Source of the DNA: a candidate division WOR-3 bacterium
GTDB lineage: Bacteria > Hydrothermota > Tepidihabitantia > SM23-42 > JAOAFX01
Length of the DNA: 43,032 nt
Direction of reading: 5' to 3'
Assembly (NCBI GenBank): GCA_039802145.1
Contig: JBDRWA010000002.1
Location: forward strand, 1-43,032
This document shows, in pieces, positions 1-43,032 of the stretch; positions within the stretch are counted from its first letter, which is position 1, and every line of letters starts with the position of its first letter. Made by a program: the position numbers and the translations under genes. The notes under the pieces are model-generated. The model did not search any database. It was not told the origin of the DNA and worked only from the letters and a program-made list of their open reading frames with translations.

Positions 1-2
1 AT

Positions 3-365
3 TTGACCAATTCTTCGGTAGAAAGGATTATCATACCTGATGAGTTTCATATTGTTCATTATATAACCAAAAAAATTATATGGGTCTTGGAAAATTTAAG
101 GGTATATCCGGAACGAATGATGGAGAATATTAATAACAGTCTTGGGCTTTATGCATCACAAAATTTGATGAATAGATTGATTGAAAAAGGAATGAATAGG
201 AAGACAGCTTATGACATAGTTCAGAATCTTTCCTTCAAAGCAATGGAGGAAAAAAGGCAATTAAAAAAGATCGTTGAGGAAGATTGCGAGACAAGAAAAT
301 TTCTGAATGCAAAGGACATTGAAAAAATCTTTGATCTGAAGTGGTTTTTGCGAAATATTTTATGA
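3..365 (+). CDS. purB: Adenylosuccinate lyase, C-terminal fragment (5' end lies outside the window)
   Basis: The ORF is open to the window edge. The translation YPERMMENINNSLGLYASQNLMNRLIEKGMNRKTAYDIVQ... matches the conserved C-terminal helical domain of PurB as I remember it. Confidence 0.8.
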   Translation: MTNSSVERIIIPDEFHIVHYITKKIIWVLENLRVYPERMMENINNSLGLYASQNLMNRLIEKGMNRKTAYDIVQNLSFKAMEEKRQLKKIVEEDCETRKFLNAKDIEKIFDLKWFLRNIL

Positions 366-367
366 TA

Positions 368-395
368 TTGACTTTAATAAGAAATTCATTATAAT
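368..395 (+). promoter_or_regulatory. Sigma70-type promoter TTGACT-16 nt-TATAAT, ending 6 nt before ATG 402
   Basis: TTGACT at 368-373 and TATAAT at 390-395 with a 16-nt spacer. There is no Shine-Dalgarno between the -10 and the ATG. Confidence 0.6.
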
Positions 396-401
396 CAAAA
401 A

Positions 402-1589
402 ATGGATATATTTAAAAAATGCAAATCGACCGTTGAAGCAGTGAACCGTGCTAAGAGCATAAATATTTATCCATATTTTACACCTATTGAATCAGTTCAA
501 GACCACCGGGTAATAATAAATGGTAGGGAATACATTATGATCGGTTCCAATGGCTATCTCGGACTTGCTGCAGATGAAAGATTGAAAAGAGCAGCGATTG
601 AGGCCGTTCAAAAGTATGGCTCAACCTGTTCTGGTTCAAGATTTTTAAACGGAACCCTTGATATCCATATAAAACTTGAAAAAGAACTTGCCGAATTTTT
701 TGAAAAAGACGATGGGATTATTTTCTCAACCGGATTTCAAACCAACCTCGGGATAATTTCGGCAATTGCAGGCAAAGATGATGTTATTATTATAGATAGA
801 CAAGACCACGCATCAATCATAGATGGCTGCAGACTCTCATTCGCTGATGTCAAAAAATTCAAACATAATGATATGGAGGACTTAGAACGGATATTGAAAT
901 CATTACCTCATAATAGAGGGAAATTGATTGTTGTGGATGGAGTTTTTAGTATGGAGGGCGATGTAATAAACCTACCCGAGGTTGTTAAACTGAAGAAAAA
1001 ATATAATGCAAGACTGCTTGTAGACGATGCCCATGGCATTGGGGTGATGGGTAAGAATGGCCGCGGTGTATGTGAACATTTCAATCTATTAAATGAAGTA
1101 GATATCATTATGGGCACATTCAGTAAATCATTTGCATCGCTCGGTGGTTTCGTCGTTGCGGAAAAAGATGTGATAACCCATATTAGACATACTGCCCGCG
1201 CACTCATATTTTCGGCAAGTATGACCCCAGCATCTGTTGCCAGTGCGTTAAAATCTTTGGAAATAATAAAGACCGAACCAGAGCGTAGAAAAAGACTTTG
1301 GGAGGTAACAGAGAAGGTAAGAAAGGGGTTTAAAGATATTGGGCTTGATACAGGTAGAAGCACAACACCGGTTATTCCCGTCATTATTGGCGAGGATGAA
1401 AAGTGTTTTGCTTTCTGGAAGATGCTCTTTGAAAACGGTATTTTTGCCAATCCAGTTATTTCTCCAGCCACACCACCGGGCAGGGCACTTATCAGAACGA
1501 GTTATATGGCAACACATACGGACGAAGATATTGATATCGTACTTGATGTCTTTGCACGATGTGCTAAAGAATTTGGATTGGTAAAGTGA
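402..1589 (+). CDS. PLP-dependent alpha-oxoamine synthase, serine palmitoyltransferase-like (Spt/Kbl/BioF family)
   Basis: Motifs GSNGYLGL, GSRFLNGT, HASIIDG, VDDAHGIGV and the PLP-lysine motif GTFSKSFASLGGF. The C-terminal ANPVISPATPPGRALIRTSYMATHT is typical of Spt-like members. Confidence 0.85.
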   Translation: MDIFKKCKSTVEAVNRAKSINIYPYFTPIESVQDHRVIINGREYIMIGSNGYLGLAADERLKRAAIEAVQKYGSTCSGSRFLNGTLDIHIKLEKELAEFFEKDDGIIFSTGFQTNLGIISAIAGKDDVIIIDRQDHASIIDGCRLSFADVKKFKHNDMEDLERILKSLPHNRGKLIVVDGVFSMEGDVINLPEVVKLKKKYNARLLVDDAHGIGVMGKNGRGVCEHFNLLNEVDIIMGTFSKSFASLGGFVVAEKDVITHIRHTARALIFSASMTPASVASALKSLEIIKTEPERRKRLWEVTEKVRKGFKDIGLDTGRSTTPVIPVIIGEDEKCFAFWKMLFENGIFANPVISPATPPGRALIRTSYMATHTDEDIDIVLDVFARCAKEFGLVK

Positions 1590-2701
1590 TAAAAATAATT
1601 CCAGTCAGAAACGAAAGGGAATTAAAGTCGTTTGTAGAATTGCCTTATCGATTATACAAAAATAACCGCTACTGGGTTCCACCTTTAAGAAGGGATGTAT
1701 ATAATCTTTTTGACAAGAAAAAATATCCATTCTGGGAGCATGCCGAGAGAGAAATGTTCCTTGTTTACCGTAATAAAGAAATTGTCGGGAGGGTGTGCGC
1801 AATAGTTGATTACAATTTTATTGAATTCTGGAATGAAAAGACTGGATACTTTGGATTCTTTGAATGTGAAGATGATATAGAGGCAGCAGTTGCGTTATTC
1901 AGGGCAGTGCGTGATTTTCATAAAGAAAAGGGAATGACCAAATTCGTTGGCCCATTTAATCCTTCAACAAATGAAGAGGTGGGTTTTCTCCTTGAAGGTT
2001 ATTTCTTAGAACCGATGATAATGATGACATATACCTTTGAATATTATCATGAACTTGCTGCAGGAGCAGGTTTGACTAAGGCAAAGGATTTATATGCGTT
2101 TTATATTGAAACTAAAAATGCACCCTTAGAATATCTTGAAAGACTCTGTTCAATAATCCGTCAGAGAGTAAGGGATTTAAAGGTGAGGAGAGTAAATCTT
2201 GATGATTTTCCAAACGAGGTTAAAAAAATAAAAGAGGTGTATAATGACGCCTGGAGCAGAAACTGGGGTTTTGTGCCAATGACTGATGCTGAGTTCAACC
2301 ACATTGCAAAAACATTAAAGGACCTTGTAGTGCCGGAATTTGTAATAATAGTTGAAATTGATAATGTCCCTGTCGGTGTTTCGCTAACTGTTCCTAATTA
2401 TAATTTTGTTCTAAAAAAACTCAATGGCAATCTGAATTTAATAGGAATGCTAAAATTTTTATATTATAAAAACAAGATAAAAGAGGCAAGATTAATGATT
2501 ATGGGTGTTAAAAAAGAATATCAGAAATTAGGACTTGAGGCACTGATGTTTCTTGAAACATTTAAGGCCGGAATGAAACTCGGCTACAACAGCGGTGAGT
2601 TAAGTTGGACCCTTGAAGATAACTATCCAGTGAATAATACGATAATAAAAATGGGTGGCAGGTTATACAAAAAATATCGCATCTATCAAGGTACCGTATA
2701 G
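1586..2701 (+). CDS. GNAT-like N-acyltransferase family protein (the type found next to or fused with BioF2-like synthases), function unknown
   Basis: 371 aa. GTG start overlaps the upstream stop (GTGA). An N-terminal RLYKNNRYWVPPLR motif and a C-terminal GVKKEYQKLGLEALM acetyl-CoA-binding-like motif. The family assignment is from memory. Confidence 0.5.
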   Translation: MIKIIPVRNERELKSFVELPYRLYKNNRYWVPPLRRDVYNLFDKKKYPFWEHAEREMFLVYRNKEIVGRVCAIVDYNFIEFWNEKTGYFGFFECEDDIEAAVALFRAVRDFHKEKGMTKFVGPFNPSTNEEVGFLLEGYFLEPMIMMTYTFEYYHELAAGAGLTKAKDLYAFYIETKNAPLEYLERLCSIIRQRVRDLKVRRVNLDDFPNEVKKIKEVYNDAWSRNWGFVPMTDAEFNHIAKTLKDLVVPEFVIIVEIDNVPVGVSLTVPNYNFVLKKLNGNLNLIGMLKFLYYKNKIKEARLMIMGVKKEYQKLGLEALMFLETFKAGMKLGYNSGELSWTLEDNYPVNNTIIKMGGRLYKKYRIYQGTV

Positions 2702-2716
2702 AAAACCCCAATTTTC

Positions 2717-2744
2717 TTGACAATTTTTCATTTTGGAATATAAT
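2717..2744 (+). promoter_or_regulatory. Sigma70-type promoter TTGACA-16-TATAAT for the GYD/thiC operon
   Basis: TTGACA at 2717-2722 and TATAAT at 2739-2744, followed by a 20-nt leader carrying GAGGAGG (2754-2760) before ATG 2765. Confidence 0.65.
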
Positions 2745-2764
2745 ATAATTTATGAGGAGGCATA

Positions 2765-3010
2765 ATGACTTTTATTACGATGCTTGATGTGATTCCAGGT
2801 CGTGCTGATGAAATGCTTAATGCTGTCAAAACTTTAAAGATTCCTGAAGGAATAAAGATTAGAGAATTCTTATCCCTTTTTGGCAAACCCGATTATGTTT
2901 TAATATTTGAAGCACCAAATGAAGAGAAGGCGATGAATTTTATATTAAAATTTGTTGCATATGCAGTTCCCAAGACCTCGCTCGGCGTAAATGTGGAGTC
3001 TGTAAAATGA
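2765..3010 (+). CDS. GYD-domain protein (small, function unknown)
   Basis: 81 aa with the core GKPDYVLIFEAPNEEKA, typical of the GYD family. The stop overlaps the thiC start (ATGA). Confidence 0.55.
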   Translation: MTFITMLDVIPGRADEMLNAVKTLKIPEGIKIREFLSLFGKPDYVLIFEAPNEEKAMNFILKFVAYAVPKTSLGVNVESVK

Positions 3011-4254
3011 CTGATTTAATAAATAAATTGGCGAAAGAAGAAGGAATAAATTCCGAAATATTGAAAAAAAATTTAAAGAACGGAACAGCAGTTTTAATAA
3101 AGAGCCGACTCCATCGTATAAAACCTCTAATTTTAGGAAAGGGATGCAGAATCAAGGTTAATGCTAATATTGGAACATCACCAGACTTTGCAAGTTTAAA
3201 ATATGAGCTGAAAAAATTAAAGGCAGCGATTGAAAGCGGTGCTGATGCAGTAATGGATTTATCCACGGGGGGAAATATTGACAGAATTCGCAGAGAAATT
3301 GTGCATGCATCTTGTGTTGCTGTAGGAACCGTACCCATATACCAGGTAGCAATTGAAATGCGCAAGAAGAAAAAACCTTTCACAAAGGCAGGCGTAGATG
3401 AAATATTTGAAACAATAGAAAAACACCTTGCAGATGGAGTTGATTTTATCACAGTTCACTGTGGTGTTACTCAAGAAGCAATAAAAGGAATAGAAAAAAA
3501 GAGAAGGGTCTGCGGTGTGGTAAGCAGGGGTGGTTCAATGATGATTGAATGGATGAAAGCAAACAATAGAGAGAATCCTCTTTATGAATACTACGACCGG
3601 CTCCTTAAATTAGCAAAAAAATACTCAGCCACGCTTAGTCTCGGTGATGGTTTAAGACCTGGTGCGATCAGTGATGCTACAGACGAATATCAGGTAAGAG
3701 AACTTGTAATAATTGGTGATTTAGTAAAAGAAGCCAGGAAGAATGGTGTATCTGTAATTGTGGAAGGTCCGGGGCATATTCCAATTAATGAAATTGAAGC
3801 AAATATTAAACTCCAAAAAACAATCTGTGATGGTGCACCATTTTATGTTCTCGGCCCCCTGGTGACCGATATTGGAGCAGGATATGACCACATTGTTGCA
3901 GCAATCGGTGGTTCACTCGCAGGATATTATGGTGCGGATTTCCTCTGCTATGTAACGCCATCTGAGCACCTGGGATTACCCAGTATTGAAGAAGTACGCG
4001 AGGGTGTTATAGCGTTGAAAATTGCAGCGCATGCTGCGGATATCGCACGGGGTTTACCTAAGGCAAGAATGTGCGACCTGAACCTGTCAAAAGCACGATT
4101 TGCCCTTAATTGGAAAAAAATGTTTAAATACTTAATTGATCCCCAAAAAGCAAAAAAGATATTTTTACGGAAATACTCTCGCACAAGTCGCGCCTGCACA
4201 ATGTGCGGCGAATTCTGTGCAATGAAAAAAACCCGAGAAATTTTCAGGAGGTAG
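3007..4254 (+). CDS. thiC: Phosphomethylpyrimidine synthase (radical SAM, short anaerobe/archaeal-type form)
   Basis: Motifs [65 protein letters not shown] and the C-terminal cluster CTMCGEFCA. Confidence 0.95.
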
Positions 4255-4256
4255 CA

Positions 4257-5849
4257 ATGCAGTTACGCGAAGAAATTCGTTTAAAAGGTATGAATTTTTC
4301 AAAGAGAAGCAGTATTGCAATTATGCTTTTCTGTATCCTGATTGAGTTGATTTTCTTATTCGGATATTTATTCAAATTCATGTATGTTCCTGTTCTTTTG
4401 CCCATAATTACTGCAGTTATATTCATTTATGCATTTGTTATTTTTAATCTTGTGCGCAGGAATATTTACTCTGCTCTATTCCCCTATAGTATCACTACTG
4501 TAACAATACTCGTTTTAACAGTATGTCTTGCCTTTGTAAATCCTCAAATTAGAATACCGTTTTTTATTATATACTTATATATCGCACTCCACCCTGCATA
4601 CCTCCTCGGTATAAAAAATGGACTATATGCTATTGTGCTGACAGATATTGCCTACGGAATAATGGTACTATTAACCCAGCATCTCTATCCAGAAGTAAAT
4701 CTGGGATTAGAGTTTACGAAACTCATATTTTTTACCTTTATAGCCTTTTTGCTCACCATTGATTTTGACCGTGATTTAGTCCGCTTGAGACGTTTCAGAA
4801 CATTGATGGGAGAAGTTGAAAAAGGAGATCTGACTGTGCGGTTTGAAGAAAAAAATGGTTCACCAGATGAAATATCTCTGCTTGGCAGAACAATTAACAG
4901 ACTTATATCGGCTGAGGCTGGTATTATAAAATTAATAATTGAAACATCACGGAACCTCAGTGAGATTGGAAGTCAAATTGCCTCTACTTCAAGTGAGCTT
5001 TCCACTGCAATTTCAGAAATCGTTTCTACAACTCAGAAAATGACAGAAGGTGTTGAACGTCAATATCAGGAACTTGATAAATCAATTTCTACAGGCAAAT
5101 CATTAAGTGAGATAAGTTTTGAGGTGGTCGACAATATCAAAAAAGTCGAAGGTTATGCAGATAATTTTGCCACAAGCGCAAGCGAGGGGTTGAGTCAGAG
5201 TGATATTATGATAAAAAATATTGAAATCATAGGAACCAGATATGAATACCTCATTAGTTTGATGACAAAATTATATGACGTATCAAACACCATTACTAAA
5301 ATTATTGAAACCATAAACAAAATCTCGGAGAAGATAAATATTCTCTCCCTTAATGCCTCTATTGAAGCGGCACGGGCAGGAGAGTTTGGTAAAGGATTTG
5401 TAATTGTTGCAGACGAAATAAAAAAACTTGCAGATAACACCCAAAATTCAGCAATGGAAATCGACGAAATTGTAAAAGAAATGATCGAATCTATCCGAAC
5501 CGTAGCAGAAAGCTCAGAAGAAGTCAGAAAAGCAATTGATGATGGGAACCATGTTGTTAAATCCACCACTAATTCATTGCGCACTATCTCCAGTGCAGTG
5601 ATAGAATTAAATACCGCAATAAAAAATATTAAAAATATAATTTCCCGAGAGGAAGAGGCAGTAACAAGTATATTAAAGCAAATTGAAGACTCATTTAATA
5701 TTTCAAAAGAAAACTCTACCGCTGCCGAACAGATACTTGCTTCGTTAGAAGAACAATCTGCTGCAACCGAGGAGTTTACAGCAACAGGGCAGGAACTGCT
5801 CAATATTACAAATAGATTGTCAAAGGTGATACAGAATTTTAAGGTCTGA
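4257..5849 (+). CDS. Methyl-accepting chemotaxis protein-like transducer (polytopic N-terminus, HAMP, MCP signalling domain)
   Basis: Start chosen at ATG 4257, after AGGAGG at 4245-4250. There are about six hydrophobic helices, a HAMP-like GDLTVRF...[13 protein letters not shown] segment and the conserved hairpin tip [30 protein letters not shown]. Confidence 0.85.
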
Positions 5850-7201
5850 TGGCTGATATCTTAATTGTTGAGGATAAAACGAGTTTCGCTGAAGTTCTGA
5901 AAATTGCACTTGATGAGGCAGGTTTTACAACACTGGTGGTAAAGAGTGGCCGTGAGGCAATCCAGGTTTTCAAGCGGGAGAAGATAAATCTTGTACTCCT
6001 GGATTTGCGTCTTCCTGATATTGACGGAATTGATGTTCTACGAGAATTGATCAACATTGACTCAGATGCAAAATTTATAATTATGACTGCATTTGGCACG
6101 ATAGAGAGGGCGGTGGAGGCAATGAAATTAGGTGCCTGTGATTTTCTTACCAAACCATTTGACACCGAACAGCTCATTCTTACAGTTAGAAAAATAATCC
6201 AAGAACAAAAGGCGCATTACGAGAACATTCTACTCAAAGAGATGGTTGAAAATATGCATGGCTTCCCTGAAATTGTGGGAACGAGTGAGGCCATAAAAAA
6301 ATCAATTGAATTGCTGAAAAAGGTTGCATCGACCGAGACAACTGTACTTTTCCTCGGCGAATCAGGTACTGGAAAAGAACTATTTGCAAGAGCCTGTCAT
6401 AGTCTATCGCCAAGGAAGGAGAATCCATTTGTTACGATTAACTGCGCTGCGATTCCAAGTGAATTACTTGAAAACGAACTCTTTGGCTCTGAAAAAGGTG
6501 CCTTCACCGGTGCGGTGGCACGAAAGATTGGCAAATTTGAACTTGCCCACAGAGGTACAATATTTCTTGATGAAGTGGGTGATCTGGGTCTTGATTTACA
6601 GGCAAAGTTATTAAGGGTACTGCAGGAAAAAACATTTGAACGTCTGGGTGGAACTACTTCAATAAAAGTTGATGTGCGAATTATTGCTGCGAGCAATAAA
6701 GACTTGAGTGCCCTAGTCAGCGAAAAAAAATTCCGTGAGGACCTTTATTACAGATTGAGTGTTTTTCCTATCACAATTCCCCCGCTCAGAAATAGGAAAG
6801 AAGATATTCCTTTGCTCGTTAAACACTTTTTAAGAAAATTGAAATCAAACAAGCAAATTTCAGAATCTGCACTGCAAAAATTAAGAGATTATGACTGGCC
6901 GGGAAATGTGAGGGAACTGGAAAATACAATTGAACGGGCGAATATTCTTTCTTCAGATGTAATAAATCCTGAACATATACTTTTACCTTTGCGGGCAAAA
7001 AAACTAATGGAAATTTCAATAGAAAATATGGATTTGAAATCTGCATCCAGTTATGGCAGAGAAATGGCTGAGGCAGAACTTATAAGAAAGACCCTGGAAC
7101 AGACCGAGTGGAACAAAGCAGAGACTGCAAGGAGACTTAGGGTATCATATAAGACACTGCTGAATAGAATTGCAAGATATAGACAGAAGGGACTACTGTA
7201 A
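5849..7201 (+). CDS. Sigma-54-dependent response regulator (NtrC family: receiver + AAA+ + Fis-type HTH)
   Basis: Receiver motif LVLLDLRLPD, Walker A GESGTGKE, the sigma54-contact loop GSEKGAFTGA, WPGNVRELEN, and a C-terminal HTH (AETARRLRVSYKTLLNRI). The start overlaps the upstream stop (TGATG). Confidence 0.92.
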   Translation: MADILIVEDKTSFAEVLKIALDEAGFTTLVVKSGREAIQVFKREKINLVLLDLRLPDIDGIDVLRELINIDSDAKFIIMTAFGTIERAVEAMKLGACDFLTKPFDTEQLILTVRKIIQEQKAHYENILLKEMVENMHGFPEIVGTSEAIKKSIELLKKVASTETTVLFLGESGTGKELFARACHSLSPRKENPFVTINCAAIPSELLENELFGSEKGAFTGAVARKIGKFELAHRGTIFLDEVGDLGLDLQAKLLRVLQEKTFERLGGTTSIKVDVRIIAASNKDLSALVSEKKFREDLYYRLSVFPITIPPLRNRKEDIPLLVKHFLRKLKSNKQISESALQKLRDYDWPGNVRELENTIERANILSSDVINPEHILLPLRAKKLMEISIENMDLKSASSYGREMAEAELIRKTLEQTEWNKAETARRLRVSYKTLLNRIARYRQKGLL

Positions 7202-7327
7202 TTCAAAATTTCAAAGTTCCAACAATTAATTAAACCTCCAATAGAATTGTTAAATCCATATTCCGGTTTAGAATTTGCTCATTAAAATTTATTTGGACTT
7301 TGAGATTTCTATGGCTTTGCCACTGCA

Positions 7328-7413
7328 TGCCGGGAGCCGGACTTGAACCGGCACTCCCCTTGCGGGGAAGCGGATTTTAAGTCCGCTACGTCTACCAATT
7401 CCATCATCCCGGC
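7328..7413 (-). tRNA. tRNA-Leu (anticodon UAA), long variable arm, CCA not encoded
   Basis: The reverse complement is GCCGGGATGATGGAATTGGTAGACGTAGCGGACTTAAAATCCGCTTCCCCGCAAGGGGAGTGCCGGTTCAAGTCCGGCTCCCGGCA. It folds as a cloverleaf with anticodon stem GCGGA/TCCGC and loop CTTAAAA. Confidence 0.92.
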
Positions 7414-7424
7414 AGGAATGAAAT

Positions 7425-7452
7425 ATTATATTCAACATAATAACCTTGTCAA
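7425..7452 (-). promoter_or_regulatory. Sigma70-type promoter TTGACA-16-TATAAT for tRNA-Leu(UAA)
   Basis: On the minus strand, TTGACA is the complement of 7447-7452 and TATAAT the complement of 7425-7430. The tRNA 5' end lies 11 nt downstream. Confidence 0.75.
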
Positions 7453-7469
7453 CATAAGATTTAAACAGA

Positions 7470-7497
7470 TTGACATTATGATTTTTATAGATATAAT
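7470..7497 (+). promoter_or_regulatory. Sigma70-type promoter TTGACA-16-TATAAT for tRNA-Leu(CAA)
   Basis: TTGACA at 7470-7475 and TATAAT at 7492-7497. The mature tRNA starts at 7586, so the leader is about 80 nt. Confidence 0.7.
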
Positions 7498-7518
7498 AGC
7501 GTAATAAACTTGACTCTT

Positions 7519-7580
7519 GCCTTTATCCTCCCTTGTCTGTGCGTGGCACAGAGCGACTTCGCGAGGGAGGATAAAAAGGC
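7519..7580 (+). repeat. G+C-rich nested inverted repeat (hairpin) inside the tRNA-Leu(CAA) leader
   Basis: GCCTTTATCCTCCCT (7519-7533) pairs with AGGGAGGATAAAAAGGC (7564-7580). The inner hairpin is CTGTGC-GTG-GCACAG. Confidence 0.7.
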
Positions 7581-7585
7581 AGCCT

Positions 7586-7671
7586 GCCGAGATGGCGGAA
7601 CTGGGAGACGCGGCGGACTCAAAATCCGCAGTGCCGAAAGGCGCGTGGGGGTTCAACTCCCCCTCTCGGCA
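7586..7671 (+). tRNA. tRNA-Leu (anticodon CAA), long variable arm
   Basis: GCCGAGATGGCGGAACTGGGAGACGCGGCGGACTCAAAATCCGCAGTGCCGAAAGGCGCGTGGGGGTTCAACTCCCCCTCTCGGCA, with anticodon loop CTCAAAA. Confidence 0.92.
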
Positions 7672-7744
7672 TAAGGGATAGGTGATGGGCTTTGTTCAAT
7701 GGATGTGGTTGTTGGTAGGGTCTTTGTCAATTGTTTTTAAATTA

Positions 7745-9808
7745 TCACACTGTCCAATTTTTTAAGATTATATCTTTTTGCGTGATTGATACTCTCAAAA
7801 GTGGTGTGCGGTCTATCTCCTTCCCCCCTTCCCGCGCTTTGATTATAAACTCTATGTAATTTTCAACCAATTTTAACTGTTCTAAAGGAATCGCTACTTC
7901 AGCAATTTCATCAATTTTAAAAGTTATGTTTTGACCCATACCAAGAATATATTTCAATCCTTTTGGTTTTTCAAAATCTATTTCATATTCATATTGGTTA
8001 ATATCTTGGTTTAATATATCAAATCTGATATAAAAATTTATGTCGTCAAACCCATAATAGACTTTTGAAAATAATCCCGCAAATCTCTGCATTGTGCCAC
8101 CAGTCCTTTTTAAGTCAAGATAACCTGCGTTATACCATTCATAAAAAAATGTCAATTTGCCGTCGATCGTGGGTGAGACATAATCTATAGGTTGTGTAGC
8201 ATAAATTTCGGCTTGAGGATTTATCGGTAGAAATAATTCATGCGGTGGTTCAATATTCAGTTTTTTATATATCCAGATTGCATTCTGCCTGAATAGTTGG
8301 TCAAATACTTCGGTGGTAACAGAGAAAAAGTCATCTCCAAACCACCAGAACCAATCGCTACCCTCCAGAAAATAAAAACGCCTCCAGATTTCATTGTTTT
8401 TTATACCTAACTCAATAAGTTTATCACGTAAATTTTTTATGATTAACCATGCCTTATGGTCTTCAGGTTTACCAATCCAGATATTGAAATTTGCTCCAAT
8501 CCAGGAGCCAGGGAATAAGTTTAAAAGACTATTAACTGTTTCTGGATGTTCATTTGCAAATTTTGAAAATGTTGTTGTTGGAATTTTTTCATCAGATATG
8601 GTTTTATAAAGCAACTGTAGAAAATCAGTCCCATCGTTCGTAAAATATTCCCAAGCATTCTCTCCATCAAGGATAACGGGAATAATAAATTTTTCTAACG
8701 CTGAAAGAGAACCAGCAATTTGTTTAATCCTGCCCACAAAATCTTCAACCGCCTTTTCTGGTTCCCATCTGTTATATACAAATGCAATACGATCTGATAA
8801 TAGATGATCCCGGAAAAAGATTTTGATATCGCCCATTTTCCATGGTTTGTAAAGCAGATTGCTATGATTCGGAATTCCATTTTCATCCCGTTTGAATGCG
8901 ACATTTATTGAGCGGGCAAGTATCTCTTCATCAGTGGCAATCCATTCAATGCCAGCATTGGATATAATAGGAATCAATTCCGAACAAACGCTTCCCTCTG
9001 ATGGCCAGAGCCCTTTTGGTTTAAATCCAAAAATTTTTTCAAATATTTCTATTCCTTGTATTATTTGTTCCACTGCATCTTCGGGATGCTTAAACTCAAA
9101 TGGAATTTCAAGAGTTGGATTTGAAATTTTAGCAAGATTGCTATCAATAAGCAAGGGTAGAATTGGATGTGATAGCGGTGATGTCGTGAGTTCAATCTGT
9201 CCTGATTCTGCTGCTTTTTTATATTCATCAAATATAGAATTGATTATTTTATTCTGAAGATTGATAATAAGTTCCTTATCCTGCTCCTTAAAATTCCTGC
9301 CCTTTTGATATAAATCATTTATTTCGGCTCTAAAAATAGGGTCGATCCAGGCAAGATTTGCCCATATTTGTAAATCCCGAAATTCGTCGGTTGTGAAACT
9401 TTCTGCGACGCTCGGCAGCTCTTCCGGCACGAGTTTTTTGCCTCGCTTCATCAATAAAGAAAAATATCTTGGGTAGGGTTCAACCATCTTTTCCCAGTTA
9501 GCGAGAAAGAAATCTTTTAGGATTTCGACTTTCTCATCAAATGTTAAGTCCTCAGCGCGTTTCTTGAACAACATAAACTGCCTGTCGGTACAGCGATTCT
9601 CCTTATAATCCTGAATCTGTGTAAGTAAAGTAGGGGTAAAATTAAATGTTGCATGAATATAAGGAAATTTTTGAAGATTTTTTAACATGTCAAGATAATC
9701 CTTTATCCCATGTAATCTTACCCACGGCATTGGAGAAATGTTATCTTCAGGATTGTAGTATATCGGTTGATGGAAATGCCAAAGGAATGCAACCGATAGA
9801 TTATTCAT
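7745..9808 (-). CDS. Glycoside hydrolase family 57 enzyme (alpha-amylase / alpha-glucan-active)
   Basis: N-terminal FLWHFHQPIYY and WVRLHGIKDYLDM, the nucleophile region GLWPSEGSV and the acid/base region ILDGENAWEY are all GH57 signature regions. Confidence 0.88.
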   Translation of the reverse strand: MNNLSVAFLWHFHQPIYYNPEDNISPMPWVRLHGIKDYLDMLKNLQKFPYIHATFNFTPTLLTQIQDYKENRCTDRQFMLFKKRAEDLTFDEKVEILKDFFLANWEKMVEPYPRYFSLLMKRGKKLVPEELPSVAESFTTDEFRDLQIWANLAWIDPIFRAEINDLYQKGRNFKEQDKELIINLQNKIINSIFDEYKKAAESGQIELTTSPLSHPILPLLIDSNLAKISNPTLEIPFEFKHPEDAVEQIIQGIEIFEKIFGFKPKGLWPSEGSVCSELIPIISNAGIEWIATDEEILARSINVAFKRDENGIPNHSNLLYKPWKMGDIKIFFRDHLLSDRIAFVYNRWEPEKAVEDFVGRIKQIAGSLSALEKFIIPVILDGENAWEYFTNDGTDFLQLLYKTISDEKIPTTTFSKFANEHPETVNSLLNLFPGSWIGANFNIWIGKPEDHKAWLIIKNLRDKLIELGIKNNEIWRRFYFLEGSDWFWWFGDDFFSVTTEVFDQLFRQNAIWIYKKLNIEPPHELFLPINPQAEIYATQPIDYVSPTIDGKLTFFYEWYNAGYLDLKRTGGTMQRFAGLFSKVYYGFDDINFYIRFDILNQDINQYEYEIDFEKPKGLKYILGMGQNITFKIDEIAEVAIPLEQLKLVENYIEFIIKAREGGKEIDRTPLLRVSITQKDIILKNWTV

Positions 9809-9866
9809 AAATTATGCATAGCTGGAAAAAAAACACCCAAAATACCTGAAAATTGATTAATAATCA

Positions 9867-10526
9867 CTATTTATTAAAATACCCGAGATAGAATCTGGCT
9901 TCATTGGTTATGTCTTGAGGTGGATTTTGTTCAAGAAGTTTTTGCAATATCTCCCGAGCCTTCTGTGTATTACCTAAAATTCCATTTACTCTTCCCCAAG
10001 AAAGCATCCCCAAATAATAAAAATGGGAATTTTTATTGTGCGTAACTTTCTCATAGTATTTCACTGCTCGTTCATAGTCTTTTAAACCTTCTGCAGAACA
10101 GCCGGCAGCGATTTGCGCTGAAGATGTAAGGAGAAAATCATTTTTCTCTTTGTGAAGAAATTTATCAAAATAATCAAGCGCCTCACTAAATCTTCCTGTA
10201 TTGTAAGTTATTACACCAAGATAATAATACGCTACTTTTCCTGGTCTGGTATTACTGTGTTTTTCGGCTAATTGTAAAAAAAGATTTTCTGCTTCCTGAA
10301 TCTTACCCATATTTATAAAATTTATCGCCTGGGTATACATTAATTCTGCCTCAGGATTAATCCGTTCTGACGGATATATAAGATATCCTATAATAAATAT
10401 CGCCGCAATCAATCCAATACCTATCCAGATTGCAATATCACGATGCCGTACAATAAATTTAATTAAATTTTCCATTGTACGCTGGAATGAGTCTTCAGTC
10501 TTCACGCCCCGTTTCATATCTTTCAT
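9867..10526 (-). CDS. Membrane-anchored tetratricopeptide-repeat protein (YfgM-like architecture)
   Basis: A single N-terminal TM helix (IAIWIGIGLIAAIFIIGYLIY) followed by TPR-like repeats (A..YYLG, A..YY.K). Confidence 0.6.
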   Translation of the reverse strand: MKDMKRGVKTEDSFQRTMENLIKFIVRHRDIAIWIGIGLIAAIFIIGYLIYPSERINPEAELMYTQAINFINMGKIQEAENLFLQLAEKHSNTRPGKVAYYYLGVITYNTGRFSEALDYFDKFLHKEKNDFLLTSSAQIAAGCSAEGLKDYERAVKYYEKVTHNKNSHFYYLGMLSWGRVNGILGNTQKAREILQKLLEQNPPQDITNEARFYLGYFNK

Positions 10527-10538
10527 AAAGCTCCTAAA

Positions 10539-10612
10539 TACCCCTGACCCGATTTGAACGGGTGACCTGCGGTTTAGGAAACCGCTGCTCTATCCTGCTG
10601 AGCTACAGGGGC
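10539..10612 (-). tRNA. tRNA-Arg (anticodon CCU)
   Basis: The reverse complement is GCCCCTGTAGCTCAGCAGGATAGAGCAGCGGTTTCCTAAACCGCAGGTCACCCGTTCAAATCGGGTCAGGGGTA, with anticodon loop TTCCTAA and a G1:U72 wobble in the acceptor stem. Confidence 0.85.
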
Positions 10613-10626
10613 ACAAATATTGTTAG

Positions 10627-10654
10627 ATTATATAAAATTTATAACAAAAGTCAA
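10627..10654 (-). promoter_or_regulatory. Sigma70-type promoter TTGACT-16-TATAAT for tRNA-Arg (and probably the downstream TPR gene)
   Basis: On the minus strand, TTGACT is the complement of 10649-10654 and TATAAT the complement of 10627-10632. The tRNA starts 14 nt downstream. Confidence 0.72.
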
Positions 10655-10677
10655 TAATTATTTACCATTAAATCTGA

Positions 10678-10705
10678 TTGACAAGTAAATTATTTTATGT
10701 ATAAT
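10678..10705 (+). promoter_or_regulatory. Sigma70-type promoter TTGACA-16-TATAAT, 7 nt before ATG 10713
   Basis: TTGACA at 10678-10683 and TATAAT at 10700-10705. The first in-frame ATG (10704) lies inside the -10 box, so ATG 10713 is the likely leaderless start. Confidence 0.6.
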
Positions 10706-11441
10706 GAAATTAATGAAGCGAGGATTGGTTATAATTCCGACCTATAACGAAGCCGTGAATATTGAGAAAATAATAAATGCTGTCCTTTCTAAGTCTGAAC
10801 AGCTTGAAATTCTTGTAATTGATGATAATTCTTCGGATAATACCTCAGAAATTGTTGAAAATCTGATGAAACAAAATAATAGAGTGCATATCATCAAGAG
10901 ACCCAGGAAGATGGGACTTGGTACTGCCTATGTCACTGGATTTGGATATGCGCTTGAAAATAACTATGATTTTGTTTTTGAAATGGACGCAGATTTCTCA
11001 CACGACCCCAATGATCTAACAAGGTTCATTGAACTTTTAGCTAAATATGATTTAATCATTGGGTCTAGATATATAAATGGTGTGAGTGTTGTCAACTGGC
11101 CAATGAAGAGATTATTACTGTCTTTTTTTGCCTGTATATTTGCAAGGATTGTCACCGGTGTTCCGGTTCGAGATCTTACTAGCGGATTTAAATGTTATTC
11201 GCGCCGTGCGCTCGAGAGTGTAAACTGGAAAAAATTTAAGGTTGATGGCTACGGATTTCAAATTCAGAGTGTTTATGGAGTTTTCTCTGCCGGTCTGCCA
11301 ATAATAGAAATACCAATAATCTTTGTAGAACGGAGGGCAGGAACATCAAAGATGTCAAAGAAAATAATCTGGGAAGCATTCTGGTTGGTTTGGAAACTAC
11401 GCCTTATGTCGATATTCAACAAAAAATGGCTCAGTAAATGA
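10704..11441 (+). CDS. Polyprenol-phosphate mannosyltransferase (GT2, Dpm1-like); the real start is probably ATG 10713
   Basis: Motifs LVIIPTYNE, VIDDNSSDNT, GLGTAYVTG, EMDADFSHDP and GSRY. Confidence 0.88.
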   Translation: MKLMKRGLVIIPTYNEAVNIEKIINAVLSKSEQLEILVIDDNSSDNTSEIVENLMKQNNRVHIIKRPRKMGLGTAYVTGFGYALENNYDFVFEMDADFSHDPNDLTRFIELLAKYDLIIGSRYINGVSVVNWPMKRLLLSFFACIFARIVTGVPVRDLTSGFKCYSRRALESVNWKKFKVDGYGFQIQSVYGVFSAGLPIIEIPIIFVERRAGTSKMSKKIIWEAFWLVWKLRLMSIFNKKWLSK

Positions 11442-13603
11442 TTTCAATTAAACTTTTTATTATTGCCATCTCATTAAAGCCAGTTTTCTATACAAATCAC
11501 AATTATGTATATAATATCGCAGTCAATGCTTCATCTGTTTATGCAGCAACAAACGGTGGTATTGTGGCCTACAATTATCTAAATAATAATTTTAAGGTTT
11601 TAACGAACACCGATGGATTAACAACTAATCGTCAGAAATGCATCGCAATTGATAGTTCGGGTAATATCTGGGCAGGTTCAGATAATGGCCTTGTCCAGAT
11701 TGATAAATCATTCAATAATATTCAGATTTATCCGATTGAATGTCTACCTTGCACGAGGGTGAATACAATTTATTGTTTAAAAGATACAATCTTAGTGGGA
11801 ACCCAAAACGGCTTGTTGGTGATAGATACAAAAGGCACATCAGAGAATTTTCAGGATGATAAAGTTTTAAAGATCTATGATTTTCAAGGATTATCTTCTA
11901 ATAATGTTTTGACAATTGAGGTTGATACCTTTTTCTGGATTGGTACGGATGAAAAGATAACAAGATTCACCAATGATTTTCAGAATTATACTATCTATGG
12001 TATGGAAAATGGATTGCTCAAAAATTATATTGTGAAAATAAAAATTATAGATTCAGGTCTCTATGTGGGAACCGATGGAGGATTAAACAGATTTACAGGA
12101 ACCCATTTTGATACGCTAATAACCGGTTATAAAATTGTTGATATAGAAAAGGCAGGCGACTCACTCCTTCTTGCCCTTGATTCCCTTCGTCAGATCGGGA
12201 TATTTTTTCAGGGGAATTTGAGCCTTTTGAATAGCGGTATTCCCTATTTGATCAGGATAAATGATATTGAAAACTATAAAGGAATTTGGTTCTGCGCCAC
12301 TGGTAATTCCTTTAAATCCGATTATTTCGGCGAAGGGATAGGAATTTATAATTTTGTAAATCAACAATGGGAATTAAAAAAAGATAATTGCCTTGCTTCA
12401 AACCACATTTGTAGCATAACTGCAAACCGACATGGCGTTTTCATTGCTCATGGGACACGAAATGTTGATGCGCGCGGGGTTAGCTGGCTTAAAACCAATC
12501 AAACTTGGCAAAATTTATGTCAAGATTCACTCGTTCCCACGAAATTCGTTCACCGCTGTATCACTGCACCAGACAAAAAAATCTGGTTCGCTCTGCATTA
12601 TACAGATTCCTTAATCGCAATTTCCTACGATCCAGAAAATAATTCCTGGTATTATTTGAAACAAAAATATCGTGGTATTGATAGTACCGTAGCGATATGG
12701 GATTTGAAATTCGACCTGAGGAATAATATGTATCTTTCCCTTGCTGGGCCATCAGATAAAATCTGGGTTTTTGATTCTGCACTGACAGTAGCATATCTCC
12801 TTGGTGATAGAACCCCGGGATTTGAAGTTGAACTTGCAATTGATTCAAGTCTGCATGTGTATAGCACGGTCTTTGATGCCGCAGGCGGTGTATTAATGAT
12901 TGATACTAAAGGAACAATCTTTGACCGCGGGGATGATATTAATTTAAAGTATGGGAAGACCGATGGATTGCTTTCGCAATTCTGCTCTGGTATAACGGTA
13001 GATGAAAGAAACAATGTTTACATTGCCAATGAAATTGGCGTTTCAGTGCTTCAAAATAATCGCTTTGAGTACATAGAAAATTTCAATGGTGGCATGATTT
13101 ATGATGTGCTCGCAGATGGCGAGGGCAGGGTATGGATAATGGCTGACAACGGAATATATGCTTATGATATTAATTACAAAATATTAAAAGGTTTTCTCTT
13201 TAATGAATTGAGTGTTAATGTAGAATTTCTGCCGGTAAGCAATGAAATAATACAGGTCCAGGGGTTTTTCTATGATTCTTTACGTTCCTGTTTCTGGTTG
13301 GGGAGCGAGAATGGACTGTTGAAACTTGAAATCTGCAAAAGTGACACATCTTTATTAGATAGTGTTATAATCTACCCCAATCCGGTAATAAGAGGCGGTG
13401 TTGTGCGCATTAAAAATATTCCCGACGATGCTACGGTAACCATATTTTCAATTTCGGGTAGGAAGTTAGCGCAGGGTTTAAACCCTAATTCCTTGGGCGA
13501 AGTTCTCTGGCAAATTCCATCTAATATACCAAGTGGTTTATACTTCGCATTAATTATTACCGGTAATGATAAAAAGGTTTGCAAGTTTGCTATTGTCAAA
13601 TAG
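11438..13603 (+). CDS. Secreted beta-propeller repeat protein (two-component-regulator-propeller type repeats) with a T9SS C-terminal sorting domain
   Basis: Repeated W.G(T/S)..GL...(D/F) units (IWAGSDNGLVQID, LVGTQNGLLVID, YVGTDGGLNRF). The C-terminus IYPNPV...VTIFSISGRKL...SGLYFALI is typical of Por/T9SS CTDs. Confidence 0.75.
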   Translation: MISIKLFIIAISLKPVFYTNHNYVYNIAVNASSVYAATNGGIVAYNYLNNNFKVLTNTDGLTTNRQKCIAIDSSGNIWAGSDNGLVQIDKSFNNIQIYPIECLPCTRVNTIYCLKDTILVGTQNGLLVIDTKGTSENFQDDKVLKIYDFQGLSSNNVLTIEVDTFFWIGTDEKITRFTNDFQNYTIYGMENGLLKNYIVKIKIIDSGLYVGTDGGLNRFTGTHFDTLITGYKIVDIEKAGDSLLLALDSLRQIGIFFQGNLSLLNSGIPYLIRINDIENYKGIWFCATGNSFKSDYFGEGIGIYNFVNQQWELKKDNCLASNHICSITANRHGVFIAHGTRNVDARGVSWLKTNQTWQNLCQDSLVPTKFVHRCITAPDKKIWFALHYTDSLIAISYDPENNSWYYLKQKYRGIDSTVAIWDLKFDLRNNMYLSLAGPSDKIWVFDSALTVAYLLGDRTPGFEVELAIDSSLHVYSTVFDAAGGVLMIDTKGTIFDRGDDINLKYGKTDGLLSQFCSGITVDERNNVYIANEIGVSVLQNNRFEYIENFNGGMIYDVLADGEGRVWIMADNGIYAYDINYKILKGFLFNELSVNVEFLPVSNEIIQVQGFFYDSLRSCFWLGSENGLLKLEICKSDTSLLDSVIIYPNPVIRGGVVRIKNIPDDATVTIFSISGRKLAQGLNPNSLGEVLWQIPSNIPSGLYFALIITGNDKKVCKFAIVK

Positions 13604-13638
13604 ATTGCGACGCCCCGCTGTAGTTATTTTCCTATATT

Positions 13639-13980
13639 ATGCATGAGTATAGTGTAACCAAATCACTCGTTGACCTTTGTCATCAGGAGGCGGAGAAACA
13701 CAAAATAAATCTCGTGAAGGTAATAAAAGTTCGCCTCGGGAAATTTACCGGATTTTCGCCGGATGCAATAAATTTTTATTTTGATTATTTGAAAAACGGT
13801 ACACGATGTGAAAATGCTAAGTTGGTATTTTTTGAAATACCGATAAGGATAAAATGTGACGACTGCAATTTTGAAGATCAAATAGACGAACCGCTGTTTA
13901 TCTGCCCAAAATGTGGTAAGACATCAATCTCAATATTATCGGGTAGAGAATTTTATGTAGAATCAATAGAAGGTGAATAG
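13639..13980 (+). CDS. hypA: [NiFe]-hydrogenase nickel-insertion protein HypA
   Basis: An MHEYS N-terminus and two CxxC pairs (CDDCNF, CPKCG). Confidence 0.9.
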   Translation: MHEYSVTKSLVDLCHQEAEKHKINLVKVIKVRLGKFTGFSPDAINFYFDYLKNGTRCENAKLVFFEIPIRIKCDDCNFEDQIDEPLFICPKCGKTSISILSGREFYVESIEGE

Positions 13981-13992
13981 AAAGGAGTATTG

Positions 13993-14643
13993 ATGAAGAT
14001 CAATATTCTTAAACCTGTTTTGGTTTCAAATCAAGAAAGGGCAAAAGCGAATAGAAAATTTTTTGATAAATCACATTCGTTGGTTTTGAATATCATCGGT
14101 TCACCGGGTTCAGGGAAGACATCGGTGATAGAGAATATCGTAAAACGACTAAAACCCAGATACAAAATACTTGTAATAGAAGGAGACATAAAAGGTTCAA
14201 TTGATAGTGAAAGATTGGGTAAATTAAAGATAGATACAATCCAGATAAATACCCAGACTGAATGCCATCTTGATGCATTTATGATTGCTCAGGCGTTGCC
14301 AAAGATTGAAAAATCCTATGATTTAATACTTGTTGAAAATGTTGGTAACCTTGTCTGCCCTGCTGAATTTGAAATTGGTGAAGATTATAAGGTTGCGATT
14401 CTTTCCGCCCCTGAAGGTGATGATAAACCGATTAAATACCCATTGCTGTTTCATTTAGCAAAGGTCGTTCTCATTAATAAAATTGACCTTCTTCCCTATT
14501 TGGATTTTAAGATAAAAAAGGCAAGGAAAAATATAGTAGATAAAAATCCTAGGGCACTAATATATGAAGTTTCAGCCAGAAATGGAAAAGGCTTTGACAA
14601 ACTCGTCCATTTTATAGAAAAAGAACTGTCCAGGAAAAAATAA
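13993..14643 (+). CDS. hypB: [NiFe]-hydrogenase maturation GTPase HypB
   Basis: ATG 13993 follows AAGGAG. P-loop GSPGSGKTS, ENVGNLVCPA and NKIDL. Confidence 0.9.
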   Translation: MKINILKPVLVSNQERAKANRKFFDKSHSLVLNIIGSPGSGKTSVIENIVKRLKPRYKILVIEGDIKGSIDSERLGKLKIDTIQINTQTECHLDAFMIAQALPKIEKSYDLILVENVGNLVCPAEFEIGEDYKVAILSAPEGDDKPIKYPLLFHLAKVVLINKIDLLPYLDFKIKKARKNIVDKNPRALIYEVSARNGKGFDKLVHFIEKELSRKK

Positions 14644-14658
14644 TAGAGCGATTTATTA

Positions 14659-16983
14659 ATGACAAGAAGCCTTGTTCAAGTCAAAGGAATCGTTCAAGGG
14701 GTGGGGTTCAGACCTTTTGTTTACCGTCTGGCAAATAGGTTAAACCTCACCGGATTTGTCCGCAATACATCCTATGGCGTAGAGATAGAGATTGAAGGAA
14801 ATACCAAAAGGATAAAAGAATTTTTAAAACGCCTCTCCTTAGAAAAACCGGTTGCCTCAATAATTGAGTTAATTACGGTCAGGCAGATTCCCGCAAGAAG
14901 GGAAAAGACGTTTGTCATAAAACAAAGCAAACGCGCTGAAGGGTTTACTCAGTTATCACCGGATATTGCAACCTGTAAAGATTGTTTGAAAGAATTCTTT
15001 AATCCTGAAGACCGTAGATATAAATTTCCTTTTATAAATTGTACAAATTGTGGCCCAAGATACTCAATAATCTATAATACCCCTTATGATCGGGCACAGA
15101 CTTCAATGAGAGAGTTTAGAATGTGTCCGGAGTGTGAAAAGGAATTTGAAGATATAAATGACCGCAGATTCCATGCCCAACCCGATTGTTGCTTTGTCTG
15201 TGGCCCTGAGTTTTCGTTATGCTCAATTGCTGGAAAAAGAATTAAAACGAAAGACCCCATCAGTGAAGCGATAAATCTATTAAAAAAAGGTGAGATTATT
15301 GCGATAAAAGGGATCGGTGGATTCCATATCGCCTGCGATGCCACGAATTGCAGCGCAGTAAATAAATTAAGGCATTTAAAAAATCGTCCGACGAAACCAT
15401 TTGCAATAATGGCTAATGAAAAAGACATAGAGAAAATAGTAAAAATAACTTCTCCAGAAAAAAAGATAATAAAATCACCTGTCGCACCAATAATGCTCCT
15501 TGAAAAAAAGAAAAGTATGATATGTGAAGAGGTTGCGCCAAAGAATCCTTATCTGGGAGTGATGTTACCGTATGCACCGGTTCATTATCTTCTTCTGGAG
15601 AAAATACCGTTCCTTGTTATGACAAGTGCTAATATTGCAGATGAACCACTTGCAAAGAATGAAATAGAAATAAAGAACAAACTTAGAAAAATAGTTTCCT
15701 TCTATCTTACCCACAATCGTAAAATCATAAACAGATGTGATGATTCTATAGGATTTTACCTCAAAGACCGTGGATTTTCAATAATTCGTCGTTCAAGGGG
15801 TTATGTGCCGGTGCCTATTGAATTACCATTTTCTGTAAAACCGACTCTCGCAACTGGTCCTTATTTAAAAAATACCTTTACTCTTGCGGATAAAAAGAGT
15901 GCCTATGTTTCACCCCATATCGGAGACCTTGATAATTCTGAGACACTAAATTTTTTCCATGAAATGGTTGGGAATTATAAAAGATGGTTCAAGATTGAGC
16001 CAGAATTGGTTGTGCACGATTTACACCCGGATTATCTATCTACCAAGATTGCCGCTGAAATAGCAAAGAAAAAAGGACTGAAGATAATTGGTATCCAGCA
16101 TCACATTGCCCATATCGTTTCCTGCCTTGGCGAGAATAAAATATCTGAACTGGCAATCGGTATTGCGTTTGATGGGACCGGATACGGATTTGATGGGAAT
16201 ATCTGGGGCAGTGAATTCTTTATCGGCGATTTGAATAGCCTAAAGAGAGCTGCACACCTTGAGTACCTTCCACTGCCCGGTGGTGAAGAAAGTATAAGGA
16301 AACCGTACCGGATCGCCATAGCATATCTATATAAAATTTTTGGCAAAGACCTATTCCATTTTTCCGGAAGGCAGATCTATAATAATATAGAAACTTTACA
16401 TCTGAAATCTTCCCATCATGAGAATGATGTGATTATCAAGATGATTAACCAGAACTACAATCTTGCTTATACATCAAGCATGGGAAGATTATTTGATTGT
16501 GTATCGGCAATGCTTGATATAACTCAGGAGATCACTTATGAAGCGGAGGCGGCAATAAATCTTGAATATGTTGCAAAAAAGGGGCTAAGAGAGTATTATC
16601 CCTATGAAATATCACATAGAGATAGAAAAGCAAGGGAATGGTGGGAAAATGAAATTGAACTTGTACTTGGAGTTCGTCCGATACTTGAAGGTATTTTGAA
16701 TGATATAAAAAAAGGCATTTGTAAAGACATCATTTCAGCCAAATTCCACAATACGGTCGTCCAATTTTCACTTGACATCGTCAGGAAACTACGTAGAATT
16801 TATGGTGTGAACAGAGTTATTTTATCTGGCGGAGTTTTTCAAAATAGATATTTGTTGAATTTAATGATAAGACGCTTGGAAGATAATGATTTCAAGGTTT
16901 TTACGCATCATAAACTACCAACAAATGACGGCTGTATCTCTTATGGGCAGGTGATATGTGGAAACTTAATAAGTGGGAAGTGA
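14659..16983 (+). CDS. hypF: Carbamoyltransferase HypF
   Basis: An acylphosphatase-like N-terminus (GIVQGVGFRPFVYRLA), two zinc-finger CxxC...CxxC blocks, a YrdC-like IKGIGGFH segment and a Kae1-like C-terminus. Confidence 0.93.
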   Translation: MTRSLVQVKGIVQGVGFRPFVYRLANRLNLTGFVRNTSYGVEIEIEGNTKRIKEFLKRLSLEKPVASIIELITVRQIPARREKTFVIKQSKRAEGFTQLSPDIATCKDCLKEFFNPEDRRYKFPFINCTNCGPRYSIIYNTPYDRAQTSMREFRMCPECEKEFEDINDRRFHAQPDCCFVCGPEFSLCSIAGKRIKTKDPISEAINLLKKGEIIAIKGIGGFHIACDATNCSAVNKLRHLKNRPTKPFAIMANEKDIEKIVKITSPEKKIIKSPVAPIMLLEKKKSMICEEVAPKNPYLGVMLPYAPVHYLLLEKIPFLVMTSANIADEPLAKNEIEIKNKLRKIVSFYLTHNRKIINRCDDSIGFYLKDRGFSIIRRSRGYVPVPIELPFSVKPTLATGPYLKNTFTLADKKSAYVSPHIGDLDNSETLNFFHEMVGNYKRWFKIEPELVVHDLHPDYLSTKIAAEIAKKKGLKIIGIQHHIAHIVSCLGENKISELAIGIAFDGTGYGFDGNIWGSEFFIGDLNSLKRAAHLEYLPLPGGEESIRKPYRIAIAYLYKIFGKDLFHFSGRQIYNNIETLHLKSSHHENDVIIKMINQNYNLAYTSSMGRLFDCVSAMLDITQEITYEAEAAINLEYVAKKGLREYYPYEISHRDRKAREWWENEIELVLGVRPILEGILNDIKKGICKDIISAKFHNTVVQFSLDIVRKLRRIYGVNRVILSGGVFQNRYLLNLMIRRLEDNDFKVFTHHKLPTNDGCISYGQVICGNLISGK

Positions 16984-17003
16984 AAAGTGGAAAGTGAGTG
17001 GAT

Positions 17004-17222
17004 ATGTGTTTGGCAGTAGTCGGGAGAATAGAAAAAATTGATGGTGATATGGCGATTGCCGAAATTATGGGTGTACGGAAGGAGATCTCTATCGTTCTCA
17101 CACCTGAGGTAAAAGTTGGAGATTATGTAATGATACATGCGGGTTTTGCTATAAACCCAATAGATGAAGAAGAGGCAAGAAAGACCGAAGAACTTTTGAA
17201 AGAAATCGCAAACTATTCATAG
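17004..17222 (+). CDS. hypC: Hydrogenase assembly chaperone HypC
   Basis: Start set at ATG 17004 so that the protein begins MCLAVVGRI (essential Cys2). HypC/HupF-like length of 72 aa. Confidence 0.88.
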   Translation: MCLAVVGRIEKIDGDMAIAEIMGVRKEISIVLTPEVKVGDYVMIHAGFAINPIDEEEARKTEELLKEIANYS

Positions 17223-17309
17223 TTATAAAAAGTATTAATTGCTATTGTTATAATGTTTAGATTTGACCCGAATAGTTTTCCAAATAATTTTTTCTTTTTA
17301 ACAATTCTA

Positions 17310-19229
17310 TTATTTCCCCCGCACTGCCCACCAGTCTTTTTCACCAAGACCATCTCCATAGAATTTTCCTTCTATCCGTTCCCAATCATCTGAAATCTTC
17401 CCTTTTAAAATAATACGCCTTTTTGTTGTGGTCCAGTAAAACACATTGCGTTCCTTACAATTTACATTGCCATCGGCAAGAAAATCATTCTTTGAAATTA
17501 AACCATTTATCTCACCGCTATAAGTCATCTCCTCTTTAGGCTGGTGAAAGTATTTTATTTTAATCTGACCATTTTTTTGATTTATTGTCATTTTAAAAGA
17601 AGCATTATATGAAATTCCTTCCTGTCCAATCTTTCCTTTCCAGTCACCAACCAGGTTTTTAAGGGTAATAACGCCCAGATTCAGTGTCTCACCTGATATA
17701 AGGTTTATGTCTCTCGTAAATATTTGATAGCCCGGCATTCTCAATTCAATCTTATGCGGAATTGCCTGTATTTTTTCAGATATATAGGGTGTTTTGCCAA
17801 TGAGTATCCCATCAAGATATACATCTGCACTCTCGGGCTGAGAGTTTATTTGGAATACACCATAAATTGGAACAAGACTTGCATTGATCACGGTATTTTT
17901 AGCGAATCCAAGATTTACTCTTGCCTGCCAATTCTCATATCCTTGTCTTTCTATATCAACGATGTGAGACCCTATGAAGAGTTTTGGTGTTTCATAAACA
18001 CCCATTTTTTTATTTACCATTTCCATCCGTCTTCCATCAATTAAAATCGTTAAATCAGTTGCGGGTTCAACATTTATTATAATTCTATTGCGGGTCAAAT
18101 TCCACAATAAAATTACGATAATACAAACTGCAACTGCACTGCCAGCGATAAGCGATAATTTTCTAATAAAATTTCGCTGTGCGGTTAAAATCTCGGTTCT
18201 TGTTTTTTCCAGAATTTCCTGATATTGTTTATTCTCTGGATCACATTTAATTGCCCTTTCAAAAAAAGATAATGCTTCTCTCTTTTTGTTTTTATTTATT
18301 TTATCTGTACCAATCTTTGAAAAAATCAATGCCAGTTCTTTGCGTAATTGTTCATCTATTCTATCAAATGGTTCCTGTATCTTGGATATAAAATTTTCAG
18401 TTCCGTTAATATCTCCTTTGTCAAAACTGGCGAATGTCAGATGGGTATATATTGTATTCTGCATTTCATCATTTATTTCTTCTTTAGTTAACAACCTATT
18501 GAACATCTCAATAGCCCTGTCGTAGTTGCCATTTTCATAATAATATTTCCCGATCGCCATTCCCAGTTTTGTGTCTTCTATCTTCATCTCTTCCATCTTT
18601 TGATAATACTTAGCAAGCCCTTCCATATCATTCTGGTCGGTGAAATACTGGACAATCTCTTTGATGACCTGTTCATTATCGGGAACAAGTTGCTCTAATT
18701 TCTGTAATTCCAAAAATGTCTTTTCTTTATCACCCTTTTGTTTATAAAGATTTTTCATCAGCATATGAAATTCGACGCTCTCCGGTTTGATCTTGAGTAC
18801 CTTCTCACCTATGGCAATTGCTTCAATAGTTTTATTCTGAAGATAGTATACACGGAATAGACCGATAAGCGATTCTTCAGAATCAGGTTTGATGTGCAAA
18901 GCGGAACGGAATGACTTCTCAGCATTGCTGAGGTCATTTATTTTAAGATAAATCAACGCCGACTTGCTATGGGCATCAAAATTACTCGGGTCTATCCCTA
19001 ATGCGATTTTATACTCATCAAGTGCCTCATAAAGGAGTCCATTCCTTTGATAGAGGCTTCCAAGTTCAACACGCAAATTTACATCTTTAGGCTCAGATTC
19101 AATCTTTTTTCTTAAAAGATTGATGTGGGCAGTGGTTTCGGTGCTGAGGGTTATCAGGATTGTGCCGCAGGAATTACATAATTTATAATTGTCTTTTATT
19201 GGTTCACCACAATGAGAACAATTATTCAT
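17310..19229 (-). CDS. Zinc-ribbon / TPR / single-TM / PEGA-domain protein, function unknown
   Basis: N-terminal CSHCGEPI...CNSCG, multiple TPR units, the TM helix LSLIAGSAVAVCIIVILLW, and a PEGA-like SQPESADVYLDGILIGKTPY segment. Confidence 0.6.
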   Translation of the reverse strand: MNNCSHCGEPIKDNYKLCNSCGTILITLSTETTAHINLLRKKIESEPKDVNLRVELGSLYQRNGLLYEALDEYKIALGIDPSNFDAHSKSALIYLKINDLSNAEKSFRSALHIKPDSEESLIGLFRVYYLQNKTIEAIAIGEKVLKIKPESVEFHMLMKNLYKQKGDKEKTFLELQKLEQLVPDNEQVIKEIVQYFTDQNDMEGLAKYYQKMEEMKIEDTKLGMAIGKYYYENGNYDRAIEMFNRLLTKEEINDEMQNTIYTHLTFASFDKGDINGTENFISKIQEPFDRIDEQLRKELALIFSKIGTDKINKNKKREALSFFERAIKCDPENKQYQEILEKTRTEILTAQRNFIRKLSLIAGSAVAVCIIVILLWNLTRNRIIINVEPATDLTILIDGRRMEMVNKKMGVYETPKLFIGSHIVDIERQGYENWQARVNLGFAKNTVINASLVPIYGVFQINSQPESADVYLDGILIGKTPYISEKIQAIPHKIELRMPGYQIFTRDINLISGETLNLGVITLKNLVGDWKGKIGQEGISYNASFKMTINQKNGQIKIKYFHQPKEEMTYSGEINGLISKNDFLADGNVNCKERNVFYWTTTKRRIILKGKISDDWERIEGKFYGDGLGEKDWWAVRGK

Positions 19230-19599
19230 AACCCCTACCTTTTTTTGTCAAATACGCCATATAGTAAGTATATAAACATTCAATAATATGTCAAGGTGGT
19301 TCAGTAATGAACCTTCTCCATTTTTGTTAAATATGACGCTTTCTTCAGGTTAAATAAGAACTATAGAAATTTCATAAGACTTGTAGCGGCAGTCCGCTTC
19401 ACTTTATGGTGAATTGGGTTGAACCGAGACTCGGAGTGGCAGACCTTGGTCTGGAGATATTTGAAAAGCCGAGTAAACTCGGCTACTACATTTAATTAAT
19501 ATTGATATGTTGACTATAATAATCGTTAGGCAGTTTAAGAGTTAAAAATAATTTGAATAAATGTGGAGATGACTTAGAGATTGGCAGATGCCCTGCTGA

Positions 19600-19627
19600 T
19601 TGACTTTAATGATAAACCTGATATAAT
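19600..19627 (+). promoter_or_regulatory. Sigma70-type promoter TTGACT-16-TATAAT, 5 nt before ATG 19633
   Basis: TTGACT at 19600-19605 and TATAAT at 19622-19627, with no SD sequence. Confidence 0.55.
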
Positions 19628-19632
19628 TATCT

Positions 19633-19998
19633 ATGATTCAGCAATTAAATGAATTTAAATATCATGCTGAAACCGGGAAGGTATATATCGTATATTTTTT
19701 AAAATTCTGGAAGGATGTAGATGATTATGTAGTAAAATATCAAATTAGAGGGGTGGATAAAGATTTATTCTGGTATGGAAGGATATCAAAAGAAAGGGCT
19801 TTGATTGATTTAAAAATCGATTTAGATGGAGTTAAATCAATCTCTGAGGAAGAATTGGAAAAGAAGATTAAAGAACACATCATGGTTTTATTTACAACAG
19901 TTACTAAAAAAGGGCTGGATAGAGGATTTGAAGAATCGGATATTGAATTTGTATTTTATAAAGAGCCGTTTGTGACAAAAAGGGTTTGGAAAGGATAA
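19633..19998 (+). CDS. Hypothetical protein (121 aa)
   Basis: A clean ORF with coding-like composition and a promoter directly upstream. I recognise no motifs. Confidence 0.45.
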   Translation: MIQQLNEFKYHAETGKVYIVYFLKFWKDVDDYVVKYQIRGVDKDLFWYGRISKERALIDLKIDLDGVKSISEEELEKKIKEHIMVLFTTVTKKGLDRGFEESDIEFVFYKEPFVTKRVWKG

Positions 19999-20045
19999 TG
20001 TTTTTAGATTGTAAAGATGATGTTTTTATAATGAAAAAATAAGCC

Positions 20046-20073
20046 TTGCATTCTCCGGAAGGATAGGTATAAT
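20046..20073 (+). promoter_or_regulatory. Sigma70-type promoter TTGCAT-16-TATAAT, 5 nt before the polA GTG
   Basis: TTGCAT at 20046-20051 and TATAAT at 20068-20073. Confidence 0.5.
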
Positions 20074-20078
20074 ATGCA

Positions 20079-22517
20079 GTGAAAAAAATTTTACTACTTG
20101 ATGCCAATTCTTTGATATTTCGTGCCTATTTTGCCTTTATCAAGAACCCGTTGAGAAATTCAAAAGGGCAGAATACTTCAGGAATCTTTGGTTTTCTTAA
20201 TTCACTAAAAAAAATAAAGACAAAATTTGACAGTGAATTTATCGTACTGACATTTGACTCCCCGGGTGAGACCTTCAGAGATCGGGTTTTTAAAGAATAT
20301 AAGGCAACTCGTCCACCTGCCCCAAAAGATATTCCATTCCAGATTGAAAAAGTTAAGGAAATAAGTAATTATCTTGGTATTAAAAGCTTTGAGGTACGCG
20401 GTTATGAAGCGGATGATGTCCTTGCAACTCTGGCAAATAAATTGAAGGATTATGGCGAAGTCTATATTGTGAGTTCGGACAAAGACCTTATGCAACTCAT
20501 CTCGGACAATATATTTATCTATGATGTTTTTAATGATATTGTATATGACGCAGAAAAGGTAAAAGAAAAATTTGGTGTTGAACCCGCACGGATCGGTGAA
20601 TACCTTGCACTTTGTGGTGATTCAATTGATAACATTCCGGGTGTTCCGGGAATTGGCCCCCATCGGGCGCTTGAGATTTTAAAAAAATATCCGAACCTTG
20701 AAGCGGCAATGGAAAAAGAATCAAAATTAAAAGAGCATCGTGATGTGCTCATCCTCTCAAAAAAGCTTGTAAAGCTTGAGATGAACGCACCTATTGAAAT
20801 TAAACCTGAAGACTTGGCAATTAAGCATTTCGACACGGAAAATCTTTTAAAAGTCCTTTCTGAACTTGAATTTCATTCTTTAATAAAGGAATTTGCACCG
20901 AGGTTCGATGCAAAGAATTTTAATAAAAAAACCGGCATATCTGATGCTGCAATAAAAAAGGATGTCGGTATTGCGGTTTATGAAGATAAAGTTTTTTTAA
21001 GTTTTAATGAAGGCGAAATTTATATTACGACATTGAAGGATGGAGAAAAGATTATATCTGATACAGGGATAACAAAGATTGGATTTGATTTAAAAGATCT
21101 ATGCAAATCAATTCCCCTGACGCCACCACTATTTGATGTGAAGATTGCATCCTGGCTTATAGAGCCAAATATAAAGAACGACCGATTTGAAGATATCTGT
21201 CTAAAATATCTCCATAGTTATGTTGAATCATCGCCTGAAGCCATATCTAATCTCTCTTTGAAACTCTATCCCGTTTTAAAGAAAAGACTTGAAGAACTGG
21301 ATGAATTCATACTCTATAAGAAGATTGAAGAACCATTAATAAATGTGCTGGCAAAGATGGAAAAAAGGGGAATTGGTATTGATGTCAATTTTTTAAAGGA
21401 GTTAAAAAAACGACTTGAAAAGGATATTGGACTCCTTGCGGATGAATGTTATAAGAGCGCGGGTTGTGTCTTTAATATCAATTCGCCCAAGCAACTTGCG
21501 GAAATTTTATTTGGGAGACTGAAATTAACACCGGTGAAAAAAGGGAAGTCACATTATTCTACCGACTTTGAAGTGCTTCAGCAATTGAGTTTGAAACACG
21601 AATTACCCCGCAAAATCCTTGAATATCGGGAACTCGCAAAGGTTTCCAGCACATACATTGACCCGTTGATTGAACTGGCAAAAGATGGTAGAATACATAC
21701 CACATTCAATCAAACTGGAACTGCTACCGGCAGGCTTTCATCAAGTAATCCGAACCTCCAGAATATTCCAATCAGAAGTTACTGGGGAAATGAATTGAGA
21801 AAAGGATTTATTGCCCGGAATGGCTTTTTACTAATTTCTGCTGACTATTCCCAGATTGAATTGCGAATTCTTGCACATATAACCAAAGACAAAAACCTCA
21901 TTGATGCTTTTAAATCAGGACGCGATATTCATAACCATACTGCATCATTGATATTTAATATCCCTGAAGAAAAGGTGAATGAACATCAGAGACGGATAGC
22001 AAAAGTGGTAAATTATGGTTTGATTTACGGAATGAGTGAGTATGGACTTGCCCAGGAATTGGGTATATCCCAGGAGGAAGCAAACCAATTTATTCAGTCG
22101 TATTACACATTATATCCTGGTGTTGAAGAGTGGAGAAAAACGGCAATAAAGAGCGTTGAAGAAAAAGGCTATACCGAGACGATATTTGGTAGAAAAAGAC
22201 CTGTCCCTGAAATACATTCAGAAAATTTTAATATCAAAGAATCCGCAAAGAGACTGGCGATAAATACACCAATACAAGGGACCGCGGCGGATTTAATTAA
22301 AATTGCAATGATTGAGGTTGAAAAAAGGCTCTCGGATGCAAAATTTGCAAGCGGACTTGTATTATCGGTTCATGATGAACTTCTATTTGAAATAGAAGAG
22401 AAACGCGTTGAAGAGGCAAAAGAAATAATAAAGGATGTAATGGAAAATATCTATAAATTTGCGGTGCCGATTGAGGTGGATATAGGCACCGGAGAGAACT
22501 GGAAAAAGGCGCATTGA
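20079..22517 (+). CDS. polA: DNA polymerase I (5' nuclease + degenerate 3'-5' exo-like linker + family A polymerase)
   Basis: N-terminal LLLDANSLIFRAYFA and GYEADDVLATLA (5' nuclease). Polymerase motifs LISADYSQIELRILAH, RRIAKVVNYGLIYG and VLSVHDELLFE. I could not find the DxE / NxxxD / YxxxD exonuclease motifs by eye. Confidence 0.93.
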   Translation: MKKILLLDANSLIFRAYFAFIKNPLRNSKGQNTSGIFGFLNSLKKIKTKFDSEFIVLTFDSPGETFRDRVFKEYKATRPPAPKDIPFQIEKVKEISNYLGIKSFEVRGYEADDVLATLANKLKDYGEVYIVSSDKDLMQLISDNIFIYDVFNDIVYDAEKVKEKFGVEPARIGEYLALCGDSIDNIPGVPGIGPHRALEILKKYPNLEAAMEKESKLKEHRDVLILSKKLVKLEMNAPIEIKPEDLAIKHFDTENLLKVLSELEFHSLIKEFAPRFDAKNFNKKTGISDAAIKKDVGIAVYEDKVFLSFNEGEIYITTLKDGEKIISDTGITKIGFDLKDLCKSIPLTPPLFDVKIASWLIEPNIKNDRFEDICLKYLHSYVESSPEAISNLSLKLYPVLKKRLEELDEFILYKKIEEPLINVLAKMEKRGIGIDVNFLKELKKRLEKDIGLLADECYKSAGCVFNINSPKQLAEILFGRLKLTPVKKGKSHYSTDFEVLQQLSLKHELPRKILEYRELAKVSSTYIDPLIELAKDGRIHTTFNQTGTATGRLSSSNPNLQNIPIRSYWGNELRKGFIARNGFLLISADYSQIELRILAHITKDKNLIDAFKSGRDIHNHTASLIFNIPEEKVNEHQRRIAKVVNYGLIYGMSEYGLAQELGISQEEANQFIQSYYTLYPGVEEWRKTAIKSVEEKGYTETIFGRKRPVPEIHSENFNIKESAKRLAINTPIQGTAADLIKIAMIEVEKRLSDAKFASGLVLSVHDELLFEIEEKRVEEAKEIIKDVMENIYKFAVPIEVDIGTGENWKKAH

Positions 22518-23584
22518 TGCAGTTCTTTTTTATACCATTAATAATTTATTGTCAGATTGTCAGCCTTGAGCAAGGACAATTTTATGGTTTTGATTCACCA
22601 CCCTATCTAACACCAACATCATCACCATCCACTTCAATGGTGATTAATTGGAACACAAAATTGTCAGTGCCGAGCAGGATTGCTTTTGGAACAGACCTTT
22701 TATTAAAAGATACCATCAGGATAAATAAAAATACAAACTTTCATCACATAATTATCAATAATCTCAATCCTGGGACAGAATATTATTATAAAATCTTGCC
22801 GGATGGAGATATTAAGAAATTTAGAACTTTTCCACAGTCTCCAGATTCCTTTAATTTTATTGTCATTGGTGATACACGAACTGATTCTATAAGCCATCAG
22901 GCAGTAATTGATAGAATTGTACAATATGATTTTGAATTTATTGTTCATTCAGGAGATTTCGTTACCAGGGGTTACAGTTCTGACGATTGGAGGACATTTT
23001 TTAACATAACGGACAAAATCATTTCAAAAAAACCATTTTTGCCCACGATCGGCAATCATGAAAAGCCGTTCTGTCAGTATGATACCCTCTTTGCCCTGCC
23101 CGGATTAGAAGATTTTTACTCGGTGCGGTTTGCCAATCTTTGTATTATCTGTTTAAATACTGAGATTGAATTAAACGGTTATCAAAAGAAATGGCTTACA
23201 AACGAATTGAAATTTGTCTCTACTGATACGACGATTGACTGGATATTCGTGAATTTGCACAGGCCACCTTATTCTTCAGGGAGCCATGGTAGCGATATGA
23301 ATGTGCGCAAATCCTGGTGTCCTATATTTGAAGAATATGGTGTGGATATGGTATTTTGTGGTCATGACCATTCTTATGAGAGAACAAATGAAATAAATGG
23401 AGTGGTTTATATCGTCAGTGCCGGCGGTGGTGCTCCTCTTTACAATGTCGGGAAGAGTGAATGGACCGCATATTCAGAAAAGACCCATCATTTTTGTCTT
23501 GTAAAGATTAAACAGAAAGAATTGTTATTAAATGCAATAAAACCTGATGGATCGGTCTTTGATTCACTGAGGTTAAAAAAATGA
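22517..23584 (+). CDS. Secreted calcineurin-like metallophosphoesterase (purple acid phosphatase-like)
   Basis: A signal-like N-terminus, then GDTRTD, HSGDFV, GNHE, LHRPPYSSGSHG and GHDHSYER. The start overlaps the polA stop (TGATG). Confidence 0.85.
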   Translation: MQFFFIPLIIYCQIVSLEQGQFYGFDSPPYLTPTSSPSTSMVINWNTKLSVPSRIAFGTDLLLKDTIRINKNTNFHHIIINNLNPGTEYYYKILPDGDIKKFRTFPQSPDSFNFIVIGDTRTDSISHQAVIDRIVQYDFEFIVHSGDFVTRGYSSDDWRTFFNITDKIISKKPFLPTIGNHEKPFCQYDTLFALPGLEDFYSVRFANLCIICLNTEIELNGYQKKWLTNELKFVSTDTTIDWIFVNLHRPPYSSGSHGSDMNVRKSWCPIFEEYGVDMVFCGHDHSYERTNEINGVVYIVSAGGGAPLYNVGKSEWTAYSEKTHHFCLVKIKQKELLLNAIKPDGSVFDSLRLKK

Positions 23585-24453
23585 ATATCCCTGTTTTTGA
23601 CCTCCACTGTGATACACCTTTGAATATTAAAAAGAAAAAATTCAATCACCTGAAGCCCAGCCATCTTAATCCCGCGGTATTTTATGGAGCAATATTTGCC
23701 CATTTTATCTATCCAAAAGAAAAAAAGCCATTTGATGCAGGAATTAAACTCATTTTGCAAACGATAAATTATCTGAGAAACAGACGTGAAATAAATATTG
23801 TTTATACTTTTAAAAAAATCCTACCCAGTAAGATGAATATTATCCTCGGTGTTGAAGGCGGCCATATATTTGATGGTGAATTTACCCAGTTTGAGACACT
23901 TTATGAACTTGGGGTGAGGGTATTTACAATCACCTGGAATAATTCAAATAGATTTGCCCATTCGGCATTTGATAATGATAAAAAAGGATTAACAAGGAAA
24001 GGTAGGGAATTTATTAAATTACTTAAGGATTATGAAATAATAATCGATCTTTCCCACGCCTCAACTCGAACAGTAATAGAAGTTTGTGAAATCTGTGAAA
24101 ATCCGGTGATTGCCTCCCACTCGTGCATCAGGAGATTAAATCCATTTATCCGAAATATTGATGACCGGGCAATAAAAGAAATTGTTAATAGAAATGGCGT
24201 TATTGGTATAAACTTTTCTAAGAAACACCTTGGGACTCATAATGTAGTTGAGCATATTGACTATCTTTATAAAAATTTTGGAATTGATAGCGTGGGGCTG
24301 GGTAGTGATTTTGATGGAATCACTGATCCAATTTTGAAATGCCCTGAAGGATATATAAAAATTGGAAATATGCTAAGAGAAAAAGGTTATAGAGAAAACC
24401 AAATTGAAAAAATATTTCATAGAAATTTTTTGAGGACTCTCAGAAAATTATAA
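23581..24453 (+). CDS. Membrane (renal-type) dipeptidase, peptidase family M19
   Basis: Motifs DLHCDT, GVEGGH, ITWNNSN, DLSHAS, SHS and GLGSDFDG. ATGA overlap with the upstream gene. Confidence 0.85.
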   Translation: MNIPVFDLHCDTPLNIKKKKFNHLKPSHLNPAVFYGAIFAHFIYPKEKKPFDAGIKLILQTINYLRNRREINIVYTFKKILPSKMNIILGVEGGHIFDGEFTQFETLYELGVRVFTITWNNSNRFAHSAFDNDKKGLTRKGREFIKLLKDYEIIIDLSHASTRTVIEVCEICENPVIASHSCIRRLNPFIRNIDDRAIKEIVNRNGVIGINFSKKHLGTHNVVEHIDYLYKNFGIDSVGLGSDFDGITDPILKCPEGYIKIGNMLREKGYRENQIEKIFHRNFLRTLRKL

Positions 24454-24454
24454 A

Positions 24455-25600
24455 TTATGGTGTTACATCTGTATAACGCACGATAAATGCGGAATGCTCG
24501 TAAATTTCCTGGAGTTTAATATTTCTATCAATAAGAATTTTTTTTATTTCTGGTAACCTTCCTTTTACGATTTGGACATGGGCTTTTAATAACTCACAAT
24601 ATTGCTTTGTTCTTAATTTTGTGCCATAAAGAATTTGTATTGGACATCTTCCACCACAATAAAAGTGGATTTCGCAATTATAACAACCGAGTGTGTTTTT
24701 CAATGATAATATTTGATCAGAATTTTGTTTCAATTTTTTGCCAATCTCAAAGGGCAGGTCAACACAGGCAAGTATCTCTCCGCCCACAAGGTCATAATTT
24801 GTTTCTAATTCTGCACCGCAGGCAGTATGATTCCGGCATTTTCCGGTAATTAGATATAAAATCAATTCACTGAGATGGATAATGGGTAATAAAATTCCAT
24901 TATTTAAATTTTTTATATATTCATCAACGATTATTTTTAAATCGTTTATATAATTTTTATAATATTCAGAAAAATTTTGAAAGTCATCTTGGGTTTCGAG
25001 CCAGTGCCAGAAAAAATGATGAACAAGTCCTTGCCCGTATAAATTCATGAATTCATCAAAACATTTCATTAATGACTGTTCTTCGCGTAAGGTTGACCAC
25101 ATCAATATTTTCCCACGATATATATCTTTCACAAATACGAGATTTTCTCTGATTCTTTTGAGATCGGTTCCAATCCGCACCCGGTTATGCTGTTCTTCAT
25201 CTCCATCAATAGATACTGCATAAATCCAGATATTTCTTGCAATCTCTGGATATTCTTTAAAAAATTGGGCAAGAAATTCTCCATTGGTATAAATCATAAA
25301 TTTGACCCGGTTATTATCTTCACCTTTTCTCAAATCCTCAATTATCGGCACAAAGCGATGTGGTTCAAGGAGTGGCTCTCCGCCGTAAAAACAGATCGTT
25401 GCCGGCAGTTCTTTGTTTTTCTTGAGTATTTCTTTTATAATTTTTAAATCTCGTGCTACATTAATTTCCAATCCTTCGGGATTTAATCCGGAGTTATTTG
25501 TAATCGTTTGATTGATGCATTCCTGGCATCGAGCATTACACTTGCTTGTAACGAAAAGGTTGATGATCAGCCCTGTGTCCTCCTGAAAATCAGAATGCAT
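24455..25600 (-). CDS. Radical SAM enzyme with a SPASM-type C-terminal Cys-rich domain (peptide-maturase-like)
   Basis: CX3CX2C (CNARCQEC) near the N-terminus, then YGGEPLL. The C-terminus has C..HTACG...C and CYNCEIHFYCGGRCP. ATG 25600 is preceded by AGGAG. Confidence 0.8.
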   Translation of the reverse strand: MHSDFQEDTGLIINLFVTSKCNARCQECINQTITNNSGLNPEGLEINVARDLKIIKEILKKNKELPATICFYGGEPLLEPHRFVPIIEDLRKGEDNNRVKFMIYTNGEFLAQFFKEYPEIARNIWIYAVSIDGDEEQHNRVRIGTDLKRIRENLVFVKDIYRGKILMWSTLREEQSLMKCFDEFMNLYGQGLVHHFFWHWLETQDDFQNFSEYYKNYINDLKIIVDEYIKNLNNGILLPIIHLSELILYLITGKCRNHTACGAELETNYDLVGGEILACVDLPFEIGKKLKQNSDQILSLKNTLGCYNCEIHFYCGGRCPIQILYGTKLRTKQYCELLKAHVQIVKGRLPEIKKILIDRNIKLQEIYEHSAFIVRYTDVTP

Positions 25601-25665
25601 CACTAATGCTCCTCTTTAAGTTTGAATTGGTTTAAATTTTTGAAAGACCTGCTCTTAAAGATTTT

Positions 25666-25738
25666 CAATGGAGGTGAGCGGAGTCGAACCGCCGACCTAT
25701 GCGTTGCAAACGCATTGCTCTCCCAGCTGAGCTACACC
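25666..25738 (-). tRNA. tRNA-Ala (anticodon UGC)
   Basis: The reverse complement is GGGGGTGTAGCTCAGCTGGGAGAGCAATGCGTTTGCAACGCATAGGTCGGCGGTTCGACTCCGCTCACCTCCA. The G3:U70 identity pair is present. Confidence 0.93.
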
Positions 25739-25801
25739 CCCTGACAGATGGTCTTTGGTTATTGGGTTTGGAATTGAAATTTCCGAGCCCAAAACCTACA
25801 T

Positions 25802-26653
25802 TCAGAATTTTCCAAAATTTAAATCAATCCCGAAAGATTTGAAAAAAGTGGTTTCTTTGTTAAAGAACCTTTCTTGATTGAGATGAAAATCAATATTAAA
25901 TTCCCTTATGCGCAACCCAATTCCTGGTTCTACCGTCCATCCCTGAGGCACAAAATCTTCATCAAACTCTTCACGCGCACCCATTCTGAGATAGAAGGTT
26001 TTGTTCAATGGTAGTTCAAAACCTGCAAAGAAATAGGCGCGGTCAGGTGTAATATCGCCTTCACGCAATAAATATTCCAATCCCAATATCGCAAATCCAT
26101 CATTCAGAATGAGCCTCTGGAGTGCGAGACCGATATTGTGGCTTTGATAATCATAAGGAGCAGATTGAATATTCAATGAATACCTTGGGATGAGAATGTA
26201 TTCTGCCTTTCGCTTGAGCAATCTAAGATGGAAATCATAACCTTCGTTAAGATTTGTTTCATTATTGATAATGCCAGATAAATCAACCCGCATATCAATC
26301 GTTGCATAACCCAATCCAATGCCAAAGCGATAATGGTCTTTGACCGGTGAACCCATCATGCCGAGTTCAAATTTTTTTACAGTAATACCATAACCGATGT
26401 TGAAATTTTTATCCTGCCAGAAACCGACTCCACCATATTTTCCAATAGGTGTGATCACTACACCAAAATCGGTGCCTGATGAAAGTATATCTCCATAGAA
26501 ATTATTTGGAAATACATTTATGTGTTGTGGGTAGATGTCTATGTTCACCGGGTCATCTATATAATCGCCAATCATCAGGGTGTTCATTCTTGTCCAGTTT
26601 GCCCATACTGGACTTAGAATAATCATTAAGAGAGTAAAATTTATTATCTTCAT
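25802..26653 (-). CDS. Putative outer-membrane beta-barrel protein
   Basis: A signal peptide (LLMIILSPVWA), alternating hydrophobic/aromatic beta-strand patterning, and a C-terminal ...DLNFGKF ending in Phe. Confidence 0.55.
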   Translation of the reverse strand: MKIINFTLLMIILSPVWANWTRMNTLMIGDYIDDPVNIDIYPQHINVFPNNFYGDILSSGTDFGVVITPIGKYGGVGFWQDKNFNIGYGITVKKFELGMMGSPVKDHYRFGIGLGYATIDMRVDLSGIINNETNLNEGYDFHLRLLKRKAEYILIPRYSLNIQSAPYDYQSHNIGLALQRLILNDGFAILGLEYLLREGDITPDRAYFFAGFELPLNKTFYLRMGAREEFDEDFVPQGWTVEPGIGLRIREFNIDFHLNQERFFNKETTFFKSFGIDLNFGKF

Positions 26654-26658
26654 AAAAG

Positions 26659-26686
26659 ATTATATCCAGAATTCCAATTTAGTCAA
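26659..26686 (-). promoter_or_regulatory. Sigma70-type promoter TTGACT-16-TATAAT, 5 nt before ATG 26653
   Basis: On the minus strand, TTGACT is the complement of 26681-26686 and TATAAT the complement of 26659-26664. Confidence 0.6.
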
Positions 26687-26719
26687 TGCAGTATTTAAAT
26701 TATTAGCAAAAACACTATC

Positions 26720-27265
26720 CTATCTTCCTGATAGCAATCTCTTAAGTATATAACCAGTCATCACACGATTTAAATGTTCAAAACCAGCACTGCCGATAAG
26801 GTCGGTTATCTTAATCTCTGTCATGTAGCACTCATCGCTATCAATGTGTTTCTTTTCCACTTTTATTGGATATTCCACATCAAAGGCAAGCATAAACTCT
26901 TTAAGCGGAACATTGAAAATTCCCTTTTCTGAGTATTCAGAAATCAAACTTTCGATATCCCGGCGATTATGGGATAATCTTTCTATCTCTTTCTCAATCT
27001 CACCACGTGCACTGGTAATTTTTCCAAAGTAAAATTGTAATTCAGTGGGATTATTAATTTCTTTCAGTCTTTCAGAACCCTTTTTTAAAGCACCTTCAAG
27101 AAGACTGATTGCCTTTTGTAATTTATCTTGGGCATCCAAGAGAAAAGAAAAATATGCCTCAACAATCTGAACAGATGGTAATTTTTCAAGATTGTCAAAG
27201 AATAGCTGTCCAAACGGTTTACAGAATGGCCCTTTTTCTGTATCCTCCATATCATCAAATATCAT
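26720..27265 (-). CDS. Hypothetical protein (181 aa, soluble, helical or coiled-coil centre)
   Basis: An ORF that overlaps the upstream 71-aa gene by 4 nt (ATGA). No motif recognised. Confidence 0.5.
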   Translation of the reverse strand: MIFDDMEDTEKGPFCKPFGQLFFDNLEKLPSVQIVEAYFSFLLDAQDKLQKAISLLEGALKKGSERLKEINNPTELQFYFGKITSARGEIEKEIERLSHNRRDIESLISEYSEKGIFNVPLKEFMLAFDVEYPIKVEKKHIDSDECYMTEIKITDLIGSAGFEHLNRVMTGYILKRLLSGR

Positions 27266-27477
27266 TCAGCCCCCTTATATCCTTTTTCAACCGCCTTGGC
27301 ATAGCCTACCACTATTCTACCTAACCTTCTATAACCAGCCTTTAAATACCATTTTCTCATCCAAACAGAAAAAACCTTCTTAACCTCATCAGGCATAAGA
27401 TCAAATTCCTCTTTTGCCTTTTGCGCTGCTTCATCCATTCCAGCGAAGAGTGCTTCGTTAGTTTTTTCTTCCTTCAT
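27262..27477 (-). CDS. Hypothetical small protein (71 aa, acidic N-terminus, basic/aromatic C-terminus)
   Basis: A strong AAGGAGG 5 nt upstream of the ATG and its own promoter. No motif recognised. Confidence 0.55.
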   Translation of the reverse strand: MKEEKTNEALFAGMDEAAQKAKEEFDLMPDEVKKVFSVWMRKWYLKAGYRRLGRIVVGYAKAVEKGYKGAE

Positions 27478-27501
27478 TATGCCTCCTTATGTAATATAAA
27501 T

Positions 27502-27529
27502 ATTCTATATATTAATAAAGCGTTGTCAA
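27502..27529 (-). promoter_or_regulatory. Sigma70-type promoter TTGACA-16-TAGAAT with a 24-nt SD-containing leader
   Basis: On the minus strand, TTGACA is the complement of 27524-27529 and TAGAAT the complement of 27502-27507. Confidence 0.6.
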
Positions 27530-27558
27530 GTATTGACCACAAAAATTAAATTAAACTC

Positions 27559-27586
27559 TTGACTTAAGAAGATTTATATATAAAAT
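27559..27586 (+). promoter_or_regulatory. Sigma70-type promoter TTGACT-16-TAAAAT, 8 nt before the asd ATG
   Basis: TTGACT at 27559-27564 and TAAAAT at 27581-27586, with no SD. Confidence 0.5.
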
Positions 27587-27594
27587 AAAATGTT

Positions 27595-28587
27595 ATGAAA
27601 AATATTTTAATTCTCGGTGCGACTGGCCTTGTCGGCCAGGAAGTCTTAAAGATTTTAGAACAGAGGAACTTTCCTGTAAAGGAACTGTTTTTATTTGCAT
27701 CTGAAAGAAGTGAAGGCACAACCATTTTATTTAAAGATAAAGAATACGAAATTTTTTCGGAATATGATGAGTTTATCGGAAAAACAGATATTGTCTTTGG
27801 CTGTCTTGACGAACCCCTTTCAAAAGAAATTGTGCCCAGATTTTGTGAAAAAAGCGTCGTCATTGACAATTCTCCTGCGTTCCGCATGGACCCTGATGTA
27901 CCGCTTATTATTCCTGAGATAAATCCACATAAGATAAAAGAACACAGAGGCATTATTGCTAATCCCAATTGTTCAACAATTCAAATGCTTGTTCCGCTAT
28001 ATCCATTACATAAAAAGGCAAGAATAAAACGTATTTTTGTTGCCACCTACCAATCCGTTTCCGGATATGGCAGGGCAGCGGTGGAAGAATTAAAATTAGA
28101 ACTTGAATATATCGCAGTAAACCAGGCAGTGCAAAAATTCGAGAATAGTGTATTCCCCCATCAAATTGGAGCAAATATCATACCACAGATCGGTAGATTC
28201 AATGAATATGGTTATACAAGTGAAGAGATGAAAATGGTTAATGAGACAAGAAAAATATTTGATGACCCCTCAATCCTTGTTAGCCCAACCTGTGTCAGAA
28301 TTCCAGTTTTTTATGGACATAGCGAGGCAGTAAGCGTAGAATTTGAAAATCCGCTCTCGGTTGAAGAAGCAAAAGATATTTTAAAAAATGCACCTGGTGT
28401 TATATTATGTGCAAACGATCAGGAATACCCAATGCCTTTTAAAGTTGCTGGAAAGGATGAAGTCTTTGTTGGCCGTATTCGTAAAGATTTTGCATTTGAA
28501 AATGGACTTACATTATGGATTGTTGCTGATAATATAAGAAAAGGTGCAGCACTCAACGCAGTTCAAATTGCAGAATTATTATTGTGA
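27595..28587 (+). CDS. asd: Aspartate-semialdehyde dehydrogenase
   Basis: NAD(P)-binding ILGATGLVGQE, the active-site IANPNCSTIQM, and ATYQSVSG. Confidence 0.93.
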   Translation: MKNILILGATGLVGQEVLKILEQRNFPVKELFLFASERSEGTTILFKDKEYEIFSEYDEFIGKTDIVFGCLDEPLSKEIVPRFCEKSVVIDNSPAFRMDPDVPLIIPEINPHKIKEHRGIIANPNCSTIQMLVPLYPLHKKARIKRIFVATYQSVSGYGRAAVEELKLELEYIAVNQAVQKFENSVFPHQIGANIIPQIGRFNEYGYTSEEMKMVNETRKIFDDPSILVSPTCVRIPVFYGHSEAVSVEFENPLSVEEAKDILKNAPGVILCANDQEYPMPFKVAGKDEVFVGRIRKDFAFENGLTLWIVADNIRKGAALNAVQIAELLL

Positions 28588-28596
28588 GGTAATATA

Positions 28597-29427
28597 ATGT
28601 GGTTTAAAAAGAAAATTCAAGCAAAGCCCGAAGAGAAATTAGATTTACCCGAGGGACTCTGGGTAAAGTGTGAAAATTGTAGCGAAATTCTCTACCGCAG
28701 TGTCCTTGAAAAGAATATCTGGATATGCCCAAAGTGCAATTTCCATTTTCGTATAAGTTCGCGGGATTACATAGCTTTACTCCTTGATGATGGAATTCTT
28801 GAAGAGTTAGACCCAGATATAGAGCCGCTTGATCCTCTTGATTTCCCAGATTACAAGAAAAAGCTAAAATCTGCTCAACAGAATACGAACCTCAAAGAAG
28901 GTTTGATATACGGAAATGCAAAGTTGGGTGGGATATCGGTTGTGTTTGCTTCAATGGACTTTTCCTTTATGGGTGGTAGTATGGGATCTGTGGTTGGAGA
29001 AAAGGTGGCAAGGGCAATAAGGCTTGCGCGTAAGGATAAAAAACCGTTGATTATTGTTTCAACTTCTGGAGGCGCAAGGATGCAGGAAGGTATATACTCT
29101 TTAATGCAATTATCTAAAACTTCTGCTGAACTCGCACTTCTTGCAGAAGAGAGAATTCCCTATATCTCAATCCTAACACATCCCACAATGGCAGGGGTTA
29201 TGGCATCTTATGCGTCCCTCGGCGACATAATAATTGCCGAACCTGGTGCACTAATAGGATTCACGGGTCCCCGGGTTATTGAACAAACGATTGGTGAAAA
29301 ACTGCCCCCTGGATTCCAGCGTTCTGAATTTATGCTGGAACACGGAATGATTGACCTTCTTGTATCCAGAACTGATTTACGCAATACCTTGATAAAATTA
29401 TTGAAGATTATTTGTAAGGCTCAGTAG
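28597..29427 (+). CDS. accD: Acetyl-CoA carboxylase carboxyltransferase beta subunit
   Basis: An N-terminal zinc ribbon (CENC...CPKC), then FSFMGGSMGSVVGEK and STSGGARMQEG. Confidence 0.92.
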   Translation: MWFKKKIQAKPEEKLDLPEGLWVKCENCSEILYRSVLEKNIWICPKCNFHFRISSRDYIALLLDDGILEELDPDIEPLDPLDFPDYKKKLKSAQQNTNLKEGLIYGNAKLGGISVVFASMDFSFMGGSMGSVVGEKVARAIRLARKDKKPLIIVSTSGGARMQEGIYSLMQLSKTSAELALLAEERIPYISILTHPTMAGVMASYASLGDIIIAEPGALIGFTGPRVIEQTIGEKLPPGFQRSEFMLEHGMIDLLVSRTDLRNTLIKLLKIICKAQ

Positions 29428-29462
29428 CAAAAATTTGAATTTGCAAGTTGTTTTCTCCCAAA

Positions 29463-30533
29463 ATGGCTGAATTGAGATTGGAAAATGTATCTAAGATTTA
29501 TGAAAAGAATATAATCGCTGTCAAGGATATAAATTTTAAAGTAAATGACAGGGAATTTGTTGTCTTATTGGGACCTTCAGGTTGCGGCAAGACAACCATT
29601 TTGAGATTGATTGCAGGATTAGAAGAGGTATCAGAGGGTAAGATATTTATTGACGATATCTGTGTAAACAATATTAGCCCGGATAAAAGAGATATTGCTA
29701 TGGTATTTCAAAATTATGCGCTCTATCCACATATGACAGTCTATGAAAATATGGCATTCGGTTTACGCGTAAGGAAGATTCCAAAATTTGAGATTGAGCA
29801 AAGGGTTTTAAAGGCTGCAGAGATTCTTGGATTAAAAGAATTTCTAAATAGAAAACCTAGGCAATTATCGGGCGGTCAGCGCCAGCGTGTGGCACTTGGA
29901 AGAGCAATTGTCAGAAATCCAAAATTGTTCCTTTTTGACGAACCCCTTTCTAATCTTGATGCTAAATTGCGAGTCCAAATGCGTGGTGAATTATCACGGT
30001 TGCATAAAACTTTAAATGCAACGATTGTTTATGTCACACACGACCAGATTGAAGCAATGACCCTTGGTGAAAAAGTAATCGTTTTGAACAATGGAAGGAT
30101 TCAGCAAATAAGTGACCCGATAACCCTTTATAAAAAGCCTGCGAATAAATTTGTTGCGGGATTCATCGGCACTCCGCCAATGAATTTTATTAACGGTAGG
30201 ATTAAAAAAGAATTAAATGAAATAAAATTCATTAGTTCCGATATTACAATCAAACTAAATTCTGAATTTAAAAAATTTGTAGACCGCGATGTAATAATTG
30301 GAATAAGACCATGCGATTTTACTGACACGTCAGGAATTGAATTCAAAATCAGAGTTGAAATCATTGAGCCAATAGGAGAGGAGATATATATTTATGGAAA
30401 AATGAATAACACTGCTATCCGTGCCAAGATACCTGAAACATATAAACCACAAATTGACGAAGCACTAACCCTGATGGTTCCTTTAGAGAAAATATACTTA
30501 TTTGATGCGAGGACTGAAAATGCGCTCAGATGA
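29463..30533 (+). CDS. Sugar-type ABC transporter ATP-binding protein (MalK/UgpC/MsmX-like) with no adjacent permease
   Basis: Walker A GPSGCGKTT, signature LSGGQRQRV, Walker B LFLFDEPLS, and a C-terminal regulatory (TOBE-like) domain. Confidence 0.9.
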   Translation: MAELRLENVSKIYEKNIIAVKDINFKVNDREFVVLLGPSGCGKTTILRLIAGLEEVSEGKIFIDDICVNNISPDKRDIAMVFQNYALYPHMTVYENMAFGLRVRKIPKFEIEQRVLKAAEILGLKEFLNRKPRQLSGGQRQRVALGRAIVRNPKLFLFDEPLSNLDAKLRVQMRGELSRLHKTLNATIVYVTHDQIEAMTLGEKVIVLNNGRIQQISDPITLYKKPANKFVAGFIGTPPMNFINGRIKKELNEIKFISSDITIKLNSEFKKFVDRDVIIGIRPCDFTDTSGIEFKIRVEIIEPIGEEIYIYGKMNNTAIRAKIPETYKPQIDEALTLMVPLEKIYLFDARTENALR

Positions 30534-32607
30534 GAAGAAAAAAACCCACCGTCTGCGCTGGACAATGATTATTATTTTCTCTATAATTGCTGGTTTTTCA
30601 CTTGGAGTCTACATACAGATTATCCGTGACCTTCCACCTGCCGAAGCGATATCTTTTTATGCACCACCGGTCTCAACAAAAGTTTATGATGACCAGGACA
30701 GTCTGCTTACTGAATTCTTTATTGAAAGAAGGGAACTGGCAAACCTGAGTGATGTGCCGGATTACCTTAAAAAAGGTTTTATCTGCATTGAAGACAAGAC
30801 GTTCTACAAACACTGGGGGGTTGATGTCAAAGCAATATTCCGTGCGGTTATCCAGAATATACTCCACCTCCGTGCTGCCCAGGGATTTAGCACAATAACA
30901 ATGCAACTTGCGAGGAATATGTTTTTAACCCAAGAAAAAACAATTCTTAGAAAATTAAAAGAGATTACATTGGCACTCAGGATTGAAAGAGTATATACAA
31001 AAGATGAAATCCTTGAACGATATTTGAATCAGGTAAATTTTGGTCAGGGTAGATATGGTGTGGCAACTGCCGCGCGTTATTATTTTAATAAAAATATCTC
31101 AGATTTGACTTTGAGTGAGTCTGCCCTGCTCGTCGCCCTCCCTAAATCACCAGAATACTTATCTCCCTATCGCTATCCAGAGAGGGCAAAGGCAAGAAGA
31201 AACCTTGTGTTAAAGCAAATGTTAAATGATCACATTATAACTGAAGAAGAATATAACAGGGCAGTAAATGAACCATTAAATGTCGTGGAACGTAAAAAAG
31301 GACATTCAATTGGTGAATATTTCATTGAAGAACTGAGAAGATATCTTGAATTAAAATATGGCGCGGAATTTCTTTATCGGAGCGGCGCAAGTATCTATAC
31401 TACAATCAACAGAAATATCCAGAAGGTTGCTGAAGAAGTGATGGAGAAACATTTAAAGACGATTGAAAAAGATTATAAATTTAAAATAACAAAGGCTAAG
31501 GTTGACTCAATGGGGAGCTCTGACACATTAAATAACACACCTTATCTCCAAGGTGCTTTGATAATCGCTGACCACAAAAAAGGCGAAATCAAAGCAATGA
31601 TCGGCGGCAGAGATTTTAGTCAGAGCAAATTTAATCGGGCAACACAGGCAAAACGCCAGACTGGTAGTTCATTCAAGGTTTTTGTTTTCCTTGCTGCGCT
31701 GGACAATGGTTTTACCCCCGCGGATCAAGTACTTGATTTACCCATTATCCTTGAAGTTGCAGGGCCTGATAGTATTTATCGTCCCGCAAATTATGACCAC
31801 AAATTTTTGGGTCCAATAACAATGCGCAAAGCTCTTGCCCTATCCAGAAACCTTGTGGCTGTGAGATTGATACGGATCGTTGGACCTGACCTCGTTGTAA
31901 AATATGCCTATGATTTAGGGATAAAATCAAAACTTTTACCAATTGTATCGCTTGCTCTCGGTTCCTGTGAAGTAAGCCTTGCTGAACTAACACAGGCATT
32001 CAGTACCCTCGCCAATCTCGGTGAAGAAAAATCTTTAATAATGATAAGAAGGATTGTTGACAGAGATGGTACTATAATTGAGTTGAATAAACCAATAACC
32101 CAAAAAAAATTACCCGAACAAACATGCTATCTTATGGTTAATTTGATGCGTTCTGTTGTAGATGGTGGAACAGGATATGAAATAAGAAAATACTATAAAG
32201 GGCCTGCTGCTGGAAAAACAGGCACTACCGATAATTACTCAGATGCCTGGTTTATTGGTTTTACACCCCATTACACCGCAGGAGTCTGGGTCGGCTTTGA
32301 TGATAATAGAACAATCTTCAGAGGTGCAACTGGCGGAGTAGTTTCAGCACCAATATGGGGCGAAATAATGTCAATAATTGATACTCTTATAACTGATGAT
32401 TTCCCCGTTCCTGAGGGTATTGTGTGGTGTAAAATATGTCCAAAATCCGGATTGCTCGCAAATGAGTACTGCCCCGCACCTCGTGAAGAGCCTTTTATTA
32501 AAGGTACAGAACCAAAAGAATCTTGTGATTTCCATACCCTTGAAACTAAATTACATGGGGAAGAAGAATTTGAAAAACTTGACCGCTCTGCCTTGCAGGG
32601 ATATTAA
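30520..32607 (+). CDS. Class A penicillin-binding protein (PBP1A-type glycosyltransferase/transpeptidase)
   Basis: GT51 motifs EDKTFYKHWGVD and RKLKEITLALRIE. Transpeptidase motifs GSSFKVF (SxxK), SRN and KTGTT. The N-terminal TM start was chosen after GAGGA. Confidence 0.92.
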   Translation: MRSDEKKKTHRLRWTMIIIFSIIAGFSLGVYIQIIRDLPPAEAISFYAPPVSTKVYDDQDSLLTEFFIERRELANLSDVPDYLKKGFICIEDKTFYKHWGVDVKAIFRAVIQNILHLRAAQGFSTITMQLARNMFLTQEKTILRKLKEITLALRIERVYTKDEILERYLNQVNFGQGRYGVATAARYYFNKNISDLTLSESALLVALPKSPEYLSPYRYPERAKARRNLVLKQMLNDHIITEEEYNRAVNEPLNVVERKKGHSIGEYFIEELRRYLELKYGAEFLYRSGASIYTTINRNIQKVAEEVMEKHLKTIEKDYKFKITKAKVDSMGSSDTLNNTPYLQGALIIADHKKGEIKAMIGGRDFSQSKFNRATQAKRQTGSSFKVFVFLAALDNGFTPADQVLDLPIILEVAGPDSIYRPANYDHKFLGPITMRKALALSRNLVAVRLIRIVGPDLVVKYAYDLGIKSKLLPIVSLALGSCEVSLAELTQAFSTLANLGEEKSLIMIRRIVDRDGTIIELNKPITQKKLPEQTCYLMVNLMRSVVDGGTGYEIRKYYKGPAAGKTGTTDNYSDAWFIGFTPHYTAGVWVGFDDNRTIFRGATGGVVSAPIWGEIMSIIDTLITDDFPVPEGIVWCKICPKSGLLANEYCPAPREEPFIKGTEPKESCDFHTLETKLHGEEEFEKLDRSALQGY

Positions 32608-33335
32608 GAATTGTTTTCTTTTGAAATCTCCCGCACGATTGCAATCGGTGTTTGCTGACTTGATTGTCCTAAAGGATTGTCACGAAAAACTTTCTTACAA
32701 AAATCATCACTTATTTTAGGACTTGATTTACCAAGCACTGATACACCTAAATCATTAGCATCAATTATAACAAAATCGTATTTAAATCTTTCTTTTAACA
32801 GCCTTGCAACTTTATTTGGATTCTTCGGACCCAATTTTGCATACTCATTATAGGGAGGTAATGTATAATGACAGGGTCCATCAATTGCGGCAACTGATTT
32901 GCCAGCAACAACATAAAATAAACCTCTTATTCCCAGTGGTTTGGTAATTGCTGAAACAAATGCTGCCGAGAGAATTCGTAAAATCCCGGCCTCGCGTATT
33001 GCCAACTCCATTGTCCAGGGACTACCCAGACCAATACCATAAGGTGATTTATGAACAAACCTTACAAGAAACCCCGCAAGCCAGGAGGGTTTAATGTCTT
33101 TTATTGGGAATGCCCTACCCTGCGTGATTGCTACAATCCTTTCACTTAAAAATACCACATCACCTTCTTTTAAATGCGAAAAAACATATTGTTCAACAAT
33201 CTTAAAAATATCATCCTGAGCAGTTATAATATGAGTCCTTATTGGCAAGCGCGCATAATCTCCACCATCAACATCAATTACTAGTTTCTTACCCTCATTA
33301 GGTTGCCAGTTTTTAGTAAAATTTTCCTTACTCAT
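32604..33335 (-). CDS. CofE-like protein (F420-0:gamma-glutamyl ligase family fold), function uncertain
   Basis: GDVVFLSERIVAITQGRAF resembles the CofE-family core. The C-terminus has IIDANDLG and TPIAIVRE. The assignment is from memory. Confidence 0.45.
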   Translation of the reverse strand: MSKENFTKNWQPNEGKKLVIDVDGGDYARLPIRTHIITAQDDIFKIVEQYVFSHLKEGDVVFLSERIVAITQGRAFPIKDIKPSWLAGFLVRFVHKSPYGIGLGSPWTMELAIREAGILRILSAAFVSAITKPLGIRGLFYVVAGKSVAAIDGPCHYTLPPYNEYAKLGPKNPNKVARLLKERFKYDFVIIDANDLGVSVLGKSSPKISDDFCKKVFRDNPLGQSSQQTPIAIVREISKENNS

Positions 33336-33362
33336 ATTTATTCAGTTTACTCAAAGATATCT

Positions 33363-33384
33363 ATCCGATAATTCCCGGATTGAC
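33363..33384. promoter_or_regulatory. Operator-like site 1, ATCCGATAATTCCCGGATTGAC
   Basis: 19 of 22 positions are identical to site 2. It lies 4 nt after the ArsR-like stop and 27 nt before the CofE-like ATG. Confidence 0.55.
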
Positions 33385-33387
33385 AGA

Positions 33388-33684
33388 CTACCATTTTTTG
33401 AAACGCATCCTATCTGCATAACCCTCAAGAGTGACCAAAATCTTCTTTATAAGGCTGTCTTTCAAAAAATAGACCTTGTTTTTCTTGAACGTATCATAGC
33501 GGACCAAATCAACCTGCCGCAAATTGCGAAGTGTATCTGATATTGTTTTCCGCGACAACCCAATTTGATTTGCAAGTTCTGAAGGTTTCCTTTTACCTCG
33601 GCATAATATCTTTAATATTTGGTAAGCAGTAGGATTACCTAAGACCCGGCAGAACCTTGATGCTCGATAATGGGTTTCAGGCAT
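33388..33684 (-). CDS. ArsR/SmtB-family winged-helix transcriptional regulator
   Basis: FCRVLGNPTAYQILKIL...KPSELANQIGLSRKTISDTLRNLRQVDLV. Start set at ATG 33684, downstream of the promoter; the ORF-track TTG at 33705 overlaps the -10 box. Confidence 0.8.
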   Translation of the reverse strand: MPETHYRASRFCRVLGNPTAYQILKILCRGKRKPSELANQIGLSRKTISDTLRNLRQVDLVRYDTFKKNKVYFLKDSLIKKILVTLEGYADRMRFKKW

Positions 33685-33704
33685 TCGTCTTCTTATCACA
33701 ACCA

Positions 33705-33732
33705 ATTATACTGATTTTAATTTATCTGTCAA
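33705..33732 (-). promoter_or_regulatory. Sigma70-type promoter TTGACA-16-TATAAT for the ArsR-like gene
   Basis: On the minus strand, TTGACA is the complement of 33727-33732 and TATAAT the complement of 33705-33710. The -35 box overlaps the palindromic operator. Confidence 0.65.
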
Positions 33733-33753
33733 TCCGAGAATTATCGGATTGAC
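33728..33753. promoter_or_regulatory. Operator-like site 2: a perfect 10-bp inverted repeat, GTCAATCCGA-N6-TCGGATTGAC
   Basis: Read directly from the sequence. It overlaps the -35 of the ArsR-like promoter and lies in the divergent region toward the methyltransferase pseudogene. Confidence 0.65.
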
Positions 33754-33814
33754 GGATTAAAAATAGGAAAATAGTTGCTTGACGCTTTGCCATTTTTATA
33801 TTTTATCAATATAT

Positions 33815-34597
33815 ATGAGGAAAGATTCAAATAACTGGTGCGAGGATTTCTTCATAAAAAATAGTAATTACTAGCTTTACCTGATGGACCAAAATTGGCA
33901 ATATGCGAAAGCAGAGACGAAACAAATTCTCAAAATATTTAAGGAATTTGGAATTAAAAAAGGGAAGGTACTTGAACTTTGTTGTGGGAATGGCAGGATA
34001 TGTGTACACCTTGCTAAAAAAGGATTCAATGTGACGCGTATCGATTTTAGTCCAGATTATATTAAGGATGCCGACGCAAAAGCGAAGGAATACAAAGTTA
34101 AAGTTCATTATGTATGTGACGATATTCGTCGCCTGAATAAAATTATTGAAGAAAAGTTTGATATAATTTTGAGTATCTGGACATCAATTGGTTTTTATAC
34201 CAGAAAAGTAGATCAGAAAATCATTAAAATGGCAGCAAATTTACTGAAGAAAAACGGCCTTTTTCTAATTCTACGGATAATGTCTCAAGAATGAGTATTG
34301 AACCATTTTTGTCCTGCGATTTGGGAAGACGTAGGTAAATATATAATCTTACAAAAGCCTGAATATGACCACTTCCATTCAAAACTTAACGTTAATTGGA
34401 AATTTTATAGAAAAGAAAGTAAAAATTTAATATTTGAAATTGAATTACCACTCAAATTAAGGTTATACACACAGCATGAATTAACCGAAATGGCAGAAAA
34501 TGCAGGACGAAAATTTGTTAGGGCATATGATTCAATATCCACTTTTGAACCAACATATCCTGACATTAATATTAATATGGTCTTCAAAAATATCTAA
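33815..34597 (+). pseudogene. Class I SAM-dependent methyltransferase interrupted by two in-frame stops (TAG 33872-33874, TGA 34292-34294)
   Basis: A single reading frame from ATG 33815 to 34597. It includes the SAM motif VLELCCGNGRI and the post-I acidic residue in the second block. ORFs 33884-34294 and 34298-34597 are in the same frame, and the N-terminal W.EDFF......Y*LY motif is cut by the TAG. Confidence 0.65.
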
Positions 34598-34625
34598 CGA
34601 TGTTTTGATATAAATACTGTCAATA

Positions 34626-35708
34626 TCAGTATATCGTCTTTTTTGAGACTTTTCTAATCTCTTTTTCGCCAAGATTTTTATCTTCTAGGATCGTATAACG
34701 CTGGGGGCGAATTTTTTTCGCTTGTATAACAATTCGTATAAACTCATCTGGTTTAATTTTCAAATTGGAAATTTTTGAAGGGAATCTGATAATTTTGTAT
34801 AATCTTTTGACGGAGTCTAAATAAGGATTTTTCTGGAGTGACATGGTAAAGAGTGTCGCAATGCCGACCTGTTCCCCATGTAGAGCATCACGACCCGGAA
34901 ACAAATAGTCCATTGCGTGGCTTATTTTATGTTCACTGCCGCTTGCGGGTCTTGATGAACCAACAAGGCACATTGCCAGACCACTTTTAAGCAAACCGTC
35001 ACAGAGGCATTTGAGAAATTTCAGACTTTTTATATTATTTGTCTTTATCTTTAATAATTTCTTCGCTCCAATTTCGGCAAGTTTCAAAATTTCACTATTA
35101 ATTTTTTCTTTTTTTCTTTTATGCGCAAGTCGGCAATCAAATACCGATGAGAGATTGGATATCAAATCACCCACCCCAGCACGCAGATGTCTTATTGGTG
35201 CTTTCTTAATAATGTTATAATCAATGATGATACCGTAAGGTGGATTGGTCAGATGACTGACCGGGATACCATCTTTATTGGTTATGACTGAAACTGGTGA
35301 AGCGATGCCATCGTTAGATAGAATTGTTGGTATACTGATGAATTTTATTTTATTCACACCTGCAGAAATTTTTGCTACATCAAGAATCTTGCCACCGCCG
35401 AAACCGATAAGCAGGTCAAATTTTTGTTTTTTAAGAGTATTTTTAATTAATCTCACATTTTTTTCGTCGCTCTTCTCGACAAATTTTTTTATAACTGATA
35501 TATTCCTTTTCTTTAAGGAATCAATGACTTTCTTGCCTCCAATTTTAAATGTTTGTCTATCGCATAAGAAAAAAACTCTTTTGTAATGAATATTCTTTGT
35601 GTATAAAATCATATAAATATCATTTATGATGTTTTCTCCCTGAACAATGAATTTGGGCATTTTTACACATTCACGTCTGTCAACTACTAACCTAATTTTT
35701 TCAGCCAT
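34626..35708 (-). CDS. egsA: sn-Glycerol-1-phosphate dehydrogenase family protein (archaeal EgsA / Bacillus AraM type)
   Basis: Motifs GFGGGKILDVAK, SIPTILSNDGIASPVSVI, GVGDLISN and SRPASGSEHKISHAMD...LHGEQVG match the G1PDH signature regions as I remember them. Confidence 0.75.
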   Translation of the reverse strand: MAEKIRLVVDRRECVKMPKFIVQGENIINDIYMILYTKNIHYKRVFFLCDRQTFKIGGKKVIDSLKKRNISVIKKFVEKSDEKNVRLIKNTLKKQKFDLLIGFGGGKILDVAKISAGVNKIKFISIPTILSNDGIASPVSVITNKDGIPVSHLTNPPYGIIIDYNIIKKAPIRHLRAGVGDLISNLSSVFDCRLAHKRKKEKINSEILKLAEIGAKKLLKIKTNNIKSLKFLKCLCDGLLKSGLAMCLVGSSRPASGSEHKISHAMDYLFPGRDALHGEQVGIATLFTMSLQKNPYLDSVKRLYKIIRFPSKISNLKIKPDEFIRIVIQAKKIRPQRYTILEDKNLGEKEIRKVSKKTIY

Positions 35709-35715
35709 TTAATTA

Positions 35716-35743
35716 AGAATACCGATATTTTGACTCAAGTCAA
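35716..35743 (-). promoter_or_regulatory. Sigma70-type promoter TTGACT-16-TATTCT, 7 nt before ATG 35708
   Basis: On the minus strand, TTGACT is the complement of 35738-35743 and TATTCT the complement of 35716-35721. Confidence 0.5.
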
Positions 35744-35768
35744 TATGATTAAATAAAAAGAACAAAAC

Positions 35769-35796
35769 TTGACTTTTCATAATATTTAGTTATAAT
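35769..35796 (+). promoter_or_regulatory. Sigma70-type promoter TTGACT-16-TATAAT for the TonB-dependent receptor gene (and possibly the next three genes)
   Basis: TTGACT at 35769-35774 and TATAAT at 35791-35796, with a 15-nt leader containing AAGGA. Confidence 0.65.
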
Positions 35797-35811
35797 AATC
35801 AGTAAGGATAG

Positions 35812-38346
35812 ATGATTAATTTTTTCTTGATTGCATTTCTGTTTAGTGGGATTACGGGTAAGATTCAAGGGGTGGTAAAAGATGAAGATACTAAAGAGCC
35901 TATTACCCTTGCCGATGTTATTATTTTGAATACTGAAATGGGCGCAGCAACCAATGAGAATGGCAATTTTTTCATTTTAAATGTGCCTTCAGGAAGGTAC
36001 ACAATTGAAATCTCCTGCCTTGGCTATCAGACAAAGAGAATTGAAAATGTAGTAGTTGAAGTTGACCGAACCACAAGGCTCAATGTAACACTAAAACAGA
36101 CTGCCATTGAGATTGCACCGGTTACGGTCTACGGAGAAACTCCAACGATAAAAAAGGATTATGTCGCTACAACCCAGATTGTGCGCAAAGCGGAGATTGC
36201 TACATTGCCGGTTGATTATACACCAGCAGTAATCACATTCCAGGCAGCCGTGGCAAAGACCGATACTGCCTTACATGTCCGTGGTGGTAGGGCAACCGAA
36301 GTCCAGTATATGGTTGATAATGTTTCAATCATTGACCCCCAGACCGGAGACCTGGCAATAGAAATATCAAAAGGGATTGTTGAAGAAGTGATATTTCTGC
36401 CTGGAGGTTTCGATGCCGAATATGGTCGGGCAATGTCCGGGGTGGTGAATTTAATTTCCGAAAGGCCCTACAAAAAGTTACATGGAAACCTTTATGCCAA
36501 GACCGAAAAGATTATGCCTTTTTATTATGATTTTGGTTATGAGAATTATCAATCCACAATTCATCTGCCTGCTACGAAAAACTTGCAAGGGCTTGCCTCA
36601 ATAGATATTATGCAGACAAATGATTGGGACCCGCGATTATATATATTACCCCATAAACAAAGAGACGATTACTCAATTTACAGTAAATGGCTCTTTACGC
36701 CTTCGGGCAAGATCAAATTGGGTGTGAGTGGAGCAAAATCAAGGAGTCAGTTTGACCGCTATTCAGGACCTGATCCATTTTTTAAATTCTATCTTGACCA
36801 TTATCGTTCGGATATGCGCAAAGGTGAACTTGCCGCCTTAAATTTAAACTATCTCCCTGATAATAAAAAATTATTCAATCTCACGGTCAGTAGACTGTAT
36901 ACACAAAAAACTTATGGTGTTCGTGAGTCAGGTAATTATGGGATATTTGATGATTTCAAATTCCGCGATTACCGAACGTTGAAATGGCCCAGAGGAACCC
37001 ACAGAAACCCCTTTGGTGTAACTTATTATAAAGTTATAAGTGAAGGTGATTACCCGCAGTATCAGGAAAAAAGTTCTGAAGTGTATAATTTTAACTTTAA
37101 AACCAACCTCCAACTCCATCAGTACCATGAACTAAAGGCTGGTGCTGAATACATCTATCAAAATCTTGATAATTTTACATATTTTGTCTGCACTGATACA
37201 TTGAATCCTATTGTGGACGACTACAATCATCAACCAAAGGAATATTCAATTTATGTACAGGACAATATTGATATTAAAGGATTCTATGCAAAACTTGGTG
37301 CACGATATGACTACTTTGCTGTGGATATTGAAGGTGCAAAACCCCAGATAAATATCTCACCCAGAATAGGTTGTTCATTCTTGGTAACAGAAAAATTTCT
37401 TTTCCGAGCCAATATAGGCAGGTATGTGCAACCGCCTCTTTATGACTATGTTTATTCGTTCTACGAACTCCTTCCTCTGGCACCCCAATACTACAATTTT
37501 ATATCAATTATTGGCAATCCGGAATTGAAACCCGAAAAAACAATAAGCTATGAAATTGGATTTCAGGGATTGATTAAAGAAAATCTAACCGGCACAACAA
37601 ATTTATTTTATAAAGATGTATCTGATCTAATCGGTACGCGATATATTATACAACTACCACGCGGGTATTACCAGTACTATAATGTTGAATATGCAAATAT
37701 TAAAGGAATGGAAACAATTCTTGAATATAATAATTATTATTTTAATGGCAAGATTTCTTATACTCTTTCCTGGGCAAAAGGAACAAGTTCTTATGCAGGC
37801 GAGTATGCAGATACTTCAGTAAGTAAACCTGCTCAGGATTATTATCTAAACTTTGACCAGCGACACAGGATCTTTATCCAAGGTGGATTAAAAGGACCCT
37901 TAGGAACAAATATTTTTCTCCTTGCCTACTTTGGCAATGGTTTTCCTTATACTCCACCTGGATATATGGGTAAATACGAAGAACGTAATATCTTCCACCT
38001 GCCTTTTCAGCGCCAGATTGACTGTGTGATTGTGAAAGGATTCAATATTAGCAGAATATTTTTCAATCTTCAATTAGAAGTTATCAATCTCCTTGACCAA
38101 CGTTATGAAGTAGCACCCCATTATCCATTGATACCGCTTGAAAAAATAAGGGCAGACGATTTTAACTATGATATATCACTCACAAATCCCTATTACAGTC
38201 CTGCAGCCGACTTCAACCACGATGGTATTATCACTCCCTATGAAACATATTACTCTTTCAGAGAACTTATCAAAGCAACCGATGACTGGGTCGCGGCTTA
38301 CACAGCACCAAGAAGGGCAAGAATTGGTATTAGAATAAATCTATAA
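35812..38346 (+). CDS. TonB-dependent outer-membrane receptor with an N-terminal carboxypeptidase-regulatory-like domain
   Basis: GKIQGVVKDEDTKEPITLADVII...NGNFFILNVPSGRYTIEISCLGY (CarbopepD_reg-like), the plug motif VRGGRATEVQYMVDNVSI, and a long beta-barrel. Confidence 0.85.
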   Translation: MINFFLIAFLFSGITGKIQGVVKDEDTKEPITLADVIILNTEMGAATNENGNFFILNVPSGRYTIEISCLGYQTKRIENVVVEVDRTTRLNVTLKQTAIEIAPVTVYGETPTIKKDYVATTQIVRKAEIATLPVDYTPAVITFQAAVAKTDTALHVRGGRATEVQYMVDNVSIIDPQTGDLAIEISKGIVEEVIFLPGGFDAEYGRAMSGVVNLISERPYKKLHGNLYAKTEKIMPFYYDFGYENYQSTIHLPATKNLQGLASIDIMQTNDWDPRLYILPHKQRDDYSIYSKWLFTPSGKIKLGVSGAKSRSQFDRYSGPDPFFKFYLDHYRSDMRKGELAALNLNYLPDNKKLFNLTVSRLYTQKTYGVRESGNYGIFDDFKFRDYRTLKWPRGTHRNPFGVTYYKVISEGDYPQYQEKSSEVYNFNFKTNLQLHQYHELKAGAEYIYQNLDNFTYFVCTDTLNPIVDDYNHQPKEYSIYVQDNIDIKGFYAKLGARYDYFAVDIEGAKPQINISPRIGCSFLVTEKFLFRANIGRYVQPPLYDYVYSFYELLPLAPQYYNFISIIGNPELKPEKTISYEIGFQGLIKENLTGTTNLFYKDVSDLIGTRYIIQLPRGYYQYYNVEYANIKGMETILEYNNYYFNGKISYTLSWAKGTSSYAGEYADTSVSKPAQDYYLNFDQRHRIFIQGGLKGPLGTNIFLLAYFGNGFPYTPPGYMGKYEERNIFHLPFQRQIDCVIVKGFNISRIFFNLQLEVINLLDQRYEVAPHYPLIPLEKIRADDFNYDISLTNPYYSPAADFNHDGIITPYETYYSFRELIKATDDWVAAYTAPRRARIGIRINL

Positions 38347-38361
38347 TGAATTTTAAAATGT

Positions 38362-38841
38362 ATGAACGGGAAGAATTCAATGTTGAAGATTTATAATTGT
38401 ATTTATACAAAGAAAAAAAATTTTTGTTTTCTACCACTTTTAATTTACTGTCTGATTGCCTTTCTGCATTATAACGCTGCCTGTAAGAATCCCCATAATT
38501 ACGAACCTTTTGATTCACTCTATCCGCCACCAGCACCTCCTATGCTTATTTTTCCTCCGAATGATACAGTAATTGTATATTACGAACCTTTCCCCCATGA
38601 TATAGCATTTGAATGGAATTCTGTTGAAGATGCTGAAAATTATCAATTACAGGTAGTAAATGATACTACTCAACTTTTAAATGCTCCAGTCATTAAAATT
38701 ACTGATACTTTAGCAATTTATACTTTAACGCGAAATAATCACTATTATTGGCGTGTTAGAGCTTATAATCCAAAATGGGAATGGTTTACTAATTGGTCTG
38801 AGACAAGGCATTTTTATGCTTATTATGAGGAGGCTAAATGA
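38362..38841 (+). CDS. Small putative lipoprotein with an FN3-like domain
   Basis: A signal peptide ending in a lipobox-like HYNAAC. The domain pattern PPNDT...FEWNSVEDAENYQLQV...YYWRVRAYN...WSETRHF is common in FCB secreted proteins. The start could instead be ATG 38380. Confidence 0.6.
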   Translation: MNGKNSMLKIYNCIYTKKKNFCFLPLLIYCLIAFLHYNAACKNPHNYEPFDSLYPPPAPPMLIFPPNDTVIVYYEPFPHDIAFEWNSVEDAENYQLQVVNDTTQLLNAPVIKITDTLAIYTLTRNNHYYWRVRAYNPKWEWFTNWSETRHFYAYYEEAK

Positions 38842-39698
38842 AAAATTTAAAATTAACCGAACCAATATTTTTAAGAAATTTAATGGTCTATCCTGTAAAA
38901 AATGGTGGAGACAATGGGAACTCAGAAATTGATACTATTGATAATCTTATTACTACGGGGAAGGCAAGTTTTTATGAACTTGCCACACCTGATGTAAACA
39001 AAATCGTTTTTGATAACAAGGGTGATTCTCCCGTGCTGATGATTGATGGTGAAGAAATAACCGGTTCTATGCAGAACCGCATAATTGCGCAATCATTCAT
39101 TGCTGAACCACATTCCCGAAGTCAAATACCAGTGATATGCGCCGAAGAGAAAAGATGGGAAGAAATTGGTGGATTCAGAACGGGCTATTGTTCATATCCG
39201 AGAATTCGCTCCATTCTTGCATCTTCGGACAGTAAAAAAACTGATACCCAGCATCAAGTATGGAAAGAAATTGATAGGAAATTGACAATCACCAGGACAA
39301 AATCAAAAACCTCATCTATGCATGAAATATTTGACAATCTTAACGATGAGATTGAACGGTATGTTGAGGGATTTGAAGGGCTAAATCACAATACAGTCGG
39401 ATTTTTGGGTGTTGCCGGCAATACTATACTTGGTTGTGATATATTCGCTTCTTCTGAAATATATCATAAATTTGAAAAGAAATTATTGCGCAGTTATGCA
39501 CTGGATGCAATTGAATACCAACAGATTAGAGGAAATTGCCCTGATGTGAAGAATTTCTTTGATAAACTAATAAAGACAATAACCGAAAATGAACTTAAAC
39601 AGAAACCAGGAAACAGGAGAATAAAAGGAAGAAAGTTAGTCGGGCAGATGGTTTTTTATAAAAATGCCCCTGTGCATATCTCTGCATTTCCGGGTTAA
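38838..39698 (+). CDS. ARPP-1 (formerly DUF6569, as I recall) family protein, function unknown
   Basis: LMVYPV near the N-terminus, PVLMIDGEEITGSMQNRIIAQSFIAEPHSRSQIPVICAEEKRWE, QHQVWKEID and LLRSYALDAI match the family core I remember (GEEL.GAKQNR ... PVSCVE.GRW ... VW.EV). ATGA overlap with the lipoprotein gene. Confidence 0.6.
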   Translation: MKNLKLTEPIFLRNLMVYPVKNGGDNGNSEIDTIDNLITTGKASFYELATPDVNKIVFDNKGDSPVLMIDGEEITGSMQNRIIAQSFIAEPHSRSQIPVICAEEKRWEEIGGFRTGYCSYPRIRSILASSDSKKTDTQHQVWKEIDRKLTITRTKSKTSSMHEIFDNLNDEIERYVEGFEGLNHNTVGFLGVAGNTILGCDIFASSEIYHKFEKKLLRSYALDAIEYQQIRGNCPDVKNFFDKLIKTITENELKQKPGNRRIKGRKLVGQMVFYKNAPVHISAFPG

Positions 39699-39709
39699 AA
39701 TGAAGAAGT

Positions 39710-39830
39710 ACATCAGAAAATCAGGGTATCAGAATGAAGCATATAAGAATATCTGAGTATCAGGGTGTTCCCCTCTCGCTATTCTGTTACATCGGTGACC
39801 ACTTTCTGATAGTCTGATTTCCTGATAACC
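39710..39830. repeat. Long-range inverted repeat made of 8-nt-phased ATCAG (x3) and CTGAT (x3) units
   Basis: ATCAG at 39712, 39720 and 39728. CTGAT at 39806, 39814 and 39822. The arms 39711-39734 and 39804-39828 are complementary at about 20 of 23 positions. ATCAGGGT is also directly repeated at 39720 and 39759. Confidence 0.8.
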
Positions 39831-39836
39831 TAACCT

Positions 39837-42347
39837 ATGCTTCTAAAAAAACTCGGTAAATACGAAATCATTGAATGGCTCGGCGGGGGCAGGTTCGGCG
39901 ATGTCTTCCTCGCCTATGATACAATCCTTGAAACCCAATTTGCCTTAAAGATTTCAAGAATGCGTAAAGAAGAGATTGTCATGCTCAAAGACGAAGCAAA
40001 ACTCCTTGCTTCTTTAAATCATCCCAATATCGTTCGTTTTTATAATATAGATTTCATTGAAAATAAATTCGTCCTGGTGATGGAGTACATAAAAGGCAGG
40101 ACCTTAAGGGAAGTCATTAAAGAAGGGGGCATTGAGATAAATGAATTCTTAAATATTGCCCAGCAGATACTTGATGGAATAAATTATGCACATAAGATCG
40201 GTGTGCTCCATCGTGATTTAAAACCTGAGAATATCTTAATAACAGAAAATAACACAATCAAGATAACTGATTTCGGACTTGCCCGTTTTTTAAAGACCGG
40301 CTCAATTGCGGCATCAACTGCCGGCACGCCAATCTATATGGCACCCGAGGTTTGGTCGGGAAAATTCAGCGAGAAGTCTGATATCTGGAGTATCGGTGTT
40401 ATCTTTTATGAACTACTCACCGGCATCCCGCCTTTTCTTGATGATAACCTTGATGGTTTAAAAAAGAAGATTGAAAAGAGCAAGTTGTTAATTCCGAGTA
40501 TGATAAGACCAAATCTACCTGGATACCTTGAAGATATTATCATAAAATGCCTTAATACAAATCCTGAATTAAGACCTGATTCAGAAGCAATAACGAAAAT
40601 TTTAAAGAAACAAACAAAAGGTATAAAAATTGAGTCAACGATAGGTGTCCCTGAAAAGAAGAAAGGTGAATTAAAATTGACCCCGGACCAGGAGCAGATA
40701 ATAAACAACCTTGATGGCAAAATACTTGTTCTGGGACAGGCGGGTTGCGGTAAGACTACAAGCCTTGTCTATGGAATTTTAAAACTCATTGAGAAAGGTA
40801 TTCCACCATCGCGTATCCTTGTCTGTGCATTTACCAATAAAGCAGCAAATGATATAAAGACACGACTGAGCCAGTTTGTTCCGTCGCCCCAGTATGACTT
40901 TTGGATTGGCACATTCCACACCGTTGCCCTAAGAATTCTTCGTCGCGATTGCGAACGGCTTGATATCTGTGAAGATTTCATTATTGAAGAACCAAGAAAA
41001 ATATTTCCATTATTGAAGACTGAAACCGGAAAGTATAAAATGAATGCGATAATCAGAACGATCGAAATACTCAAGGCAAAAGGAATTACCCCGGAAAAAT
41101 TTGCACCGGCAAATGAATGGCAGAAGGTCTGTCTCAAAATTTATAAAGAATATCAGCAGTACCTGAAAGATAACAATATTCTTGATTATGACGACCTGAT
41201 TATTTATGCCACAAAGTTATTAGAAGAATATCAAGATCTACGGGAACATTATCAAAGTATGTTTGAATATATCTTCGTTGACGAACTCCAGGACATAAAT
41301 CCGGCCCAGTATAAATTTATCTCCCTGCTGGTAAAAGATAACTTTTTCTTTACCGGTGATGAAGATCAAGCAATATATGGCTGGCGTGGCGCAAGCAAAG
41401 ATTTCATTTACCGGGTTGCCCGGGATTTCAAAGATGTAAAAATATTCCATCTCAATCGCAGTTTCCGCCTTCCCCAATCAATACTTGAAATTGCCAATAA
41501 TTTGATGCAGCGAGAAACGACCGCCATTCCTAACTTAGAAACCGGTGATGTGATTTTCTATGTGGCGGATTCAATAAACGACGAAATTGATTATATTGTT
41601 AAAGAAATAAAAGACCTTGTAGAACTGGATTTTTCTTATCGCGATATTGTCATTCTTTATCGTATGAATTACCTTGGCAAAAGTTATGAAGAAGGATTCA
41701 CAAAGGCAGGCATTCCCTTCACCACCATTCGCGGCACAACATTTTATGAGAAAGAAGAATTCAAGTCAATCATAGAATACCTTGAATTTTTAAATATCTG
41801 CAGATCTGCTGAAATATCTCAAGAATCTATCACCCAAGGGGTTTCTATATTCAGAGTCACAAAGAGCGTGCAAAATAAATTGGAGAAGATTGTTGAATGC
41901 CATCTCCAGAATCTAAATGTATTATCACCCTACACCATTATCAATGAATTGGTCAGCATTTTGAAATTGAAATCGGAAAACCTCGAAGAATTTTTAAGCT
42001 TTGCCCAGAACTATTCGGAAGCAGGAATCGGTAAATTCCTGAGCGATCTGAAATTGTTTCAGGAAATGGATTTGGCAGATTGGACAAAGAATACCATTAA
42101 GTTAATGACGGTCCACAGTGCCAAGGGAATGGAATTTCCTGTGGTATTTGTCGTGGACCTGGTAGAAGAGATATTCCCTATGACAAAGAGTCTATCAGAG
42201 CCAAGAGACCTTGAAGAAGAAAGAAGACTCTGCTATGTGGCAGTCACCCGTGCCCAGAAAAGACTCTATCTTCTATATCCCAAATACCGCTCGGGCAGAC
42301 AGCAATTACCATCAAGATTTTTGATTGACATGCTGAGAAAAAGATAA
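39837..42347 (+). CDS. Fusion protein: N-terminal Hanks-type Ser/Thr protein kinase + C-terminal UvrD/Rep-type SF1 helicase
   Basis: Kinase motifs: LGGGRFGDV, FALKI (Lys38), HRDLKPENIL, DFGLAR, GTPIYMAPE and DIWSIGV. Helicase motifs: Walker A GQAGCGKTT, CAFTNKAANDI, VDELQDINPAQ, FFTGDEDQAIYGWRGA, LNRSFRLPQ, MTVHSAKGMEFPVVFV and RLCYVAVTRAQKRLYL. Confidence 0.9.
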   Translation: MLLKKLGKYEIIEWLGGGRFGDVFLAYDTILETQFALKISRMRKEEIVMLKDEAKLLASLNHPNIVRFYNIDFIENKFVLVMEYIKGRTLREVIKEGGIEINEFLNIAQQILDGINYAHKIGVLHRDLKPENILITENNTIKITDFGLARFLKTGSIAASTAGTPIYMAPEVWSGKFSEKSDIWSIGVIFYELLTGIPPFLDDNLDGLKKKIEKSKLLIPSMIRPNLPGYLEDIIIKCLNTNPELRPDSEAITKILKKQTKGIKIESTIGVPEKKKGELKLTPDQEQIINNLDGKILVLGQAGCGKTTSLVYGILKLIEKGIPPSRILVCAFTNKAANDIKTRLSQFVPSPQYDFWIGTFHTVALRILRRDCERLDICEDFIIEEPRKIFPLLKTETGKYKMNAIIRTIEILKAKGITPEKFAPANEWQKVCLKIYKEYQQYLKDNNILDYDDLIIYATKLLEEYQDLREHYQSMFEYIFVDELQDINPAQYKFISLLVKDNFFFTGDEDQAIYGWRGASKDFIYRVARDFKDVKIFHLNRSFRLPQSILEIANNLMQRETTAIPNLETGDVIFYVADSINDEIDYIVKEIKDLVELDFSYRDIVILYRMNYLGKSYEEGFTKAGIPFTTIRGTTFYEKEEFKSIIEYLEFLNICRSAEISQESITQGVSIFRVTKSVQNKLEKIVECHLQNLNVLSPYTIINELVSILKLKSENLEEFLSFAQNYSEAGIGKFLSDLKLFQEMDLADWTKNTIKLMTVHSAKGMEFPVVFVVDLVEEIFPMTKSLSEPRDLEEERRLCYVAVTRAQKRLYLLYPKYRSGRQQLPSRFLIDMLRKR

Positions 42348-42427
42348 CCATCGCAATATATTTCATCGCGGTTAGAAACCGCTCCTACCATACTATAATC
42401 CCATAAATGTAGGACAAACCTTTAGAG

Positions 42428-42600
42428 GCTGTGTCGCAATGTCATTGCGCGCGAATGAAATGAGCGAAGCAATCGCATCCTGTAATCCCCCTTTAAAAAG
42501 GGGGGAAGAGGGGAATTGAGATTGCCACGCCCGCCAGGCTACCCGGCGTGCTTGCAATGACGACATTGGGTTACAACGCCACTCCCATACCAGCACCCCA
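42428..42600. repeat. G+C-rich intergenic element made of several palindromes
   Basis: CGCAATGTCATTGCG (42435-42449), CCCCCTTTAAAAAGGGGGG (42487-42505) and CACGCC...GGCGTG (42526-42550). The related strings GCAATGTCATTG and GCAATGACGACATTG also occur. The composition differs clearly from the flanks. Confidence 0.65.
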
Positions 42601-42751
42601 ACCAACAACTATTACTTATCCTTTTCCATTTCCCTCAAATACTTCACCGAATCTCCTCAAAACCTCTTTGCCAACCGGGTCATAGATTTATCATTTTTAC
42701 AATTGTCAAAATGATAAAATGATAACAGAAAAAAACCAATGAGAATTCCTT

Positions 42752-43032
42752 TTATCGCATAATTAACAACTTCTGAGTTTTTGACTCATGCATGCCTTCA
42801 AGGATTAGGAAGTAGACCCCGGAACTGAGATGGGATGAATCTAATCTGCAAGAATGTACACCAGGCTCAAAAATACCTTCGGAAATTGTTGCAATCTTTC
42901 TACCGAGAATATCATAAAGATTTAAACTGATATGCTGTTTTTCAGGAATTGCATATTGAACTCGGGCATTATCTCTCACCACACTCGGCAAGACCATCAA
43001 CTTTATCTTTTCACCTTCCACCTTTAATCTAT
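42752..43032 (-). CDS. C-terminal end of a secreted protein with a T9SS (Por) C-terminal sorting domain; the 5' part lies outside the window
   Basis: ISLNLYDILGRKIATISEGIFEPGVHSCRLDSSHLSSGVYFLILEG matches the T9SS CTD pattern. The ORF is open to the window end. Confidence 0.7.
   Translation of the reverse strand, partial: RLKVEGEKIKLMVLPSVVRDNARVQYAIPEKQHISLNLYDILGRKIATISEGIFEPGVHSCRLDSSHLSSGVYFLILEGMHESKTQKLLIMR

Follow-up and report, generated by a model that had tools for sequence, protein, structure and literature searches.

An ARPP-1 protein and a kinase–helicase fusion form a conserved two-gene operon with a possible role in DNA sensing or repair signalling

Introduction

What might a gene of the ARPP-1 family be doing beside one that joins a protein kinase to a DNA helicase, and which of the surrounding genes belong to the same unit? 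The question is raised by a locus in a candidate division WOR-3 bacterium, lying within the 43,032-nucleotide stretch of DNA analysed here (‘the window’). A preliminary description had picked out three co-oriented genes, for a lipoprotein, an ARPP-1 protein and the fusion, as a module matching no named system, with a defence function as its plausible logic and a lineage-specific housekeeping arrangement as the fallback.

Results

All three open reading frames are called where they had been placed, on the forward strand, at 38362-38841 (159 aa), 38838-39698 (286 aa) and 39837-42347 (836 aa), with the reported ATGA overlap between the first two found at 38838-38841. Only 15 bp upstream of the lipoprotein gene, and on the same strand, ends a gene for an 844-aa TonB-dependent-receptor-like outer-membrane protein with an N-terminal CarboxypepD_reg domain (35812..38346; Pfam). 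A sigma-70-like site 5' of the receptor gene (TTGACT-16-TATAAT, 35769..35796, forward strand) may drive a four-gene transcript; it is the best match on that strand but a consensus match alone, promoter-like matches in the region being no more numerous than expected from shuffled sequence. Elsewhere the window encodes PolA, ThiC, HypF, Asd, AccD, PBP1 and tRNAs, with no integrase or defence genes in its annotation and, in keeping with the earlier reading, no nuclease or toxin found within it.

The family assignment of the 286-aa protein (38838..39698, forward strand) is secure: PF20208 (DUF6569) matches it from end to end (E=8.8e-59; score 199.7 bits, Pfam cutoff 27), and the protein carries both DGEEITGSMQNR and CAEEKRW. 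Residues Q79 (39072-39074) and C101 (39138-39140) are invariant in the clade and conserved family-wide, and all family-wide conserved residues are retained in a comparison with 150 representatives. By inspection, the protein has no signal peptide and is cytoplasmic. Its AlphaFold2 model (pLDDT 81, pTM 0.85), used as a query, found no structural relatives in the PDB at E<=1e-3. We predict that it is a Cys/Gln enzyme or covalent binder of sugar moieties.

The 836-aa fusion (39837..42347, forward strand) consists of a Hanks Ser/Thr kinase (residues 9-252, 39861-40592; Pkinase E=1e-59), a linker (residues about 253-280, 40593-40676) and an SF1A helicase of the PcrA/UvrD type (residues 281-836, 40677-42344; Pfam UvrD-helicase at 281-532, E=4e-63, and UvrD_C, E=1e-44). 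Its AlphaFold2 model has a pLDDT of 83 but a pTM of 0.58, with residues 261-277 of the linker disordered. No Hanks catalytic residue or SF1 motif varies among 14 fusions of the WOR-3 clade; across 75 fusions (28-100% identity) most catalytic residues remain invariant, with K38, Q285 and E483 at least 90% conserved, which upholds the description of both halves as complete. Judged from these residues and from those that ARPP-1 retains, both proteins look active, and the strict conservation of the helicase motifs argues that ATP-driven work on DNA is essential, and that this half is no vestigial anchor.

That ARPP-1 would prove a conserved neighbour of the fusion is borne out by the loci of relatives. 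Of 13 fusion loci inspected, 11 have ARPP-1 next to the fusion. Viewed from ARPP-1, the fusion lies directly 3' in 41 of the 42 close metagenome loci that could be evaluated, and immediately downstream in both further look-ups (2/2); at least 40 equal-sized contigs are common to the best-120 lists for the two proteins. Many WOR-3 loci are phylogenetically related, such that these counts overstate the independent observations, which amount to about 4-6 lineages. In the sole exception among the 42, the contig breaks off within a REP/RAYT insertion. In the fusion loci without ARPP-1, the fusion adjoins MutS2 (L093) or sits about 1.3 kb from Fpg/Nei (L075). The pair persists amid entirely different surrounding genes in Thermosulfidibacter (L091) and Aminicenantia (L092), and at one further locus (L009) its gene order is reversed, with a gene for a PLD-family plus OB-fold protein overlapping the ARPP-1 stop. 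We read ARPP-1 and the kinase–helicase fusion as one functional unit, a two-gene operon. It spans several phyla, occurring in candidate division WOR-3 and, at the least, in Thermosulfidibacter, Aminicenantia and one more uncultured lineage. No account of the association was found in the searchable literature. The context suggests a DNA theme, with a helicase nearest to PcrA, UvrD1, UvrD and Rep, with MutS2, Fpg/Nei and PLD/OB-fold neighbours at fusion loci, and with HIRAN as the partner of distant ARPP-1 genes.

The 138-bp spacer between the two genes (39699..39836, no strand assigned) is repeat-structured, as reported, with four copies of ATCAG, three of CTGAT and a 23-nt imperfect inverted repeat, and folds into a single long, imperfect hairpin (-38.3 kcal/mol, z = -2.97); no canonical REP was found within the window. 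We reject the spacer as part of the module, since in many relatives the two ORFs overlap or stand 3 nt apart and others have REP palindromes or a RAYT transposase insertion at this site.

The lipoprotein (38362..38841, forward strand) is likewise an accessory neighbour, outside the core. Its lipobox Cys41 is invariant over 9 homologues of 28-54% identity, and it evolves faster than the pair. The label ‘FN3-like’ fares less well: profile-against-PDB matches are almost all to FN3 domains, the best at E=0.0046, with no Pfam match, such that the protein is possibly FN3-like. One or two copies occur in 17 of 34 WOR-3-clade metagenome loci, and the gene is absent from all non-WOR-3 loci examined; among individual loci it is missing at L004, L008 and L089 and duplicated at L005. 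Its occurrence follows that of the upstream TonB-type receptor, which precedes the fusion locus in 6 of the 7 neighbourhoods inspected from the fusion side and lies no more than 2.5 kb upstream in 24 of the 34 WOR-3-clade metagenome loci; other genes lie upstream at L008, L009, L091 and L092, and in L001 three unrelated genes separate receptor from lipoprotein. Both are absent from the fusion-linked loci outside the clade (L008, L009, L091, L092, L142, L144-L146). Of the proposed three-gene module, the ARPP-1 and fusion pair thus stands, and the lipoprotein, variable and restricted to WOR-3, does not; lipoprotein and receptor are best read as a separate outer-membrane pair that shares its orientation with the module in WOR-3 only.

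In closed WOR-3 genomes (CP070664, CP070686, CP070795 and CP070705, selected for containing the fusion), the order metK-ahcY, receptor, pair, DedA-HHH_3-NfeD is syntenic, and divergence of the pair (fusion 53-73%, ARPP-1 47-69%) is similar to that of the neighbouring DedA and HHH_3 proteins; the kinase domain is its most conserved part, above the helicase. The pair is best read as a chromosomally fixed, vertically inherited module and not as a mobile defence island.

Discussion

Synthesising these observations, we tentatively propose, at a little under an even chance, that the pair acts as a vertically inherited DNA-sensing or repair-signalling module, for which the following mechanism is inferred. 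The helicase half would load onto single-stranded DNA or a 3' end and translocate with ATP, whilst ARPP-1 might recognise, or act upon, sugar damage or a blocked end in the DNA, for example at an abasic, 3'-blocked or ADP-ribosylated site. HIRAN, the other published ARPP-1 partner, binds DNA 3' ends, and this would suit a role for ARPP-1 at DNA ends; its lesion-sensing role we infer from context and from the SRAP analogy put forward for the family (Iyer, Burroughs, Anantharaman and Aravind 2022, Viruses 14:1977; PMC9503650). Tethered by a flexible linker of roughly 20-30 residues, the kinase could then phosphorylate nearby proteins once the helicase has engaged DNA, its targets perhaps being itself, ARPP-1 or repair and replication factors, such that a DNA event would be converted into a signal. 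The 2B subdomain is a regulatory element in UvrD, PcrA and Rep, and in the fusion this shortened, divergent subdomain would be the likeliest place for control by a partner.

It is also conceivable, though we consider it unlikely, that the fusion just serves as the housekeeping PcrA/UvrD of its lineage, clearing replication forks and acting in excision or mismatch repair, with a regulatory kinase attached and with ARPP-1 as an accessory in the manner of MutL, Ku or RepD, having no signalling role of its own. PcrA, UvrD and Rep are its best NCBIfam matches and, together with UvrD1, its closest solved relatives, JGI labels its relatives ‘DNA helicase-2/PcrA’, and the gene is chromosomal and strongly conserved. 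However, the NCBIfam scores fall far under the equivalog cutoffs (PcrA 392 against 911; UvrD 320 against 1144), the divergent and unalignable 2B core is about 45 residues shorter than that of PcrA, PcrA residues ~640-724 are missing, and the conservation of the kinase above the helicase suggests that a phosphorylation output is central. This explanation overlaps with the sensing module that we favour, differing mainly in emphasis; of the earlier fallback, housekeeping lies nearer to the evidence than defence does, whereas lineage specificity is contradicted by the spread over several phyla.

Less probable, in our view, is that ARPP-1 senses or processes ADP-ribose or a nucleotide derivative and so controls signalling enzymes, with the kinase as its output here, in the place taken elsewhere by CdaA or RelA/SpoT, and the helicase serving to localise or gate the response. 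The nearest ARPP-1 genes that lack the fusion overlap cdaA (Pfam-scanned in L149, with an ORF of the same size at the matching position in L148 and L150) or relA/spoT (L147), overlaps that point to a nucleotide-signalling role for ARPP-1 at least as much as to DNA lesions; published partners also include WYL ligand-binding regulators and ADP-ribose-processing enzymes (PMC9503650). Against this, the CdaA and RelA contexts come from one lineage each and may reflect chance neighbours within operons, the helicase motifs show strict conservation, and the HIRAN partners, paired with distant ARPP-1 genes in L152 and L155, indicate DNA ends.

Anti-phage or anti-plasmid defence, in which the helicase would sense foreign nucleic acid, the kinase trigger an abortive or protective response and ARPP-1 act as sensor or modulator, appears more doubtful again. 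The family was first defined in predicted conflict systems built on NAD and ADP-ribose (PMC9503650), defence systems often include helicases and kinases, the fusion matches PADLOC models for GajB (E=9e-89), PD-T4-6 (E=3e-65) and mad6 (E=3e-82), and the PLD-family gene of L009 is nuclease-like. Yet these PADLOC matches are generic, at the level of domains, and ARPP-1 has none, which agrees with the initial view that no named system is present; NCBIfam scores for the defence kinases are far under their cutoffs (MAD6 200 against 460; PglW 99 against 990); roughly 20 annotated contexts contain no defence, restriction-modification, toxin-antitoxin or integrase genes; the WOR-3 loci lack an effector gene; and the viral contigs searched hold no relatives of either protein. 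A mobile defence system is unlikely because the setting is an ordinary syntenic chromosome, divergence is slow and housekeeping-like, with the kinase most conserved, viral relatives were not found and no defence-specific model matches; the defence logic first suggested is thus disfavoured.

Finally, a single envelope-to-DNA system of receptor, lipoprotein, ARPP-1 and fusion, for instance one that takes up DNA or nucleotides from outside the cell and processes them, would fit the tight packing of the four genes, the only strong promoter-like site, 5' of the receptor gene, and the frequent upstream receptor in the WOR-3 clade, but is highly improbable given the absence of both envelope genes from all fusion-linked loci outside that clade, a lipoprotein copy number of 0 to 2 with faster divergence than the pair's, and the interrupted arrangement in L001.

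Comparison with known systems

Among the closest parallels are the ARPP two-gene neighbourhoods and ARG-centred ADP-ribose systems of PMC9503650, which have in common with our locus the ARPP-1 family with its defining Cys and Gln, and a tight two-gene unit with a nucleic-acid-related partner, HIRAN-ARPP pairs having been recovered here too. They differ in that genes for ADP-ribosylglycohydrolase, rhodanese-phosphatase, Nudix, WYL regulator, Macro, NADAR and REase are absent at this locus, that the partner is a Hanks kinase joined to a UvrD helicase, and that a stable chromosomal site replaces a variable conflict locus; the main text of that paper does not contain ‘UvrD’ and makes no mention of a kinase in relation to ARPP.

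With the SF1A helicases PcrA, UvrD, Rep and UvrD1, the fusion shares motifs Q, I, Ia, II, III, IV, V and VI, all kept, and aligns with PcrA residues 12-402 and 507-639; it differs in its N-terminal Hanks kinase, in its 2B core and in ending without the C-terminal region. The match of its helicase half to GajB of Gabija is as expected for most UvrD-like helicases, but no gene for GajA (an OLD-family ATPase/TOPRIM nuclease) is adjacent at any locus, the fusion gene does not belong to a defence island, and a kinase domain is missing from GajB. Stk2/PD-T4-6, MAD6 of MADS and PglW of BREX-2 have a generic Hanks kinase similarity to the fusion, whereas their partner genes are absent here and the kinase is instead fused to a helicase in a stable chromosomal context. 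Bacillus subtilis YabT, a DNA-activated Hanks kinase with a short DNA-binding region, and DisA, a DNA-scanning diadenylate cyclase with an HhH domain, are unrelated in architecture, neither having a helicase motor or an ARPP-1 partner, but share with the proposed working of the fusion the idea of monitoring DNA integrity through a signalling enzyme linked to a module that binds or scans DNA.

A two-gene unit spanning several phyla

The three co-oriented open reading frames named in the preliminary description lie exactly where it placed them: a small ORF of 159 aa (38362-38841), an ARPP-1 gene (38838-39698; 286 aa) that overlaps it through an ATGA and, beyond a 138-bp spacer, a fusion gene (39837-42347; 836 aa), with profile searches upholding the domain calls of ARPP-1, kinase and UvrD helicase. 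A fourth co-oriented gene sits just upstream (35812-38346), outside the interval then considered, and encodes a TonB-dependent-receptor-like protein with a CarboxypepD_reg domain (Pfam). The module had been proposed to comprise three genes; the real unit is two, ARPP-1 and the fusion, and it spans several phyla, the lipoprotein being variable among loci.

Among the matches listed, more than 110 full-length fusion homologues (831-859 aa, 48-96% identity) come nearly all from WOR-3 MAGs, and include four closed WOR-3 genomes. Each of the seven homologues looked up (from 96% down to 48% identity) is immediately preceded by ARPP-1 on its own strand, and look-ups from the ARPP-1 side, on contigs outside the fusion list, placed the fusion directly downstream in two of two. 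Metagenome contigs scanned for ARPP-1 gave 78 loci, each scored for an adjacent fusion, which follows directly in 41 of 42 evaluable loci where ARPP-1 scores at least 350 bits (about 43% identity or more), in 4 of 8 at 200-350 bits (33-40%) and in 0 of 14 below 200 bits (24-31%); these loci are phylogenetically related, such that the counts overstate independence. In the top class the two ORFs usually overlap or are separated by 3 nt; only L115 lacks a downstream fusion, its contig breaking off within an insertion at the ARPP-1/fusion junction.

Stronger evidence than these WOR-3-related counts comes from distant lineages. A second search for distant kinase::UvrD architectures, with a 37%-identical fusion as query, found them in MAGs labelled Aminicenantia, Thermosulfidibacter/Thermosulfidibacteraceae, Stahlbacteria, Hydrothermales, Planctomycetes and Synergistetes, as well as in a clade of ~963-aa fusions. 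In the Thermosulfidibacter (L091) and Aminicenantia (L092) loci ARPP-1 directly precedes the fusion amid completely different flanking genes, and in L009, a locus recovered together with L075 by scanning genome contigs with the motifs HRDLKPEN and DQAIYGWR, the order is reversed, the fusion preceding ARPP-1. Overall, ARPP-1 adjoins the fusion in 11 of the 13 fusion loci examined (the exceptions being L093 and L075), bearing out the suggestion that it is a conserved neighbour. Linkage maintained while flanks, phylum and gene order all change is the classical signature of functional coupling. No third conserved gene was found beside the pair, and the flanks differ in every lineage examined (TldD/PmbA, GT2, MgtC and radical SAM genes in L142, L145 and L146).

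Single loci carry additional genes. In L009 a gene for a 264-aa PLDc_2 protein with an additional weak, sub-threshold OB-fold match (4703-5497) overlaps the ARPP-1 stop codon, and could supply a nuclease or phosphodiesterase as a third component; as it is seen only there, we rejected it as a conserved part of the pair. The fusion without ARPP-1 in L093 (1480-8613) belongs to a co-oriented run, in which it comes after first MutS2 (MutS_V + Smr) and then a 718-aa protein with an FtsA/actin-like ATPase domain and several weak sub-threshold matches to ubiquitin-like beta-grasp families (ThiS, TGS, Ub-Mut7C and RnfH). In L075 (4815-12242; Pyrinomonadaceae, of the ~960-aa clade), which likewise lacks ARPP-1, an Fpg/Nei DNA glycosylase gene lies ~1.3 kb upstream of the fusion and a DUF4178/zinc-ribbon gene ~400 bp downstream.

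The ARPP-1 protein

The ARPP-1 protein matches Pfam PF20208/DUF6569 (E = 8.8e-59; 199.7 bits against a cutoff of 27) over its full length, with residues 4-284 aligned to positions 2-297 of the 297-position profile. Residues Q79, R81, C101, E103, R106 and W107 do not vary among 36 clade members and are at least 99% conserved in 114 distant representatives. Because it retains every residue conserved across 150 family representatives (G71, E72, G76, Q79, R81, C101, E103, R106, W107, R124, Q138, W142, S156, T158 and H280), we regard it as a canonical, and presumably active, member of a family of about 5,000 representative clusters at 50% identity, for which we know of no experimentally defined function. 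The Ser/Thr-rich stretch 150-162 was considered as a kinase-specific phospho-acceptor motif and rejected: S156 and T158 are conserved across the whole ARPP-1 family, so this stretch is not specific to the fusion-linked clade.

The family is marked by absolutely conserved Cys and Gln residues with their surrounding motif; its beta-rich fold has been described as a duplicated beta-meander into which a barrel is inserted, without relationship to characterised domains, and the protein has been predicted to be an enzyme or a covalent sugar binder (Iyer et al. 2022; PMC9503650). Our AF2 model (pLDDT 81, pTM 0.85) has N- and C-terminal blocks of beta-strands plus helices, and Foldseek returned no structural relative in the PDB at E<=1e-3; this is consistent with an uncharacterised fold, in agreement with PMC9503650, and means that the predicted fold gives no mechanistic lead.

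The ARPP-1 genes that stand closest to the fusion-linked clade, yet have no fusion beside them, overlap signalling-enzyme genes. In L149 (region 4003-5708) the overlapping gene, Pfam-scanned, is for a CdaA-type diadenylate cyclase, an ORF of the same size, not Pfam-scanned, occupying this position in L148 and L150. In L147 (region 4977-6921) it is a RelA/SpoT gene (HD_4 + RelA_SpoT).

A kinase tethered to an SF1A helicase

In the fusion, Pfam places a Pkinase domain at residues 9-252 (E = 1e-59) and a UvrD-helicase domain at 281-532 (E = 4e-63), with UvrD_C beyond (E = 1e-44). Fourteen WOR-3-clade fusions share invariant Hanks residues (G-loop G16-V23, K38, E53, HRDLKPEN 125-132, DFG 145-147 and the P170-E171 of APE) and invariant SF1 motifs (Q285, GCGKT 303-307, DELQD 482-486, GDxDQAIYGWRGA 507-519, R544 and TRA 804-806); the stretches TFTNKAA and H760-G764 are also conserved, such that all SF1A motifs (Q, I, Ia, II, III, IV, V and VI) are represented. 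Across 75 fusions of 28-100% identity most catalytic residues remain invariant, with K38, Q285 and E483 at least 90% conserved. Judged from sequence, the kinase half has the defining features of a Hanks-type Ser/Thr protein kinase, and the helicase half belongs to the SF1A UvrD/PcrA/Rep superfamily.

The closest relatives of the helicase half are PcrA, Mtb UvrD1, UvrD and Rep, yet the fusion scores only 392.6 against the PcrA equivalog TIGR01073 (cutoff 911) and 319.9 against the UvrD equivalog TIGR01075 (cutoff 1144). It aligns with PcrA residues 12-402 and 507-639 only: the core of its 2B subdomain is ~45 residues shorter than that of PcrA and not alignable, PcrA 403-506 is partly represented, and the C-terminal region of PcrA (residues ~640-724) is missing. 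With sub-cutoff scores, an incomplete 2B and no C-terminal region, the fusion does not qualify as an orthologue of either PcrA or UvrD. In PcrA-type helicases, 2B is a regulatory subdomain.

An AF2 model of the fusion, with good confidence within domains (pLDDT 83) but a pTM of 0.58, has a disordered linker at 261-277, and describes a kinase flexibly tethered to the helicase; rigid docking of one onto the other was rejected, as this pTM and the disordered linker mean that no fixed arrangement of the two is predicted. The kinase domain (39861-40592) is more conserved than the helicase (40677-42344) in every pairwise comparison among WOR-3 loci (63-82% against 49-69% identity). For a bacterial Hanks kinase it is unusual to be better conserved than its partner domain.

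Variable surroundings of the pair

The small ORF at 38362-38841 is a predicted lipoprotein, because nine homologues have an invariant lipobox cysteine (Cys41) after a hydrophobic stretch. Its earlier description as FN3-like is plausible, if not established: no Pfam family matches at E<=0.01, and a profile search against the PDB gave weak matches, almost all to FN3 modules (best E = 0.0046). With 28-54% identity, the lipoprotein diverges faster than ARPP-1 and the fusion; it is missing from L004, L008 and L089, and L005 has two copies. Of the WOR-3-clade loci that could be evaluated (34), 24 have the receptor no more than 2.5 kb upstream and 17 have the lipoprotein; the distant fusion-linked metagenome loci yielded neither, and other genes occupy the upstream position in L009, L091 and L092.

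In two closed genomes the receptor is tandemly duplicated upstream of the pair (L006:1479-6597 and L007:1479-6597), L090 has receptor copies at 2984-5563 and, after the fusion gene, at 9621-12167, and in L001 the genes for receptor and lipoprotein are separated by three further ones, for proteins predicted to be exported or to lie on the surface. Given these duplications and insertions, the outer-membrane part of the locus is highly plastic; the pair is stable.

The spacer (39699-39836), built of ATCAG/CTGAT repeats, folds as one long imperfect hairpin (-38.3 kcal/mol, z = -2.97). In many relatives the ARPP-1 and fusion genes are instead 3 nt apart or overlapping, and in five loci a RAYT-like Y1 transposase gene (~180 aa) is inserted exactly between them (L001:6978-8000, L102:2131-2850, L115:5856-6731, L118:5850-6609 and L120:3061-4122), flanked by arrays of two REP palindromes, GCA[AG]TAGCAAGCTA[CT]TGCACTCC and GGAGTGC[AG]TCAGCTTGCTGA[CT]GC. 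A single REP pair without RAYT marks the junction in L003 (5098-5165), L090 (6919-6995), L112 and L123, and the whole resembles a REPtron that has its fixed home here. The window contains no canonical REP of either kind; its spacer shares a CATCAG/CTGATG core with one REP of the relatives, and may be a decayed REP. We considered and rejected a regulatory role for the spacer within the module, since it lacks conservation and relatives carry REP/RAYT insertions at this site; we take it to be the remnant of an insertion site or a structured intergenic element. Lipoprotein, receptor and spacer are, in sum, not core to the module.

Chromosomal setting and inheritance

The window is ordinary chromosome, with genes for an aminotransferase, ThiC, an MCP, a sigma-54 regulator, GH57, HypB/HypF, PolA, Asd, AccD, PBP1 and four tRNAs. 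Genes for integrases and for restriction-modification, toxin-antitoxin or defence systems are absent from it. The arrangement metK-ahcY / receptor / ARPP-1 / fusion / DedA-HHH_3-NfeD recurs in WOR-3 genomes, and the similar ranges of pairwise identity among WOR-3 loci indicate that ARPP-1 (47-69%) and the whole fusion (53-73%) diverge at the pace of neighbouring housekeeping genes (MetK 77-85%, the TonB-type receptor 58-87%, DedA 57-72% and the HHH_3 protein 53-64%).

Neither ARPP-1 nor the fusion has a relative in IMG/VR viral contigs, and PADLOC and PHROGs gave generic domain matches only for the fusion and none for ARPP-1; a phage origin of the pair was rejected on the absence of viral-contig relatives and the generic nature of the PHROG matches. 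The preliminary description had also raised a defence system, for which the kinase, the UvrD-like helicase and the naming of the ARPP-1 family from conflict systems might speak; the chromosomal setting, the housekeeping-like pace of divergence, the absence from viral contigs and the generic nature of the matches together disfavour a mobile, fast-evolving system of that kind, and we argue instead for a vertically inherited cellular function. The original interpretation is thus supported in part.

Elsewhere in the window, a 136-aa SAM-methyltransferase ORF (33884-34294) is followed three bases on, in another frame, by a 99-aa ORF (34298-34597) without a Pfam match; 33884-34597 could represent a single frameshifted gene, a pseudogene or an error of sequencing.

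A proposed model for function

A DNA theme runs through the contextual evidence: the fusion itself contains a PcrA/UvrD-type motor, MutS2 and Fpg/Nei lie near fusions that lack ARPP-1, distant ARPP-1 genes have HIRAN as their partner, and L009 has the PLD + OB-fold gene. HIRAN binds DNA 3' ends, and an SRAP-like covalent-Cys mechanism has been put forward for ARPP-1 (PMC9503650). On this basis we suggest that the helicase might engage single-stranded DNA or a 3' end, that ARPP-1 might recognise or process a damaged sugar or blocked end, in line with the SRAP-like idea, and that the tethered kinase would respond to DNA engagement by phosphorylating itself, ARPP-1 or repair factors, with the divergent 2B subdomain an obvious candidate interface for control by a partner. 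The flexible link between kinase and SF1A helicase, together with the kinase being the best-conserved portion of the protein, suggests that phosphorylation signalling is coupled directly to a DNA motor.

ARPP-1 could alternatively be a general regulator of signalling enzymes, answering a nucleotide or sugar ligand, since the nearest fusion-less ARPP-1 genes overlap cdaA (L149) or relA/spoT (L147); this hints that it partners with signalling enzymes generally, but each of these contexts represents one lineage. Most likely, in our view, the pair is a cellular module for DNA transactions and signalling, and not a defence system. We also speculate, as a possibility to which we give rather long odds, that it constitutes an unrecognised bacterial DNA-damage or DNA-end checkpoint, in which the helicase tracks, ARPP-1 engages the lesion covalently or catalytically and the kinase broadcasts. 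If true, this would be a prokaryotic counterpart, by logic and not by ancestry, of the eukaryotic damage-sensing kinases, and would give ARPP-1 its first defined biochemical role. One match is named for Thermosulfidibacter takaii, a cultured species; experiments may be feasible there, provided that its type strain carries the pair.

Comparison with known systems

The ARG-centred ADP-ribose system of PMC9503650 comprises an ADP-ribosylglycohydrolase (ARG), a phosphatase and Nudix/WYL components. Our locus is not of this kind because it lacks all of these: the annotated ORFs of the window and 15 or more related loci contain no ARG domain, no rhodanese-phosphatase or other phosphatase, Nudix or WYL regulator adjoins the pair, and the only phosphoesterase in the window (Metallophos, 22514-23584) lies 15 kb away in an unrelated operon. 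Nor is it Gabija, since GajA (ATPase-TOPRIM/OLD nuclease) is absent beside the fusion, whose neighbours in all loci are ARPP-1 and housekeeping genes, and whose match to GajB is at the domain level only. MADS, BREX type 2 and PD-T4-6 are set aside because the matches are sub-cutoff (200 against 460 for MAD6; 99 against 990 for PglW) and domain-level, and no methyltransferase, PglX/Z or other partner gene of these systems lies near the pair.

The proposal of an undescribed module proves sound. In the searchable literature on ARPP-1/DUF6569 or Hanks-kinase-UvrD fusions only PMC9503650 was relevant, and neither the pairing nor a Hanks kinase tethered to an SF1A helicase was found described there; the main text of that paper does not contain 'UvrD', and its mentions of 'kinase' never concern ARPP. 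Its known ARPP two-gene neighbourhoods are those with HIRAN, WYL and a deacetylase; as the searchable literature has no further mention of ARPP-1/DUF6569 or of such a fusion, we class the pair as the fourth ARPP two-gene module, one that spans several phyla and has a new type of partner. The strict multi-phylum pairing provides a concrete, testable and DNA-centred context for ARPP-1, complementing its association with HIRAN, and illustrates that defence-like parts alone do not make a defence system: a stable chromosomal module can be built from a kinase, a UvrD-like helicase and a member of a family that takes its name from conflict systems.

Follow-up and report, generated by a model that had tools for sequence, protein, structure and literature searches.

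The window, i.e., the whole analyzed stretch of 43,032 nucleotides, contains a gene for a protein in which a Hanks-type Ser/Thr kinase (residues 1-258) is joined via a linker (259-280) to an SF1A helicase (281-836). As judged from sequence comparisons, this fusion is old, conserved across the uncultured phylum WOR-3 and vertically inherited. The strongest contextual clue to its role, which the original prediction had not mentioned, is an adjacent gene for a member of the ARPP-1 family. The features concerned are the following.

38838..39698, plus strand: ARPP-1 gene (PF20208 / DUF6569), 286 aa, directly upstream of the fusion gene (Pfam, 8.8e-59)
39699..39836, plus strand: spacer between ARPP and fusion genes, 138 nt, variable among close relatives
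39837..42347, plus strand: kinase-helicase fusion gene, a single ORF of 836 aa with an ATG start, without stop or frameshift
39837..40610, plus strand: Hanks-type Ser/Thr kinase domain, residues 1-258 (Pfam Pkinase, fold, residues)
40611..40676, plus strand: interdomain linker, residues 259-280, poorly conserved, with variable alignment columns
40677..42347, plus strand: SF1A helicase of the PcrA/UvrD/Rep type, residues 281-836 plus stop codon (Pfam, PDB, fold)
41754-42071, plus strand: 2B-like insert within the helicase half, residues ~640-745

Architecture and catalytic residues of the fusion protein

The continuous frame of the 836-aa ORF bears out the original prediction that kinase and helicase form one polypeptide and are not encoded by two adjacent genes. 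The start codon is correctly assigned, because the homologues share the N-terminus MLLKKLGKYEI. Pfam profiles match as Pkinase at residues 9-252 (1.2e-59), UvrD-helicase at residues 281-532 (3.8e-63) and UvrD_C in a region reaching residue 815 (1.3e-44). The probability that the ORF represents an assembly chimera, or that a missed stop codon separates two genes, is negligible: the same architecture of 830-913 aa is present on >150 independent contigs from NCBI, JGI, ENA, and Logan, some of which are megabase-sized, and neither the window nor any of 14 fetched loci shows an interruption of the frame. Both explanations are therefore ruled out. The public annotation labels the protein only as "UvrD-helicase domain-containing protein," a name which conceals the kinase. 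Full-text literature searches retrieved no published description of a kinase-UvrD fusion, in agreement with the initial statement that no characterized example was known to its author.

The N-terminal half scores 202.3 bits with the Pkinase profile (PF00069, cut-off 31.7) over residues 9-252 and contains the complete catalytic set of G16-G21, K38, E53, D127, N132, D145, E171, and R246. The corresponding motifs in the translation are the G-loop LGGGRFGDV (15-23), FALK with K38, E53, HRDLKPEN (125-132), DFG (145-147), GTPIYMAPE (163-171), and R246. The domain belongs to the RD kinases, carries Ser/Thr residues in its activation loop and is predicted to be active. The predicted model shows the bilobal kinase fold, with TM values of 0.74-0.88 and ~29-34% identity to PknB kinase-domain structures. 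A transmembrane segment or other sensor domain is absent from the kinase half, and the score of 222 with the NCBIfam model PknB_PASTA_kin misses its cut-off of 450.

The helicase half scores 214.1 bits with UvrD-helicase (cut-off 23) and 153.5 bits with UvrD_C (cut-off 25.6), and its translation contains the full set of motifs Q, I, Ia, II, III, IV, V, and VI. These are represented by Q285, GQAGCGKT (300-307), TFTNKAA (331-337), DELQD (482-486), TGDEDQAIYGWRGA (506-519), SFR (542-544), HSAKGMEF (760-767), and EEERRLCYVAVTRA (794-807). The residues invariant among 17 homologues and 11 lineages are Q285, G300-T307, D482-D486, G507-A519, F543, R544, H760-G764, and E794-R805. The catalytic positions of both halves are in fact invariant in all 17 homologues, which share 48-73% identity with the window protein, as well as in the 11 lineages, including the most divergent ones. 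With their full and invariant motif sets, both halves look catalytically competent, as had been proposed. Compared with one relative of 94% nucleotide identity, the kinase has a dN/dS of 0.056 and the helicase one of 0.077, values which show that the coding sequences of both halves are under purifying selection, and the kinase half is conserved even more strongly than the helicase half. A pseudokinase is ruled out by the invariance of every catalytic residue together with the dN/dS value of 0.056.

The nearest relatives of the helicase half, as indicated by its sequence, are PcrA, UvrD, and Rep. A phmmer search against the PDB yields PcrA (1pjr) with 3.8e-90, aligned over PcrA residues 12-402 and 507-639, and Foldseek comparisons of the helicase half with PcrA/UvrD/Rep give TM values of 0.56-0.75 over 611-658 columns and a fold with the four subdomains 1A/1B/2A/2B. 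The top NCBIfam model is PcrA (TIGR01073) with 392.6 bits, which is below the equivalog cut-off of 911.2; likewise, the UvrD model (TIGR01075) reaches 319.9 of the required 1144 bits. The stand-alone helicases nearest to the fusion are PcrA proteins of Bacillota and unnamed metagenome proteins, and no second UvrD-type gene is present within the 43-kb window. The helicase half ends 30 residues past motif VI, where the alignment stops at residue 639 of the 724 residues of PcrA. It has no C-terminal extension beyond the PSRF end of 2A and, according to the alignment, lacks the C-terminal RNA-polymerase-interaction (Tudor-like) domain of PcrA. The helicase is therefore short because ~85 C-terminal PcrA residues are missing and the 2B domain is ~45-50 aa shorter. 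Of the reduced 1B and 2B domains suggested originally, only the latter is recovered, since 1A/1B/2A aligns continuously with PcrA residues 12-402.

The expected linker of ~20 residues corresponds to residues 259-280 and appears to be disordered, with AF2 pLDDT values <50 at positions 260-276. The AF2 model of the whole fusion (pLDDT 79.7, pTM 0.56) contains no confident interdomain arrangement or interface.

Inheritance and genomic setting

Full-length homologues of the fusion fall into >115 clusters at 90% identity and ~35 clusters at 50% identity, which are mostly labeled as candidate division WOR-3 or Hydrothermota, and four contigs of 1.9-2.8 Mb carry the gene. The trees of the kinase and helicase parts are largely congruent. 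A separate kinase-helicase type of 960 aa occurs in Acidobacteriota (L070). The view of the architecture as a rarity has thus to be abandoned in favor of a family conserved and vertically inherited across WOR-3/Hydrothermota, plus the separate Acidobacteriota type. Among the matches listed for a genome-contig scan with HRDLKPEN, true family members are few, namely L004 and the Acidobacteriota-type L070.

The fusion gene is flanked by housekeeping genes coding for Pol I, ThiC, TsaB/RimI, and a FolC-like protein, and synteny with these genes is conserved among homologues of 48-100% identity. Further neighbors in the window are genes for a TonB-dependent receptor, a 159-aa ORF and ARPP-1. The 159-aa ORF upstream of ARPP was considered as a third component and ruled out, as it travels with the TonB-dependent receptor and not with ARPP. 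Scans for promoters and terminators and an Rfam search gave nothing meaningful, and no RNA-repair genes (RtcA/B, ligases) lie beside the fusion in any of 15 contexts.

The fusion matches the PADLOC models for GajB, DRT helicase, mad6, and PD-T4-6. A gene for a GajA OLD/TOPRIM nuclease is adjacent neither in the window nor in any of the 15 contexts, no methyltransferase or PglX/Z partner gene is present near the fusion, and partner genes of MADS, BREX, or PD-T4-6 systems are absent as well. The curated cut-offs are missed by MAD6 (200.4 vs. 460) and PglW (98.9 vs. 990), and only the kinase domain is covered by these matches. Viral contigs of IMG/VR contain kinase-only or helicase-only matches and no full-length fusion. 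Assignment to a defense island was rejected on these grounds, i.e., generic-domain PADLOC matches, missing partners, scores below cut-off, housekeeping synteny, and the lack of a full-length viral copy.

The neighboring ARPP-1 gene

The product of the upstream gene scores 199.7 bits with the PF20208 profile and retains the family-wide residues G71, E72, E73, Q79, R81, C101, E103, R106, W107, Q138, W142, S156, and T158, of which C101 and Q79 are invariant as judged from residue counts. The family has been described with invariant Cys and Gln residues and with HIRAN and WYL partners, and its describers proposed a reaction with sugar moieties and a link to ribose and ADP-ribose chemistry (PMC9503650). 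The AF2 model of the window protein (pLDDT 81, pTM 0.84) has no fold match in the PDB at E < 0.1 (best E = 0.17), and no PDB sequence match was found either.

As indicated by their sequences, the kinase-linked ARPPs are a subfamily of their own, with P121, S160, and H162 as clade-specific residues. S156 and T158 were ruled out as kinase-specific phospho-acceptors, since both are kept in ARPP clades without kinase linkage. The fusion is found next door to the linked subfamily in all 17 of 17 metagenome loci and directly adjacent in none of 63 loci from other ARPP clades; in one of the latter (L229), a separate Pkinase ORF follows downstream after 0.8 kb, at the end of the contig. Of 14 lineages examined, 11 have ARPP adjoining the fusion on its strand; either gene may come first, and the flanks are unrelated. 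ARPP is absent beside the fusion in L090, L091, and L093 as well as in the Acidobacteriota type L070, indicating that ARPP is not obligatory, at least in cis. Pairwise identities of ARPP and fusion are correlated with r = 0.97, as expected of any two vertically inherited neighbors. The gap between the genes ranges in other lineages from a 4-nt overlap to ~90 nt. The spacer of the closest relative (L094) contains a Y1-transposase/REP-like element and shows no similarity to that of the window.

Other ARPP clades adjoin an AddAB-like nuclease/UvrD pair or an SF1B helicase-nuclease, and in one further clade a UvrD-type helicase is located 3.4 kb away on the opposite strand. The combination of ARPP with an SF1 helicase should therefore be regarded as a recurring theme.

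Possible functions and relation to known systems

Our preferred explanation, held tentatively and with somewhat less than even confidence, is that of a cytoplasmic kinase-helicase in which the PcrA-derived SF1A motor serves as nucleic-acid-binding module for an active Hanks kinase, working with ARPP in a chromosomal, vertically inherited DNA-maintenance or surveillance pathway of WOR-3 and its relatives. We infer a DNA substrate, activation based on dimerization, and kinase targets in the following way. The helicase half would load onto single-stranded DNA or 3'-tailed junctions, and the presence of at least two fusion molecules on one DNA would allow the kinase domains to meet, trans-autophosphorylate and become active, as in PknB and YabT. 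The same self-association could turn the motor from a translocase to a helicase and may aid or replace the activating 2B-2B dimerization of UvrD, Rep, and PcrA. The activated kinase would then phosphorylate partners at the DNA site with ARPP as first candidate, and ARPP as a predicted enzyme may act in recognizing or processing whichever lesion or DNA end the motor works on. The mechanism offered originally, a kinase that responds to helicase engagement or autoregulates the motor, is plausible. Several observations speak against the preferred explanation: the AF2 model offers no interface in support of kinase-helicase coupling, ARPP is not adjacent in L090, L091, L093, and L070, a transposase element separates it from the fusion in the closest relative, no structural match confirms a DNA-related chemistry of ARPP, and RNA or R-loops might serve as substrate instead.

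A bolder and distinctly unlikely version would see the fusion as the only UvrD/PcrA-type helicase of the phylum and at the same time as a checkpoint kinase for DNA damage or replication stress, whose motor detects aberrant DNA and elicits Ser/Thr phosphorylation there, by analogy with the logic of DNA-PK/ATR or SMG1-UPF1. ARPP would then represent a novel enzyme reacting with lesions, whose Cys101 may become covalently attached to a damaged sugar as in SRAP/HMCES, and would itself be controlled by phosphorylation, e.g., at the clade-specific Ser160.

The fusion may instead be the housekeeping PcrA/UvrD of its lineage, which we consider possible, if on balance rather doubtful. Excision and mismatch repair, RecA removal, and replication-transcription conflicts would then be served by the helicase as effector, and the kinase, in place of the lost RNA-polymerase-binding domain, would act by self-phosphorylation as a cis-regulatory or dimerization module without signaling output, the link to ARPP being secondary. 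This would agree with the helicase half being closest to PcrA among all models and having stand-alone relatives annotated as PcrA, with the missing C-terminal domain and shortened 2B domain, with the phylum-wide conservation in housekeeping surroundings, including the four large contigs, and with the lack of an adjacent ARPP in three lineages. However, the score stays far under the PcrA equivalog cut-off (392.6 vs. 911), the strict pairing with a separate ARPP subfamily in 17/17 loci is left unexplained, and the kinase is conserved beyond the helicase, which is more than a mere dimerization handle needs.

A role in anti-phage defense or another conflict system appears unlikely. In such a system, a GajB-like helicase would sense foreign DNA ends, the kinase as effector (cf. 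Stk2, PD-T4-6) would shut down the cell or the phage, and ARPP would be a further component. The four PADLOC matches point in this direction, as do the description of ARPP in ARG-centred conflict systems, the PLD-type nuclease gene following ARPP in the same gene string of L004, and the helicase-nucleases adjoining other ARPP clades. However, these PADLOC matches are generic and PcrA outscores GajB, the cut-offs for MAD6 and PglW are far from reached, and neither GajA nor a methyltransferase or PglX/Z occurs as partner; conserved housekeeping synteny, congruent domain trees, low dN/dS values, and absence from viral contigs also argue against defense. We regard it as very unlikely that the motor acts on RNA or RNA-DNA hybrids and that the pair constitutes an RNA-repair or R-loop pathway in which the kinase reports RNA damage. 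Seven loci of a different ARPP clade are preceded by a gene for an RtcR-like activator; RtcR itself controls RNA repair. Such a role would also fit the ribose and ADP-ribose chemistry to which ARPP was linked by its describers, and one report describes R-loop suppression by PcrA/UvrD (PMC8318588). Against it stand the lack of RNA-repair genes beside the fusion in the 15 contexts and the fact that the solved relatives are all DNA helicases.

The fusion would provide a natural system for asking how engagement with DNA becomes a phosphorylation signal in bacteria. DNA repair in bacteria is usually seen as governed largely by transcription (SOS), whereas control by Ser/Thr phosphorylation, with YabT as an example, is known from scattered cases only. 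It also bears on the activation of SF1A helicases by self-association, as the 2B dimerization domain is trimmed and a second dimerization-capable domain added. For the orphan ARPP family, this is the first case of a conserved enzymatic partner that does not belong to an ADP-ribose system, and the recurrent position of ARPP beside SF1 helicases and nucleases narrows the search for its substrate to nucleic acids.

Compared with the published ARPP pairs (Iyer, Burroughs, Anantharaman, Aravind 2022, PMC9503650), the window shares the tight two-gene arrangement known with HIRAN and WYL, and its ARPP-1 is genuine, with both the Cys and the Gln conserved. The contexts reported there comprise ARG systems, HIRAN, WYL, and PF01522, with neither UvrD nor a protein kinase mentioned, whereas the partner in the window is a kinase-helicase, whose vicinity contains neither an ARG nor a rhodanese-phosphatase gene. 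Gabija GajB, PD-T4-6, MADS Mad6, and BREX PglW have domains in common with the fusion, which accounts for the strong HMM matches, but the fusion has no partner genes, scores below the curated cut-offs, and is vertically inherited in housekeeping surroundings.

The fusion resembles PcrA/UvrD/Rep (PDB 1pjr, 2is1, 1uaa, 9dci) in its complete set of helicase motifs and in its fold of four subdomains, at ~27-32% identity over ~615-630 aligned columns, with PcrA as the best-scoring named family. It differs from them by the N-terminal protein kinase, the missing C-terminal Tudor-like domain that serves PcrA/UvrD for RNA polymerase binding (PMC3797733, PMC5397179), the 2B domain shortened by ~45-50 aa, and scores well under the equivalog cut-offs. 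SF1A monomers translocate, and their unwinding activity is activated by dimerization through 2B (PMC13365976). With the PknB/Stk1-type kinases, the fusion has the fold in common, but neither a transmembrane segment nor PASTA repeats. The closest functional analogy for DNA switching on a bacterial Ser/Thr kinase, with no orthology implied, is YabT of Bacillus subtilis, a Hanks kinase with DNA-dependent trans-autophosphorylation and the genome-maintenance proteins RecA and SsbA as substrates (PMC3708118, PMC6333020). Both proteins are Hanks kinases without an extracellular sensor; YabT is membrane-anchored and binds DNA via a short basic juxtamembrane stretch, whereas the fusion is predicted to be soluble, with a complete ATP-driven motor as its predicted DNA-binding part.

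Anatomy of the kinase-helicase protein

The fusion gene and its immediate surroundings in the window comprise the following features.

38362-38841: 159-aa ORF with a hydrophobic N-terminus, overlapping the start of the next gene by 4 nt (ATGA)
38838-39698, forward strand: gene for an ARPP-1 domain protein (PF20208, 8.8e-59; alternative NCBI name DUF6569), directly upstream of the fusion and unnoticed in the original prediction
39837-42347, forward strand: fusion gene, one 836-aa ORF
42348-42751: non-coding stretch of about 400 nt 3' of the fusion gene

The fusion ORF starts with ATG and is free of internal stops, which bears out the proposal of a single polypeptide instead of two genes, and all of the kinase and helicase motifs proposed for it are present in the translation.

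Table. Domains and motifs of the fusion protein.
Protein kinase domain: residues 9-252, Pfam 1.2e-59
UvrD/Rep N-terminal helicase domain: residues 281-532, Pfam 3.8e-63
UvrD C-terminal domain: ending at residue 815, Pfam 1.3e-44
Kinase motifs: G-loop LGGGRFGDV; K38; E53; HRDLKPEN 125-132; DFG 145-147; GTPIYMAPE; R246
Helicase motifs, in order: Q285; GQAGCGKT 300-307; TFTNKAA; DELQD 482-486; TGDEDQAIYGWRGA; SFR; HSAKGMEF; EEERRLCYVAVTRA

The protein lacks transmembrane segments, PASTA repeats and sensor domains of any other kind; its sole candidate input module is the helicase. The two halves are well folded in the AF2 model (mean pLDDT 79.7, pTM 0.56), with disorder in the activation loop (residues 148-162) and in the linker that joins the halves (260-276). 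The kinase half resembles PknB structures (TM 0.74-0.88) and the helicase half those of PcrA, UvrD and Rep (TM 0.56-0.75), with no solved chain among the structure matches spanning both. PcrA is closest to the helicase half by sequence (3.8e-90), and the alignment to its residues 12-402 and 507-639 indicates that domains 1A, 1B and 2A are complete, that 2B is shortened by about 45-50 aa, and that the last approximately 85 residues of PcrA are missing. The expected reduction of both accessory domains therefore applies to 2B, but not to 1B. PcrA/UvrD binds RNA polymerase through its C-terminal part, which is absent from the fusion (PMC3797733, PMC5397179). Rfam gives one match below threshold at 42185-42284, to RF03531, "Clostridioides difficile sRNA included into helicase gene" (31 bits; gathering score, 65). 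Since this stretch encodes part of the 2A domain, motif VI included, the match is most likely due to conserved coding sequence of the helicase, not to an RNA gene.

Distribution, evolution and flanking genes

A search of 5.8 billion proteins yielded full-length homologues that form over 115 clusters at 90% identity (831-859 aa, 48-100% identical to the window protein), the named ones nearly all from candidate division WOR-3 or TA06, and four of these homologues sit on contigs of 1.9-2.8 Mb. Searching 1.84 billion representatives with a profile gave full-length fusions of 830-913 aa in about 35 clusters at 50% identity, ranked ahead of unrelated multi-kinase giants and then of canonical PcrA/UvrD proteins matching the helicase half only. 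The named members of this wider family carry the labels WOR-3 or Hydrothermota/Hydrothermales, and a few metagenome-assembled genomes with the fusion bear other labels (Aquificota, Thermosulfidibacter, Synergistetes, "bacterium JZ-2024"). The architecture is not rare, and an assembly artefact is excluded as its explanation.

Neighbour-joining trees of the kinase and helicase halves are largely congruent, which points to a single old fusion diverging as a unit. A 960-aa type from Acidobacteriota (L070, P0306), which forms the outgroup in both trees, may represent a separate fusion event. Against the closest relative (94% nucleotide identity), the kinase has a dN/dS of 0.056 and the helicase one of 0.077, and none of the catalytic residues in either half varies among the lineages compared.

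The non-coding DNA 3' of the fusion contains a near-perfect 16-nt palindrome (42687-42718: TTTATCATTTTTACAA / TTGTCAAAATGATAAA), and its G+C content is raised (0.42 at 42001-43000, about 0.36 elsewhere). In most relatives this place is taken by a DedA/VTT-domain gene encoded on the opposite strand, which is absent there from the window and from L094, the contig of the closest relative. Genes for S-adenosylmethionine decarboxylase and spermidine synthase directly follow the kinase-helicase both in a WOR-3-type lineage (L093:9692-11668) and in the separate Acidobacteriota type (L070:10959-15244), which may be due to chance or to a link with polyamine metabolism. In one divergent lineage (L096:8865-9560), the immediate neighbour of the fusion, on the other strand, is a gene for endonuclease V, involved in deaminated-base repair.

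The linked ARPP subfamily

Of 14 lineages of the fusion family whose contigs were compared, 11 have an ARPP gene beside the fusion and in the same orientation (the window, L001, L002, L084, L086, L088, L094, L092, L004, L095 and L096), and the other three (L090, L091, L093) and the Acidobacteriota type have none next to it. The two genes are separated by anything from a 4-nt overlap to a gap of about 140 nt, except in L094 (1023 nt), and their order is reversed in L004. The outer flanks are unrelated between lineages (TonB-dependent receptor, PAS response regulator, TsaB-RimI, nitroreductase, AMP-binding enzyme). Metagenome contigs scanned with an ARPP alignment gave 80 loci in two clearly separate groups: the window's subfamily, scoring at least 339 bits with the ARPP profile, has a kinase-helicase next door in all 17 loci (15 with ARPP first, two with the fusion first), whereas none of the 63 loci with other ARPPs (156-215 bits) has a directly adjacent fusion.

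Several loci depart from the simple pair. In L094, whose fusion protein is 96% identical to that of the window, the interval (4978-6000) holds a gene for a 180-aa IS200-like Y1 transposase (5233-5775), and two palindromic repeats, each about 32 nt long (CGCAGTAGCAAGCTACTGCACTCCATTCTTCT, GGAGTGCATCAGCTTGCTGATGCTCCTTTCCCC), form arrays on either side of it; the insertion looks like a REP/RAYT-type element, and the window spacer (39699-39836) has no similarity to it. A string in L004 (1225-6042) of fusion, ARPP, PLD-family nuclease with an OB-like tail and class-I glutamine amidotransferase, joined by an 8-nt gap and two 4-nt overlaps, looks like a larger operon adding a nuclease. In L229 (5980-8715), an ARPP of the non-linked type is followed 0.8 kb downstream by a separate Pkinase ORF running off the contig end, and the kinase here may be unfused or may have been fused independently. 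Relatives of the 159-aa ORF come after the TonB-dependent receptor gene in L002 and L003, L088 and L094 have similar-sized ORFs in that place, and L001 has a relative downstream of the fusion, so that this ORF seems to go with the receptor rather than with ARPP; there is no match to it in Pfam, NCBIfam or PADLOC.

ARPP is described as an orphan fold in which a Cys and a Gln are absolutely conserved, predicted by the authors to act on sugar moieties (Iyer et al., 2022; PMC9503650). This was the only paper found to describe it, and a full-text search on DUF6569, PF20208 and "ARPP-1 family" gave no matches. The ARPP model is confident (pTM 0.84), with neither a fold nor a sequence match in the PDB. 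Outside the scan patterns, Q79, R81, R124, Q138, W142, S156, T158 and G188 are conserved family-wide, whereas P121, S160 and H162 are present in every kinase-linked ARPP and particular to that clade, the other ARPPs having mostly Ala, Ser or Gly at 121, Ala at 160 and Ser or Ala at 162. Position 160 is Ser in 17/17 linked loci and Ala in 58/63 others. Ser160 lies beside S156 and T158 and, as a lead only, could be a phosphorylation site.

Possible function and relation to known systems

PknB-type Hanks kinases are activated by dimerisation and trans-autophosphorylation. SF1A proteins move along ssDNA in the 3' to 5' direction as monomers and become helicases by dimerisation through 2B (PMC13365976). 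Trans-autophosphorylation of the Bacillus subtilis kinase YabT, which phosphorylates RecA and SsbA, requires DNA (PMC3708118, PMC6333020). Since the only possible sensor of the fusion kinase is a DNA motor with a trimmed dimerisation domain and a lost RNA polymerase anchor, we propose a loading-driven activation, and, beyond the anatomy, conservation and ARPP linkage that the data show, we infer the substrate, activation step and kinase targets as follows: several fusion molecules would load on one DNA, which would gather their kinase domains and switch them on, and the same association may license unwinding. The activated kinase would then mark partners at the DNA site, ARPP being the first candidate, as a putative component recognising or chemically processing a lesion or DNA end.

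The main rival explanation regards the fusion as the housekeeping PcrA of the phylum, with the kinase as a cis-regulatory module. PcrA does rank top among the NCBIfam models for the helicase half, but its 392.6 bits are far under the equivalog cut-off of 911. An RNA-directed function is possible but less likely, and the same applies to a function in defence. The 43-kb window is ordinary chromosome, with genes for an aminotransferase, ThiC, a chemoreceptor, a sigma-54 activator, GH57, HypF, DNA polymerase I, Asd, AccD, a class A PBP and a TonB-dependent receptor, and related loci have similar surroundings; IMG/VR viral contigs contain no full-length fusion, and the PADLOC matches (GajB, DRT helicase, Mad6, PD-T4-6) cover single domains only, all of which argues against a mobile defence island. 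The NCBIfam models matching these systems are also far under their cut-offs.

The kinase and helicase domains are each well known, but the searched literature describes neither the conserved family that joins them nor its pairing with a dedicated ARPP subfamily. Published ARPP contexts are ADP-ribosylglycohydrolase-centred conflict systems and two-gene pairs with HIRAN, WYL or PF01522 deacetylase, and the paper names neither UvrD nor a protein kinase (PMC9503650). Beside the non-linked ARPPs we find an RtcR-like sigma-54 activator (seven loci, including L198:1264-4505), a 1139-aa SF1B helicase with a RecB-like nuclease domain (L215:1039-5543, and L225), a string of RmuC, ARPP, AddB-like PD-(D/E)XK nuclease and UvrD-type helicase (L185:910-9739), and, on the other strand at a distance of 3.4 kb, a UvrD-type helicase (L202). 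The RtcR-like, SF1B-RecB-like and RmuC/AddB-like/UvrD contexts are not among the gene pairs listed in that paper. The helicase and nuclease neighbours of these clades indicate that "ARPP plus an SF1 helicase or nuclease" is a recurrent theme, and that pairs with the kinase-helicase are one sharply delimited form of it.
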